From positions 23,250,001-23,314,000 of the forward strand of contig OZ024759.1 in the NCBI GenBank assembly GCA_964016885.1: a DNA stretch of 64,000 bases, written 5' to 3'. This DNA is from Eledone cirrhosa. Lineage: Eukaryota. Shown here piece by piece: positions 1-64,000 of the stretch (the first letter of the stretch is position 1; each line of letters opens with the position of its first letter). The translations under genes and the position numbers were made by a program. A model generated the notes under the pieces. That model was not told the origin of the DNA. It saw only the letters and a list, made by a program, of their open reading frames with translations, and searched no databases.

Positions 1-800
1 TTCTGTCACTTTCATAACTTGATCCATCAGTTTTATGCCCCTACAATTGCTCTTCTCCAGAACATCCCCTTTACCTTTGTAGCAATTTATAAGTATGGGT
101 ATGACTGCACCATATATAGCTTGATTGATTATATGTGAAACCAGTTTAGTTCCTACTTCTCCTGATGCCTTCAGCATCTCAGCAACTATCCCTGACGGTC
201 CATTGGCTTTACCACTTTTCATTTCCTTCATTGCCTTTTTGACCCTATAGTCGTAAATCTCAATAGTTGGTCCCTCTGTTGGTGTACTGGGGCTAGTTTC
301 TCTCTCTCCCATTCATTCTCAACATTCATCAGTCTCTCATAATGATACTTCCAGGCCTCCTTTTTCTGAGCATCAGTGACACTAAGTGCACCACCATCAT
401 TTTGGACACACTTATCTCCAACAACATCCTGATTTACACTGACACACTGCCTTGCAATGTAGAACACTACAGATCTCTGATCTTCTCATTTAGCGGCTGA
501 GTATCGGTCTCTACTCCCACCAATTTTCCAAGCCTTCTATGCTAGTCTTTTGTCTTTAATGGCTCTATTTACTGTGCTGTTCCACCATCAGGTCACCCTC
601 TGGTTGGAGCTTCGCTCCAGCCACAAGTCTCTTCAGTAGCCTGCAGTAAGTTGTCAAGTAAGAACTTCCAGTTATCTTCTATGTCATATGATTCTAATTT
701 ATCTTCTTTTTCGTCATACACATCTTGAAGGGCTTTCCTAAATTTATATTTTATTTAAAGGTCTTTTAGCTTCCAGACCTTCCCTTTCCACACCTTCCTG
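1..800 (-). mobile_element. Degenerate RTE-clade LINE fragment (linker to start of RT)
   Basis: Remnants KKEAWKYHYERLMNVEN and MKSGKANGPSGIVAEML; frameshifts and stops. Confidence 0.8.
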
Positions 801-1384
801 TGTGTCTCATTTTGTCTCTTGCTCATGGAGATGTCATTAATACAAAACAGCACTATGCCTGCATCAAATTAAAAATTAAAGTCTTCACTCCAATACTGCA
901 TATTGCCAGACAATCTTGTAAAGTACAAAAACAGCATTATATTTGCATCACATTAAACACAAAAGTCTTTATTCTAATACTGCAAAATTTCACAATGCTC
1001 TGTCTTCTAATAAAGATAAATTTGAATTCAACCTATTTATAAGCATACATTTGATGGAAACAGAAGTGGCCTCAGGCATTTCAGTATCAAAAGGTTTAAA
1101 TTTATTGTGGGGCTAGGGAGCTGTAAGATGTGAGGGGCCAGTGACGTCACATTAGAAGAAGTTGGCCATATCTCCCTCTTGGTCTCTGAGCTGTGATCGA
1201 GTGCAGATGCTTTGTATGACTTGTGTAAATGAGTGTATGAGTTTTGCTAGGTGAGCATCATGCAGGTAGATTTGGTTCAGAATCAAGTGGGGACTCAAAA
1301 GTAGGCCTCTTTGCTTTTTACGACACTCATGAATGCAAAAGTAGTTAAACTACTTCAAGTAAATTTAGTAACTACTATACTCAC

Positions 1385-1518
1385 TATTTGAGCGTAAAGA
1401 ACAGCTCACTGCATCTCCAAATGGCTTACAGTCCACTGTGTTTTCAAGACATAGACAGTATTGAGGGACTTTAAAATCGAGTTTCTTGCTATATCCATTA
1501 TAGTATGTGTCACTGGCT
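1385..1518 (-). CDS. Module 3 exon, Cys-rich ([12 protein letters not shown]...YCLC...CSLRSN)
   Basis: 134 nt, phase 2-1; paralogous to the DTLYxGYC exons. Confidence 0.83.
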
Positions 1519-4500
1519 CTGCAAAAAAGAACACCAAAGATATTATTAACCCCTAATTAGAAAATTAGCCTCTTCACATTGTCAAATTGACTGCATGACC
1601 AAGCCTTTCAGTGTTAAGGGGATTTTGGGTTCTAAAGCCCCTCCAATAATTTGTTTCAATATAGGCAGATGGCTTAGTGGTTAGAGCATTGGGTTTGCAA
1701 TCTAAAGGTTGTGAGTTCAATTCTCGGACCGGGTGATGTGTTGTTTCCTTGAGCAAGATACTTTATTTCACATTGCTCCAGTTTACTCAGCTGTAGAAAT
1801 GAGATGATAGGACTGGGGTCTCTATCATTCCACTGCAAAGTGGTTGTGGAGGTGCTACGGCAAAAAAAAAAAAGCACCCAGCCCACACTGTAAAGTGGAC
1901 GTGTAGGCGCCACGGAAAAAAAGCACCCAGCACTCACTGTAAATGAGCTTGGTGTTTGGAAGGGCATCCAGCTGTAGAAATCAAGCCAGAATCAGTTCCC
2001 GTATGAGCAAGACAAGGTCAGCCAACCGGACACTGCCCACAACAGGACAACCCGTCTAACCCATGCTAGCTTGGAAGAATGGACATAAAACGGTGATGAT
2101 GATGATGATACTTGTGTATCATCATCATCATCACCGTTTTTACTACACTGATTTTCTATTGACTATAAATATGTTGGTATAATCATATTTTTAATTTCTT
2201 TCATCGTCTAGTATAGGTAATAAAAAAAATATGAGCTAATAATAATAATAGTAATAATAATAATTGTTTTTACTTTTGGCACAAGGCCAGCAATTACCCA
2301 GTACATTACTGGTACTTTATTTTATCGACCCCGTATGGATGAAAGGCAAAGTTAACCTCGGCGGGATATAATGATAATAATATACATGCACAGTATATAC
2401 TCTTAACCCTTTACCATTTACATTACTCTATATTTACTATTATATTTTCATAGTAAAAGCTTTACCTCACATAATTATCTCACATAATATCGAATCTATG
2501 AGATTTTGATATTAGTTTTGTGCACAACACCTTAATATCAGTATGAGTGACCAGTTACAGCCAGTTTGAACAGAAAGAGGTGAGAGAATTTTGGCCGGAT
2601 AAGGCCAGTTTAAATGCTAATGGGTTAAGCTCCTCTTCCCAATTATAAAACTGTAATGGAAGCTCTAATGAGTTGAAGAAACCCAACAAAGTTACACTGA
2701 GAAGATGACTTCAATGAAAAAGTTGAGTTACTGGGAAAGGCTGAAAGAATTAAGACTCTACTTCCTGGAGCAAATATAAGAGCAATACAATACAAAAACA
2801 ATATAAAAGTAATACATATATATATGTGGTGCGTATGTGTGTGTGTGCACATGTGTGTATGTGTGAGAAAGAGAGATAGAGAGAGAGATATAGAGAGAGA
2901 GAGAGTGAGAGAGAGTGAGAGAGAGAGAGAGAGAAACAGTTATGCATGGAAAAAAAACAGTGATGATGATAAATATGAATGTGCATGTATATAGAAGCCA
3001 AAATTGTAAGAGAAATTGTAAAAAAAAACAAAAAAAAAAACTGAACCTACCTCCATTCTTTACTGAACTCATTTGGTAAGTGTTCATGATTGTATTGCTT
3101 TGTTTTACCAGTCAAATAATCTACTTTAGCGAGGTTTGTATATTTATCACAGAGACCTGTAAAGAGAAGAAGGTAACATGTTTTTGTATTTGTTATCTTT
3201 TGTTCTTTTATATTAGTTCTTTCTAATAATCGCATCCAGTGTTGTTGTTTTGTTTTACATATAAACAAGGCAAAACCTTTTGTGGGAGCAGGGCAACAGC
3301 CTACAGCCGCCTGTCTCATAGCCTATCTAGATGCCTATTTACAAGACAACCCCCAGCGAGGATAACGAATGCACCCTAGCCAATTGCCCTATCTGCAACA
3401 CTAATTGTCTGGTCACACTTGGGATCCAGCTGGATCAGTTGGAGATGTTTACTTCTGAGATGACATGTTGGAAGGAGTGTTTGAGGACTCTGTCCCCCAG
3501 CAACCCTCTCAGGAATAATTGGGTAAAGAAGAATAAGAAATATTGAAACAATGCATTACCTTTGCTCTTTTCTAAATCCTTTGCTGTTGCTTCAATAAAG
3601 ATATTCATAAAAGCATTGAAATGTGGTTTAACCCTCACTATCATTCCAGTTGGTAGTGTAATCTGCAGAGAAAAGGATACAAATTTTACAGAAAAGCATT
3701 AAAAATTACAAAGGACTAACATTTTCATTACCACTAGCTAGGGCCGAACTTTCACCTGCTGAGGTTCTAATTAAGGGACCCTCTTAATAATGGTTTCTGA
3801 TTTAGACACAAGCCCAACACTTTTGAGGGAGGGTAAAAATTAATTAAATCAACCCCAGTGCATTACTGGTACTTTATTTTATCAACCCTGTAAGGATGAA
3901 AGGCAAAGCTAACCTCAGCAAGATTTTAATACAGAACGTAAAGGGACATAACTCTATGCTGCAAATCAATTGTCCGACGCTCTACTGATTACTGTCAATT
4001 CACTGCCATAAGCACCGTCTAAATAATAATTTCTTATATACGCACAAGGCCAGCTATTTTGGGGAAGGGGAAAGGCGATTAAATCGATCCCAGTGCGTGA
4101 CTGGTACTTTATTTTATCGACCCCATAAGGATGAAAGGCCAAGTTAACCTCGGTGGAATTTGAACTCAGATCATAAAGGGCCGTAACTCTATGCTACAAA
4201 GCATGGCGTCCGACCCTCTACCAATACTGCCAATCTATTGCCCTGTTCCTTCTAAATAATGAAGCTTATATTACTAAATCATTCCAAATTCTTGATTATT
4301 GTCAAAATTATCTGAAAGTCATAAACAGCGTCTTTCATTGAAAATATTGTAATAAAATGGTTAACAAAATATGAGGAAACATACGTCATAAACAGAACCA
4401 AATCGGTTGGTATATACTTTGGTTGCTGGCGTAAGACTGTTGTAGAAGTAAGCTTTGATATTAACAGCTTTCGATCTTCGACCTTGAATGCGAGAGCCAG

Positions 4501-7500
4501 AATACATGCATTTGTTAAAAATGATGACATCATCGCCTGATCGTATAATTGCTGCACAAGCACAGGATCCTCTACCGCATTTCGTAAAGAAAGCTCGAAC
4601 CTGATAAAAAAATTAATAAAATTAATAAAATAAATATAATAATGATTTCTTGTATAAGCACAAGGCCAGTAATTTTGAAAGTCAATTAAATCGACCCCAG
4701 TATGTTACTGGTGCTTTATTTTATCGATCCCATAAGGATGCAAAGCAAAGTTAACCGTAGCGGGATTTGAACTCAGACCGCAAAGGGCCGTAACTCTATG
4801 CTGCAAAGCATGGTGTCCGACGCTCTACTGATACTGCCAATCTACTGCCCTTAATAAATAAAATAAATGACTGATAAGTTTCAGAATACTGGTACTTCAT
4901 CATCATCATCTAGAAAGGATGACAAATAAAACAAAACAAAGTAATGTTTTACCCAGTATATTTCAACATTTATTCAAAAGCAAAAAACAAACCTTACTTA
5001 GTAAGAAAAAAAAAAAAAAGGGGGAATAAAAGGAAAGAAAGAATAGGGAAATATATAAAAAAAAAAAGAGAGAAAGAAAGAAAAAAAGAACGGGAAAGGG
5101 CGGGGATGGCAAGGGCTCTGGTGTCACAGAAGTGAGAGGAGGGGTGATGATGGAGGGTGATTGGGCTTTGGGCCTAGGGCAAGGGGGCAGGAGTGCTGCG
5201 CTCTGCAGACAAGACTGCAAAAGCATTCCCCCAGATGAGGGCCAGTAGCACCTGCTGCAACAGCCACCCAAACTCGTAGGGTCCAAGTACACCTGAGGTC
5301 TCAATGGCGACCATAATATTTTAGGATATATACCCTCTTTTCAAATGTAAATCTAAAACAGTTGAAAAGAGAGTATTTGCCCTAAAATATCATGTTGAAA
5401 TATACAGAGTAAAACATCCTTTGCCTTTTATATATTTCAAACATATTGTACCAGCTTTCTGCAACTTAGCAGTCATGTATTATCTATCTCACAATGTTTT
5501 GTAATAACTATACTACTAATTAAAATAAAATATGATTTATTAATGGATTATGATAAATTATACCAAAACAAACTGTTTTATTGTTTGAACAACTGGAACA
5601 CTCATCGTTGTAACTGATGGATGTCCAGCAGCAAATACAAGTATGTTATGTAGTGGATATATTTTATACATTTACAGAGTGTACTGGGTGTATTTTATCA
5701 TAACACTAGTATTACCACTTCACAGAGTGCACTGAGTGTATTTTATCATGGTACCAGTACTACCACTTTATAGAGTGTACTGGGTGTGTTTTATCATGGC
5801 ATCAGAACTACCACTTCACAGAGTGCAGTGAGTGCATTTTATCATGGCACCAGTACTACTACTTTACAGAGTGTACTGAGTGTATTTTATCTTGGTACCA
5901 GTACTACCACTTTACAGAGTGTAGTGGGTGTATATTATCATGGCACCAGTACTATATGTATAGATTATAAATGGTATATAACTATTGCATAGACTATATG
6001 TGGTATATATATGGTATAGACTATATGTGGTATATATATTGTATATAGACTATATGTGGTATATATATTGTATATAGAGTATAAATGGTATATATATTGT
6101 CTAGAGTATTAATGGTATATATATATAGTACAAATTATAAATAGTATATAAATATTGTATAGACTATATGTTGTATATATATTCATTGTATACAGTATAA
6201 ACTGTATGTACATATTGTATATAGAGTATAAATGGTATATATACTGTACAGACTATGTGTTGTATATACTTAAATATATAATGCATATAAAGAGGCATGG
6301 AGGCACATGGCTTAGTGGTTAGAGCATTGGCTTTGCAATCGAAAGGTTGTGAGTTCAATTCTCAGACCGGGTGATGTGTTGTTTCCTTGAGCAAGACACT
6401 TTATTTCACATTGCTCCAGTTTACTCAGCTGTAGAAATGAGATGATAGGGACTGGGGTCCATATCATTCCACTGTAAAGTGGACGTGTAGGTGCCATGGC
6501 AAAAAAGCACCCAGAACTCACTGTAAATGAGGTTGGTGTTAGGAAGGGCATCCAGCTGTAGAAATCAAGCCAGAATCAGTTCCCGTCCCACCCTTGCAAG
6601 CAGGGAAAAGTGAATGTAAAATGAAATGAAAAAAAAATGAAAACGAAACTAACCTCAAATGGCAAAGTCTCATGTTGGTAGAGGATAAATTCTCCTGTCA
6701 TATAGTTATTATAATGTCTGAAAGTAAGTGAAAAAAAAAAAAAAAAAAAAAAAAAAGGGAGATATATATAAAGACATTTCTACAGAAGATTTCATACTCT
6801 TCTTCTTCGCTAATTTTTTCCTGAGAGGGTCATGGCGGCAAACTCCTCAAACATTCCTTACAGCAGGTCCTGTCAGAAGCAACTGTCTCCAACTGACCTG
6901 GCAGAATCCCCAAGCATGACCAGCCAAGCTCATGGATCTCTTGCCGGTTGATTTTGTCCGTAAAATCTGTCTAGCGATTCTTTCCTGCTATAAAGACATT
7001 TCTACAGAAGATGGAGGAGGAAATGAAAGCCAAAAGGGTAGGTGAGAGGAAAATGAGACAACAAAACTGTATGAAAAACTACCATATGTACTTGAATATA
7101 AGTTGGGGTATATCTGGCCGCCCAAAAATTGATGGTAAAATAGGTGGTGGCTTAGAGATGCCATCTAAACAATGTATTGATTAGCTAGCTGTCTTGGCTT
7201 AAAAATGGGGTTGGAATTTTTGCCCATTTCTCAGGCATAAAATGGGTAGAGGTGGCTAATATTTGAGTATATATGATAAGTGTAATTAACTGAAAAGACA
7301 GTGTGGTCACAATGTGTGTATTCTTATTCTTTTTTCCTGGAGAACTTCAAAAAATATCATATATGATGTAGTGGACATTAGTGAACAGTAACTATTTACT
7401 TGTTGGTGTTATATCTACCATCTTTGTGCTCTTCTTCTTGCCAGTGTTTTTTCACTGGTTCTTAGAATTTTTAGACACCTCTCCTGTTCATTAGTTTCAT

Positions 7501-10500
7501 AAATAGGATTGACATGCATAGCCAGGTTGTAAGTGGTATCATGACTGGCGGGTGTAAAGTCAGTTGGCTGGAATTTGTAGACAACATGGTGTTACATAGC
7601 TCCACATAAGGCGATATCCGAATTGCACATGCTGATTGCTGCATGGCTGGAATGAAAATCAGTGCTGTGAAAACTGAGAAGCTTGTCCTCTCAAGGAAGC
7701 CTGTGCAGTGCACTCTACATGTGAATGGACTTCCACTGAAGCAGGTGAAGAAGTTCAAGTATCAAGAGGATGTGCTCATGAGAGATGGAAGGCAGTTGAC
7801 TGAATTAAGTGCAAGAATTGCAGGAACTATTGCAGTAATGCACCAGCTTCAGTACGTTTGCAATTATGCAAACAAGCCTCATTTTTAAAGCCATGTCAGT
7901 AGAATGAGCCCCTCATTCTTGCTCTTCATTGACCATATTTAAATATGGAATGATACACGAAGGGGCCCCTCCCTCCTCCCCCCCACAGTCCCGGTGGACA
8001 TGATGGAGAAGGCGTTTCCCTGGAGGACAGCAAGGGAGATGCGCTGGAAAAGCCACTCCAACTCGCGGCACTCACACCTGTGACTGGCCAGCTCAGTGCC
8101 TATGGTGGTAAGTAGGGAGATAGCCCTAGGGCTGAGGACATCAGAAGTCTCCACTGCCAAGGGTACAACTGCAAACCTGTTGGAGAGCGACCAGTATTTG
8201 AGGAGTTTGGCCTCCTCAGCCCCACTTGCAAGCAGAACCTGGGCTAGTCACAGACTGCACCAGGTTGTGGCTGCAGAAAGTGTCGGTGCAAGTGGCATCT
8301 CAGACGAGGGGTTTGCCACCGTGGAATGGGAAGATGGTCATGCCATCTGGCCTTTTGCCGTCACCTCGGTCCAGCCCCACCGGCAAGAGCTGGGAAGGGA
8401 AGCCTGCAGCATCCAAGCCATGCTTTATGACCTCATTGAGGGCAGTATGGCATGGAAGGCAGCTGGCACTGTGGTGACAGAAAAGCGGGTGGAGGCCGAA
8501 AGAGTCCACAGTGATTCCGCAGTGACATTGGTGTGGCTCGCAGATCCGGAGGCAGAGCCTCAAGGAAACGTCGATTATACAGTAATAAGAAGAAAGGAGG
8601 TGGGTGTAAAAGCTAAACTCACTATCTTTAATTCAGTAGTCATGCCAACGCTTACCTATGGTCATGAATCTTGGGTAATGACAGAAAGAATACGATCGCG
8701 AATACTAGCAGCTGATATGGAGTTCCTCTGAAGGTTCTTCAGATAGAGTGCATAGCCGAATTGAGAGATCACAGCTCCGATACTATGGGCACAGGGTTAG
8801 AATGTCTCAGGAAAGAATCGCTGTACAAATTTTACGATGTTGTGTAAATTCCAATGAGAGTCATGTATCTATGTTAGAAACCGACTCTCTCTCTATTGAC
8901 AAACATTTGTGAAATTATAAAACCAGAAGAACATACATACATACATACATGGTGGCTGCCAACTCATTTTCGAGTACGGCCACTACTTTATATCCATGTA
9001 GGAGAACCCCTACCAATGCGCTGAATGAGTGTGATTTTTTAGTCCAGCCAGCGACTTGAAAACTCTGGTACAAACACTACACTTGTGACAATTATTGACA
9101 CATAGTGCTGGGCCCATGGTACCATGTGACGACAAGTGCAGAGAGATCTCCTGATATAAAGCAATGCCTGTGCCGTGAAGCTTTTATAGTGAGCAAAGGC
9201 ACTGCACAAAGCCAGTCCCACTCTCTTAACCAAGATGATATTTACCAAAAGAAGAACAAGTCAACATCATTGGATACCATCAGAGTTACAGGTGTTATAT
9301 ACATACATACATACATACATATATATATATACACACGAGGCCTGCAAGGATATCATCTTCTGCTTTATCAGGAAATATGTCTGTGAAATATTTTCTGTTG
9401 TAGTTGCCTCCCATAGCAGTAAAATGTGTTTAAAATACTTACCTCCTGTTGAAAGTTCTTACATGAGGGTCACCAGTGATCTTACATAACCCATGTAAAG
9501 GTTTTTTGGAATCCCTATTAGTTATAGTCACCTGTTAAAATATAAAAGAATACATGATGATAACGATATATATGTATATTTATTAAAATAACAGATTAAA
9601 GTTTAAGCAAAGAATCGCTGCTTTCATCCTTAACGGGATCTTCTGAAAACTTAGTCTTCACATTTATTATTATAATGCTTGGAGGTACTCTAGTTCTTCC
9701 AATGAATATGTTTCAATATTATTATTTTAACTCCCAGGATAACCCCAAATTGTAAGTTGAACATTTTACTCTGCTTTATAAGACAAAATCCCTTCATGGA
9801 AGTGCTCCAGAAGGCCACAGTCTAATGATTGAAACCAGTAAAAGAGTAAAAGAATGTGGTACTTACTTGTTTCTGTCCACGATCTATTGGAGGGCGATTG
9901 ATACCAGCTCCCGTATGTTTCTCCAATATGGCGATGTTTCGCTGAACCTGATTTACATGAACTCCATCAACGACAGCACTCAACGAGACAGTATCATTAG
10001 CAGTGGACATGATAGTACCACATATTGGCAAACGCGGTATGCCATCTCCTTTGTACTCAACGACCAGAGGAAGCACCAGAGGAAATCGGCCGCATCTCTT
10101 CTCTATGGTTTTTGATATAAGGCTTACTTCAAAAGATATCGTGCATACTTGGCCATATCTCAGGAAACAGATGTAGTTTGGTTCAAAACCAGTACTAACA
10201 GAAAAGGAAATTGCATCTTTTCCTTCAATTAATTCAATATTATTTCTGTTGTCAATCTGAAAAAAACAAAACAAAAATTTTGAATCAAATATTGAGTCAT
10301 CCCTCCATCAAAGTTGAAGCTTATAAATTTGAATATTTTAACCTGTTGACTGCTGTGTATATTTTACACAGCTACTGGGTTTTTTTTGTCAGTAAAATGA
10401 CTATTTTGATTGACAAACATCACATCAATAAACTAGTAACCACATCTAGCTTTGAAGTTATGAACTGCTGTCAAATTAAGAGTCGATCACTTATGAAGCC

Positions 10501-13203
10501 ACTGGTGTTCATGATGTTGATGTCATCAAATTAAACTGATGGTCATTGCATGAACTACTGCTTACTAGCAGACAAGTAGGATTTTTATTGCGGCTTACTC
10601 CTTTTCTGCTTAATTATACCATGATAGCTGAATCAGAGACAACTCATGTAGGATGTGGCTCTTCATCATACAGGTTAGTCTTCAGACCAAATAAAGACTA
10701 CTAATTCACACTCAACTCAATGGGCGTCCGTCACCCACATTCATGTAACAATGTTAGCTCCTCTGGAGATCTCTCACTACATGTCAAATGTAACATTCTT
10801 GTTCATTCCAATGAAACATCACATTGTCTACCTGTGTGTGTGTGTGAGTATGTGTTTAGAGTGAGTGAGTGAGTTGTTCAGCTTGAATAAGCATATATTG
10901 TCATCAGTTCAGTGAGTGGCATGTTGAACAGAAATTGGCCAGCAAATTTTAAGGAAGGGCAAAGTTGATTAAACTCACCCCAGATTGAAGGTGATAAAAA
11001 GTGAATATATATAGAAACAACAGAGGACACCACACCCGAGGCACTAACACCTGCTTCCTTAAGCTCCCACACTTCAGTGACGAAACAACAACAGCCATCC
11101 GCAGAGCTATCAGACGAGAGGGACTAGATATCCAACTAGCCCATTCAGGACCTTCTCTACGCGGACAGCTAACCAAAAGACACTTCACCAGACATGACAA
11201 CTGCTGCAGGCTAGCCAACTTCCCAGTTTAAAATATGGGCAGTTTAAAACTAAATATTTTGCCTTGATAGCACAGGAAACCTGTGAAGTTAAAGGTAAGG
11301 AACATGAAAAATACGGTCAAAATGTGAGAGAATTCTGGTTGTATATGGCTAGACATGGCCAGTTTAAAAGCTAAAGGGTTAATAATGGTATATAATAATT
11401 TTTATGTAGGGGGGGTTCCCTGAGACATGAAAACTATTCTAAGGGTTCCACGAGGGTAAAAGGTTGAGAAACACTAGGTTAGCGAGTTTGATTTGTGATC
11501 TTGAGGTCGTGAGTTCAATTCCTGGACCAGGCGATGTGTTATAAATTTGATATATAACAAGCTTTTGTTAAGTTATGTTAGAAATACTGTCTAAATAATT
11601 TGATCTAACTCAGAATGCTAAGAATGAGAATAAATTCCACAATGTCATCATTTTATCTGATGCCCTACCAGAATGCATCAGAAATATATATATATATATA
11701 ATATATATAATATCAGTTCCCGTCCCGCCCCTGCAAGCAGAGAAAAGCGGACGTAAAATGATCATGATGATGATAATATATATATATATTATATATATTA
11801 TATATATATTATATATATAATATATATATATATATTATATATATAATATATATATTATATATATAATATATATATATATTATATATATAATATATATATA
11901 TATTATATATATAATATATATATATATAATATATATAATATATATAAATATAATATATATAATATATATATATATTATATATATATGACACACGACCGTG
12001 ACTTCTGGCGTCACGCAGTAATACAGAGTACCCGACCTCCCATGGGTACAAGCTGAAGCATATAGACTATATGCCCCCACACCGCAAGGTGGTCGTGGAG
12101 GTGCCACGGCAAAAAAACACCCAGCCCACACTGTAAAGTGGACGTGTAGGCGCCACGAAAAAGCACCCAGCACTCACTGTAAATGAGGTTGGTGTTAGGA
12201 AGGGCATCCAGCTGTAGAAATCAAGCCAAATCAGTTCCTGTATGAGCAAGGCATGGTCAGCCAACCAGACACTGCCCACAACAGGACAACCCGTCTAACC
12301 CATGCTAGCGTGGAAGAACGGACGTAAAACGGTGATGATGATATATAATATATATATATATTATATATATAATATATATATATATAATATATATATATAT
12401 TATATATATAATATATATATATATTATATATATAATATATATTATATATATATTATATATATATTATATATATAATATATATATATATATTATATATATT
12501 ATATATATATATATTATATATATATATATTATATATACATATATTATATATATATATATATTATATATATATATATATTATATATATATATATTATATAT
12601 ACATATATTATATATATATATATATATTATATATATTATATATATATATATATTATATATATAATATATATATATTATATATATATTATATATATATTAT
12701 ATATAGATATATTAAATATATAATATATATTATATATATATATTATATATATATTATATATATAATATATATATATATTATATATAATATATATATATAT
12801 TATATATAATATTTATATTATATATAATATATATATATATATATTATATATAATATATATATATATTACATATAACATTTATATTATATATAATATATAT
12901 ATATATATTATATATAATATATATATATATTATATATAATATTTATATTATATATAATATATATATATATATATTATATATATAATATATATATATATTA
13001 TATATATAATATATATATATATTATATATAATATATATATATATTATATATATAATATGCCGAGGTTGACTTTGCCTTTCATCCTTACGGGGTCGATAAA
13101 ATAAAGTACCAGTAATGCACTGGATAATTGCTGGCCTTGTGCCTAAAGTAGAAACAATTATATATATATATATTATATATATTATATATATATATTATAT
13201 ATA

Positions 13204-13235
<32 letters not shown>

Positions 13236-16200
13236 GTTATATATATATATTATATATATATATTATATATATTTAAATTATATATATATATTATATATAT
13301 ATATCATCATCATCATCACCGTTTTACGTCCGTTCTTCCACGCTAGCATGGGTTAGACGGGTTGTCCTGTTGTGGGCAGTGTCTGGTCGGCTGACCATGC
13401 CTTGCTCATACAGGAACTGATCTGGCTTGATTTCTACAGCTGGATGCCCTTCCTAACACCAACCTCATTTACAGTGAGTGCTGGGTGCTTTTTCGTGGCG
13501 CCTACACGTCCACTTTACAGTGTGGGCTGGGTGCTTTTTTTGCCGTGGCACCTCCACGACCACCTTGCGGTGGGGGGGGGGCATATTGTTTATATGCTTC
13601 AGCATGTACCCATGGGAGGTCGGGTACCCTGTATTACTGCGTGACGCCAGAAGTCACGGTCGTGTGTCATTGACTTTGAGAGGTGTAGTTGGGTAAGGTC
13701 GGCTTTTATCACCTCATCCCAAGTCATCTTGGGTCTCCCCACTCCGCGGTTTCCATCAACTTCTAGTGCTCTGCACCTTTTTATGCAGCTGTCATCCTTC
13801 ATACGCATCACATGTCCATACCAGCGTAACCGCCTCTCCTGCACGCAGCATTTGATTCCTCTTATGCTCAGTCTCTCTCTCAATTCCTTTATGCTTTGTC
13901 GTTCACGTATATTACTGTTACACATCCATCGGAGCATGCAGGCTTCGTTTCTCTCTAATCTACGTAAGTCTTCCACCTTCAGCGCCCAGGTCTCACTACC
14001 ATGCAACATCGCTGTTCGGATACACGCATCATACAGTCTGCCTTTCATTCTGAGGGAGAAGTCTTTTGCAGCTAGCAGTGGTAGTAGTTCCCTAAACTTC
14101 TTCCATCCCGTTCTTACCCTAGTTATTGTACTTTCTGAGCACCCACCTCCGTTGCTAATTCGGTCACCTAGGTAGCAGAAGCTGTCTACTGTTTCTACAG
14201 GGCCCTCCCAGAGATTGGTGGTACTTGTTTCCTGTGGCTGTTTGCTTGCTGTTTCAGCACAGCTGCTGCATGTGAATCCTACATTCTTAATTAAGCTTCC
14301 TGAGATCCCGCTACATCTCTTGTGTACCCATTGTTTGCATTTGGGGCAGAGAATGGAGTTCCTACCTACACCTTTCCTACATACTGAGCAAGGCCATTTC
14401 CCTGAGGGGATCTGGGTTCTGTTTTCTCGTCTACTTATAAGGACCTTAGTCTTTGTCATGTTGACTTTGAGGCCCTTTCTCTCTAGTCCCTGCTTCCAGG
14501 TTTGGAATTTATTCTCTAGTTCTACCATAGATTCAGCTATGAGTGCGAGGTCATCAGCATACAGGAGTTCCCATGGGCATCCGGTCTTAAACTCCTCCGT
14601 TATTGCCTGCAGGACTATGATGAACAGGAGAGGGCTAAGAACAGAGCCCTGGTGGACCCCAACCTGTACGCTAAATTCCTCGCTATACTCATTGCCAATC
14701 CTAACTTTGCTGACTGCTCCCCTATACATGGCTTGTACCGCTTTCACAAGCCATTCATCTACTCCTAGTTTTCTAAGAGCCCACCAGATTACTGCACGTG
14801 GAACTCTGTCAAAGGCTTTCTCAAGGTGGACAAATGCCAAGTATATATATATATATTATATATATATTATATATATATATGGAAAAAATGAAACAAAATT
14901 TCATTTCCCACTCTTAGTACGGCTGTTACTTAAATATAAGTATGTATACGTACATACATATATGTAAACAGACGTACAGTAGTATGTATATATACATACA
15001 TGCACACATATATATATGTACGAATGGATTCTTCGAACATTTATTATAATGCTCGGTGTGTTTGTAAACAAACATCCCGTATTATATATATATATATATT
15101 ATATATATATATATATATTTATATACATATATATATATTATATATATATACTTATATATATTTACTCCTGAACTTGTTGAGTGCTCTAAATCTTCATTAC
15201 TGTTTTACATCCATTCTTCCATGCTAGCATGGGTTAGACGGGTTGTCCTGTTGTGGTCAGTGTCCGGTCAGCTGACCTTATCTTGCTCATATGGGAACTG
15301 ATTCCGGCTTGATTTCTACAGCGGGATGCCCTTCCTAACACCAACCTCATTTACTGTGAGTGCTGGGTGCTTTCTTCCCGTGGCACCTACACGTCCACTT
15401 TACTGTGTGGGCTGGGTGCTCTTTTGCCGCGGCACCTCCACGACCACTTTGCAGCAGGAGGGGTGGGGGCATATTGTCTATATGCTTCAGCTTCGGCTTG
15501 TACCCATGGGAATCGGGTCTTCTGTATTACTGCGTGACGCCAGAGGTCGCAGTCGTGTGTCATCACCTTTGAGAGGTGCAATTGGGTATGGTCGGCTTTT
15601 ATCACCTCATTCCAGGTCTTCTTGGGTCTCCCCACTCCGCAGCTTTCCTCGACTTCTAGTGCTTTGCACCTTCTTATGCAGCTGTCATCCTTCATACGCA
15701 TCACTTGTCCATACCAACGCAACCACCTCTCCTGTACACAGCAGTTGATTCCTCTTATGCTTAGTCTCTCTCAAATCGTTTATGCTTTGCTGTTCGCGTA
15801 TATTACTATCACACATCCATCGGAGCATGCATGCATGCTTTGTTTCTTTCTAATCTACCCAAGTCTTCTACAGACAGCACCCAGGTTTCATTACATGGCT
15901 GTTCGTATACATGCTTCATACAGTCTGCCTTTCATTTTGAGGGAAACGCCTTTATATATATATACGTATATATATATATATATTATATATATTATGTTAT
16001 ATTATATGTATATATTATATAGTGTAAATTTTACTTACTGTAGTTACAGGTAGAAGTACATTACTCTTTGCAGATATTGATTCTCCACAGCGTACTGAAT
16101 ATTTTGCCTTGATAGCACAGGAAACCTGTGAAGTTAAAGGTAAGGAACATGAAAAATACGGTCAAAATGTGAGATAATTCTGGTTGTATATGGCTAGACA

Positions 16201-19200
16201 TGGCCAGTTTAAAAGCTAAAGGGTTAATAATGGTATATAATAATTTTTATGTAGGGGGGTTCCCTGAGACATGAAAACTATTCTAAGGGTTCCACGAGGG
16301 TAAAGGGTTGAGAAACACTAGGTTAGCGAGTTTGATTTGTGATCTTGAGGTCGTGAGTTCAATTCCTGGACCAGGCGATGTGTTATGAATTTGATATATA
16401 ACAAGCTTTTGTTAAGTTATGTTAGAAATACTGTCTTAATAATTTGATCTAACTCAGAATGCTAAGAATGAGAATAAATTCCACAATGTCATCATTTTAT
16501 CTGATGCTCTACCAGAATGCATCAGAAATATCAGTGAAGGCATGTGGCCTAGTGGTTAGGGAACTGAATTCACAATCATGAATTTGTGAGTTCATTTCCC
16601 TGACTAGGCGATATGTGTTATGTCCTTGACTTGAGTAAGACACTTTATTTCACATTTCTCTCTCTGCCAGGAGTTGCAACTGATAGATAGATAGTATCTC
16701 CAATGGAGAGACCAATGGAGACATTGTTTTCTTGAACCAATATGATGAATTCCACCCCCACACGGTAAGCAAATGAGATCTGGGATCTTGTCAATGATTC
16801 AGATCTATTTTCCTTCCATCCATTAATAATTTGTATATTGAGCCTGTATTTGGTGTCTAATTAAATAAAACGTTTTCACATAAGAATTATAATGAAATGT
16901 TTATAATTTAAATATGAATATTTTGAAAGATGATTTTTTTTGTACTTTTGAATCAGGTGTAGGTTTAGGTCTAGGATCTTGTCGATTTTTTTGTTTGTTT
17001 TTATTTTTATTAAAAATATATCCAGGATTGTTTTAGGGGATATTTTTCAGACTTACCCCTTCATCGGCAGCCACCTCGGGTCTAACAATCTGAGTTGATC
17101 TCAAAAGAGCCACATTTGTTCCAGGTGACACATTAACCTCCCTCACAACTGTAGAACCAGTGTACCAGACACCTGTGTAGCTGATCACCTCACCATTAAG
17201 TGAATTTTCAAGCAAAGTGAAGGTACACTCGTATATAACAGCTTTCATGTTCACATCAATTGTGTAAGCTAGAGTTGGAGCTGATGTTGGAACTAACACT
17301 AAAAAAATAAAAATGAAACAAATAAGAAACGAAAATGTACACAGAAAATAGAAAAAATTAAAAAGGAGATTGATTTATGATATATTGTATGTGTGTATAT
17401 GGTCAAGTCGTCGGCGATTAAACCAGCAACCCGACTAAGCTTGCTTGGTGAAGAGGGTGATTTTGGACACCCTGCAGGGTGAAAAACAAAACCTGTTAAA
17501 GGACGGAGGAACTCATGAGAGTCAACGGCCATCCAATAAAGCTTTTTTTGTGTGTGCAGCGAGAGACCCCTAGTCTTCATTAAAACATCTCTCAAGGTCA
17601 CTTTGATATAAAACCTGCAACTTTGTTTTCATCCAAAGGTGTAGACCAGTTCTTCTTTTTGGGCAAATACATTTGATGTTCAGAGAGTGGGATTGGCCTC
17701 ATGCAAAGCCTCTCCTCACTTAAAAAAGCTTTAAGTACAGGCATCACTTGATATGTGACAATTTTTGTATTGCTAACCTATGCTAGCATGGAAGACATTT
17801 TTTCCAATTCCAACCCTCAATCTATCTTATTTCTCATTCTTTTTTCTGATGAAGGACTAGCGTCCGAAACGTTAAGACCCTCTTCCTGCTATATCAAGCG
17901 TTAACCTAGTATATCCCTTCCATATACTGTACCGATTGTGTTGTTATTTCTGTTTACCTCTTACATACATGCATATATATATATATATATATATATTAGA
18001 AAGTGAGTTTTATTTTTACAAAATGAAAAATAACCGAGGTGTCCTACACGAGTGAAAGTATAAGGAAAAAAAATGAAATCGAAAATGCAGCTGGAGTCTT
18101 TTTTTTTTTAAATATATATATTTATTTGGTTCCTTTACCGGTTTCGCAGTTCTTCTGCTTTTCAAAAGTAGAGTTGAGATGGAGGGTCTCAGGTTGTTTT
18201 TTCATATATGAGTGAAGTTTGCTAACCATACTCCCACACACACATACGACACACATAACACCCATGCACACACACACATACACACAACTCCCTCCCCCAT
18301 TTCTACTAATCATCTTCCTACACACACAAATAAACATACATATCTCTACTTTCTTTATTTCAATAGAAAGTCTGAAAACCCCAGCGAACCAGCCATATTC
18401 ACTGAACCAGAACAATTCTCCCCCATCCCATTTCTCTTGACCATTATCTTTTGTTTGCCAGAAAATTCTCTAAAAGACTACAAAATAAATTCCCAAATAC
18501 GGGTGCGAAAATTAATGAACTTGTTCACGTGACAGTCATAATTTCATTTATAACCAATCAAATTACATTTAAAAAAAGAGCCTTCGTGAGCCACTTTAAG
18601 TAAAAAGAAATTCAAACACAAACTGGCACGAAAGCTGATGTGCTTATTCACGTGACTGCATCAACCAACCAAACTTCATTCATATATGAAAAACAACTAC
18701 TACTACTATTACCACCACTACTATCACCACCACAACCACCACTACTACTACTACTACTACTGAGGGTAAAGTGTGTGTGTATGTGTTGGTGTGAGTGTGT
18801 GGATGTAAGTATGTGTGTCCGAAAAGAAGTGTGTGTGAACATGTGTTAAATAGTCTGTACAGACACAAGAGTGGTATGTATATGGGTGTTGTGGGCTAGT
18901 GTATTGGTGTGTGTTGTTATATGTGTGTGTGGGAATGGTATACATGCCTGTGCATGTGTATGTTCCTCTATAGGTGTTGTCTGCCAGTCATAACTTTCGG
19001 CAGAAGGAGGTGGGAATGGAACCCATCTGCCAGTCTACTGTCCCTGAACTAGTGCTAATTGATTTATTGAATCTGAAAGGATGTTCTGCTAGAGAACAGG
19101 ATACAGGTGGTGTATAGTTACGATCGATATGGCCACTAGATATGATAGTTGGTTGTAACATAAGTGGGTACCTGCTGGATGAATAAGCAACCCATGAACC

Positions 19201-21032
19201 AACAGCGATAAACTACTTGGAGAGATGGAGTGGAGCAATGGGTGACACCTGTAGCTCCCAAGAAAACTTTAACAACCTAGGGATGTAGCAATGACGAGGT
19301 GAGTAAAGACCACCTTTAAAAAACTGCAATATGGTGAGAGGTAGCAAAAGAGCCCAAAAGGATGAAAGGCAAAGTTGACTCTGGTGGGATTTGAACTCAG
19401 ATCAGGGTGAGCCGGATCAAATACTGAGGCAGTTAATGTACTAATGACTGACTATTTGCCAACTGATACTAGTACAAGAGGTCAAAGCATTTTATCACCC
19501 CTTGGTGGAATTCCAACTGGGAACCGGCAGTGCCTGTGTTTTTTATGACTATGTGGACTGGATTAACCATTGCTCATGGAAGAAGCAGTATTTAAGTCAC
19601 TGACTTCTTAGTTTTTCATCCAGTAACTTAGTGCTTAGGTAATTTTTGTTAAGTATGGTGACAATTCTTGACATGTTTCAATCTTATTAGGCCTCTCCGG
19701 TGAATCACTGTTTTACCTATAACTACCAGATCCCGAGTGAAAAACATTAATTCATTTAAACAAATTAAAATAGTAACTAAGTACGAACATTCGCAACTAT
19801 TTGTTGTTTCAGGCTGTTTCGATTTTGTTGTCTGTGTTGATAATGTTGCTTCTGTTGATAATGTTGTCTTTGTTGGTAATGTTGCATCTGTTGGTAATGT
19901 TGCCTTTGTTGATAATGTTGTCTTTGTTGGTAATGTTGCATCTGTTGGTAATGTTGCCTTTGTTGATAATGTTGTCTTTGTTGGTAATGTTGCATCTGTT
20001 GGTAATGTTGCCTTTGTTGATAATGTTGTCTTTGTTGGTAATGTTGCATCTGTTGGTAATGTTGTCTTTGTTGGTAATGTTGCATCTGTTGGTAATGTTG
20101 CCTTTGTTGGTAATGTTGTCTTTGTTGGTAATGTTGCATCTGTTGGTAATGTTGCCTTTGTTGGTAATGTTGCATCTGTTGGTAATGTTGCATCTGTTGG
20201 TAATGTTGTCTTTGTTGGTAATGTTGTCTTTGTTGGTAATGTTGCATCTGTTGGTAATGTTGCATCTGTTGGTAATGTTGTCTTTGTTGGTAATGTTGCA
20301 TCTGTTGGTAATGTTGTCTTTGTTGGTAATGTTGCATCTGTTGGTAATGTTGCCTTTGTTGGTAATGTTGTCTTTGTTGGTAATGTTGCATCTGTTGGTA
20401 ATGTTGCCTTTGTTGGTAATGTTGTCTTTGTTGGTAATGTTGCATCTGTTGGTAATGTTGTCTTTGTTGGTAATGTTGCATCTGTTGGTAATGTTGTCTT
20501 TGTTGGTAATGTTGCATCTGTTGGTAATGTTGTCTTTGTTGGTAATGTTGCATCTGTTGGTAATGTTGTCTTTGTTGGTAATGTTGCATCTGTTGGTAAT
20601 GTTGTCTTTGTTGGTAATGTTGCCTTTGTTGGTAATGTTGTCTTTGTTGGTAATGTTGCCTTTGTTGGTAATGTTGTCTTTGTTGGTAATGTTGCATCTG
20701 TTGGTAATGTTGTCTTTGTTGGTAATGTTGCCTGTGTTGTCATTTCTGTTCCCTGAGTTGTTTCTGTTGTTTCTTCAGGTGTTACTGTTGTGGATATGTC
20801 AGTTTTGTTATCTGAAATTCACCAAGAACAATTTGATATTTAAAGATTTATAATAGCAGTTATTAAGTTACATTTTACTTACATCAACTGTATGCTGTTA
20901 AGAGTTAAATAAAGGCTCCCATAGTGTTCATAATCATGCTATATGCATGTGTATATATATAGGTATGTGCATATGTGTATCATCATCATCATCATCAATG
21001 TATAATGTTCATCTTCCACGCTAGCATGGGTA

Positions 21033-21066
<34 letters not shown>

Positions 21067-24000
21067 TACTCACACACAGACACATTATATATATATATAT
21101 ACATGAAAGGCAGATTGTATGATGCCTGTATACGAACAGCAATGTTACATGGCAGTGAGACATGGGCATTACGTGCAGAGGACCTGCGTAGACTGGAGAG
21201 GAACGAAGCATGCATGCTCCGTTGGATGTGTAACAGTAATATACATGAACGGCAAAGCATAAATGAACTAAGGGAGAAATTAGGTATAAGAGGGATCAGA
21301 TGCTGTTTACTCAAGAGAAGACTACATTGGTATGGTCACGTGATGCGCATGAAAGATAACAGCTGTATAGAAAAGTGCAGGGCGATCAAAATTGATGGTA
21401 GTTTCGGAGTAGGTAGACCCAGAAAAACCTAGGACGATCTGATAAATTCCGACCTTACATACTTGCACTTCTCTAAGACAATGTCACTGGACCGAGATCT
21501 TTGGCGCTATGCAGTAATACACAAGACCTGTCTTGCCTATGTACAAAGCGAAACCTACAGTCAGTAGGCACCTCTTAACCAAATATACACCCCAATCCAC
21601 TACCCCTACCCTATCCTCCCACTCCCACCAACTCTCTCTGTAAAGTTGGTACCACAACATCCAGTCCAAATAAATGAGATAAATGAGATCGAGATCGAGA
21701 TCGTGTAGGTGTCACGAGAAAAAAACACACAGTCCATGCTGTAATGTGGCCGTGTAGGTACCATGGTAAAAAGTTCCCAGTTCCACACTGTAAATGTGGT
21801 TGGTGTTAGGAAGGGCATCCAGCCGTAGAAAACCTGCCAGACAGTCCTATATGAGCGAGACACGGTCACCCGACCAACCTTGCCTCAAGTGGGACAACTC
21901 CTGTCTAACCCATGCTAGCGTGGAAGATGGACGTTAAACGAAGATGATAATGATGACGATGATAGGTATATATATATTATATATATATATAAAGGTAGAG
22001 GTGATGCACTTGATAGAGGAATCTATAGAGGTATAAAGTTGATGGACCAGGTCATGAAAGTAACAGAAAGAGTTCTAGCACAGTTGATTAGGGACTGGGT
22101 GAAACTAGATGAGATGCAATTTGGGTTTGTGCCAGGAAGAGGCATCACTGATGCTTGCTTCCTTGTGAGGCAGTTACAGGAAAAGTACCTAGTTAAAAGT
22201 AAGCCGCTCTACCTGGCCTTTGTCGATCTCAAGAAAGCCTTTGACAGAGTTCCCCATGCTATAATCTGGTGGGCTCTTAGAAAACTAGGAGTAGATGAAT
22301 GGCTTGTGAAAGCTGTACAAGCCATATATAGGGGAGCAGTCAACAAAGTTAGGATTAGCAATGACTATAGCGAGGAATTTAGCATACAGGTTCACCAGAG
22401 CTCTGTTCTTAGCCCTCTCCTGCTCATCATAGTTCTGCAGGCAATAACGGAGGAGTTTAAGACTGAATGCCCATGGGAACTCCTGTATGCAGATGACCTC
22501 GCACTTATAGCTGAATCTATGGTAGAACTGGAGAAGAAATTCCAAACTTAGAAGCAGGGACTAGAGAGAAAGGGTCTCAGGGTCAACATCACAAAGACTA
22601 AGGTCCTTGTAAGTAGACGAGAAAACAGAACCCAGATCCCCTCACGGAAAGTTGTAGGTAGGAACTCCATTCTCTGCCCCAAATGCAAACAATGGGTACA
22701 CAAGAGATGTAGTGGGATCTCAGGAAAGAGTCACTGGTCAGATTTTATGAGCAAAACCAACTGGTAGAAGTACCCAGGGGTAGACTCCCGAGCAAGATGA
22801 CTGGATAACATCCATGAGCTTGGCTGGTCTTGCTTGGGGATCCAGCCTGATCAGTTGGAGACAGTTGCTTCTGATAGGACCCATTGGAAGATGTGTTTGA
22901 GGACTCTGCCCCCATGACCCTCTCAGGAATAAGTAGGAAATGAAGAAGAAGAAGAAGAAAAAGGAGAAGAAAAAAAAAAAGGAGGAGGAGGAAGAATAGA
23001 TAATTAAATATACAATCAAACACACAATAGAACTTACCAAATTGTTTTGGAACTTGCATGGCAATTTCCCGAGTTGCAAACGTCATTTTCCACTCAGCAA
23101 TGATGATTTCAGAAAACTCTGACTGCGTTGATGATGTACCGAAAAAGAATGTCGGAGGAAACTTATCGGAAATAGGTTGTTTCTTTTGAAGATAATTCAA
23201 ACTTTCAGACACCAGTTCCTCATTTAAATACAGTTTCAAACCTGTATGGAAACTCCAACTGAATTCAATCTTCATGTATACGTTTAGCTTCCATTTTCCA
23301 GTATACACTGTCCATTGGTGAGATTCTGTACTAAGGGTGAGGAAGAACTGATTCCGTTCATAATACATAGCAATTCCTGTTGCTCCTGCATTCTCTCCAC
23401 CATTAGAGAATATAAACATATTTTCTTTTACACTCTTTACAATAATTCCAAAGGAAATGCTCAACTGGAATAAAAATGGAATCAAAATGTAAATTGTTAA
23501 TTTAAGAATTATGCATAAATATCCAATTAATTTTGTGAAAGAAAATGATATTAAAATAATGGACTTTACATACCAAATGACCCACAGGAGGATCTTAGGT
23601 ATCAAACGACCCATGAGTGGCACCTTAGATACCAAATGACCCATGTGTGGGACCTTAGGTGTTAAATGACCCACAGAGGGATCTTAAGTACCAAACCACA
23701 AGTAGGTCAGTCCTTAGATACCAAATGAACCACATGTAGGACCTCAGGTACTAAATAACCTACAAGGGGATCTTAAGTACCAAACGACATGTAGGTCAGT
23801 CCTTAGATACCAAATGAACCACATGTGTGACCTTAGATACTAAATAACCGACAGAGGAATCTTAAGTACCAAGCGACATGTAGGTCAGTCCTTAGATACC
23901 AAATGAACCACATGTGTGACCTTAGATACTAAATAACCGACAGAGGAATCTTAAGTACCAAGCGACATGTAGGTCAGTCCTTAGATACCAAATGAACCAC

Positions 24001-27000
24001 ATGTGTGACCTTAGATACTAAATAACCGACAGAGGAATCTTAAGTACCAAGCGACATGTAGGTCAGTCCTTAGATACCAAATGAACCACATGTGTGACCT
24101 TAGATACTAAATAACCGACAGAGGAATCTTAAGTACCAAGCGACATGTAGGTCAGTCCTTAGATACCAAATGAACCACATGTGTGACCTTAGATACTAAA
24201 TAACCGACAGAGGAATCTTAAGTACCAAGTGACATCTAGGTCAGTCCTTAGATACCAAATGAACCACATGTGGGACCTCAGGTACTAAATAACCCACTAA
24301 ACTTTGATAATTGGATGAGAACTGGTGTTTTCAGCATGATATGGTTATATTATATATTATAGGATATGTGAAGTAGTAAACATTAATTGCTGTTTAAACC
24401 GATGTGAAGTGTTAGTTCTACCGATGGTCTTTGTGGCCGAGTGGTGTAATCTACAGGAATGAGAACCAAGATCCTCTGCTGGAGTAGAATAAAAAACAGC
24501 AGGAGGACACCTAGGAGCCATGATCAAGGTGGGCTCAGCGCCATTATAGTGTTAGGAGAAACCAAAGGCTATAACACTTGTAAAAGAAATTTATATTAAA
24601 AAAATAGACTTTTGATACCAAATGGCCCACAGGAAGATCTTAGCTACCAAATGACTCATGAGTGGGAACTTAGATACCAAACAAGCCACATGTGGGACCT
24701 AAGGTACCAAATGTGTTGCGTTAGTTCTACTAATGCTCTTTGTGGTAGCCAAGTGGTATAAAGCACAGGAATGGAAACCACGATCCCCTGCTGGAGGAGA
24801 ATAAAAAATAGCAGAAGGATACCTAAAAGTCACAAACTACGTGGGCCCGGTTCCCTTAGAGTGTTAGGAGGAACCAAGGGCCAAATCATTTGCTTGATGT
24901 GAGTTCTTTCTTCTTCTGAAGATCTTCCTGTTGTCCACTCACACCCATTACGTGTTTCCACCTACTACTACTACTACTACTATCATCATCATCATTTTAC
25001 GTCTGCTTTTCCCTGCTTGCAAGGGTGGGATGGGAACTGATTCTGGCTTGATTTCTACAGCTGGATGCCCTTCCTAACACCAACCTCATTTACAGTGAGT
25101 GGTGGGTGTTTTTTTGCCGTGACACCTCCACGACCACTTTGCAGTGGAATGATAGGGACCCCAGTCCCTATCATCTCATTTCTACAGCTGAGTAAACTGG
25201 AGCAATGTGAAATAAAGCGTCTTGCTCAAGGAAACAACACATCACCTGGTCTGAGAATTGAACTCACAACCTTTCGATCGCAAGGCCAATGCTCTAACCA
25301 CTAAGCCATGTGCCTCCACTATATTATAAATCAAGTTATGTTCTTACTCCAAGGCGACAATCCTGTGGGTTGCGGAGACAGGTGCTCTGTAGTGAATCTG
25401 CTTGAATAAACTGATCCTTTCCTTGCAGGGTCACACCAAGGATGCCAGTAGTTAGGCGAACAAGTGTTACATCACCAACGACCTTGAATTTCAGGGTTTT
25501 GGTCACCAAATCTTTCTTTACAATCTTCTGGAAGCTACAGTCGGATCTCTCAACAATTACATCTGAAAAAGGAAAAAAAAAACAAAAAAAAAAAACAGGT
25601 GAAAAATTGTTGTTTTGTGGAGTTTATATCTATATTTGTATGTAATGAGTTAATAATAATTGTTTCTACTTTTGGCACAAAGCCAGCAATTACTCCAGTA
25701 CATTACTGGTACTTTATTTTTATTTTATCGACCCCGTAAGGATGAATGGCAAAGTTAACCTCGGTGGGATTTGAACTCAGAATGGCAAGGGCCGGAACTC
25801 TACACGTCAAAGCATGGCATCCGACCCTCTACGGATACTGCCAATTCACTGCCTGAGTTAATAATAGTAATGAAAAGTATTGTGTACAGTGCTCAGGTGC
25901 ACTACAACTCATCAAAGGTGCATGTATAGTATATAGAATAACGTACAAATGTCAGGAAAGTGAACAGCGTACGAGTCAGGATATACATGTCTGCGTGTGT
26001 ATGGAGGGGGGATTTCAAGTGTAGTGTTGGAAGCATGGAGGTTTTAAAGGATGCAGTGTCCCAACAGCTAACAAATGATGCAGGTAGTTTGTTCCATGCT
26101 TCAGCAACTCTGAGCATGAAAAAAATGTCTCCGAAAGTAATATGTATGTATGATTGTGTGTGTGTGTGTATGTGTGTATTATAATGTGTGTGTGTGTGTG
26201 TGTGTATTATAATGTGTGTGTGTGTGTGTGTGTATTATCATGTGTTTGAGTATGATTGGTTGTGCATATTATTGAGTATGTGTGTATGATTTTGTGTGTA
26301 TTTGTGTATATATATGTATGATTGTGTGTGTATGTATTATTGGGTGTGTATTATGTGTGTGTGTGTATTATCGGGTGTGTATTATGTGTGTGTGTGTGCG
26401 TGTGTAAGAGTATGATTGTGTGTGCATGTGTGCATATTACTGTGTGTATGATATTGTGTGTATTTGTGTATATATGTATGATTGTGTGTGTGTGTTGAGT
26501 GTGTGTGTGTGAATTATCATGTGTGTGCGTGTGTGTGTGTGTGAATATAATTGTGTGTGTATGATTTTGTGTGTATTTGTGTATATATGTATGATTGTGC
26601 ATGTTTGTGTGTGTGGTTCTGTGTATGTGTAAATGTATGAGTGTATGTTCGTTGTGTGTATGTATGCCTTTGAGTGTGTATTTTTGTAAGTGTGTCTGTG
26701 TTAGCACCTCTATATTTATATACTCATAACTATAAACATATGCATATGTACATACATACACACATATACACATATACACATATACATCAGCGTGTTGAAA
26801 AACATCTTAGTCTTAGAAAAACCAGAAAAATTATAAAAAATAATTGTTTCTACTTTTGACACAAGGCCAGCAAATACCCAGTACATTACTGGTACTTTAT
26901 TTTATCGACCCCGTAAGGATGAAAGGCAAAGTTAACCTCGGCGGGATTTGGACTCAGAATGGAAAGGGCCGTAACTCTATGCGTCAAAGCATGGCTTCCG

Positions 27001-28895
27001 ACCCTCTACCGATACTGCCAATCCACCTCAAAATAATAAGTCCTCAGCATGTCAGCTGGAACACACAATAGAGTATAGATTCTTACCAGTTACATTACTC
27101 CATGTAGAACTGTTTATGTTAGCATTGCAGATTAGAGATGTGTTTTCCAATAAGAAACCATCACCATAACATACCTCTTTGATAATACAAATGTCAGTCT
27201 GTAAATAGATAAATACACATATATTCCTTAACCCTTTAGCATTTACATTATTCTATATTTACTATTGTATTTTCATGCTAAACACTATTTTCACATAATA
27301 TTGAATCTATGAGATTTTGATGTTATCTATTTTGAGAACAATACCTTAACGTCACTATGAGCAGCCAGTTATTGCTGGTGTGAACAGAAAGAGGTAAGAG
27401 AATTCTGGCCGGATATGGCCAGTTTAAATGCTGAAGGGTTAATCAGCCTGGTGCTAATCTCCCTTGCAGAGAGCGGGTGTCTCTGAATCAGTTACACATG
27501 TGTCAGGTGATTCAGAGCAGCCATGTACCATTGGGAGTTGCATCCATCAACAGCTTACCAGTGTGGCTCTCCACCAGAGCAGACTGCTGAACTGAGTAAG
27601 TGTCTGGATCTCTGCCCACCTAAAAATATGAATCTCACAGCTCCTAATCCCATCACCATGAGCTGGTTACAATGCCGAGAGGACATCACATAACTGCAGC
27701 TGTCTAATATGGAAGAAGCAGTTTAGTCCACTCTGTAAAGTGGTAGTGCTGGTGCAATGAGAAAAGTACCCACTCCACCTTGTAATGGCAGTAGTGCTGG
27801 TGATACGATAAAAAAACACTCCATACACAGTGTAAAGGTGTTATTGCTGGTGTCACAATATAAAGCACCCAGTCCACTCTGTAAGGTGGTATTGCTGGTG
27901 CTACAAAAGATGTACCCATTCACCCTGTAAAATAGTATTGCTGGGGTCTCAATAAAAATCCCACAGTTCACCCTGTATGGGTGTGTTGTGTTCTTGAGTA
28001 AGATACTTTATTTCACATTGTTCAGCTTGTAAAATGAGTTGTGCCTATAATTCAAAGGGCCAGCTTTGTCATATACTCACACTGAATCTCCATGATAACT
28101 TGTGGGGCTAGTGAACCAGAAATGCAAAGGCAGTATTGCCAAAACCATATGTTAAGTTGCAATCTTAACAATGATTTAATAAATTTAGTAAATCCCTCAA
28201 AAGTCTTCATAATTAATTGAAATGGATTGTATTTAACTAAAAATACAATCATGAAAGAATTACTTATTGGGCAAGTGTTTCCTTCACATGAGCCCTTAAG
28301 GAACATTAATCACAGCAAAAAAAGCAAAAAGCAAAAAGGGGGTCTTACTCTTTGAGAGCAATTTTCACCATCGCACTTGAAACAGAGTGGGTTATAACGA
28401 ATGAAATACAGGCATAATTCGGATTTTCTTATTCTGTCATTGCTTATGGAGATCTTGTATATTCCTGAATTTTCTATTGGGCAAATGACCTGGTCACTGG
28501 TGATGTAGATAGCATCACTTGTATATTCAAATAAGGTCTCGTTGGGGAGCTACAATAGAATAAACAGCAAATAGGTTTGTTATTAGGGAATTATATAGAA
28601 TACAGTAAAAAGGTAAGATAAAAGCCATTAAGTTATGGAGTTGTAGCGATTACCAAATCTGGTAGAGTCCATCCCTCTTCAGGTCAATACACAGCCAATC
28701 TCTTCCAGAAAGAAAGAGACATGGCACTTTATTTTATTAAATTATTTTGATATAATAAACTTCCAACAAATTACTGTCTTATAAAAAGACGTGTGTGTGT
28801 GTACATGGATATTATTACACACACACACATATATACATACATATGTATTTATACATATATATATATATATATAATATATATATAATATATATATA

Positions 28896-28958
<63 letters not shown>

Positions 28959-29166
28959 GGTGAAAAGGCTCCCAGTCTACACTGTAAATGTGGTTGATGT
29001 TAAGAAGGGCATCCAGCTGTAAAAAAAAACCTGCCAGAGGCGTTTCCATGAGTGCGAGACATGGTCTCCTGATCATTCCCGCATCAAAGGGAACAAAACC
29101 GTCTAACCCATGCTAGTGTGGAAGATGGACGTTAAACGGTGATGATAATGATGATATATATATATG

Positions 29167-29213
<47 letters not shown>

Positions 29214-32200
29214 GAAGTAATTCCGTCGGAAAAGTCCAGGAAAAAAGAGTGCTCTATGTAAGCAACAGAGCTTAATTATTATTATGTAATAAACAACATA
29301 AGGCAATTATTCCATTTACCAGTGGTTTCTTAAAAGCAAAAGGTTTTGCTTTCAATCCTCAGAACGAAAAAATCCTGGTTCCTGGATTTTTTCGTTCTGA
29401 GGATTGAAAGCAAAACCTTTTGCTTTTAAGAAACCACTGGTAAATGGAATAATTGCCTTATGTTGTTTATTACATAATAATATATATATATATATGCAAA
29501 AGTTCTATTTAAAATTGTTGGGATACAACAAGTAAATATTTTATAACTGATATAAAGCACTCGACAAGTTTTTGGAGTAGATATACGATATTAAATAAAT
29601 GGAAACTATATTTATAAAACCATATTTATTTCATTATACATATTTCAGGGATACCAAATTAAAATATGGTATGCCTTCATCAGACAAAATACAATATATA
29701 AACAGTTTTATAAATAATTTTGACGTACCCTATTAGAAGTGACCATTACTATCCAGACAGCTTCCAAAAGTAATGGTCGCTTCTAATAGGGTACGTCAAA
29801 ATTATTTATAAAACTGTTTATATATTGTATTTTGTCTGATGAAGGCATACCATATTTTAATTTGGTACCCCTGAAATATGTATAATGAAATAAATATGGT
29901 TTTATAAATATAGTTTCCATTTATTTAATATCGTATATATATATATATATATTCTAAGCACTTCAAAAAGCCAATTATTCGTCTTCATACATTATTATAG
30001 AATTAATAAATACAAACAAACAAAACAAATCAACACAATAATATTTAAGAAAAAGTAATGACAACAAAGTTTACCTTTGTATATATGTAATGACAAGACA
30101 GCATGGAATTTTCTACAAAATTTTCACCCCAAACAACCACTTCACTGCAATTTTTAATCCGCTCATCACATAGTGTCTCGTCCAAAGATTCTATAACTGG
30201 GGCTGTTTTCAACTTAACGGAACAATCAAGACCAATGTATCCATCTTCACATTGGCACTCTCCTACATTATTCAAATAATAAAATAAAAAATTACAATAT
30301 AACTTAACTATTTTGTTACAATATACGAGAGTTGACTAAAAAAGTTCATAGGCTGATTATGAAGGAGTGATGCTAGGGCTGTGAAATTTTGCATGCATTA
30401 ATTTCAACTCTTCTCATTGATAACTACATTGTTTCTTTCTTGGGACTATGTTGAAAAATAAACCTCATTTGGTCATTCCATGAGAGTACCTTTGTCAGCT
30501 TATGAACTTTTCAGCTGATTCTTGTATCCTTGAATGAAACAGTTCTAGTCCTGTAGAAGCCATTTCTATATTAAATATACACACACATATATATATATGT
30601 CAAGAAATCCCAGTAGAAGGAAGACGCAGAAGAGGTAGACCACGTAAAACATAGGCGGAGGTGGTGAGAGCAGACCTCAGATTGCTGAAACTCACCAAGG
30701 AGATGACGAAGGACCATGACAAGTGGAGAGATGCTGTGCTGAATAGGACCCGTCCAACCCTTGCAAGCAGGGAAAAGCGGACGTAAAATGATGATGATGA
30801 TGATATATATATGAATAAAATTAACCAGGATTAAATTACATTAAATTATTTTAATTATTTTAATGGCAACATTGAATTATTGAACTATTTATTATATTGT
30901 GTTAAGAGGTGCCTACTGACTGTAGGTTTAAGTTTGTATGTAAGGGAAGGCAGGTTTTCTGTAATGTAAATGATAAAGGGTTAATAATGTTCTATACAAA
31001 TGAACATGTGTGGCTTAGTGGTTAGAGAAGTGGATGAGCTATGTGTTAAGTCCTTGAGCAAGACTCTCTATTTCACATTGCTCTTTCTGTCAGGAATTGC
31101 AACCAGTAGATAATATTAGCAATTTGAAAGACCAAAGGAAACATTGTTTGACGAGTCCCAACCCACTTGGTAAACAAATGTAAATGCGGTATAGGATAAA
31201 TGCAAATGCAGTCTAGGATCTTGAAGGCTTTAACCCAGCATGGTCACAGTCTAATGAATGAAACCAGTAATAGAATGAAAGAATCCATTTGTTGAAGTAA
31301 TACAACTTACCTTTTACACATTCGCCAAGGTTGTTACAATCATTTGGACATATGTCCTCCAAGATTTTGTTTGGACTGTCAGTGTTTGTGTTGTTGTTCC
31401 ACAAATCAACGTTAGCTTTTATTTCCATAATACAAGATTCTTGAAGATTTTGTATTGCTTCTCTGGTCCAAGAATTATCTTCAGTTATCTAATTCCCCAA
31501 GAAATAAAAGAAAATATTAATTTATTATTTAAGAATGTATTGGGAAAGCCGGTACAATGAGCATAGGATATATCAAAGGTTTTCAAAGTGGGCAGAACCA
31601 CCCCTTGCAGGGTGTTGAGAAGGTCCAGGGGGCGCTGCGGTCTAAGGGGGTGGTAGGGTGGTGTGGTAGAGATTATATAATAGTATATTAAATATCAGAT
31701 GATACATATTATATATAAATATATGAAAATAAAAAAATATATAATCTCTATTTATACATAATATATATTATATTATTTATCATATATAAATTAATGGTTT
31801 TATTTATTATATATTATTTACAATTTGCATGTTGGCAGGTCTGTCTGTAAATAGAGTTGGAGGGCGCTGAGGGTATTATGTGGCCATGAGGAGGGGGCGG
31901 TGGCCCCAAAAGTTTGAGAGCCTCTGGGATATATATGGTGGTGGTAGTAGTAAAGTAAAATACGAATGGCAAAACAAAACAATAGTTTTTTACCCTATAT
32001 CTCATAATATTTCAAGTTTATAACCTCTTTATCAAATGCAAAATGAAGAAAAAATTGAAGTGTCATGATCCTATGAGATATTCTTTGTTGTGTAACTGAC
32101 CATTGGTGAAAATGGTACATGATGAGTCATAACAGCTAGCTTACACATGTAGCTCGGGTCTGTTGTTAATGCATAGTTTATGCCTGTTGATACAAAGAAG

Positions 32201-35200
32201 CTCCTTGATCTGCAAATTGCCAATGTTCCTCTTGATAGTGTCTATGGTGGTTTCTCTATTGTTCATCTGTCTTATTCTAGTGTTATAACTAACTTTTTTT
32301 GTAATTATTATTTATCTGGTGTTTGGAGCATAACTTAACAATGGTTCTTACACTAAATAACGATGGAAAGTTTTTAGATAAATATAAACATTTTTGTTAA
32401 GATATTTCCAATGTCTATGATTTTTTTATTTAGAAAATAATCCAAAACGTGGAGGGATGTTATCATCATCACCGTTTAATGTCTATCTTCCACGCTAGCA
32501 TGGGTTTAGATGGGAATTGTCCTACTAGAGGCAAGATTGGTTGGGTGACCATGTCTCGCTCGTATAGGACTGTCTGGCAGGTTTTCTACGGCTGGATGCC
32601 CTTTCTAACACCAACCACATTTACAGTGTGGACTGGGAGGTTTTTACCGTGTTACCTACACGACCACATTACAGCGTGGACTGTCTGTTTTTTTTTGTCA
32701 TGACACCTACACGACCTCATTTATTTTGGACTGGATGTTGTAGTAATATAAATTCCCCTTATTAAGCTGGTGTTTGCTCTTACATAAAATTATGATGCAA
32801 GGTTTTTAGATAAATATAAACACTTTAGTTCTAATGAAAGACGCTGTCTATGATTTTTAAGTTTGAAAATAATCAGGAATTTAGAGGGATTTAATAATAT
32901 AACTAACTTTAAAAACAACATTTTTTAATAAGTGTTTGGAACATCATCGTTTAACCTTCCTTTTTCAATGTTAGCATGGGTTAGACGAGTTATCCCATTT
33001 GAGGCAACTTGGGTCATGTGTCTTGCTCACACAGAACTGTTTCTGGCTAGGTTTCTATGGCTGGATACCCTTTCTAATGCCAACCACATTTACAGTGTGT
33101 GCTGGGTACTTTTTGTCGTGATACCACCACGACTACTTTATAGTGTGGGCTGGGTGTTTTTTGTCATGACTGCTTAACGACTACTTCACAGTGTGTGCTG
33201 GGTGCTTTTTGTCGTGACACCTACTCGACCATTTTTCATAAAATATATATCGATGGAAGATTTTAAGATAAATATAAACAGCTTTCTATTATAAAACCAG
33301 AAAGCAGTTGGTTTGGTATAAAAAAAGGTTACAACACATGTTGGGATATTTATGGTGCCTATACCATCAGGACATCTCAAAAGATCTGAAAAATCTTTAC
33401 CTTAATATCCTCCACACAGGAGTCCAAAGAGATGGAAAAGTCAACGTTGGGAAGAATTTGAAGACATGCTCTGGTAGAATTACCCATTTCAATCTTTGAT
33501 TTGCATGTAGCAATTGCTTCTTCTTCTGTGATGTTAAATGATGGTGTCGGCCAGGTGTAGTCCTGAAACAGTTACAGGTAACAATTTTGTAGGTGAGAAG
33601 TGGGACAGGTAATTATAGCTTTAATATTATTTCAGTACAACAAAATAACATATGTAAATTTACAAATATGCTTAGATGTATGTATATGTATGTATGTATG
33701 TATGTATATATATATATACATATGAGTTTCAGAAGATCTTCTTACGGGTGAAAGCAGCGATTCTTGGCTTAAACTCGAATCTGTTATTTTAATAATTACT
33801 AGCAGAATGACCTGGCGTTGTTTGGGATTCTAAACATAAATTGGCATGTTTATCCCTCCTTTCTGAAACAGTACAGAGAAGTACAGAATACCTCAGCCTG
33901 GTGAATATATATATATATATATATATATGTGTGTATATAGATATATATTTATATAATGCAGGAAGAGTGGTAAGGAACCAGATAGACCATAATGCACCAG
34001 AGTACTCAATACTTAGGGTAGTAGAGTGGGTAATAGGAAAATGTTTGACCCCGACGGCAGAGCTCAAACCGTTTCAACTGCTATTTAGTCCAGAAATAGC
34101 CGTCGAAACGGCTTGAGCTCTGCCGTCGGAGTCAAACATTTTCCTAAATATATATATATATTTAAAAGAATCAAAGTCAATGTTGCAGCATATGTACAAA
34201 CTTTATTTGCATATTTCAATTGTAATATGCAAATAAAATTTGTACATATGTTGCAACACTCATGTCAACACTTAAATTTATTTACACTCTGAACACTATA
34301 GCTGTAACACTGGAATACAACCCAAACAAAATGGACCTTATAACAGCATTGGGTGCTTCGAATGGTGATGCAACACCTGTAACTACTGTTACACACATAA
34401 CTAATGTATATACATATATGCAGTTGTACCTTGCAGTACAAGTGCCCCATTCATCATCATCATCATCATTTTACGTCCACTTTTCCCTGCTTGCAAGGGT
34501 GGGATGGGAACTGATTCTGGCTTGATTTCTACAGCTGGATGCTCAAACCACTAAGCCATGTGCCTCCATTGTACAAGTAATTTGCTGTACGAACCGAGGC
34601 TCGTGTAAATTTTTGTCTTGTAGTACGAGTGGAAAACCACAGTAAGAGCGAGTTTCATACAAGCGACTGCTAGTTGGCACTCAGCTCGCAGACACTGTTC
34701 CAACAAGCGCAGTCCCCACTCACTCAGTTAATGTGTTTACCTCGTTGTCGCAGCATCCCTATTGTGTTTTTCCCAGTGTTTTTTTTTAGTTCTGTGTGTT
34801 TTTTGCTATTATTTTGGGTGGTGGATTAGCAGTATCACTAGAGGGTCGGACGCCATGCTTTCCAGCATGGAGTTACGGCCCTTGCCATTCTGAGTACAAA
34901 TCCCGCCGAGGTTAATTTTGCCTTTCATCCTTACGGGGTTGATAAAATAAAGCAGCAGTAATACACTGGGATAATTGCTGGCCTTGTGCCAAAAGTAGAC
35001 ATTATTATTATTATTATATTTATCTATATCATCATCATCATTTTATGTCTGCTTTTCCCTGCCTTCAAGGGTTGGATGGGTCCTATTCAGCACAGCATCT
35101 CTCCACCTGCCACAGTCCCTCGTCATCTCCTCGGTGAGCCCCAGCGATCAGAGGTCTACTCTCACCACCTCCGCCCATGTTTTTCGTGGTCTACCTCTAC

Positions 35201-35684
35201 TGCGTCTTCCCTCCACTGGGACGTCATGGCACTTCTTCACCCAGCAATCATCCTCCAAGTGCATCACAATGTCCATACCATCTCAGCCTTCTCTCCCGCA
35301 CACCACAACTTATCCCTCTTAAACCTAGTCTCTTTCTCATGCACACACAAATACACACACAGGCAAACAAACATAAGAAAATCTTTAACTGGTTTTTTTG
35401 TTTGTTTTGTTTTTTTTGTAAATTCCAATATATGATTGATTAAAAAATTTAAGCAAAAAATAATAAAATAAAAATGAATAGAAAGTTTCGAAGGAATTGA
35501 TAACTTACAGGGGTTACATATGTAACGTTATATTCAAATATTTCCTCTTGTTGCCGTGAGATACACTTCACAGGGGTTTGGGCTTGTTTTACTAACCTGG
35601 CTGTGATATCTTTGACTGAAAATGTAAAAAAATAAAAATAAAAAATAAATTATAAATAAATAAAAAAAAATTCTATGGCCACAG

Positions 35685-35754
<70 letters not shown>

Positions 35755-38700
35755 TAGGTAGTGAATTGTCTGAGTCATTAGAATATCAGGTAGTATTCAT
35801 GTCAGCTCTCTGCTCTCTGAGTTCAAGTCCTGCTGAGGTCAACTTTGCCTTTCATCCATTCATGGTAGATAAAAAAAGTACCAGTCAAATACTGGGGTTG
35901 ATTCTTCCTCTATATCTCTTTCTTACTTCCTTTTTCTCACTCTCTCTATCCTTTTCTGGAAGAAATCTACAGTATTCAGGCCAGGTAAGGAGATGGGCTC
36001 TGCTAAGTTAAAACAAAAAAATGCCCAATAAATGCTGTATGTCAAAATGGTGCCTGTCCCTCGGGAGTTACAGGTCCATACCATGCCTTATCATCATTAT
36101 CATCATTATAATAATTGTTTCTACTTTTGGCACAAGGCCAGCAATTTGAAGGTAAGAAGAAAGTCAGATCATCATCATCATCATCATTTTATGTCCCCTT
36201 GCAAGGGTGGAACGGGTCCTATTCAGCACAACATCTCTCCTCTTGTCACAGTCCTTCGTCATCTCTGCCGTGAGCTTCAGCGATCTGAGGTCTGCTCTCA
36301 CCACCTCTGCCCATGTCTTCCTCTACTGCGTCTTCCTTCCACTGGGATTTCTTGGCACTTCTTCACCCAGCGGTCATCCTCCATGCACATCACATGTCCA
36401 TACCATTGCAGTCTTCTCTCCCGCACACGACAATTTATCCCTCTTATACACAGTTTTTCTCTCAACTCATCTATGCTTGGTCATTCACGCACATTGACAT
36501 TGCACATCCAACGGAGCATGCTTGCTTCATTTCTCTCTCTGATATAAGAATAAATGTTGTACCTTTGCGAGATCTTTTCGCTTTTGGTTTCCTTCCACAA
36601 GACTGGTAGGCCATATCTGTGCTACACTGGGGTTCACCTAATGATGGGCAATCACAGTAAACTTCTTCATCTTCTCGTTCTCTCGGATCTTTTAGAGGAC
36701 AATAACCAGTGTACAGTGTGTCAGTTTCGTTAACTCTGAAACCAAAGATGATAAAATGTTATTCAGTAAACTGATGAAGTCAAACTGATAATATTTCATT
36801 TTTTTTTTATCCCACTACAAAAAATTATATATATATGATGGACTCTCCCGTCGATTCGACGGTAGCTGAGAGAAAACAATCAACAATTGACAATTATTTT
36901 GGAGTGCTTTCCTCCTCGTCGTCATCCTCATCATCATCACCATTTAACGTCTATCTTTCCATGCTTGCATGGGTTTAGAAAAAAAAAAACTGCCAGCCCT
37001 TCATAAATCATGGAGCAATCCTCGAGCTGAATTCATCTGATAGCTGGATTCCACCTACAGCTGACAATAACTCGTTGACATAATTGTAGAACATAAACGA
37101 GAGCAAAACCTTACCTCCAGCTCTTAGAAAATTCATCAGGCTTCTTAGAACGATCAAATAAAAATTTGCCATTAGACATAAGTAGATCATTGTCTTTATT
37201 TCCATCAAAGAAACCACAAAGACCTAGAAAGAGAGAAATATAAGACATGACAGCAGAGTGGTAACTAGAGTATGACAAGCATGGCACATGCCATGGGTGC
37301 CACATGCCATGGGTGCCACATGTCATGGGTGCCATGTGTCATGCGTGCCACATGCCATGGGTGCCACATGAAGGGGGCATCAGTTGGACTAGGAGACATT
37401 CTATTAAAGTCAAATAAGCCTCGTCGGAGAGTGAAAAAAGAAACTCCTTCAGATGTATGATCTGTCTCTGATTATCATGGCTGAGAACAATATGGTGGCT
37501 GGATCATTAAAAACCATTTATATAAATTATTAGGCCAATAGGTAAAAATACAGTGCTGGACAGGGGCACAATTTCACTATTTGCCATAGCTGCTATTTGC
37601 CCTAGTTATACCTCTGCATGACAGACAATATGAGCACGATGAATCATTGCATGGCTACAGGCATGGCTCGCTGTGTGGTTAAGAAGTTCAACCTCCCTTC
37701 ATAACACTTTAGGTAATAGTAGGCACCTTCTACCATTAATTCAGATAGATCAACACCTTGGCAACCTCTTTCATGGCATTTTAGATAACATTTGCACCCT
37801 TCTACCATTCATTCAGACCAAAATCTTGACAACCTCCACATGGCCCTTTATATAACATTAGGGGCCTCCTGTCATTAACTTGGATAGAGTTTTTTTACTG
37901 TAAATAATACACAACAGTCCCAATGATATTTTCAGCTAGGGGTCTCAAATGCATATTTTTTCTACTATAAATAATTGTTTCTATTTTAGGCACATGGCCA
38001 GCAATTACCCAGTACATAAACAAGAGCTCTGATGAAATTTTCGACCAGGGACTTCATGGAAACTTATTCCACTTCTACACACACAGGTGCGGATTAAGTG
38101 ATGCAGGCACTGACTGTGCTGTAGCAAGGCGTGCCACAATATTTAAAAGGTCACAAATTCTTCTTTTCTTTTTTTGTCTACTATAAATAATAAGGACTCT
38201 AATGATTTTTTCATTCAGGGCCTCAATTTTTGTTTTTAGTTGCTACCAAAAATAACACAAGAACCCCAATAAAAGTTTCAACTAGGAGCCTCAAATAATT
38301 TTTTTTCCTACTATAAATAATAAACAAGGGGTTCTGAAGAAATTTTCAGCCAAGGTTTCCATGGAAACTTATTCCACTTCTCCACAACACTGAATGCATA
38401 CATTCATAGACACAAACACACACACACATATATATACACACACACACAGACTCATATACATACACACAAACACATACACCCATATATGCATATACAAAAA
38501 TAAATGATGGTTTTATGCCAAAATTATAAAGTAACATAAGACATATTTGAAGTTACCTTCAGTCTTCTTAAAATCTGCAGGTGAGGCTTGGAACCAAACA
38601 TTAATGAATTGTGAAGTTCTTTTTTTGCCTTTTTCCACCATGACATATGCACCAGTTGGCAGAATAACCTGAAAATTACAAACTTTATTTTAGAATTTAT

Positions 38701-41700
38701 GCAATTTATATAGTTTTGAGACATGAACAGTGAAGGTAGAGGATATGTGAGAACTGGAGACAGTACTGGTGTTATGATTTGAACTCAGAATGGCAAGGGC
38801 CGTAACTCTATGCTGGAGAGCATGGTGTCCAACCCTCTAGTGATACTGGCAATCCACCGCCCAAAATAATAGCAAAAAACACACAAAACTAAAAAAAACA
38901 CTGAGAAAAACACAATAGGGATGCTGCCACAACGAGGTAAATACATGAACTGAGTGAGTGGAGACTGCGCTTGTTGGGAAAGTGTCTGCGAGCTCAGCAC
39001 CAACTAGCAGTCGCTTGTATAAAACTCGCTCTTACTGTGGCTAAACCTGTGACAACTAAACCTGGATCTAAACTGATGAACCATTATACCTGAAACAACT
39101 TTGATCATAGATCTACTAGTATTGGGTTGACCTAGGGCCAAACAGATGAACCATCATACCTGAAACAACTTTGATCATAGATCTACTAGTATTGGGTTGA
39201 CCTAGGGCCAAACAGATGAACCATCATTCCTGAAACAACTTTGATCATAGATCTACTAGTATTGGGTTGATCATGGTTTAAACAAACTGACTGTCATGGC
39301 TGAAACAACTATGATCATAGTTCTACCAGTAGGTGGTTGACCTAGGGTTAAACAGATGGACTGTTATAGCTGAAACAACTATGATCATAGATCTAGGGCT
39401 AAAGAGACCTATTGACTTAGCTGAAACAACTATGATCATAGATCTAGGGCTAAAGAGACCTATTGACTTAGCTGAAACAACTATGATCATAAACCTACCA
39501 GTAGATGGTTGACCTGGGGCTAAACAGTAACAAAATAAAATATTTGTTTAAATGACAAGAAATGACAGTAGATGGTTGTCCATGGACTAAACAGACTGAC
39601 TGTCATAGCTGAAACAACTATGATCGTAATTCTACCAGCAAATGGTTGACCAAGGGTTAAACAGATGGACTGTCATAGCTGAAACAACTATGATCATAGT
39701 TCTACCAGTAGATGGTCGACCTGGGGTTAAACAGTAACAAAATAAAATATTTTTTGAAATGACAAGAACAAAAAAAAAGGGGGAGGGGGGTCAGATCACC
39801 TGCTCAAAAAAACCAAAGCTAAAATGAAATATCTAAAAGTTGTTTTATATAACACTTACTTGATATTTCTTGCCTCCATAATGACTTAGAATCTTTGTTT
39901 TTGGTGTCAGATTTCCATTGAGATAAAGGAACACTTTCATTGGGTGCCGCTTCTTTGACTTTTTGGCACCACACTGATCTATCAAAATGACATCATCTCC
40001 TGAGAGAATTGCAACAGCGCAGTTACAAGATGCACGGCCATTGCAGTTGCGATAGAAGGTATGTACTGCGTATGGTAATGTTGTATGGCTGTACAAGACA
40101 AATTCACCTTCAAAGAAATTGTTATAATATTTTCCATCCAGTGTTGTAATATGGGGATCATTGATAGATTTACAGATCGCCTTCTTATCACTGTCCTTGA
40201 TATCTACTTGAACTTGCCCAATGTTTAACTCATTGAGTGTGTTATTACTAATCCAAATGGAAACCCAACGGCTTTGAAGTCTGTCTCGTAATCCATCAGT
40301 CGTTCCAAGGACTGGAATTTGTAAAATCGATCTCCAGTTCATGTTGGTGATTGAAAATCGGCATTGATTTTTATCGGAGTAATTCTGCTGTTGGACGTGA
40401 CCGAATACTACCTGAGGTATTATTTCATCATCACAATAGAAATCTTTTCTATGTTTTTCAAGTTTGGTGAGTACATGGAAACGGCAGTCATTACCAGAAC
40501 ACATCAACCGTGGTGGCAAATTTGATTTCAGTTTGATAAATCCTGGTTTATCACCTTCCACAACATTTATCTTGCTTGAAAGGATCTTAATCTCAGCAGC
40601 AATAGTATTACTGTGACGTTTCGGTCCTTGTAAGTTTTCACAATCAGAGATGAAGCAAGCTGAAACTGCACAATTGATTGTGTCATTATATTTCATCATA
40701 GTCAAATGACTTTCATTCAGTGATACTTGGTAGGTACGGTTGTCAAATTCTGGATTTACTGACAAAATTTCTTTCTTATTCAAGTACCAAAACACTGAAT
40801 ATTTCAGTTGATTATTATCTGGATGAGGTGGAAAAGAACACAGGAATTTAACTTGCTCAGTTTTATTATGAACATGCAGTCTGATTTCTGGTGGGTTTTT
40901 GAAAGTTGGTGGTTCTGTTTTAATCTTGGTTTCTTCAATAGTTTCAATAGTAGCGTTTGTAATTGTCCAGCCTTCAATAATAATATGAGCGAAGTCAGTC
41001 TTCAGAAAAGATGTCCCAATAAGGAGATTTCTAACAAGAGTACCTTTCACCTCACGGACTATAAATTCTGTTTGTCTAGCAACTATATTTTTATCAAACA
41101 TCAGTAGCAAGCCACTCTGTGGATTCCAGCTGAAGGATATTGATATGAACATTCCGACACGGAATTTGTCTGTTTTTAATGTCCACTGCTTGTCTGGGGT
41201 GCTTACTGTAAGGAAGAGGAAGCCTTTTGACACCCACATTGCACTTCCAGAATATTGTAATCTCTCACCTCCATTACTGAAAATTACCATGTAATCTTTT
41301 AGAGTGACTATCTTGAGGTTGAAGTTCACTGTAAACCCTCCAAAACACTCCCGTGCTTCTGCACTAAAGCAGTTGATTCCTTTACCCATGTCAATCATTT
41401 GGTTTATGCCACCAAGTAGCAGAGCTTGTCCACCAAAAGGACCAGATACAATTTTGATGTTTCCGCTAAAGGTCAGATTGAATTTTGGTGTGACAATGAC
41501 ATTTCTTATTATTCTCAGGAAGCCCAGTCGGATAACAATGGTGTTAGTAACTGCGGAGTAAAAGAAATAGTTATAAAATTTAATAGAAGTTATATTGTTT
41601 AATCTAAGACAAAAATGTTCTAATTTTTTTCTGTAAGATTATGTATGTCTAACGTTTGTCTTGGGCCCCGAGGCTCATCAGATTGGTGTTTATTTTGGTT

Positions 41701-44700
41701 TCTGTTGTGGGAAGTGACTGACAATACAAGAATCCCCACTGGACAAGATGCCATTCCATTGCAGGGTCAAAGTCTGTTGTGTGCCTGACAGTTCATCAGG
41801 CCAGTACTTATCTTAGTTTCCATGGCATGAAGGAACTGAAAGTACAAGACTCCTCCCTGATTGGTGGTTTTGTTTCATGGTATCAAAAGCCTTAAACATA
41901 ACAGAATCTCAAAATACAGAAAGCCTTATAACCCCTGAAATATTTAACCCCTTAACCCCTGATATTGAACTGCTTTATAAAAACTATAAGCATTAAATAA
42001 GTGTTATGGCTTAAAGAATTAAGAGTAGAACTAGAACACTTAACCCTTTCATTACCAAACCACTTGAAACCCATCCTCGTTTTATGGTACAAAACTATTT
42101 ATTTTAAAGTGTTTACATTTATCTAAAAACCTTCTATGGTAATTTCATACAAGTATCTTTGTTAACCCTTTAGCATTTAAACCAGGCCGTATCCAGCCAG
42201 AATTCTTTCACCCTTTTCTGTTTAAACTGGCCATAACCAGCTGCTCCTACTGATGTTAAGGAATTTTTCTCAAAATAAATAATATCAAAATCTCATAGAT
42301 ACGACATTATCTGAGATAATTATGTGAAATAAAGTTACTACCATGAAAAGATAATAATAAATTTAAAGTAATGTAAATGCTAAAGGATTAATTTATGTCC
42401 CAAATAATGACAAAGTTAAATTCAAAATAATTTTCAAAATTATTTCAAATTCACAAGCAATGTCTTTCCTTAAAAATATGGTAAGAAAAGGGCTAATACT
42501 TTGAAGATTTCTTACCATCTATCTTTTGCCACGTATCTTTAGACACTCCAACATTACAAACAAATGAAGCATTCCTTGGGTTCACAGCTGAGTCTTCATA
42601 ACATTCATTATTGATTTTGCAGATATCATTCTGAAACAGAGAACAATGAGTTTATAGATGTATGTATAAAATATTGTTATTTAGAATTATATATAAAGGC
42701 CTGAATGTTAACTGGGAAGATGTAGCTAAATATTATCTTCAATAAAATAACTTGTTATGGTATGAAACCAGCTGGTAGCCTGACATAATATGGTATAATA
42801 TCATAATATGTGTCCAAATAGCTCTTCAACAGATATAAAGTATACTGGGTTCATTTTTTCATTTCACCCGCACTACTAGTTTAAAGAATATGACGGGTAT
42901 GTTTTAACATTGTACCAGCAATACTACTTTATAGAGCGTACTGGGTGTATTTTATTTTGTATTTACTCTGTTCACATTATAATGATTGGAGGACTGTGAG
43001 ACTGTCAGGCATATTTTTTCTGAACACGTTATTAAAATAAGTTGGATTACTTTGAAGATATCATGAATGAATATTATGTAATTTATTTACTAAATTTCGT
43101 AGCTGTTGATTAAACATAAATATTCTTATATATAATGTATTTTAAGATTCACTTCTATAAAATTTTCAAATGTATTCCTTTCCGGTTAGCGTCCATTATA
43201 TCATAACACTTAGCCATACGCTATATCACATTGCTTATATAAACGTTCATATATTTGCATCATAACGGTTATATTTCCATCGCTAATTTTCTCCTGGTTC
43301 ATTTTCATAACATTTTGCTGTAATGCAGTTTATATATAATATCATCTTTTTTAAAATGTATCATGGATTACTTTACTGATTACAGAAGAGAGAGGGTAAC
43401 ACGGTCTCTCTTCAATTTCTGTGCATATTGTCAAGTACGATTTTATTTGACATATATCTACATGCATATATATTGGCATATAATATTGGTTCTACTTTTG
43501 GCACAAGGCCAGCAATTATCCCAGTGCATTACTGGTACTTTATTTTATCGACCCCCAGAAGGATGAAAGGCAAACTTAACCTCGGCGGGATTTGAACTCA
43601 GACCGTAGAGGGACATAACTCTATGCTGGAAAGCATGGCATCCGACCCTCTACCGATACTGCCAATCCACCATCCTATTTGTGTATAATATTAATATGCA
43701 CACTACACATGCTAGCAGAAAACCACCCGAAGTGTGGTTTTTCTGCTAGTATATATAATCTTCAGTTAAACATTGCTACTTACCCTTTCTGAACACTTTT
43801 CTTCTGTACAGATCTCACAAAGTGAATTAAAGGTTACTAACATAAATCTATTTGACCAGGTGTTATTGTTATTGCTCACAGAAACTTCAAATACTTTATC
43901 TAATTGCATTTCACATTCAACTTGTTCTTCAGACACATAATTAGCATCTATGAAATTATATTGTTCAGTTGATTCAAATCCACTTTGAGTTTTCTGTTAA
44001 AGGAAATAAAAATTCTAAGTTAATACTGGAATGAGAACAGAACAAAAAATGTCTATGTAATAAAAGACCAATAAGTTTCAAGACAAATAAAGCAAAACTT
44101 AGTAATGTTTTACCCAATATATTTCAACATGATATTTCAGGGTTGGAGTTTGTTTATGTTTTCTGCTTCTGTAATCAGTTGGAGTATTGGGCTTCTTCTG
44201 TGTGTGGATATAATTTTTATTTCTATCTTGTCTGTCCCATTTTGGCATGTTGGTGGAGGACTGATGAGTTTTTCCTACCCTAGAGTTCTCACCAGTGTTC
44301 ATTTATCCTTATTCCTATGCTATGGGCCATCACATCTATATAAGTTGCGTTCCTATTCCTAAACTGTCCCTCCGTACATCTTATGCTATATACTATCTCC
44401 CTAGTTTTGCAGTTAATCTGTGGGCTTAATTTGCACACTAGTGTGTGTGTGTGTGAAGGCATGTGGCTTTGTGGTAGGGTATTCAGCTTGCAATCGTAAG
44501 GTAATGAGTTCGATTCCAGGCAGTGCATTTGTCCTTGAGCAAGACACTTTACTTCATGTTGCTTCAGTCCTCTTAGCTGGTAAAAATGAGTTGTATCTGT
44601 AAATCAAAAGACCAACTTTGTCACATTCTGTGTCACACTGAATTTCCCTGAGTATTACATTAAGGGTATGTATATCTGTGAAATGCTCAGCCACTTGCAT

Positions 44701-47700
44701 GCTAATTTCAAGCAAGTTATTCTGTTGGTTGGATCAATTAGAACACTCATCATCGTAACCGATGGAGTGCTAGTATACATCATCATCATTTTATGTCCAC
44801 TTTTCCCTGCTTGCAAGGGTGGGACGGGAACTGATTCTGGCTTGATTTCTACAGCTGGATGCCGTTTCTAACACCAACCTTATTTACAGTGAGTGCTGGG
44901 TGCTTTTTTCCGTGGCGCCTACACGACCACTTTGCAGTGGACTGATAGGGACCCCAGTCCTATCATCTCATTTCTACAGCTGAGTAAACTGGAGCAATAT
45001 GAAATATATATATCATCATCATCACCGTTTTACGTCCGTTCTTCCATGCTAGCATGGGTATAACCTTCAACCGTCAAGGTTTTTCTATGGGTATGTCAAC
45101 ATTTATAAAACATAAATATATTGAATATTAACTCCAGTAATCTGTTGAGTGCTTTATATCAGTTATAAAACTTTTAAGCTTGTTGAATCCCAACAAATTA
45201 AATATAACTTCTGCATATATATATATATATATATATATCATCATCATCATCATCATCAAGGTTTAGCGTCCGTGTTCCACGCTTGCATGGGTTTGGATGG
45301 GGGTTTTCCCACTTGAGGCAAGAGTGGTTGTCTTGCTCGCATAGGACTGTCTGGCGGGTTTTCTACAGCTGGATGCCCTTCCTAACACCAACCACATTTA
45401 CAGTGTGGGGCTGGGAGGTTTTTACCGTGTAGGTAAATATATATACAGTTGTCTCCCGGGTAACGTTCCTAGAGCACTCACGAAGAGTGAAAAACCGGGA
45501 ACATTGGACGTGGTCCACAAAAATGACTATAGACATCAAAACTTAATGTAAAATATAGGCCAGCAAATACGGTATACTGTTATTAATAATTTAGCATTAA
45601 AAAGTTTGAAAAAATATATATTGCCACAAAAAAAGGCATTAAAAAATCATGGAAGATATTTACAATTCCGTGAATATGTGGTGGTTTGCGCAAACATTTA
45701 TTAGTTAGTTTCTAAGGAAAATTCCACGAATAATCGGGATCGTGAATGCCGGGACTGCAAATGTCAGGGGCACACTGTATATGTAATAGGAATTTAGAGC
45801 AATACAATATCATCATCATCATTTTATGTCCGCTTTTCACTGCTTGCAAGGGTTGGACGGGTCCTATTCACCACAACATCTCTCCACTTGTCACGGTCCT
45901 TCGTCATCTCCTCCGTGAGTTTCATTGATCTGAGGTCTGCTCTCACCACCTCTGCCCATGTTTTTCGTAGTCTACCTCTACTGCGTTTTCCTTCTACTGG
46001 GATTTCTTGGCACTTCTTTACCCAGTGGTCATCCTCCAATACTACATACAATAAACAACAACAGAAAATAACATATTGTAAAAAATAATAGATATTTACC
46101 TTCATCTCTCGAATGCGGCACATCAAGGTATCGGAGTCTATGAAGCCTGTACCAGTAATTACCAGAAACAACTTCATCTTCTTTCTCTTCAGCTTCAGGG
46201 TATCAATGAGGGTGGTCCTCTGGAGAACAGTGGGGGGTTCATTCTTCTTGAGTGAACAATCGGCTCCAGTAAAGTCATCGGAACATTGACAAACCCCTAG
46301 AATTGATACATAAATAGATTATACTTTACATTAATGAGATAATTTGAACGACTGTGGTTAACTGGTTAGGGATAGGGTTAACAATCATAAGGTCATGTTT
46401 CAATTACTGGACTAGTTTAGTTATCCTTCATGTCATTGCTCTACACTATATTTAAACATCCTGTTCCACATGAAACCACATGTGTGTGTATTTGTACATG
46501 TGTGTGTGTGTAATGTCTGTGAAGGCACGTGGCTAAAACCAGTAAAAGAAGGTGGTGCCCCAGCATGGCCACAGTCTAACGAGTGAAACCAGTAAAAGAA
46601 TGTAGTGCCCCAGCATGGCCACAGTCTGATGACTGAAACCAGTAAAAGAATGTAGTGCCCCAGCATGGCCACAGTCTGACGACTGAAACCAGTAAAAGAA
46701 TGTAGTGCCCCAGCATGGCCACAGTCTGACGACTGAAACCAGTAAAAGAATGTAGTGCCCCAGCATGGCCACAGTCTGACAACTGAAACCAGTAAAAGAA
46801 TGTGGTGCCCCAGCATGGCCACAGTCTAATGACTGAAACCAGTAAAAGAATGTAGTGCCCCAGCATGGCCACAGTCTGACGACTGAAACCAGTAAAAGAA
46901 TGTAGTGCCCCAGCATGGCCACAGTCTGACGACTGAAACCAGTAAAAGACTAAAAGTCAAAACAACAAACCATTCAAACATTTTCCTCTTTTGTTACAAT
47001 CATTGATACAGAGTCCTTTGGTGAAATTATCTGGTAGTTTCACATCTCCTTCTTCTGTCTTCTCCCAGAGTTTAGGGTCAGTTGTTAGAGCTATCATACA
47101 CACTTCTTTGAGACTCTTCAATGCTGTCTGTCGCCAAACTAAATTACCCGTTAGCTAGAAGAATAACAAGAAAGATAAAGGAAAAAAGAAAATGATTTAT
47201 TCATGCTGTTGTTGATATTGCAGATAGGAAGAGCATTGGGCTATAGAAAACTGACTAAACAAAGAGTAGAGATGACATTTTAGTTGTGTCAATGGATACA
47301 ACTACTTCTCTAATGTTGGTGATCATCATCATCATCATCATCATTTCATTTTTCGTCCGCTTTTTCCCTGCTTGCAAGGGTGGGACGGGAACTGATTCTG
47401 GCTTGATTTCTACAGCTGGATGCCCTTCCTAACACCAACCTCATTTACAGTGAGTGCTGGGTGCTTTTTTGCCGTGGCACCTACAGGACCACTTTGCAAT
47501 GGAATGATAGGGACCCCAGTCCCTATCATCTCATTTCTACAGCTGAGTAAACTGGAGCAATGTGAAATAAAGTGTCTTGCTCAAGGAAACAGACACTTTA
47601 TTTCACATTGCTCCAGTTTGATCTACATGATAATTGCTCCCTGACTACTTTCTGTAGAGTAGTTGGTGAGCTGGAGCAGATATACAGACTAAGATCTGGT

Positions 47701-50700
47701 GTTGGACGTACAAAAGTCACTTGCAAGATGTGGATATTTAAAGGATGGGGACATTGTGTGTGACTGCGGCATTGAACCACAGACTATATAGCACCTCCTG
47801 ATATGCCCCCCTCCTGGAACATCCCTGCAAAGCATTGAACTTGGTAGAGTTTAATGAGAAAGGACAGCAATGTATTCAGCTCTGGTGGAACCACATCTAG
47901 TCAAGCTTTGTAACTGACACTCTTGTGGACACGACAAGAAGAAGAACTGTACATTAGATAATATAGTCCTAGATACACTATGTCTGATAGCAACTAATAC
48001 TAACTACTGTACTGATCATCATCATCATCATCATTTTACGTCCACTTTTCCCTGCTTGCAAGGGTGGGACAGGTCCTATTCAGCACAACATCTTTCCACT
48101 TGTCACGGTCCTTTGTCATCTCCACCGTGAGCTTCAGCGATCTGAGGTCTGCTCATACCACCTCCACCCATGTTTTTCGTGGTCTTCCTCTACTGCATCT
48201 TCCTTCAACTGGCATTTCTTGGCACTTCTTTACCTAGTGGTCATCCTCCATGCACATCACATGTCCATACCATCACAGTCTTATCTCCCACACACTACAA
48301 CTTATCCCTCTTAAAGACAGTTTCTCTCTCAACACATTCATGCCCGGTTGTTCATGTTCATTGACATTGCACATCCAGCCATCGCATATCTTCTGCAGTT
48401 GCTGCCCATGTCTCACTATTGTACATGTAAAAGTCACTCTTGCAAAATGTGGATATTTAAAGGATGGGGACATTGTGTGTGACTGCGGCATCGAACCACA
48501 GACTATGCAGCACCTCCTGATATGACCTCTCCTGGAATACCCCTACAAATCATTGAATTTGGTAGAGTTTAATGAGAAAGGACAGCAATGTATTCAGCTC
48601 TGGTGGAACCACATCTAGTCAAGGTTTGTAACTGACATGCTTGTAGACACAACAAGAAGAGGTTGGTGATAGGAAGGATATTGAGCTATAGAAAACTTGC
48701 TAAACAAAGAGCAAGGCGGACTGTCCTGTTGTATCAAAAGACATGACAACCTCCTTAGTGTTGGCAATCTACACAATAAATGCACCCAGACTACTTTCTG
48801 TAAAGCATCCAGATATAGAAAACTTGCCAAACAAAGAATAAAGAGGACTCTCGAGTTTTTTTAAAGATTTGACTACATCTTTAGTGTTGGTGATCTACAT
48901 GATAAATGCACCCACTACTTTCTGTAAAGTAGATGGTGACAGGAAAGGTATCCTTCTATAGAAAACTTGCCAAACAACGAATAGAGAGAACTGTTCAGTT
49001 GTGTCAAAGACCTGACTAGCTCTCTTTAGATCAGGTGTAACAATACAATAACAGCTCAATCTGTAGAGTATGAGAACATATATAAAGAAGATGTGTCCCT
49101 AATCCATCTAAAAAATCAGTGGCTATGATTAAGAAATGATTTGGTCTGAAACGACCTCTCCATCACTTGTTAGAAAGGAAATCATGATTTTATATAAGAA
49201 TCATATATTAAGTTACTATCATATTAATGAAATAATAATTTTAGTAAATCTCTCTAAATTCGTCATTAACTCTTTTGATACAAAACTAGCTCTGGTTCTG
49301 TTTAACAAAATCACCCATTTTAAAGGCTTCCTATTTAAATCAAAATCTTACAAAAATTTATATATGAACCCTATGTTAAAGTACTATTTTAGTAATGGTA
49401 AAATTAATAATTTTATTAAAGATCTCAAAATTCTTCATTAATTAATTGAAATACTGTGTATTTCATTAGAAATGTGGTCAAGAAAAAATTAAGTAAAAAA
49501 GCTACATACATGTAAATCTACTGAACAAGATTGTATATAAGACTGAATGTTGATAGATGGCAATTTCTGGCAGGCTTTAGCAGCTTCACTTTCTACAAGG
49601 AATTCTCTACAGTAAGTATTGGCCTGAACTTTGCTGATATTGCTTGCAAGATCCTAGAAGAAAGCAAAACAAAACAAAAAACAAAACAATAAAAATTAAA
49701 GCTAAAAAATATGAGAAAATATTGATTATGTATGGCTGAACTTAATCATACTTATTATTCAGAACCCTCCATCCCCACAAAAAGTATTCTGAAGAAATTA
49801 TCTAAAATCAAAGAATTGCCTGAAATCAGTCCTGGTTCTATAATACAAAGCTGTTTGTTTTAAAGGGATGAGAAATTCTCAGGAGAGCTGAATAGCAGAA
49901 GGTCTTCAAAAAAGATGCTTCCCCTCCCATCAAGCAAGTGCTTAACCCTTTAGTTACCAACCTGGTCAAAACAAGGTCTGGTTCTATTAAATAAAACCAC
50001 CCAATTTTAAAGGTTTCCAATTTAGATTAAAATCTTCCAACATAAATTTATATAAGCACCTTATATTAAGTTATTATTTTAGCAATGAAATAATTAAAAA
50101 TTTTAGGAAATCCCACAAAAATTCTTCATTAATTAATTCAAATAGACTGTATTTCATTAGAAATGCAATCATGAAAGGATTAAGGGCCGAAACATTTGCT
50201 TGAAAGGGGGTTTCCTCTCTGAAGACTTTCTGCTGACCAGCTCTGCTGAGCGTTTCTTACCGCTTTAAAACAAATAGCTTTGTATTGTACGTAAACCAAA
50301 TTGAAGATAGCAAATTTGGCTTTTACGCCTACCTCCCTTCTTCTGATTATTGAATGCTGAAGCTGGCACCAGCTTTTGCAATTCTTGCACTTAATTCACC
50401 CTCCTGCCCCAAGATACCCTTACCTATGGTCATGAATCTTGGGTAATGACTGAATGAATACAATCGTGAATACAAGCAGCCAAAATGGTTCCGAGTGGTT
50501 TTTGAAGTAATGTTACTCGATAAAGTGCATAGCTCGGAGATCAGTGAGTCACTCCAGGTAGAGCCACTACTTCTCTGTATTGAGAGATCACAGCTCCGAT
50601 ACTATGGACATGTGGTTAGAATGTCTCAGGAAAGAATCGCAAGACAGATTTTACAGGCAAAACCAACTGGCATGGATAACATCCTTGAGCTTGGCTGGTC

Positions 50701-52374
50701 TTGCTTGGGCATCCAGCTGGATCAGTTGGAGATGGTTGCTTCTGACAGGGCCAACTGGAAGGAGTGCTTGAGGACTCTGCCCCCACGACTCTCTCAGGAA
50801 TAAGTGGGCAGAGAAGAAAAAGTTTTGTATCATAGAACCAGGGCTGGTATCAGATGGGTTTTTATCAAAAAGGTTTAACAATTATAATTCCGTTTTTTAT
50901 TTTTACATTTATTTTCTTAAAAAAAAAAAAGTATCTAAAAAAATCAGCTATCATAATTGTTTCTACTTTAGGCACAAGGCCAGCAATTACCCAGTACATT
51001 ACTGGTACTTTATTTTATCGACCCCGTAAGGATGAAAGGCAAAGTTAACCTCGGCGGCATTTGAACTCAGACTGTAAAGGTACGTAACTATGCTAGAAAG
51101 CATGGCATCCAACCCTCTACCGATACTGCCAATTCACCACCCTCAGCTATCATAATATTATATAATAAACATCATAATATTATGTAATAAACATCATAAT
51201 ATTATGTAATAAGCATCATAATAATATTATATAATAAACATCATAATATTATATAATAAACATCATACTATTATGTAATAAACATCATAATATTATATAA
51301 TAAACATCATAATATTATGTAATAAACATCACAATATTATGTAATAAACATCATAATATTATGTAATAAACTTTGTTATAAGTAAGTTTGTTTTGAAACA
51401 GCAAGTAGTTTGAAATTAGTAGAAATAGAAGTTTCGCCATATTTTTTACTAAAGAAATTTTAGCCTGATAGTGGGATTTAGAACCCTCTAAAGAATGGAA
51501 AAGGATGTGTATTGACGTACATTGATGTCAATATTCATCCTTTTCCATTTTTTTTTAGGGTATTAAAACCCCACTATCAGGCTAACATTTCTTTAGTCAA
51601 AAATACGGCGAATGTTTCTATTTCTACTAAACTTTGTTTTGTTATGTTCCAAACATAACACTGACCAATGACATCCATTGCAATAGCCACCAAACCTCAC
51701 AGGGATCCTTTCTCAGACAGTCTGCTGACATTCTGATTTTATGGAGGAGCTGAGCTGTACGGTGTCTGAGGACACCTGATGTAAATCAAATAATAAGTGT
51801 GTTTGAAAACTTACATCAGCAACATATGTGTCATTGTATTCGAAAATTATTTGTGGTTGCACTGTGTCACATTTCTTTGATTCCTTGGCATGTTTTATCA
51901 AAACTGGAGTTATGTCTTTTACACCTGAAATTTTACAAAATAAAAAAAAAGTTTCAATATATAATAATTTCTAGTTTAGACACAAGGCCAGTAATTTGGG
52001 GGGGAAGCGAAGTCGATTATATCAACCCCAGTACGTGACTGGTACTTTATTTTATCGAGCCCCGTAAGGATGAAAGGCAAAGTTAACCTCGGCGGCATTT
52101 GAACTCAGAACGTAAAGGTGCATAACTCTCTGCCGCGAAGCCTGTTGTCCGACACTCTACCGATACTGCCAATCTATATATAATGGCAGTACTCCAGCAT
52201 CATAATGATGATCATCATGATGATGATGATGATGATCATGATCATGATCATGATGATGACAATGTTTATAGACTGATCATGATGGTGATGATGATGATGA
52301 TGATGGTGATGGTGATAATGATGATCACACTGATAATGATGATAATGATGTTGACGATAATAATAATGATGATG

Positions 52375-52406
<32 letters not shown>

Positions 52407-52455
52407 CACACTGATAATGATGATAATGATGTTGACGATAATAATAATGATGATG

Positions 52456-52487
<32 letters not shown>

Positions 52488-52533
52488 CACACTGATAATG
52501 ATGATAATGATGTTGACGATAATAATGATGATG

Positions 52534-52565
<32 letters not shown>

Positions 52566-52602
52566 CACACTGATAATGATGATAATGATGTTGACGATAA
52601 TA

Positions 52603-52667
<65 letters not shown>

Positions 52668-55600
52668 AGGTAAAGCCATTTTCAATGTAATTTACCCCTG
52701 CGTTTTTGTTTTGGACTGTCTTCACAGTTGATAATATCCATATTGAGGCCACAAACAGATTCTTTGCCTTCAACACAATGACAGTAAGTTTCCCCTGATA
52801 TCGTTAGGTTAGCTTCAGGACAATAACCATTGTATAAAGTATCTTCCTTTTTCACTCTATAAAAGAAATAATAATAATAATAATAATAGTAATCATTTCA
52901 TCATCATTTTCATTTCATTTTACGTCCGCTTTTCCCTGCTTGCAAGGGTGGGACGGGAACTGATTCTGGCTTGATTTCTACAGCTGGATGCCCTTCCTAA
53001 CACCAACCTCATTTACAGTGAGTGCTGGGTGCTTTTTTTGCCGTGGGACCTCCACGACCACTTTGCAGTGGAATGATATGGACCCCAGTCTCTATCATCT
53101 CATTTCTACAGCTGAGTAAACTGGAGCAATGTGAAATAAAGTGTCTTGCTCAAGGAAACAACACATCACCCAGTCTGAGAATTGAAATCACAACCTTTCG
53201 ATTGCAAGGCCAATGCTCTAACCACTAAGCCATGTGCCTCCATAATAATAATAATAATCTCAAAAAGTTTCCAGGGATGGTTAAAGAATATTGGCCCCGC
53301 CACACTTTTTGGAACGCTTCAAAAGGCATGCTTGCTGGGAACAGCAAGAACCCTCCGATACGTCCTGAATATCTGAGACTGCAGGTAGCGACTTGATATT
53401 CATTTCAACAAACTTTCCAGTTAAATAACATCAATGACTGAGACTCAAAGAACAATAATAATAATATTAATAATAATAATAATAATTGTTTCTACTTTTG
53501 GCACAAGGCCAGCAATTATCCCAGTGTATTACTGGTACTTTATTTTATCAACCCCTTAAGGATGAAAGGCAAAGTCAACCTCGGCGGGTTTTGAACTCAG
53601 TCCGTAAAGGGACGTAACTGTGCTGCAAAGCATGGTGTCTGACCCTCTACCAATACTGCCAATCCATAATGGTTTCTTATATAGGCACAAGGCCAGCAAT
53701 TTTTTGGGAGAGGGGCAAGTCGATTATATCGACCCCAGTGCATGACTGGTACACTATTTTATCGACCCCGTAAGGATGAAGGGCAAAGTTAACCGCAGTG
53801 GGATTTGAACTCAGACCGTAAAGGACCGTAACTCTTTGCTGCAAAGCATGGCGTCCAAGCCTCTACCGATACTGCCAATCTACCGCCCTCACCCTATAAA
53901 AGAAATAATAATTGTTTCTATATTAGGCACAAGGCCAACAATTACCCAGTACATTACTGGTACTTTATTTTATCGACACCGTAAAGATGAAAGGCAAAGT
54001 TAACCTCGGCGGGATTTGAACCATAAAGGGCCGTAACTCTATGCTGCAAAGCATGGCGTCCGACCCTCTACTGATATAATAATGGTGTCTGATTTTTGGA
54101 GGAATATACAGACTTTGGGGTAGAGAGGATATGGAGAGGAGGAGATAGGGGTGAGGAGAGATGAGAGTCGGAGAGAGAGATAGATAGATGGGCAGGTAGA
54201 TAGATAGAGAGGAGAAGAGAGAAAAAAGGGGGAGGTATAGATAAGAAGGAATAAAGATAGAGATAGAGATAGCTAGGTAGGTAGAGAGAGAAAGAGAGAC
54301 AGACAGAGATTGATAGATAGAGAGAGAAAGAAGAGAGGGTGAGAGGGGTGAGAGTGAGAGGGGTGAGGGGTGAGAGAGGTGAGGGGGGGGGGGCAGAGAG
54401 AAAGGGGAGGCAGAGAGAGATAAAAAGAATTATTAACTCACCTCCAGCTCAGAGAAAATGGTTTAGGACGTTTAGCTTTGGTGACATATATTGTTCCATT
54501 GGGAAAGCGAAGGTCATTGTTTCTGTTGTTGTCGTAAAGACCACACAATCCTGACAGTAGAAAACAATACATTAATGAAAGAATGTTACAAAACCAGAGA
54601 TAGACTTAACCCCTTTGGACCAATTGCTTCCAACTGGACCCTTACACCAAAGGGTGCCATGTACATATATTTGTTTCTACTTTTGGCACAAGGGCAGCAA
54701 TTATCCCAGTACATTACTGGTACTTTATCTTACTGACCCTGTAAGGATGAAAGGCAAAGTTAACCTCGTCGAGATTTGAACTCAGAATGGCAAGGGCCAT
54801 AACTCTATATGTCGAAGCATGGCGTCTGACCCTCTACCGATACTGCCAATCCACTGCCAATCATATAATGAAAAGAAAATCCTTTTTGGGTGTTATGAAG
54901 GGCATCCAGACATGGAAACCATGCTAAAACCAGAACATAGCTGAGTGAGAGGTTGGCCCACAGCCCATTGGTGAGAGTATAGTAGCCCTGATTAAGTACT
55001 GACTTGGTCCAAGACAGCCTGTCCAACTTATGCCAAACTTTTTATTCTCTTCTTTGTAAAGAGTGTACCATACTTTTTTCCTTTATGCCTCTTTTTTATA
55101 TTTCAAATTTATATATGGTTAGAGAAATATATGATAGGGGGGAAAGAAACAAAACAAAAACTTAAAACAACTGATGTTAAATAAAGGTTTCTGATCTAGA
55201 TGCAAGGCCAACAATTTTGGGGAAGGGAGGGTAAAGTTAATTAACCCTTTAGCATTTACATTACTCTTTATTTACTATTTTGAACTCAGGATGCAATTAT
55301 GGCCAGTTTGAACTGAAAGAAGTGAGAGAATTCTGGCCAAATATGACCGGTTTAAATGCTAAAGGGTTAAATCAACCCCAGTACATTACTGGTATTTATT
55401 TCAAGAATGAAAGGCAAAGCTAATCTCGGCAGAATTTGAACTCAGGACGCAAAGGGATGTAACGATATCCTGTGAAGCATATTGTCCGACATTTTACCGA
55501 TACTGCCAATACACTGCCATAATGTTAAATAATAATGATAATGATGATGATGATCTCTGAATATACCCTTACCTTCAGTGTGGTTGTAGTCAACAGCAGA

Positions 55601-56392
55601 AGCTTTAAATATTACATTCAAAAATCCATAATGAGAGGTGATAACAACTGCTGCTCCAGTGGGTAATTGTACCTTGAAAAGAATTAAAACATTTTTTTGG
55701 TTTAACACTTTAGAATTTACATTACTCTATATATTCTATAGGAGGCGCATGGCTTAGTGGTTAAAGCATTGGGCTTGTAATCGAAAGGTTGTGAGTTCAA
55801 TTCTCGGACCAGGTGATGAGTTGTTTCCTTGAGCAAGACACTTTATTTCACATTGCTCCAGTTTACTCAGCTGTAGAAATGAGATGATAGGGACTGGGGT
55901 CGCTATCATTAAATCACATAAGGCACCCCCAATGAGATATACTTTGGAGAAGGCCAGCTAAACCTGCATAGGTGAGCTGTCACACACATATATACTATAG
56001 TATTTTCACAGTAAAGGTTTTACTTCACATAATATCGAATCTATGAGATTTTGATATTAATTATTTTCAGAACAATACCTTAACATCAGCATGAGCAGCC
56101 AATTACGGCCATTTTGAATAGAAAGAGGTAGAGAATTCTGGTCGGATATGGCTGGTTTAAATGCTAAAGGGTTAAATTAACATGCTTTATTGGTGAGTAC
56201 ATGTTTTATCTTGGATAGTGAAAGATAAACTGTGATAAACTGGGTTGTATTGCACCAGTACCCCCAAATGGGCCCCAAAGAACCTCAGGGCCAGGTTCCA
56301 TTTCTCTTCACAACAACCATCACAGGTTCTATTCCCATCACTCTTCTGTCATTCATTGTTTTAACCCCCTCCCCCCTCTTTCTCTCACACAC

Positions 56393-56426
<34 letters not shown>

Positions 56427-56643
56427 GTATATATATGTGTATATATATATGTGTATATATATGTGTATATATATATATATATATGTGTGTATATATATCA
56501 TCATCATCACCATTTTACGTCCATTCTTCCACGCTGGCATGGGTTAGACGGGTTGTCCTGTTGTGGGCAATGTTAGGTCGGGTGTCCTTGTCTTGCTCTC
56601 TGGGAACTGATATATATATATATATGTGTGTGTATATATATAT

Positions 56644-56679
<36 letters not shown>

Positions 56680-57858
56680 GTGTGTGTGTTGTGCTCATAA
56701 TTGTTTTGGCATTAATACACTGGTTGGATGCCCTTCCTAACACCAGTGCCACTTTACAGCATGGACTGGGTGCCTTTATTCGTACCACCAGCACTAGAGA
56801 GGATGTCTTACTGGACTCATGGGCCTTCCGTACTCCTCCGTTTTACAGCATGGTCATAACAATAATAACAATAATAATAACACTATTAATAATTATTAAT
56901 TAATACAATCGTGCAATGCCTGTGCATGAAGAATATTTTTAAAGTGAGGAAAGACTGTGCACTGAGCCAATCCCACTCTCTGAGAGACAGTAGCTATAAC
57001 CCGAAAAGAAGAAAAGATCAACATCATCGGTAACTACTGAGCCGCAGGTTTTATGTCGGAGTTAACCCAGTTTCCTGAGATGCCTTCTCCTAGAAGAATC
57101 CTCTGACAAGGGCTAGGGGTCCTTCACTCCCAGTGGTTTAACTGCGCAATCGGGTATCCAGCCTGATTATTTCTATGTCCCTGTGCAAAAAAAAAAATAT
57201 ATATATATGTATATGTATATATATTTAGCACACTTTCTCTCTCTCAGTGATAATCTTTCCTCTCTCTTTCTCTCAGTGATAATCTTTCCTCTCCTCTCAT
57301 GTACTGAGCCATTCACATAAAATGTTATAACCGAAAACAAAATATCTTATATCTTACGACGTATTTCTTGCCACCTTGCTTGCTCAGGACTCTTGTTCCT
57401 GGTGTGAGCTCTCCATTGAGGTAAAGTTCAAGAGAAATGGGTCTCTTAGGTGTTACTTTCTTGCTCTTAAATTTAGGGCCACATCTATCAACTAAAATCA
57501 CATCATCTCCACTTCGTATAGCGACAGCACAGTTACAGGAGGCTTTACCCCAACAGGAACGGTAGAATGTATGGATCTGTATTAGAAAAAAGAACGAATA
57601 AATATTTCTCTTTATTAACATTTAAATTGTTCAACATATATACACGCACACACGTGTGTGTATATATATATATATATGTGTGTGTGTATATATGCACAAA
57701 ATATAAAACTATCAAATTTTAGCTTAATACATTTAATTGCTGACGATCGTTTCTTCCAGACAACTGTCTGGAATCATCAGAGCATACACAATTTTTAAAC
57801 AGCCTTTCATATTTATAATTATATATAACTCATATATAAGTATAAATAATATTATTAG

Positions 57859-57891
<33 letters not shown>

Positions 57892-60800
57892 AAATTCAGG
57901 ACCTCAATGGCTGAGCTCCGGCTGTTTCAACAGCTCAGCTGTCGGGGTCCTGAATTTTTTCCTATTAACCATTCTGCTACCCCAAGTATCAAGTACTCTG
58001 GTGAGTAATGGTCTAACTGGTTTTTACTGCCTCCATTCTGATATATATATATATATATATGCTGGGGCACTGCCTCCTTTTACCAGTTTTGTTCATTAGA
58101 CTGCGGCCATACTGGGGCACTGCTTTAAAGTGGTTTATTCAATCATATCGACCCCAATACTGTTTATTTTTATTTCTATTTCAAATTTGTCAGTTTATTG
58201 ATCCCTGTTTGTTGAACCGCTATGTTACAGACATAACAAGACAGTAAATGTAAACTCAGACATGGACACACAATCGTCGTTCATTGTCCCCTACTTTAGT
58301 CACTCGCATGTTTTCTGAGTTCAAATCCCACCAAGGTGATCTTTGCCTTTCATCCTTTCGATGTTGATAAAATAAGTACCTTCTTCCTGTATATTACTTT
58401 CTCACTTTCTGTCCTTCTCTGGAAGAAATCTGCAGTACTCAGGCCTGGAGAGAGAGGGGTTCCACCAGGATTCCGATGCCCAAGGAACGCTATCTCAATA
58501 CAGCACCCCTACGACTCCATCAGAAGTTACGGGACTATACAATACCATATATATATATATAGTAATAATAATAAATGTGAAGACTAAAATCCAAAGAGGG
58601 CTCGATAAGGATAAATATATATCAAATATATAAGAACCATAGAGCAAATATTTATTAAAATAATAGACATAGAATCGCTGCTTTCACCTTTATCGGGATC
58701 TTCTGAAATTCAGAAGATCCTGTTAAGGGTGAAAGCAGCGATTCTTTGCTTAAACTTTAATCTGTTATTTTAATAAATCTCTCTCTCTCTCTATATATAT
58801 TTATCTGCACACCCTCTGCACCATACTATCGACGCCACCCCATCTATGGTTCAGCTAACCACTCGACTCCCGGGAATGAATATGACCGCAGCTAGTAAAC
58901 GGTTACGTAAGGAAGAAACATTGTAAGCCAATAAAAATCTTTTGATGTTGTAGACGCTCTTGTGTTCTTTATCATATATATATATATATATATGTATCTA
59001 TATTGACAATTGATCAACTTTCGTCAAACGGACTGAGGAAACAATGTTTCCAAAGACCAAGTTCAGTATAAAGTTAGTTTCAGCGAAATTTGAAAATTGA
59101 ACTTGAAGATTATGCTGTAAGGTAGACTAAATAAAATAGTATAACTGTTTCTACTTTGGGCACAAGGCCAGAAAATATCTCAGTGTATTACTGGTACTTC
59201 ATTTTATCGAACCCAGAAGGATGAAAGGCAAAGTTAACTTTGGCGGGATTTGAACTCAGACCATAAAGGGTCATAACTCTGTGGTGCAAAGCATGGCATC
59301 TGACCCTCTACCAATACTGCCAATCTACTGCAGGGCGTATAAACACACTGAATGGGAAAAGAGTGGCATCAGCACCCATTTAGTCAATGTTGTGGCAAAG
59401 TCTTCTAATTCAATTTTCAAATACACACACACACGCACACATAACTTACCGCAAATGGTTGTGTTGTGTGACGGTAAAGGACGAATTCTCCTTCAAAGAA
59501 GTTGTCATATTTTCTGGAAAGAAAGAAAACAAGCAATATGGATAAGACAAAATTAAGAACTGAGTTCTCTTTATCATGTTATCAGCACTACCACCTTACA
59601 GCATGGGCCGGCTGCTTTCCGTCATGGTATCAGCCCTACCACCTTACAGAGTGGGCTGGCTGCTTCTTATCATGGCATCAGCACTACCACTTTAGAGAAT
59701 GGGCTGGGTGCTTCTTATAATGGTACCAGCACTACCACTTTAGAGGGTGAGCCGGCTGCTTCTTATCATGGCATCAGCACTACCACTTTAGAGAATGGGC
59801 TGGGTGCTTCTTATCATGGTACCAGCACTACCACTTTAGAGGGTGAGCTGGCTGCTTCTTATCATGGCATCAGCACTACCACTTTAGAGAATGGGCTGGG
59901 TGTATTTTATCATGATGTTTATATTTATCAAGAATCCATCCACCATAATTTTATGTAAGAAACTTTGTTAAGTTATGGTCCAAATACCAGTTGAATAACT
60001 GAAAATTATAGTTATCTTACTTATTTTCAAAATTATTTAAAAACCATTGGCAGTATTTTTTATTAGAAATATAATAATTTTTAATAACTTACATTCCATC
60101 AAATGATGTCATATGTGGATCATTTATGGACTTACATATGGCTTTCTGATCCCGATCAATGACACTAACCTGAAAATAATAATAACAATAATAATAATGG
60201 TTTCTAATTTAGGCAGAAGGCCAAACATTTTTTTTTTGAGGGGGAGGGGAAGTCAATTAAATCAACCCCAGTGCATTACTGATACTTATTTATTTAACCC
60301 CATAAGGATGAAAGGCAAAGCTTACTTTAGCAGGATTCGAACACGGAATGTAAAGGGATATATCTATATGACACAAAGTATATTGTTCGACACTTTACCA
60401 ATATTGGCAATTCACAGGCCAACAATTTTGGGGGATGAGTGACTCTAATTAAGTATTAACTTGGTTTGTCCTACCCTTGCTAGCAAGGAAAACGTAATTT
60501 TATATAAGAACCTTATGTTAGCACTTTAACATTTACATTAAACGAAACTACTATCATTTTATGTCTGCTTTTCCCTGCTTGCAAGGGTGGGACAGGAACT
60601 GATTCTGGCTTGCTTTCTACAGCTGGATGCCCTTCCTAACACCAACCTCATTTACAGTGAGTGCTGGGTGCTTTTTTGCCGTGTCACCTCCACGACCACT
60701 TTACAGTGGAATGATAGGGACTCCAGTCCTATCATCTCATTTCTACAGCTGAGTAAACTGGAGCAATGTGAAATAAAGTGTCTTGCTCATGGAAACAACA

Positions 60801-63014
60801 CATCACCCGGTCTGAGAATTGAACTCACAACCTTTCGATTGCAAGGCCAATACTCTAACCACTAAGCCATGTGCCTCCATACTCTATATATACTATATTT
60901 TCATGGTAAAGGCTTTATCTCACATAATATCAAACCTATGAGATTTTGATATATATTTTGAGAATATTACCTTAATATCAGTATGAGTGGCCGGTTACAG
61001 CCGGTTTGAACAGAAAGAGGTGAGAGAATTCTGGCTGTTTTAAATGCTAAAGGGTTAAATTACTATCTTAGTAAAATTACTATCTTAGTAATAAAATAAT
61101 GGTAAATCCCTCAAAATTATTCATTGATTAATTGAAATACAGGGTTCCTATTTAAATTAAAATGTTCTTGCATTATTTTATATATGAATCATGTTAATTT
61201 ACTATCTTAGAATTGAAATAATCAATGAAATTAGTAAATCCCTTAAAATTCTTCATTGATTAACTGAAATAGAATATTTCATTATAAGTATTGTTACAAA
61301 AGGGTTAGTTTAAAATCTTCCAACATAATTTTATATAAGGGCCATATTTTGTGTTACTATCTTAGTAAGGAAATAATAAATAATTTAAGCAAATCACAAA
61401 ATTCTTCATTAATTAATTACCGTATATACTGGAATACAGGCTGATCTGAATATATGTCACCCTCCTGCCCCGCCTATTTCATGTCTGAGAAATGGGCAAA
61501 AATCCAAACCCTGTTTATAAGCCAAGGCTGTTAATCTAATCAACATATTGTGTTTAGATTGTGTATGTAAGCCAACTCATCCCATTTGACCCTGTTTATA
61601 AGCCATGACAGCTAAACTTATATAGAATACTTTAAGCCAGATGAATATATCATTGAGTTAGATATAAGGTGACAATTTCAGCTTCTATCACAATGCAATT
61701 GTAACCTAAGCAAACACAAAAGAACAGCCGAACTCCCACTGTCATCACCTCCATCACACTGGCCCTCCCCATCTCTCCCTATGGTGAGCAAATGGGGTCC
61801 CACATGCTGGCCTCCCCACAGCCCCGGTGGACAGAATGGAGAAGGCGTTTCCCTGGAGGATGGCAAGGGAGATGTGCTGGAAGAGCCATTCCAACTCGCG
61901 AGGCTCACACCTGCGGCTGGCCAGCTCAGCGCCTATGGTGGTGAGTAGGGAGGTAGCCCTAGGACCAAGGATACCAGCAGTCTCCACTGCCAAGGGTACT
62001 ACTGCAAACCTATCAGAGAGCGATCGGTACTTGGAGAGTTTGGCCTCCTCAGCCCAACGTGTAGAAGAATCTGGGTTAGTCGCAGACTGCACCAGGTTGC
62101 AGCTGGAGAAAGTGTTGCTGCAAGTGGCATCCCAGACGAGGAGTTTGCCACCACAGAACGGGAAGGTGGTCATGCCGTCTGGCCTTTTGCCGCCCCCTTG
62201 GTCCAGCCCCACTGGCTCAAGCTGGGAGGGGGAGCCTGCAGCATCCGAGCCATGCTTTATGACCTCATTGAGGGCAGCATGGCGTGGAAGGCGGCTGGCA
62301 CTGTGGTGACAGGAAAGCGGGTGGAGGCCAATGGTGTATGTAAGCCAACTCCTCCATTTTACCCTGTTTATAAGCCATGACAGCTAAGCTAATCAACACA
62401 CTGTGTTTAGATTGTCTATGTAAGCCGACTCCCCTCCATTTTTACCATCGATTTTTTTTGTTACATATTCCTCAGCTTATATTCAAGTTTATTCAAACAT
62501 TGAAATAGAATGTGTTTCATTAGAAATATAGTGAAAAAAGGAGATAAAATAAGACATCACTTACTTTAACCTTGTCAATAATAGTTTCATATTTCCAATT
62601 GACTGCCGAAAATGTAGCGCCAATTTGTACACTGCGGAGCTGAGTTCTGTCAACAATACCATCAATGGCGGCTTTGACGAATATGAGTGTCTCTCTCTTC
62701 CATGACATCTTGTTTGTGTTATAGAGAGCACCACATGATTTAACTAATGGTGAGAGCGGGCGTGAGCTGTTGTCACTGTCATTTGACATGGAAGTGTGTT
62801 CTGGATTGGACATAAACACCACTTGGACAATAACTTCTTTGCTTGGACACTTGATCTCTTTAGATTTGGAACTACGAAGGAAAGCTTTGATGTTCACATG
62901 GCATCCTTTGTTTCGAGAATATTTAGGACAAAAGAGTCTCGGTGGAACCAAGCTCTGTATATGAATTGGTTGTGCTTCTGACCCTTCTTTCAATTTGATT
63001 TCTTTGGTTAGAAC
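1385..63014 (-). CDS. Large multi-exon VWDE-like gene (von Willebrand factor D + EGF domains) with three tandem LamG-Ig-VWD-EGF-IPT modules; partial, both ends outside the window
   Basis: 35 exons with GT/AG boundaries and compatible phases, 8269 nt in one open frame. Three VWD signatures ([29 protein letters not shown]; GLCG...W) and two EGF motifs ([11 protein letters not shown]...CQC...GADC; [11 protein letters not shown]...CQC...GLDC). Confidence 0.9.
1663..2110 (+). mobile_element. tRNA-derived CORE-type SINE, family A, with RTE-derived tail variant 1
   Basis: A box TGGCTTAGTGG, B box GAGTTCAATTC, CORE-like CCTTGAGCAAGA..CTTTA...CTCAGCTGTAGAAATG, tail matching the RTE 3' UTR at 13305-13560, (GAT)n end. 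Confidence 0.85.
2404..2628. mobile_element. piggyBac-type MITE; other copies at ~27228-27442, 42161-42391, 55241-55370, 55706-56175, 60520-61038
   Basis: TTAA target sites flanking CCCTTTAGCATTTA...TAAATGCTAAAGGG terminal inverted repeats. Confidence 0.75.
3051..3156 (-). CDS. Module 3 exon, VWD end (GLCDKY...PNEFSKEWR)
   Basis: 106 nt, phase 1-2. Confidence 0.87.
3560..3662 (-). CDS. Module 3 exon, VWD (ITLPTGMIV...DLEKSK)
   Basis: 103 nt, phase 0-1. Confidence 0.87.
3790..4245 (-). mobile_element. Two tandem family-B tRNA-like SINEs; more than 20 copies in the window, e.g. 4640-4850, 26840-27027, 43485-43675, 50955-51142, 51965-52175, 54670-54858, 59145-59330, 60196-60415
   Basis: B box GAGTTCAAATCC, conserved body CGCCGAGGTTAACTTTGCCTTTCATCCTTACGGGGTCGATAAAATAAAGTACCAG, (TTA)n tail. 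Confidence 0.85.
4385..4600 (-). CDS. Module 3 exon, VWD ([25 protein letters not shown]...GSVYD)
   Basis: 216 nt, phase 0-0. Confidence 0.9.
5150..5306 (-). mobile_element. Internally deleted 3' end of a CRE-like non-LTR element
   Basis: Translates [33 protein letters not shown], matching the C-terminus of the 7960 and 61750 copies. Confidence 0.6.
5672..5955. repeat. 48-bp minisatellite related to the SINE A/RTE 3' UTR internal repeat; related arrays at ~27725-27975 and 59570-59912
   Basis: About 6 copies of TTACAGAGTGTACTGGGTGTATTTTATCATGGCACCAGTACTACCACT. Confidence 0.8.
6299..6625 (+). mobile_element. Family-A CORE SINE with tail variant 2; other copies (minus strand) at 24983-25318, 44779-45005, 47324-47595, 52905-53241, 60553-60879
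   Basis: Same head and core as the 1663 copy but ends CCCGTCCCACCCTTGCAAGCAGGGAAAAG...TAAAATGA. Confidence 0.85.
6654..6717 (-). CDS. Module 3 exon, VWD ([21 protein letters not shown])
   Basis: 64 nt, phase 2-0; same length as the module 1 paralog. Confidence 0.9.
7560..8835 (+). mobile_element. Rex3/Expander-like RTE LINE fragment interrupted at ~7857-8577; other pieces at 3410-3530, 6800-6990 (minus), 22735-22935, 50415-50805
   Basis: [11 protein letters not shown]...QVKKFKY...AVMHQLQY // [50 protein letters not shown]. Confidence 0.75.
7960..8565 (-). mobile_element. CRE-like non-LTR retrotransposon 3' fragment (zinc knuckle + restriction-like endonuclease)
   Basis: CHCG...H..C knuckle, [27 protein letters not shown]...[15 protein letters not shown]; frameshifted. 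Confidence 0.8.
9443..9531 (-). CDS. Module 3 exon, VWD start (VTITNRD...[14 protein letters not shown])
   Basis: 89 nt, phase 0-2; GDPH motif. Confidence 0.9.
9867..10256 (-). CDS. Module 3 exon, pre-VWD ([14 protein letters not shown]...RGQKQ)
   Basis: 390 nt, phase 0-0; paralogous to 62565-63014. Confidence 0.85.
10990..11230 (+). mobile_element. Penelope-like element fragment (region between RT and GIY-YIG); related piece at ~3300-3405
   Basis: [28 protein letters not shown]...SLRGQL...CCRLAN and CTLANCPIC resemble the PLE linker. Confidence 0.5.
11249..11688. repeat. Direct ~440-bp duplicate of 16094-16530, including a splice acceptor and part of an exon
   Basis: Near-identical sequence from ...ATATTTTGCCTTGATAGCACAGGAAACC to ...GCATCAGAAATAT. 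Confidence 0.9.
11988..12343 (+). mobile_element. RTE LINE 3' terminus; inverted near-identical partner of 13305-13668
   Basis: Reverse complement matches 13305-13668; (GAT)n tail. Confidence 0.85.
12344..13303. repeat. Long degenerate (TA)n/AT-only tract containing a SINE B fragment at 13058-13160
   Basis: Almost purely A/T sequence. Confidence 0.9.
13305..14840 (-). mobile_element. 5'-truncated young RTE LINE: open 413-aa RT C-terminal part with PHD-like finger, 3' UTR and (GAT)n tail
   Basis: [22 protein letters not shown]; CxxC...CxxC...HxxC...CxxC; RRLRWYGHV; GRPKMTW. Confidence 0.92.
15200..15948 (-). mobile_element. Second, more degenerate RTE 3' fragment of the same family
   Basis: [15 protein letters not shown]...GRPKKTW followed by the same 3' UTR. 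Confidence 0.85.
16039..16125 (-). CDS. Module 3 exon, Ig-like end ([29 protein letters not shown])
   Basis: 87 nt, phase 0-0; aligns with module 2 INCAVSAC...[10 protein letters not shown]. Confidence 0.82.
17057..17298 (-). CDS. Module 3 exon, Ig-like ([11 protein letters not shown]...YECTF...YTGVWY...ADEG)
   Basis: 242 nt, phase 1-0; aligns with module 2 FLCSF...YSVFWY. Confidence 0.85.
17838..17882 (+). ncRNA. Minimal Penelope-type hammerhead ribozyme motif, antisense to the gene
   Basis: CTGATGA-A-GGAC-TAGC-GTCC-GAAA-CGTTA; palindromic AACGTT stem III; weak stem I. Confidence 0.6.
19789..20811 (-). CDS. Module 3 mucin-like Thr/Pro-rich exon, ~49 repeats of TLPT(KT/DA/KA)
   Basis: cag| acceptor at 20811; 1023 nt, phase 1-1. 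Donor gttcgt is weak, and an in-phase alternative lies 9 nt upstream. The Thr-rich frame fits the flanking exon phases. Confidence 0.78.
19843..20733. repeat. Coding 18-bp tandem repeat (~49 units)
   Basis: AATGTTG(TCTT/CATC/CCTT)TGTTGGT units. Confidence 0.95.
21103..21965 (+). mobile_element. RTE LINE 3' fragment with 3' UTR
   Basis: [21 protein letters not shown]...GRPRKT; tail variant 1. Confidence 0.85.
21993..22727 (+). mobile_element. RTE LINE RT core fragment
   Basis: YRGIKL...QFGFVPGRG...DLKKAFDRV...YADD; stop codon and deletions. Confidence 0.88.
23038..23464 (-). CDS. Module 3 exon, LamG/pentraxin-like core (LSISFGII...FSNGGE...[12 protein letters not shown]...)
   Basis: 427 nt, phase 0-1; FSNGGE and FSW motifs shared with module 2. 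Confidence 0.9.
23570..24297. repeat. Minisatellite: ~29-bp monomers grading into an 89-bp higher-order repeat (~7 copies)
   Basis: GTAGGTCAGTCC recurs at 23702, 23791, 23880, 23969, 24058, 24147. Confidence 0.9.
25348..25562 (-). CDS. Module 3 exon, LamG/pentraxin-like N-terminal part (...[12 protein letters not shown])
   Basis: 215 nt, phase 1-0; aligns with the start of the module 2 giant exon ([12 protein letters not shown]). Confidence 0.83.
25657..25853 (-). mobile_element. Full-length family-B SINE with target-site duplication
   Basis: Flanked by the direct repeat TGAGTTAATAATA. The copy at 50955-51142 is similarly flanked by TCAGCTATCATAAT. Confidence 0.85.
25882..26135 (-). mobile_element. 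CR1/L2-like LINE 3' end
   Basis: [18 protein letters not shown]...TASFK motif. Confidence 0.65.
26140..26790. repeat. Degenerate (GT)n/(CA)n microsatellite
   Basis: Low-complexity dinucleotide sequence. Confidence 0.9.
27087..27198 (-). CDS. Module 2 last exon ([11 protein letters not shown]...TWSNVT)
   Basis: 112 nt, phase 0-1. Confidence 0.85.
28349..28549 (-). CDS. Module 2 exon (LPNETLFEY...[12 protein letters not shown])
   Basis: 201 nt, phase 0-0. Confidence 0.86.
29277..29482. repeat. Perfect fold-back palindrome (~99-bp arms, 8-nt loop)
   Basis: Arms are exact reverse complements around TGGTTCCT. Confidence 0.9.
29581..29938. repeat. Fold-back palindrome (~170-bp arms, 18-nt loop) with a hammerhead-like core in each arm
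   Basis: Near-perfect inverted repeat; CTGATGA-stem-GAAA at 29836-29876 (+) and 29643-29683 (-). Confidence 0.85.
30075..30262 (-). CDS. Module 2 exon, end of EGF + IPT/TIG-like start ([14 protein letters not shown]...YIYTK)
   Basis: 188 nt, phase 1-0. Confidence 0.9.
30322..30526. mobile_element. Mariner-like MITE
   Basis: TA-flanked imperfect TIRs TACGAGAGTTGACTAAAAAAGTTCATAGGCTGA / TCAGCTTATGAACTTTTCAGCTGATTCTTGTA. Confidence 0.65.
30598..30803 (+). mobile_element. 3' end of a second RTE family carrying tail variant 2; minus-strand copies at ~35030-35340, 36170-36540, 45810-46040, 48015-48420
   Basis: [16 protein letters not shown]...[22 protein letters not shown] followed by (GAT)n. 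Confidence 0.8.
31311..31488 (-). CDS. Module 2 exon, first half of EGF (ITEDNSW...[13 protein letters not shown])
   Basis: 178 nt, phase 0-1. Confidence 0.9.
33401..33562 (-). CDS. Module 2 exon, C8-like ([16 protein letters not shown]...CVEDIK)
   Basis: 162 nt, phase 0-0; WPTPS motif typical of VWDE-like proteins. Confidence 0.88.
34034..34146. repeat. Hairpin end of a Penelope-like repeat; related copy at 57888-58030
   Basis: Imperfect palindrome with GAAACGG on both arms; flank CCAGAGTACT..ATACTT.GGGTAG shared with the 57888 copy. Confidence 0.65.
35509..35615 (-). CDS. Module 2 exon (KDITARLVK...[10 protein letters not shown])
   Basis: 107 nt, phase 1-0. Confidence 0.85.
36563..36735 (-). 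CDS. Module 2 exon, Cys-rich ([13 protein letters not shown]...KRSRK)
   Basis: 173 nt, phase 2-1. Confidence 0.85.
37115..37223 (-). CDS. Module 2 exon, VWD end ([14 protein letters not shown]...FSKSWR)
   Basis: 109 nt, phase 1-2. Confidence 0.9.
37278..37370. repeat. ~19-bp tandem repeat (CATGGGTGCCACATGC)
   Basis: About 5 copies. Confidence 0.8.
38557..38668 (-). CDS. Module 2 exon, VWD (VILPTGAYV...DFKKTE)
   Basis: 112 nt, phase 0-1. Confidence 0.88.
39060..39770. repeat. 70-bp minisatellite
   Basis: CTGAAACAACT(T/A)TGATCATAG recurs at 39090, 39160, 39230 and onward. Confidence 0.88.
39860..41550 (-). CDS. Module 2 giant exon: LamG/pentraxin-like + Ig-like + pre-VWD + N-terminal half of VWD
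   Basis: 1691 nt, phase 1-0, cag|...|gtaagt; overlaps the 517-aa ORF 39845..41398. Confidence 0.92.
42516..42630 (-). CDS. Module 1 last exon ([11 protein letters not shown]...TWQKID)
   Basis: 115 nt, phase 0-1; paralogous to 27087-27198. Confidence 0.85.
43784..43993 (-). CDS. Module 1 exon, IPT/TIG-like end (KTQSGFE...[12 protein letters not shown])
   Basis: 210 nt, phase 0-0; paralogous to 28349-28549. Confidence 0.85.
44456..44775 (+). mobile_element. Older CORE-type tRNA SINE with a different 3' tail; relics at ~16536, 27980, 31005
   Basis: tRNA-like head with B box GAGTTCGATTCC, GTCCTTGAGCAAGACACTTTA core. Confidence 0.7.
45444..45780. mobile_element. Tc1/pogo-like MITE
   Basis: TA|CAGTTGTCTCC...GGGGCACACTG|TA termini. 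Confidence 0.5.
46100..46296 (-). CDS. Module 1 exon, end of EGF + IPT/TIG-like start ([14 protein letters not shown]...CRIREMK)
   Basis: 197 nt, phase 1-0. Confidence 0.87.
46535..46950. repeat. 50-bp minisatellite (~8 copies)
   Basis: GAAACCAGTAAAAGAATGTAGTGCCCCAGCATGGCCACAGTCTGACGACT. Confidence 0.92.
46971..47154 (-). CDS. Module 1 exon, first half of EGF (LTGNLVW...[13 protein letters not shown])
   Basis: 184 nt, phase 0-1; donor gtttgt. Confidence 0.85.
47680..47946 (+). mobile_element. I/Ingi-like LINE 3' end with CCHC knuckle; second copy at 48427-48660
   Basis: [10 protein letters not shown]...[17 protein letters not shown]-like translation and (AAG)n tail. Confidence 0.6.
49510..49653 (-). 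CDS. Module 1 exon, C8-like Cys-rich (DLASNISK...CSVDLH)
   Basis: 144 nt, phase 0-0; paralogous to 33401-33562. Confidence 0.82.
51150..51372. repeat. 21-bp tandem repeat (CATCATAATATTATGTAATAAA-like)
   Basis: About 10 copies. Confidence 0.85.
51417..51630. mobile_element. Palindromic MITE-like element
   Basis: Imperfect ~100-bp arms TTAGTAGAAATAGAA...TTCTATTTCTACTAA. Confidence 0.6.
51815..51924 (-). CDS. Module 1 exon ([10 protein letters not shown]...[10 protein letters not shown])
   Basis: 110 nt, phase 1-0; paralogous to 35509-35615. Confidence 0.85.
52200..52668. repeat. (GAT)n microsatellite with ~80-bp higher-order units
   Basis: GATCACACTGATAATG recurs 4 times. Confidence 0.9.
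52696..52856 (-). CDS. Module 1 exon, Cys-rich ([14 protein letters not shown]...QKRR)
   Basis: 161 nt, phase 2-1, GT-AG. Confidence 0.85.
53259..53486 (+). mobile_element. R4/Dong-like non-LTR 3' end embedded in (TAA)n
   Basis: [18 protein letters not shown]-terminal motif, short 3' UTR, TAA repeats on both sides. Confidence 0.65.
53483..54075 (-). mobile_element. Three tandem family-B SINEs
   Basis: Three head-to-tail copies of the conserved body. Confidence 0.85.
54442..54550 (-). CDS. Module 1 exon, VWD end ([14 protein letters not shown]...FSLSWR)
   Basis: 109 nt, phase 1-2; canonical VWD GLCG motif. Confidence 0.9.
55573..55672 (-). CDS. Module 1 exon, VWD (VQLPTGAAV...YNHTE)
   Basis: 100 nt, phase 0-1, GT-AG. 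Confidence 0.88.
57358..57576 (-). CDS. Module 1 exon, VWD ([16 protein letters not shown]...GGKKYV)
   Basis: 219 nt, phase 0-0, GT-AG. Confidence 0.9.
57737..57785 (-). ncRNA. Type I hammerhead ribozyme motif, intronic, sense to the gene
   Basis: UGCU-CUGAUGA-UUCCAGAC(AGUU)GUCUGGAA-GAAA-CGAUCG-UC|AGCA: complete core, GUC cleavage triplet, 4-bp stem I, 8-bp stem II, palindromic stem III. Confidence 0.8.
59450..59513 (-). CDS. Module 1 exon, VWD ([21 protein letters not shown])
   Basis: 64 nt, phase 2-0, GT-AG. Confidence 0.9.
60093..60169 (-). CDS. Module 1 exon, VWD start ([25 protein letters not shown])
   Basis: cag|...|gtaagt; 77 nt, phase 0-2. Confidence 0.9.
61418..62495. mobile_element. 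pogo/TcMar-like non-autonomous element interrupted by a CRE fragment; related element at ~7080-7277
   Basis: TACCGTATATACT terminus; internal CCCTGTTTATAAGCC repeats on both sides of the insert. Confidence 0.5.
61750..62335 (-). mobile_element. CRE-like non-LTR 3' fragment (RLE domain)
   Basis: [24 protein letters not shown]...VPLAVETAG...[15 protein letters not shown]. Confidence 0.82.
62565..63014 (-). CDS. Module 1 exon, pre-VWD region ([11 protein letters not shown]...IIDKVK)
   Basis: tag|...|gtaagt; 450 nt, phase 0-0; homologous to module 2 [11 protein letters not shown]...QVQ. Confidence 0.85.
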
Positions 63015-63046
63015 CTACAAGGAAAAAGACAACAGAAAAAATATAT

Positions 63047-64000
63047 AGTGCCCAGATCTCACTACTATGTAACATTGCTGTTTGTATACAAGCATCATAT
63101 AATCTGTCCTTCATTTTTATGGAGAAACCTTTTGTAGCCAACAGCGGTATTAGTTCTCTGAACTTTTCCCAGCCCGTTCTTACTCTGGCTACTGTACTTT
63201 CAGAACACCCTCCTCCACTGCTGATTTCATCACTCAGGTAACAGAAAGTGTCTACTACTCCTATAGAACCATCTGAGCAATTGAAGGAGCTAGTATCCTG
63301 TGGGCACTTGCTACTTACTGCACCTGAGCATCAGCCACATATAAAACCTACATTCTTAGATAGCTTGCCTGTGACCCCACTACGTCTTTTATGTACTCAT
63401 AGCTTGCATTTGGGACATAGAATGGAATTTCTACCTACTCATTTCCTACACACTGAGCAAGGCCATTTCTCAGAGGAAATCTGGGTCCTAGTTTCCTTTC
63501 TACATACTAGAACTTTAGTTTTAGACAAGTTAATTTTAAGACCTTTTGATTGTAGACCATGCTTCCAGGTTTGGAATTTCCTCTCTAGTTCTGCCATAGT
63601 TTCAGCTATGAGAGTTAGATCATCTGCATATAGAAGTTCCCACGGGCAGCCAGTCTTAAACTCTTCTGCTATAGCCTGTTGGGCAATAATAAACAGGAGG
63701 GAGCAAAGGACAGAACCTTTGTGAACACATACTTTTATGCTAAATTCTTCACTATATTCATTGTTAATTCTAACCTTGCTGACTGTTCCTCTATACATGG
63801 CTTGTATAGCTTTCACAAGCCACTCACCTACTTCTAGTTTTCTTAGAGCCTACTAGAAAGGGGGACTTTATCAAAGGCTTTCTCAAAGTCAACAAAAGCT
63901 AACTAGAGGGGTTTACTTTTAGCTCCTGTAGTCGCCTTACAAGGAAGAGAGCATCCATGGTAATTTTACCTGGCAGATTCCAAACTGCATTTCATCTAGG
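63047..64000 (-). mobile_element. Degenerate RTE LINE RT fragment with PHD-like finger
   Basis: [28 protein letters not shown]; stops present. Confidence 0.87.

What the first reader, a model, noticed from the sequence alone, without database searches (positions are those of the whole stretch)
39860..41550. Concerted loss of ~7-8 adjacent introns in only the middle copy of an intragenic tandem module
Seen: module 2 encodes LamG through the first half of VWD in one 1691-nt exon. Module 3 encodes the same span in 8 exons totalling 1730 nt, plus the mucin exon. Module 1, where visible, has introns at the same 4 positions and phases as module 3, including an identical 64-nt exon. The giant exon starts and ends at intron positions shared between modules, and all downstream introns of module 2 are retained. 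Established: precise loss of runs of adjacent introns is the signature of recombination with reverse-transcribed mRNA. Inference: a partial cDNA converted this segment, and the sister modules preserve the ancestral state within the same gene.
Basis: partly seen in the sequence, partly recalled or inferred. Interest (0 to 1): 0.75.

Follow-up and report, generated by a model that had tools for sequence, protein, structure and literature searches.

The report
Six introns erased from one repeat
In a predicted giant octopus-type membrane-protein gene built of 14 repeated units, the thirteenth unit cleanly lacks six neighbouring introns that its sister units keep, most likely because a DNA copy of the spliced message was recombined back over the gene, which makes it an unusually well-controlled example of a known process.

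Summary
The core observation is real; three details need correcting. The 1691-nt exon (41550-39860, minus strand, AG/GT ends) is confirmed by a short-read contig spanning it with intron on both sides, and by a spliced contig that enters at 41550 and runs unbroken across all lost sites. The gene has 14 modules, not 3 (predicted 12,937-codon open frame plus a transmembrane exon). The exon lies in module 13. It lacks six shared introns, not 7-8; the extra two are private to module 14. The six are present in 7/7, 13/13, 13/13, 13/13, 12/13 and 13/13 other modules. Modules 8-10 and 11-13 are a duplicated block; module 10 is the sister in both halves and keeps all six. Exon-shaped ORFs orthologous to module 13 from unnamed animals still end at two of the sites, so this is loss, after module 13 arose. 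Six consecutive among seven losses in 217 slots: P about 1e-8 if independent. Best reading: one cDNA-templated conversion of 0.85-1.7 kb, with at least 28 downstream introns kept. The mechanism is inferred and long known; no earlier scan note covers this locus.

The parts
39860..41550 (-). Fused exon of module M13 (LamG-like, Ig_VWDE, linker, first half of VWD), 1691 nt, equal to seven ancestral exons of 636+236+93+378+77+64+207 nt
   Evidence: short-read contig 39750-42112 and spliced contig 41550-39906, both with 0 differences
40914..40915 (-). Lost intron site S1 (phase 1, end of LamG)
   Evidence: intron in 7/7 other LamG modules (M14 one column off); orthologous ORFs P0018/P0154-156 end here in a phase-1 donor read-through
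40678..40679 (-). Lost intron site S2 (phase 0)
   Evidence: intron in 13/13 other modules
40585..40586 (-). Lost intron site S3 (phase 0)
   Evidence: intron in 13/13 other modules; S2-S3 spacing 93 nt as in 12 of 13
40207..40208 (-). Lost intron site S4 (phase 0)
   Evidence: intron in 13/13 other modules; orthologous ORFs P0063/P0170-172 end here in a phase-0 donor read-through
40130..40131 (-). Lost intron site S5 (phase 2)
   Evidence: intron in 12/13 other modules; also missing in M07
40066..40067 (-). Lost intron site S6 (phase 0)
   Evidence: intron in 13/13 other modules; S5-S6 spacing 64 nt as in 12 of 12
41551..42515 (-). Retained module-boundary intron M12/M13 (phase 1, 965 nt); no remnant of split exons
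   Evidence: spliced out in the X4 contig
38669..39859 (-). Retained intron S7 (phase 0, 1191 nt, holds a 70-bp tandem array); no remnant of split exons
   Evidence: site shared by 14/14 modules
27087..38668 (-). Rest of M13: exons 38668-38557, 37223-37115, 36735-36563, 35615-35509, 33562-33401, 31488-31311, 30262-30075, 28549-28349, 27198-27087; all introns kept
   Evidence: spliced profile alignment; not seen in reads
42516..63014 (-). Module M12, part inside the window: 13 exons from 63014-62565 to 42630-42516, including 60169-60093 (77 nt), 59513-59450 (64 nt) and 57576-57358
   Evidence: the last three exons are joined to the giant exon in the X4 contig (the 115-nt one inferred from the contig's coordinates)
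1385..25562 (-). Module M14, part inside the window; tract-equivalent exons 25562-25348, 23464-23038, 17298-17057, 16125-16039, 10256-9867, 9531-9443, 6717-6654, 4600-4385
   Evidence: not seen in reads
19790..20811 (-). Candidate Thr/Pro-rich mucin-like exon of M14 (phase-1 acceptor at 20811; donor weak and uncertain, about 19789-19798)
   Evidence: open frame and acceptor read; splicing untested
13602..14855 (-). LINE-type reverse transcriptase fragment (418-aa open frame) in an M14 intron; shows that RT elements populate this genome, not that this copy did it
   Evidence: RVT_1 E 1e-19

Best explanation
Module 13 of a predicted 14-module VWDE-like membrane-protein gene lacks six consecutive introns that its sister modules keep, most likely because a partial cDNA of the gene's own spliced mRNA recombined with the gene in the germ line. 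Shown: the fused exon, the six positions, their presence in the sister modules, and no indel at the five junctions in well-aligned sequence. Inferred: a LINE-encoded reverse transcriptase copied part of the message; the exchange began in the ~636-nt LamG exon and ended in the ~207-nt VWD exon, replacing roughly 8-11 kb of gene by 0.85-1.7 kb of intron-free sequence and sparing the introns on either side; the allele then fixed, probably neutrally, with the protein unchanged. It happened after the block duplication M08-M10 / M11-M13 and after the split from at least one unnamed relative whose module 13 still has introns at S1 and S4.
For: Exon is genomic and unspliced internally. Six sites present in 7/7, 13/13, 13/13, 13/13, 12/13, 13/13 other modules, all modelled introns GT-AG. 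Implied sub-exons of 93, 77 and 64 nt equal the near-invariant sizes in sisters. 7 losses in 217 shared slots, 6 consecutive: P = 1.1e-8 under independent uniform loss (post hoc). Both ends lie on ancestral splice sites; the flanking introns are only 965 and 1191 nt with no exon remnants (best tblastn E 0.12). M10 is M13's closest module over the tract (45% identity) and downstream (41%); trees pair them at 84/65 and 99/99, alongside M08+M11 and M09+M12. Orthologous ORFs group with M13 (98.2/100 for LamG, 96.4/96 for the linker) and end in donor-like read-through exactly at S1 and S4. Lost sites show no extra junction microhomology in sister modules (mean 2.37, n=71, against 2.23, n=124; P=0.75). 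The tract lies in the last sixth of the modelled coding sequence (starts at 32,725 of 38,812 nt). RT frames lie in the gene's introns; retrotransposition-competent LINEs are reported in two Octopus species (PMC9115989, abstract).
Against: No cDNA intermediate can be seen, and no retrocopy was found: one DNA match and 33 protein matches in the own genome, all at this locus (lower bounds). At least 28 introns 3' of the tract are kept and 4.4 kb of module sequence plus tail and UTR lie downstream, which simple poly(A)-primed conversion does not predict. PMC3652778 (passages) reports that intron-losing mRNAs are mostly on free ribosomes, whereas this one is predicted to be membrane-bound. Germ-line expression is unknown. 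M07 lacks S5 alone, and other animals' ORFs lack S5, S6 or S0+S1, so single losses also occur in this family. Only two of the six sites could be checked in an orthologue, from protein ends alone, without DNA. S1 lies in a variable linker where precision is least sure. The tract tree's M10+M13 support is weak (84/65), and that pair was not resolved in the midpoint-rooted 8-row tree.
Confidence: 0.8

Rival explanations
1. Same RNA-templated route but in more than one step: two or three overlapping conversions, or a longer 3'-anchored conversion later trimmed by meiotic recombination with an intron-bearing allele (model in PMC2395259).
For: It explains why at least 28 downstream introns survive. 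PMC2395259 (passages) estimates internal-loss alleles arising this way about twice as often as 3' ones in Cryptococcus. The window of time is long: four-fold sites are near saturation between modules (27/76 for M13 and M10).
Against: A full 3' conversion would need a cDNA of over 6 kb replacing some 60 kb of gene; no other loss is seen among the downstream shared sites. One short double crossover is simpler.
Confidence: 0.1
2. Six independent precise genomic deletions by end-joining or microhomology-mediated repair, without RNA.
For: A single precise loss exists in M07. Microhomology-linked loss is reported for nematodes and flies (PMC3698931, listing and start of abstract).
Against: P about 1e-8 for six in a row. 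No microhomology excess at these sites; M10's six introns have 0-2 nt. Introns are long (median 1347 nt).
Confidence: 0.04
3. Ectopic conversion: the cDNA came from another module's part of the message, making M13 a chimera.
For: In the short VWD part of the tract M13 is slightly closer to M12 (70%) and M09 (69%) than to M10 (65%); the tract tree's M10+M13 support is weak.
Against: LamG (40% against 21-28%), Ig/linker (35% against 16-29%) and the downstream half all point to M10. Intron-bearing orthologues group with M13 itself in both LamG and linker trees, so the tract sequence is native to M13. Modules are too diverged for recombination.
Confidence: 0.02
4. A processed retro-fragment inserted into an intron and was recruited as an exon while the original seven exons were deleted.
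For: It would also give an intron-free block; LINE RT frames are common in the locus.
Against: It needs new splice sites at exactly the two ancestral positions and phases; no exon remnants in the short flanking introns; no poly(A) tail at the exon end.
Confidence: 0.02
5. Assembly artefact, or intron gain in all other modules.
For: X1 may be the sample that was assembled, so it is not an independent animal (caveat).
Against: A 2431-nt short-read contig matches 39750-42112 with 0 differences, and a second sample's spliced contig matches too. Gain would need the same six positions in 12-13 modules and in other animals.
Confidence: 0.02

Closest known systems
Reverse-transcriptase (mRNA-mediated) intron loss; adjacent losses in rat and mouse (PMC3652778, passages) and Cryptococcus (PMC2395259, passages)
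   Same: Precise removal, several adjacent introns at once, flanking introns kept, an unusually long internal exon as the result.
   Different: Here the ancestral state is read from 13 paralogous modules inside the same gene, with a known sister module; six long introns; a predicted mRNA of 39 kb or more for a membrane protein; at least 28 introns kept on the 3' side.
Internal intron loss models: double crossover, self-primed RT, cDNA repair of a break, meiotic trimming (as discussed in PMC2395259, passages)
   Same: An internal tract with the 3' introns retained.
   Different: Which sub-model applies cannot be told from one genome.
Molluscan hemocyanin genes (PMC7931591, passages)
   Same: A multi-unit mollusc gene whose units are joined by phase-1 linker introns.
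   Different: Hemocyanin internal introns differ between units and lineages; here 15 internal positions are shared across modules and one module lost a run of six.
[quoted passage not shown]
   Same: Ig_VWDE, VWD and EGF domains in that order; oyster hits are named VWDE-like by NCBI.
   Different: 14 tandem modules, eight with an N-terminal LamG-like domain, a higher-order three-module duplication and a C-terminal transmembrane exon; orthology with vertebrate VWDE not tested.

Membership tests
RT/cDNA-mediated intron loss | Introns ancestrally present at these sites (loss, not gain) | tested here: met
   12-13 of 13 sister modules, sister M10, and M13-orthologous ORFs ending at S1 and S4
RT/cDNA-mediated intron loss | Precise removal, no coding bases gained or lost | tested here: met
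   no gap at S2-S6 in the 14-module alignment; 93, 77 and 64 nt spacings kept; S1 is in a variable linker and less sure
RT/cDNA-mediated intron loss | Adjacent introns lost together beyond chance | tested here: met
   6 consecutive of 7 losses in 217 slots, P 1.1e-8
RT/cDNA-mediated intron loss | Tract ends inside exons, flanking introns untouched | tested here: met
   boundary intron and S7 at ancestral position and phase; no remnants
RT/cDNA-mediated intron loss | 3' bias of loss | tested here: inconclusive
   module 13 of 14, but at least 28 introns further 3' are kept
RT/cDNA-mediated intron loss | Single simultaneous event | not testable with these tools
   no genomic DNA of other cephalopods was retrieved
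RT/cDNA-mediated intron loss | Germ-line expression and processed pseudogenes of the gene | tested here: inconclusive
   no retrocopy found; tissue of the spliced contig not on record
Microhomology/NHEJ intron deletion | Raised microhomology at the lost junctions | tested here: not met
   2.37 against 2.23 nt, P 0.75, measured on sister-module introns as proxies
Retro-inserted exon | New splice sites, poly(A) tail, remnants of the original exons | tested here: not met
   ancestral splice positions, no remnants
VWDE family | Ig_VWDE, VWD and EGF domain content | tested here: met
   Pfam on the exon and on relatives
VWDE family | Orthology with vertebrate VWDE | not tested
   no tree with deuterostome VWDE was built

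The most novel reading that the evidence does not exclude
The tract is the footprint of internally primed reverse transcription or RNA-templated repair acting several kilobases inside a 39-kb-plus membrane-protein message in the octopod germ line, and this 14-module gene, with 217 homologous intron slots and a known internal phylogeny, works as a natural reporter array: scored across cephalopod and other mollusc genomes, where ORFs already hint at recurrent losses at S5, S6 and S0+S1, it would give tract lengths, positional bias and rates of RNA-templated intron loss within one gene.
Probability: 0.3. Interest if true: 0.6.

Novelty: new member of a known kind. Interest (0 to 1): 0.42.

Why it matters
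[quoted passage not shown] This is a single case with strong internal controls: 13 sister modules, a known sister, fixed exon sizes and both tract ends bounded. It suggests that very long, membrane-bound messages can be templates, and that the converted tract can lie far from the 3' end. It has no predicted effect on the protein. As a by-product it outlines an apparently unassembled gene of about 13,000 codons that public annotations hold only in pieces.

Tried and rejected
Dating the loss with other octopods failed. The near-length protein search found nothing among 5293 candidates. Named cephalopod proteins cover only M04-M06 (Octopus bimaculoides P0001) and M07-M11 (Argonauta P0005, P0153), not M13. 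A metagenome scan gave 400 pattern matches and no relative. Run X5 (organism B) gave two 151-nt pieces at depth 2 with no substitutions in the exon, which looks like carry-over and was not used; X6 (RAD-seq) barely covers the exon. No RNA holder is listed by record; X4 is read as RNA only because one contig skips three GT-AG introns. The read check of M07's single loss was inconclusive: the 138-nt exon was not covered by a listed contig. The gene's 5' end was not found: 56 of 126 candidate upstream frames were scanned with Pfam and gave only RT, zinc-finger and weak hits. The fourth tree did not finish and was not repeated. An 18-nt exon, a 0-nt exon and several 5-16-nt end pieces proposed by my aligner were dropped as artefacts (exons under 20 nt removed). 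The 64- and 40-nt M14 exons outside the window are uncertain. The count of 7-8 was rejected (private M14 features). Earlier scan notes: nothing near the locus; 8 of 41 genome-wide notes shown, none on this gene.

Full report
1. The observation. On the minus strand, 41550-39860 is 1691 nt with one stop-free frame of 563 codons, a pyrimidine-rich CAG acceptor and a GTAAGT donor. Pfam finds Ig_VWDE and the first half of VWD; the LamG label comes from relatives. Two read sets confirm it. Run X1 has a 2431-nt contig matching 39750-42112 with no difference, so the exon and both intron ends are genomic; X1 may be the assembled sample. Run X4, another sample of the same organism, has a 2310-nt contig that lies on 46297-46101, 43993-43784 and 41550-39906 with no difference and leaves a 115-nt gap equal to exon 42630-42516. 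It is therefore spliced, enters the giant exon at 41550 and crosses all lost sites unbroken. X4 is not on record as RNA, and the last 46 nt and the 3' splice were not seen.

2. The gene. A search of the own genome gave 33 matches, all on one contig next to the window. I fetched 400 kb around the window and wrote a spliced profile aligner. It yields 14 tandem modules, M01-M14: Ig-like, linker, VWD, cysteine-rich part, EGF and tail; M07-M14 also start with a LamG-like domain. All 200 modelled internal introns are GT-AG, and all 13 module joints are phase 1. Joined, the modules give 12,937 codons without a stop, and a phase-compatible transmembrane exon follows M14. Only the M12-M13 joint was seen in a spliced contig, so one transcript is predicted, not shown; the 5' end was not found. 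The closest named proteins are octopod: Octopus bimaculoides at 58-84% to M04-M06 and Argonauta hians at 49-57% to M07-M11.

3. What is missing. In the 14-module alignment M13 lacks six consecutive sites, at window junctions 40915/4 (phase 1), 40679/8, 40586/5, 40208/7 (phase 0), 40131/0 (phase 2) and 40067/6 (phase 0). They are occupied in 7/7, 13/13, 13/13, 13/13, 12/13 and 13/13 other modules. M13 aligns without a gap at S2-S6, and its implied pieces are 636, 236, 93, 378, 77, 64 and 207 nt, against 639, 227, 93, 420, 77, 64 and 207 in M10. The same span takes 8.0-11.3 kb in M07-M12 and 21 kb in M14. Five of the seven other LamG modules have one LamG exon, and M11's extra intron is at another place. 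Among 94 short database proteins, 28 end at S1, and 25 of these (19 after removing cluster mates that I added) run unbroken through both private positions. M07 lacks S5 alone (assembly only; one search was inconclusive).

4. Direction and date. Trees pair M08+M11, M09+M12 and M10+M13 in both halves (M10+M13: 84/65 in the tract, 99/99 downstream), so a three-module block was duplicated. Argonauta has both M08 and M11, so the duplication predates that split. M10 keeps all six introns. Two clusters of unnamed Logan ORFs are M13 orthologues: P0018/P0154-156 (LamG, 53%, support 98.2/100) and P0063/P0170-172 (linker, 52%, 96.4/96). They stop matching exactly at S1 and S4 and continue as G-E/K-S and V-S-I, the translations expected of G|GTRAG and |GTAAG donors (my reading of the standard code; no DNA seen). 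So module 13 existed with at least two of these introns, and the loss came later on this lineage. Whether Octopus or Argonauta share it is unknown; their M13 was not retrieved. Against universality: 15 ORFs from other animals run S5 to S7 without S6 while 17 run S6 to S7, P0136 lacks S5 and P0024 lacks S0 and S1. The family changes introns elsewhere too, but that does not alter the polarity within this gene.

5. Mechanism. Seven losses fall on 217 shared slots, six in a row; P is 1.1e-8 under independent uniform loss (post hoc). Lost sites show no extra microhomology. The flanking introns are 965 and 1191 nt and hold no exon remnant. No second copy of the exon was found in the genome. Precise, adjacent loss bounded within exons is what recombination with a cDNA predicts (PMC3652778, passages). 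The converted tract is at least 848 and at most 1691 nt. It lies near the 3' end of the gene, yet at least 28 introns further 3' survive and 4,396 nt of module sequence plus tail and UTR follow. PMC2395259 (passages) lists ways to get such internal tracts: double crossover, self-priming, cDNA repair of a break, or meiotic trimming of a longer loss. I favour one short conversion from the module's own message (0.8). The RT source is inferred: RT frames lie in the gene's introns, and competent LINEs are reported in Octopus (PMC9115989, abstract and outline). Against: no retrocopy, unknown germ-line expression, and the reported bias of intron-losing mRNAs toward free ribosomes.

6. Known and new. 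The process is textbook. Hemocyanin is the nearest mollusc precedent for a modular gene with phase-1 linker introns, but there the internal introns differ between units (PMC7931591, passages). VWDE is described as little studied (PMC7390686, passages). Eight literature searches were run; two searches gave no paper, and the listings of the others (8-20 titles each) showed no report of this gene or of a multi-intron loss confined to one intragenic module. The library omits most subscription journals, and no supplements were read.

7. Verdict. New member of a known kind, interest 0.42. Its value is as a controlled case and as a possible 217-slot test bed across mollusc genomes.

Noticed in passing
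G000:C20 about 23,229,000-23,618,000 (window plus L001-L031, L038-L040): The whole gene: 14 VWD modules, 12,937 codons without a stop, candidate mucin exon and a transmembrane exon; public proteins hold only pieces. The 5' end was not found.
   Followed up: partly
Modules M08-M13 (window coordinates 174,253 down to 27,087 by extension; L011 to window): Higher-order repeat: M08-M10 duplicated as M11-M13 before the split from Argonauta.
   Followed up: yes
L013:6362-6499 (module M07): 138-nt exon fusing the 77- and 64-nt exons: a single loss of site S5, with one codon missing away from the junction; read check inconclusive.
   Followed up: partly
window 25347-23465 (M14) and L004:7333-8242 (M11): Two private phase-0 introns inside LamG at different positions; likely gains or module-specific old introns.
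   Followed up: partly
Proteins P0024, P0136 and 15 S5-S7 ORFs: Exon-shaped ORFs from unnamed animals lack S0+S1, S5 or S6, hinting at recurrent intron loss in this family.
   Followed up: partly
window 19790-20811: Thr/Pro-rich 18-nt-unit repeat in frame after M14's LamG; good acceptor, weak donor. The P0027 cluster from another animal also has LamG followed by a Thr/Ser-rich repeat.
   Followed up: partly
window 13602-14855 and L033:8160-9800: Long open LINE reverse-transcriptase frames (418 and 547 aa) in introns or upstream DNA.
   Followed up: partly
window 41287/41268 and 40819: Strong-scoring cryptic donors and acceptor inside the giant exon; the one spliced contig does not use them.
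   Followed up: no
L037 (G000:C20 about 23,210,000-23,218,000): A block of about 2.3 kb appears in three or more near-identical tandem copies downstream of the gene (repeated ORF translations).
   Followed up: no
P0005 and P0153 (Argonauta hians, adjacent gene models): Two neighbouring models 90% identical over about 3000 aa, both ending in M11; possible tandem duplicate or haplotype.
   Followed up: no
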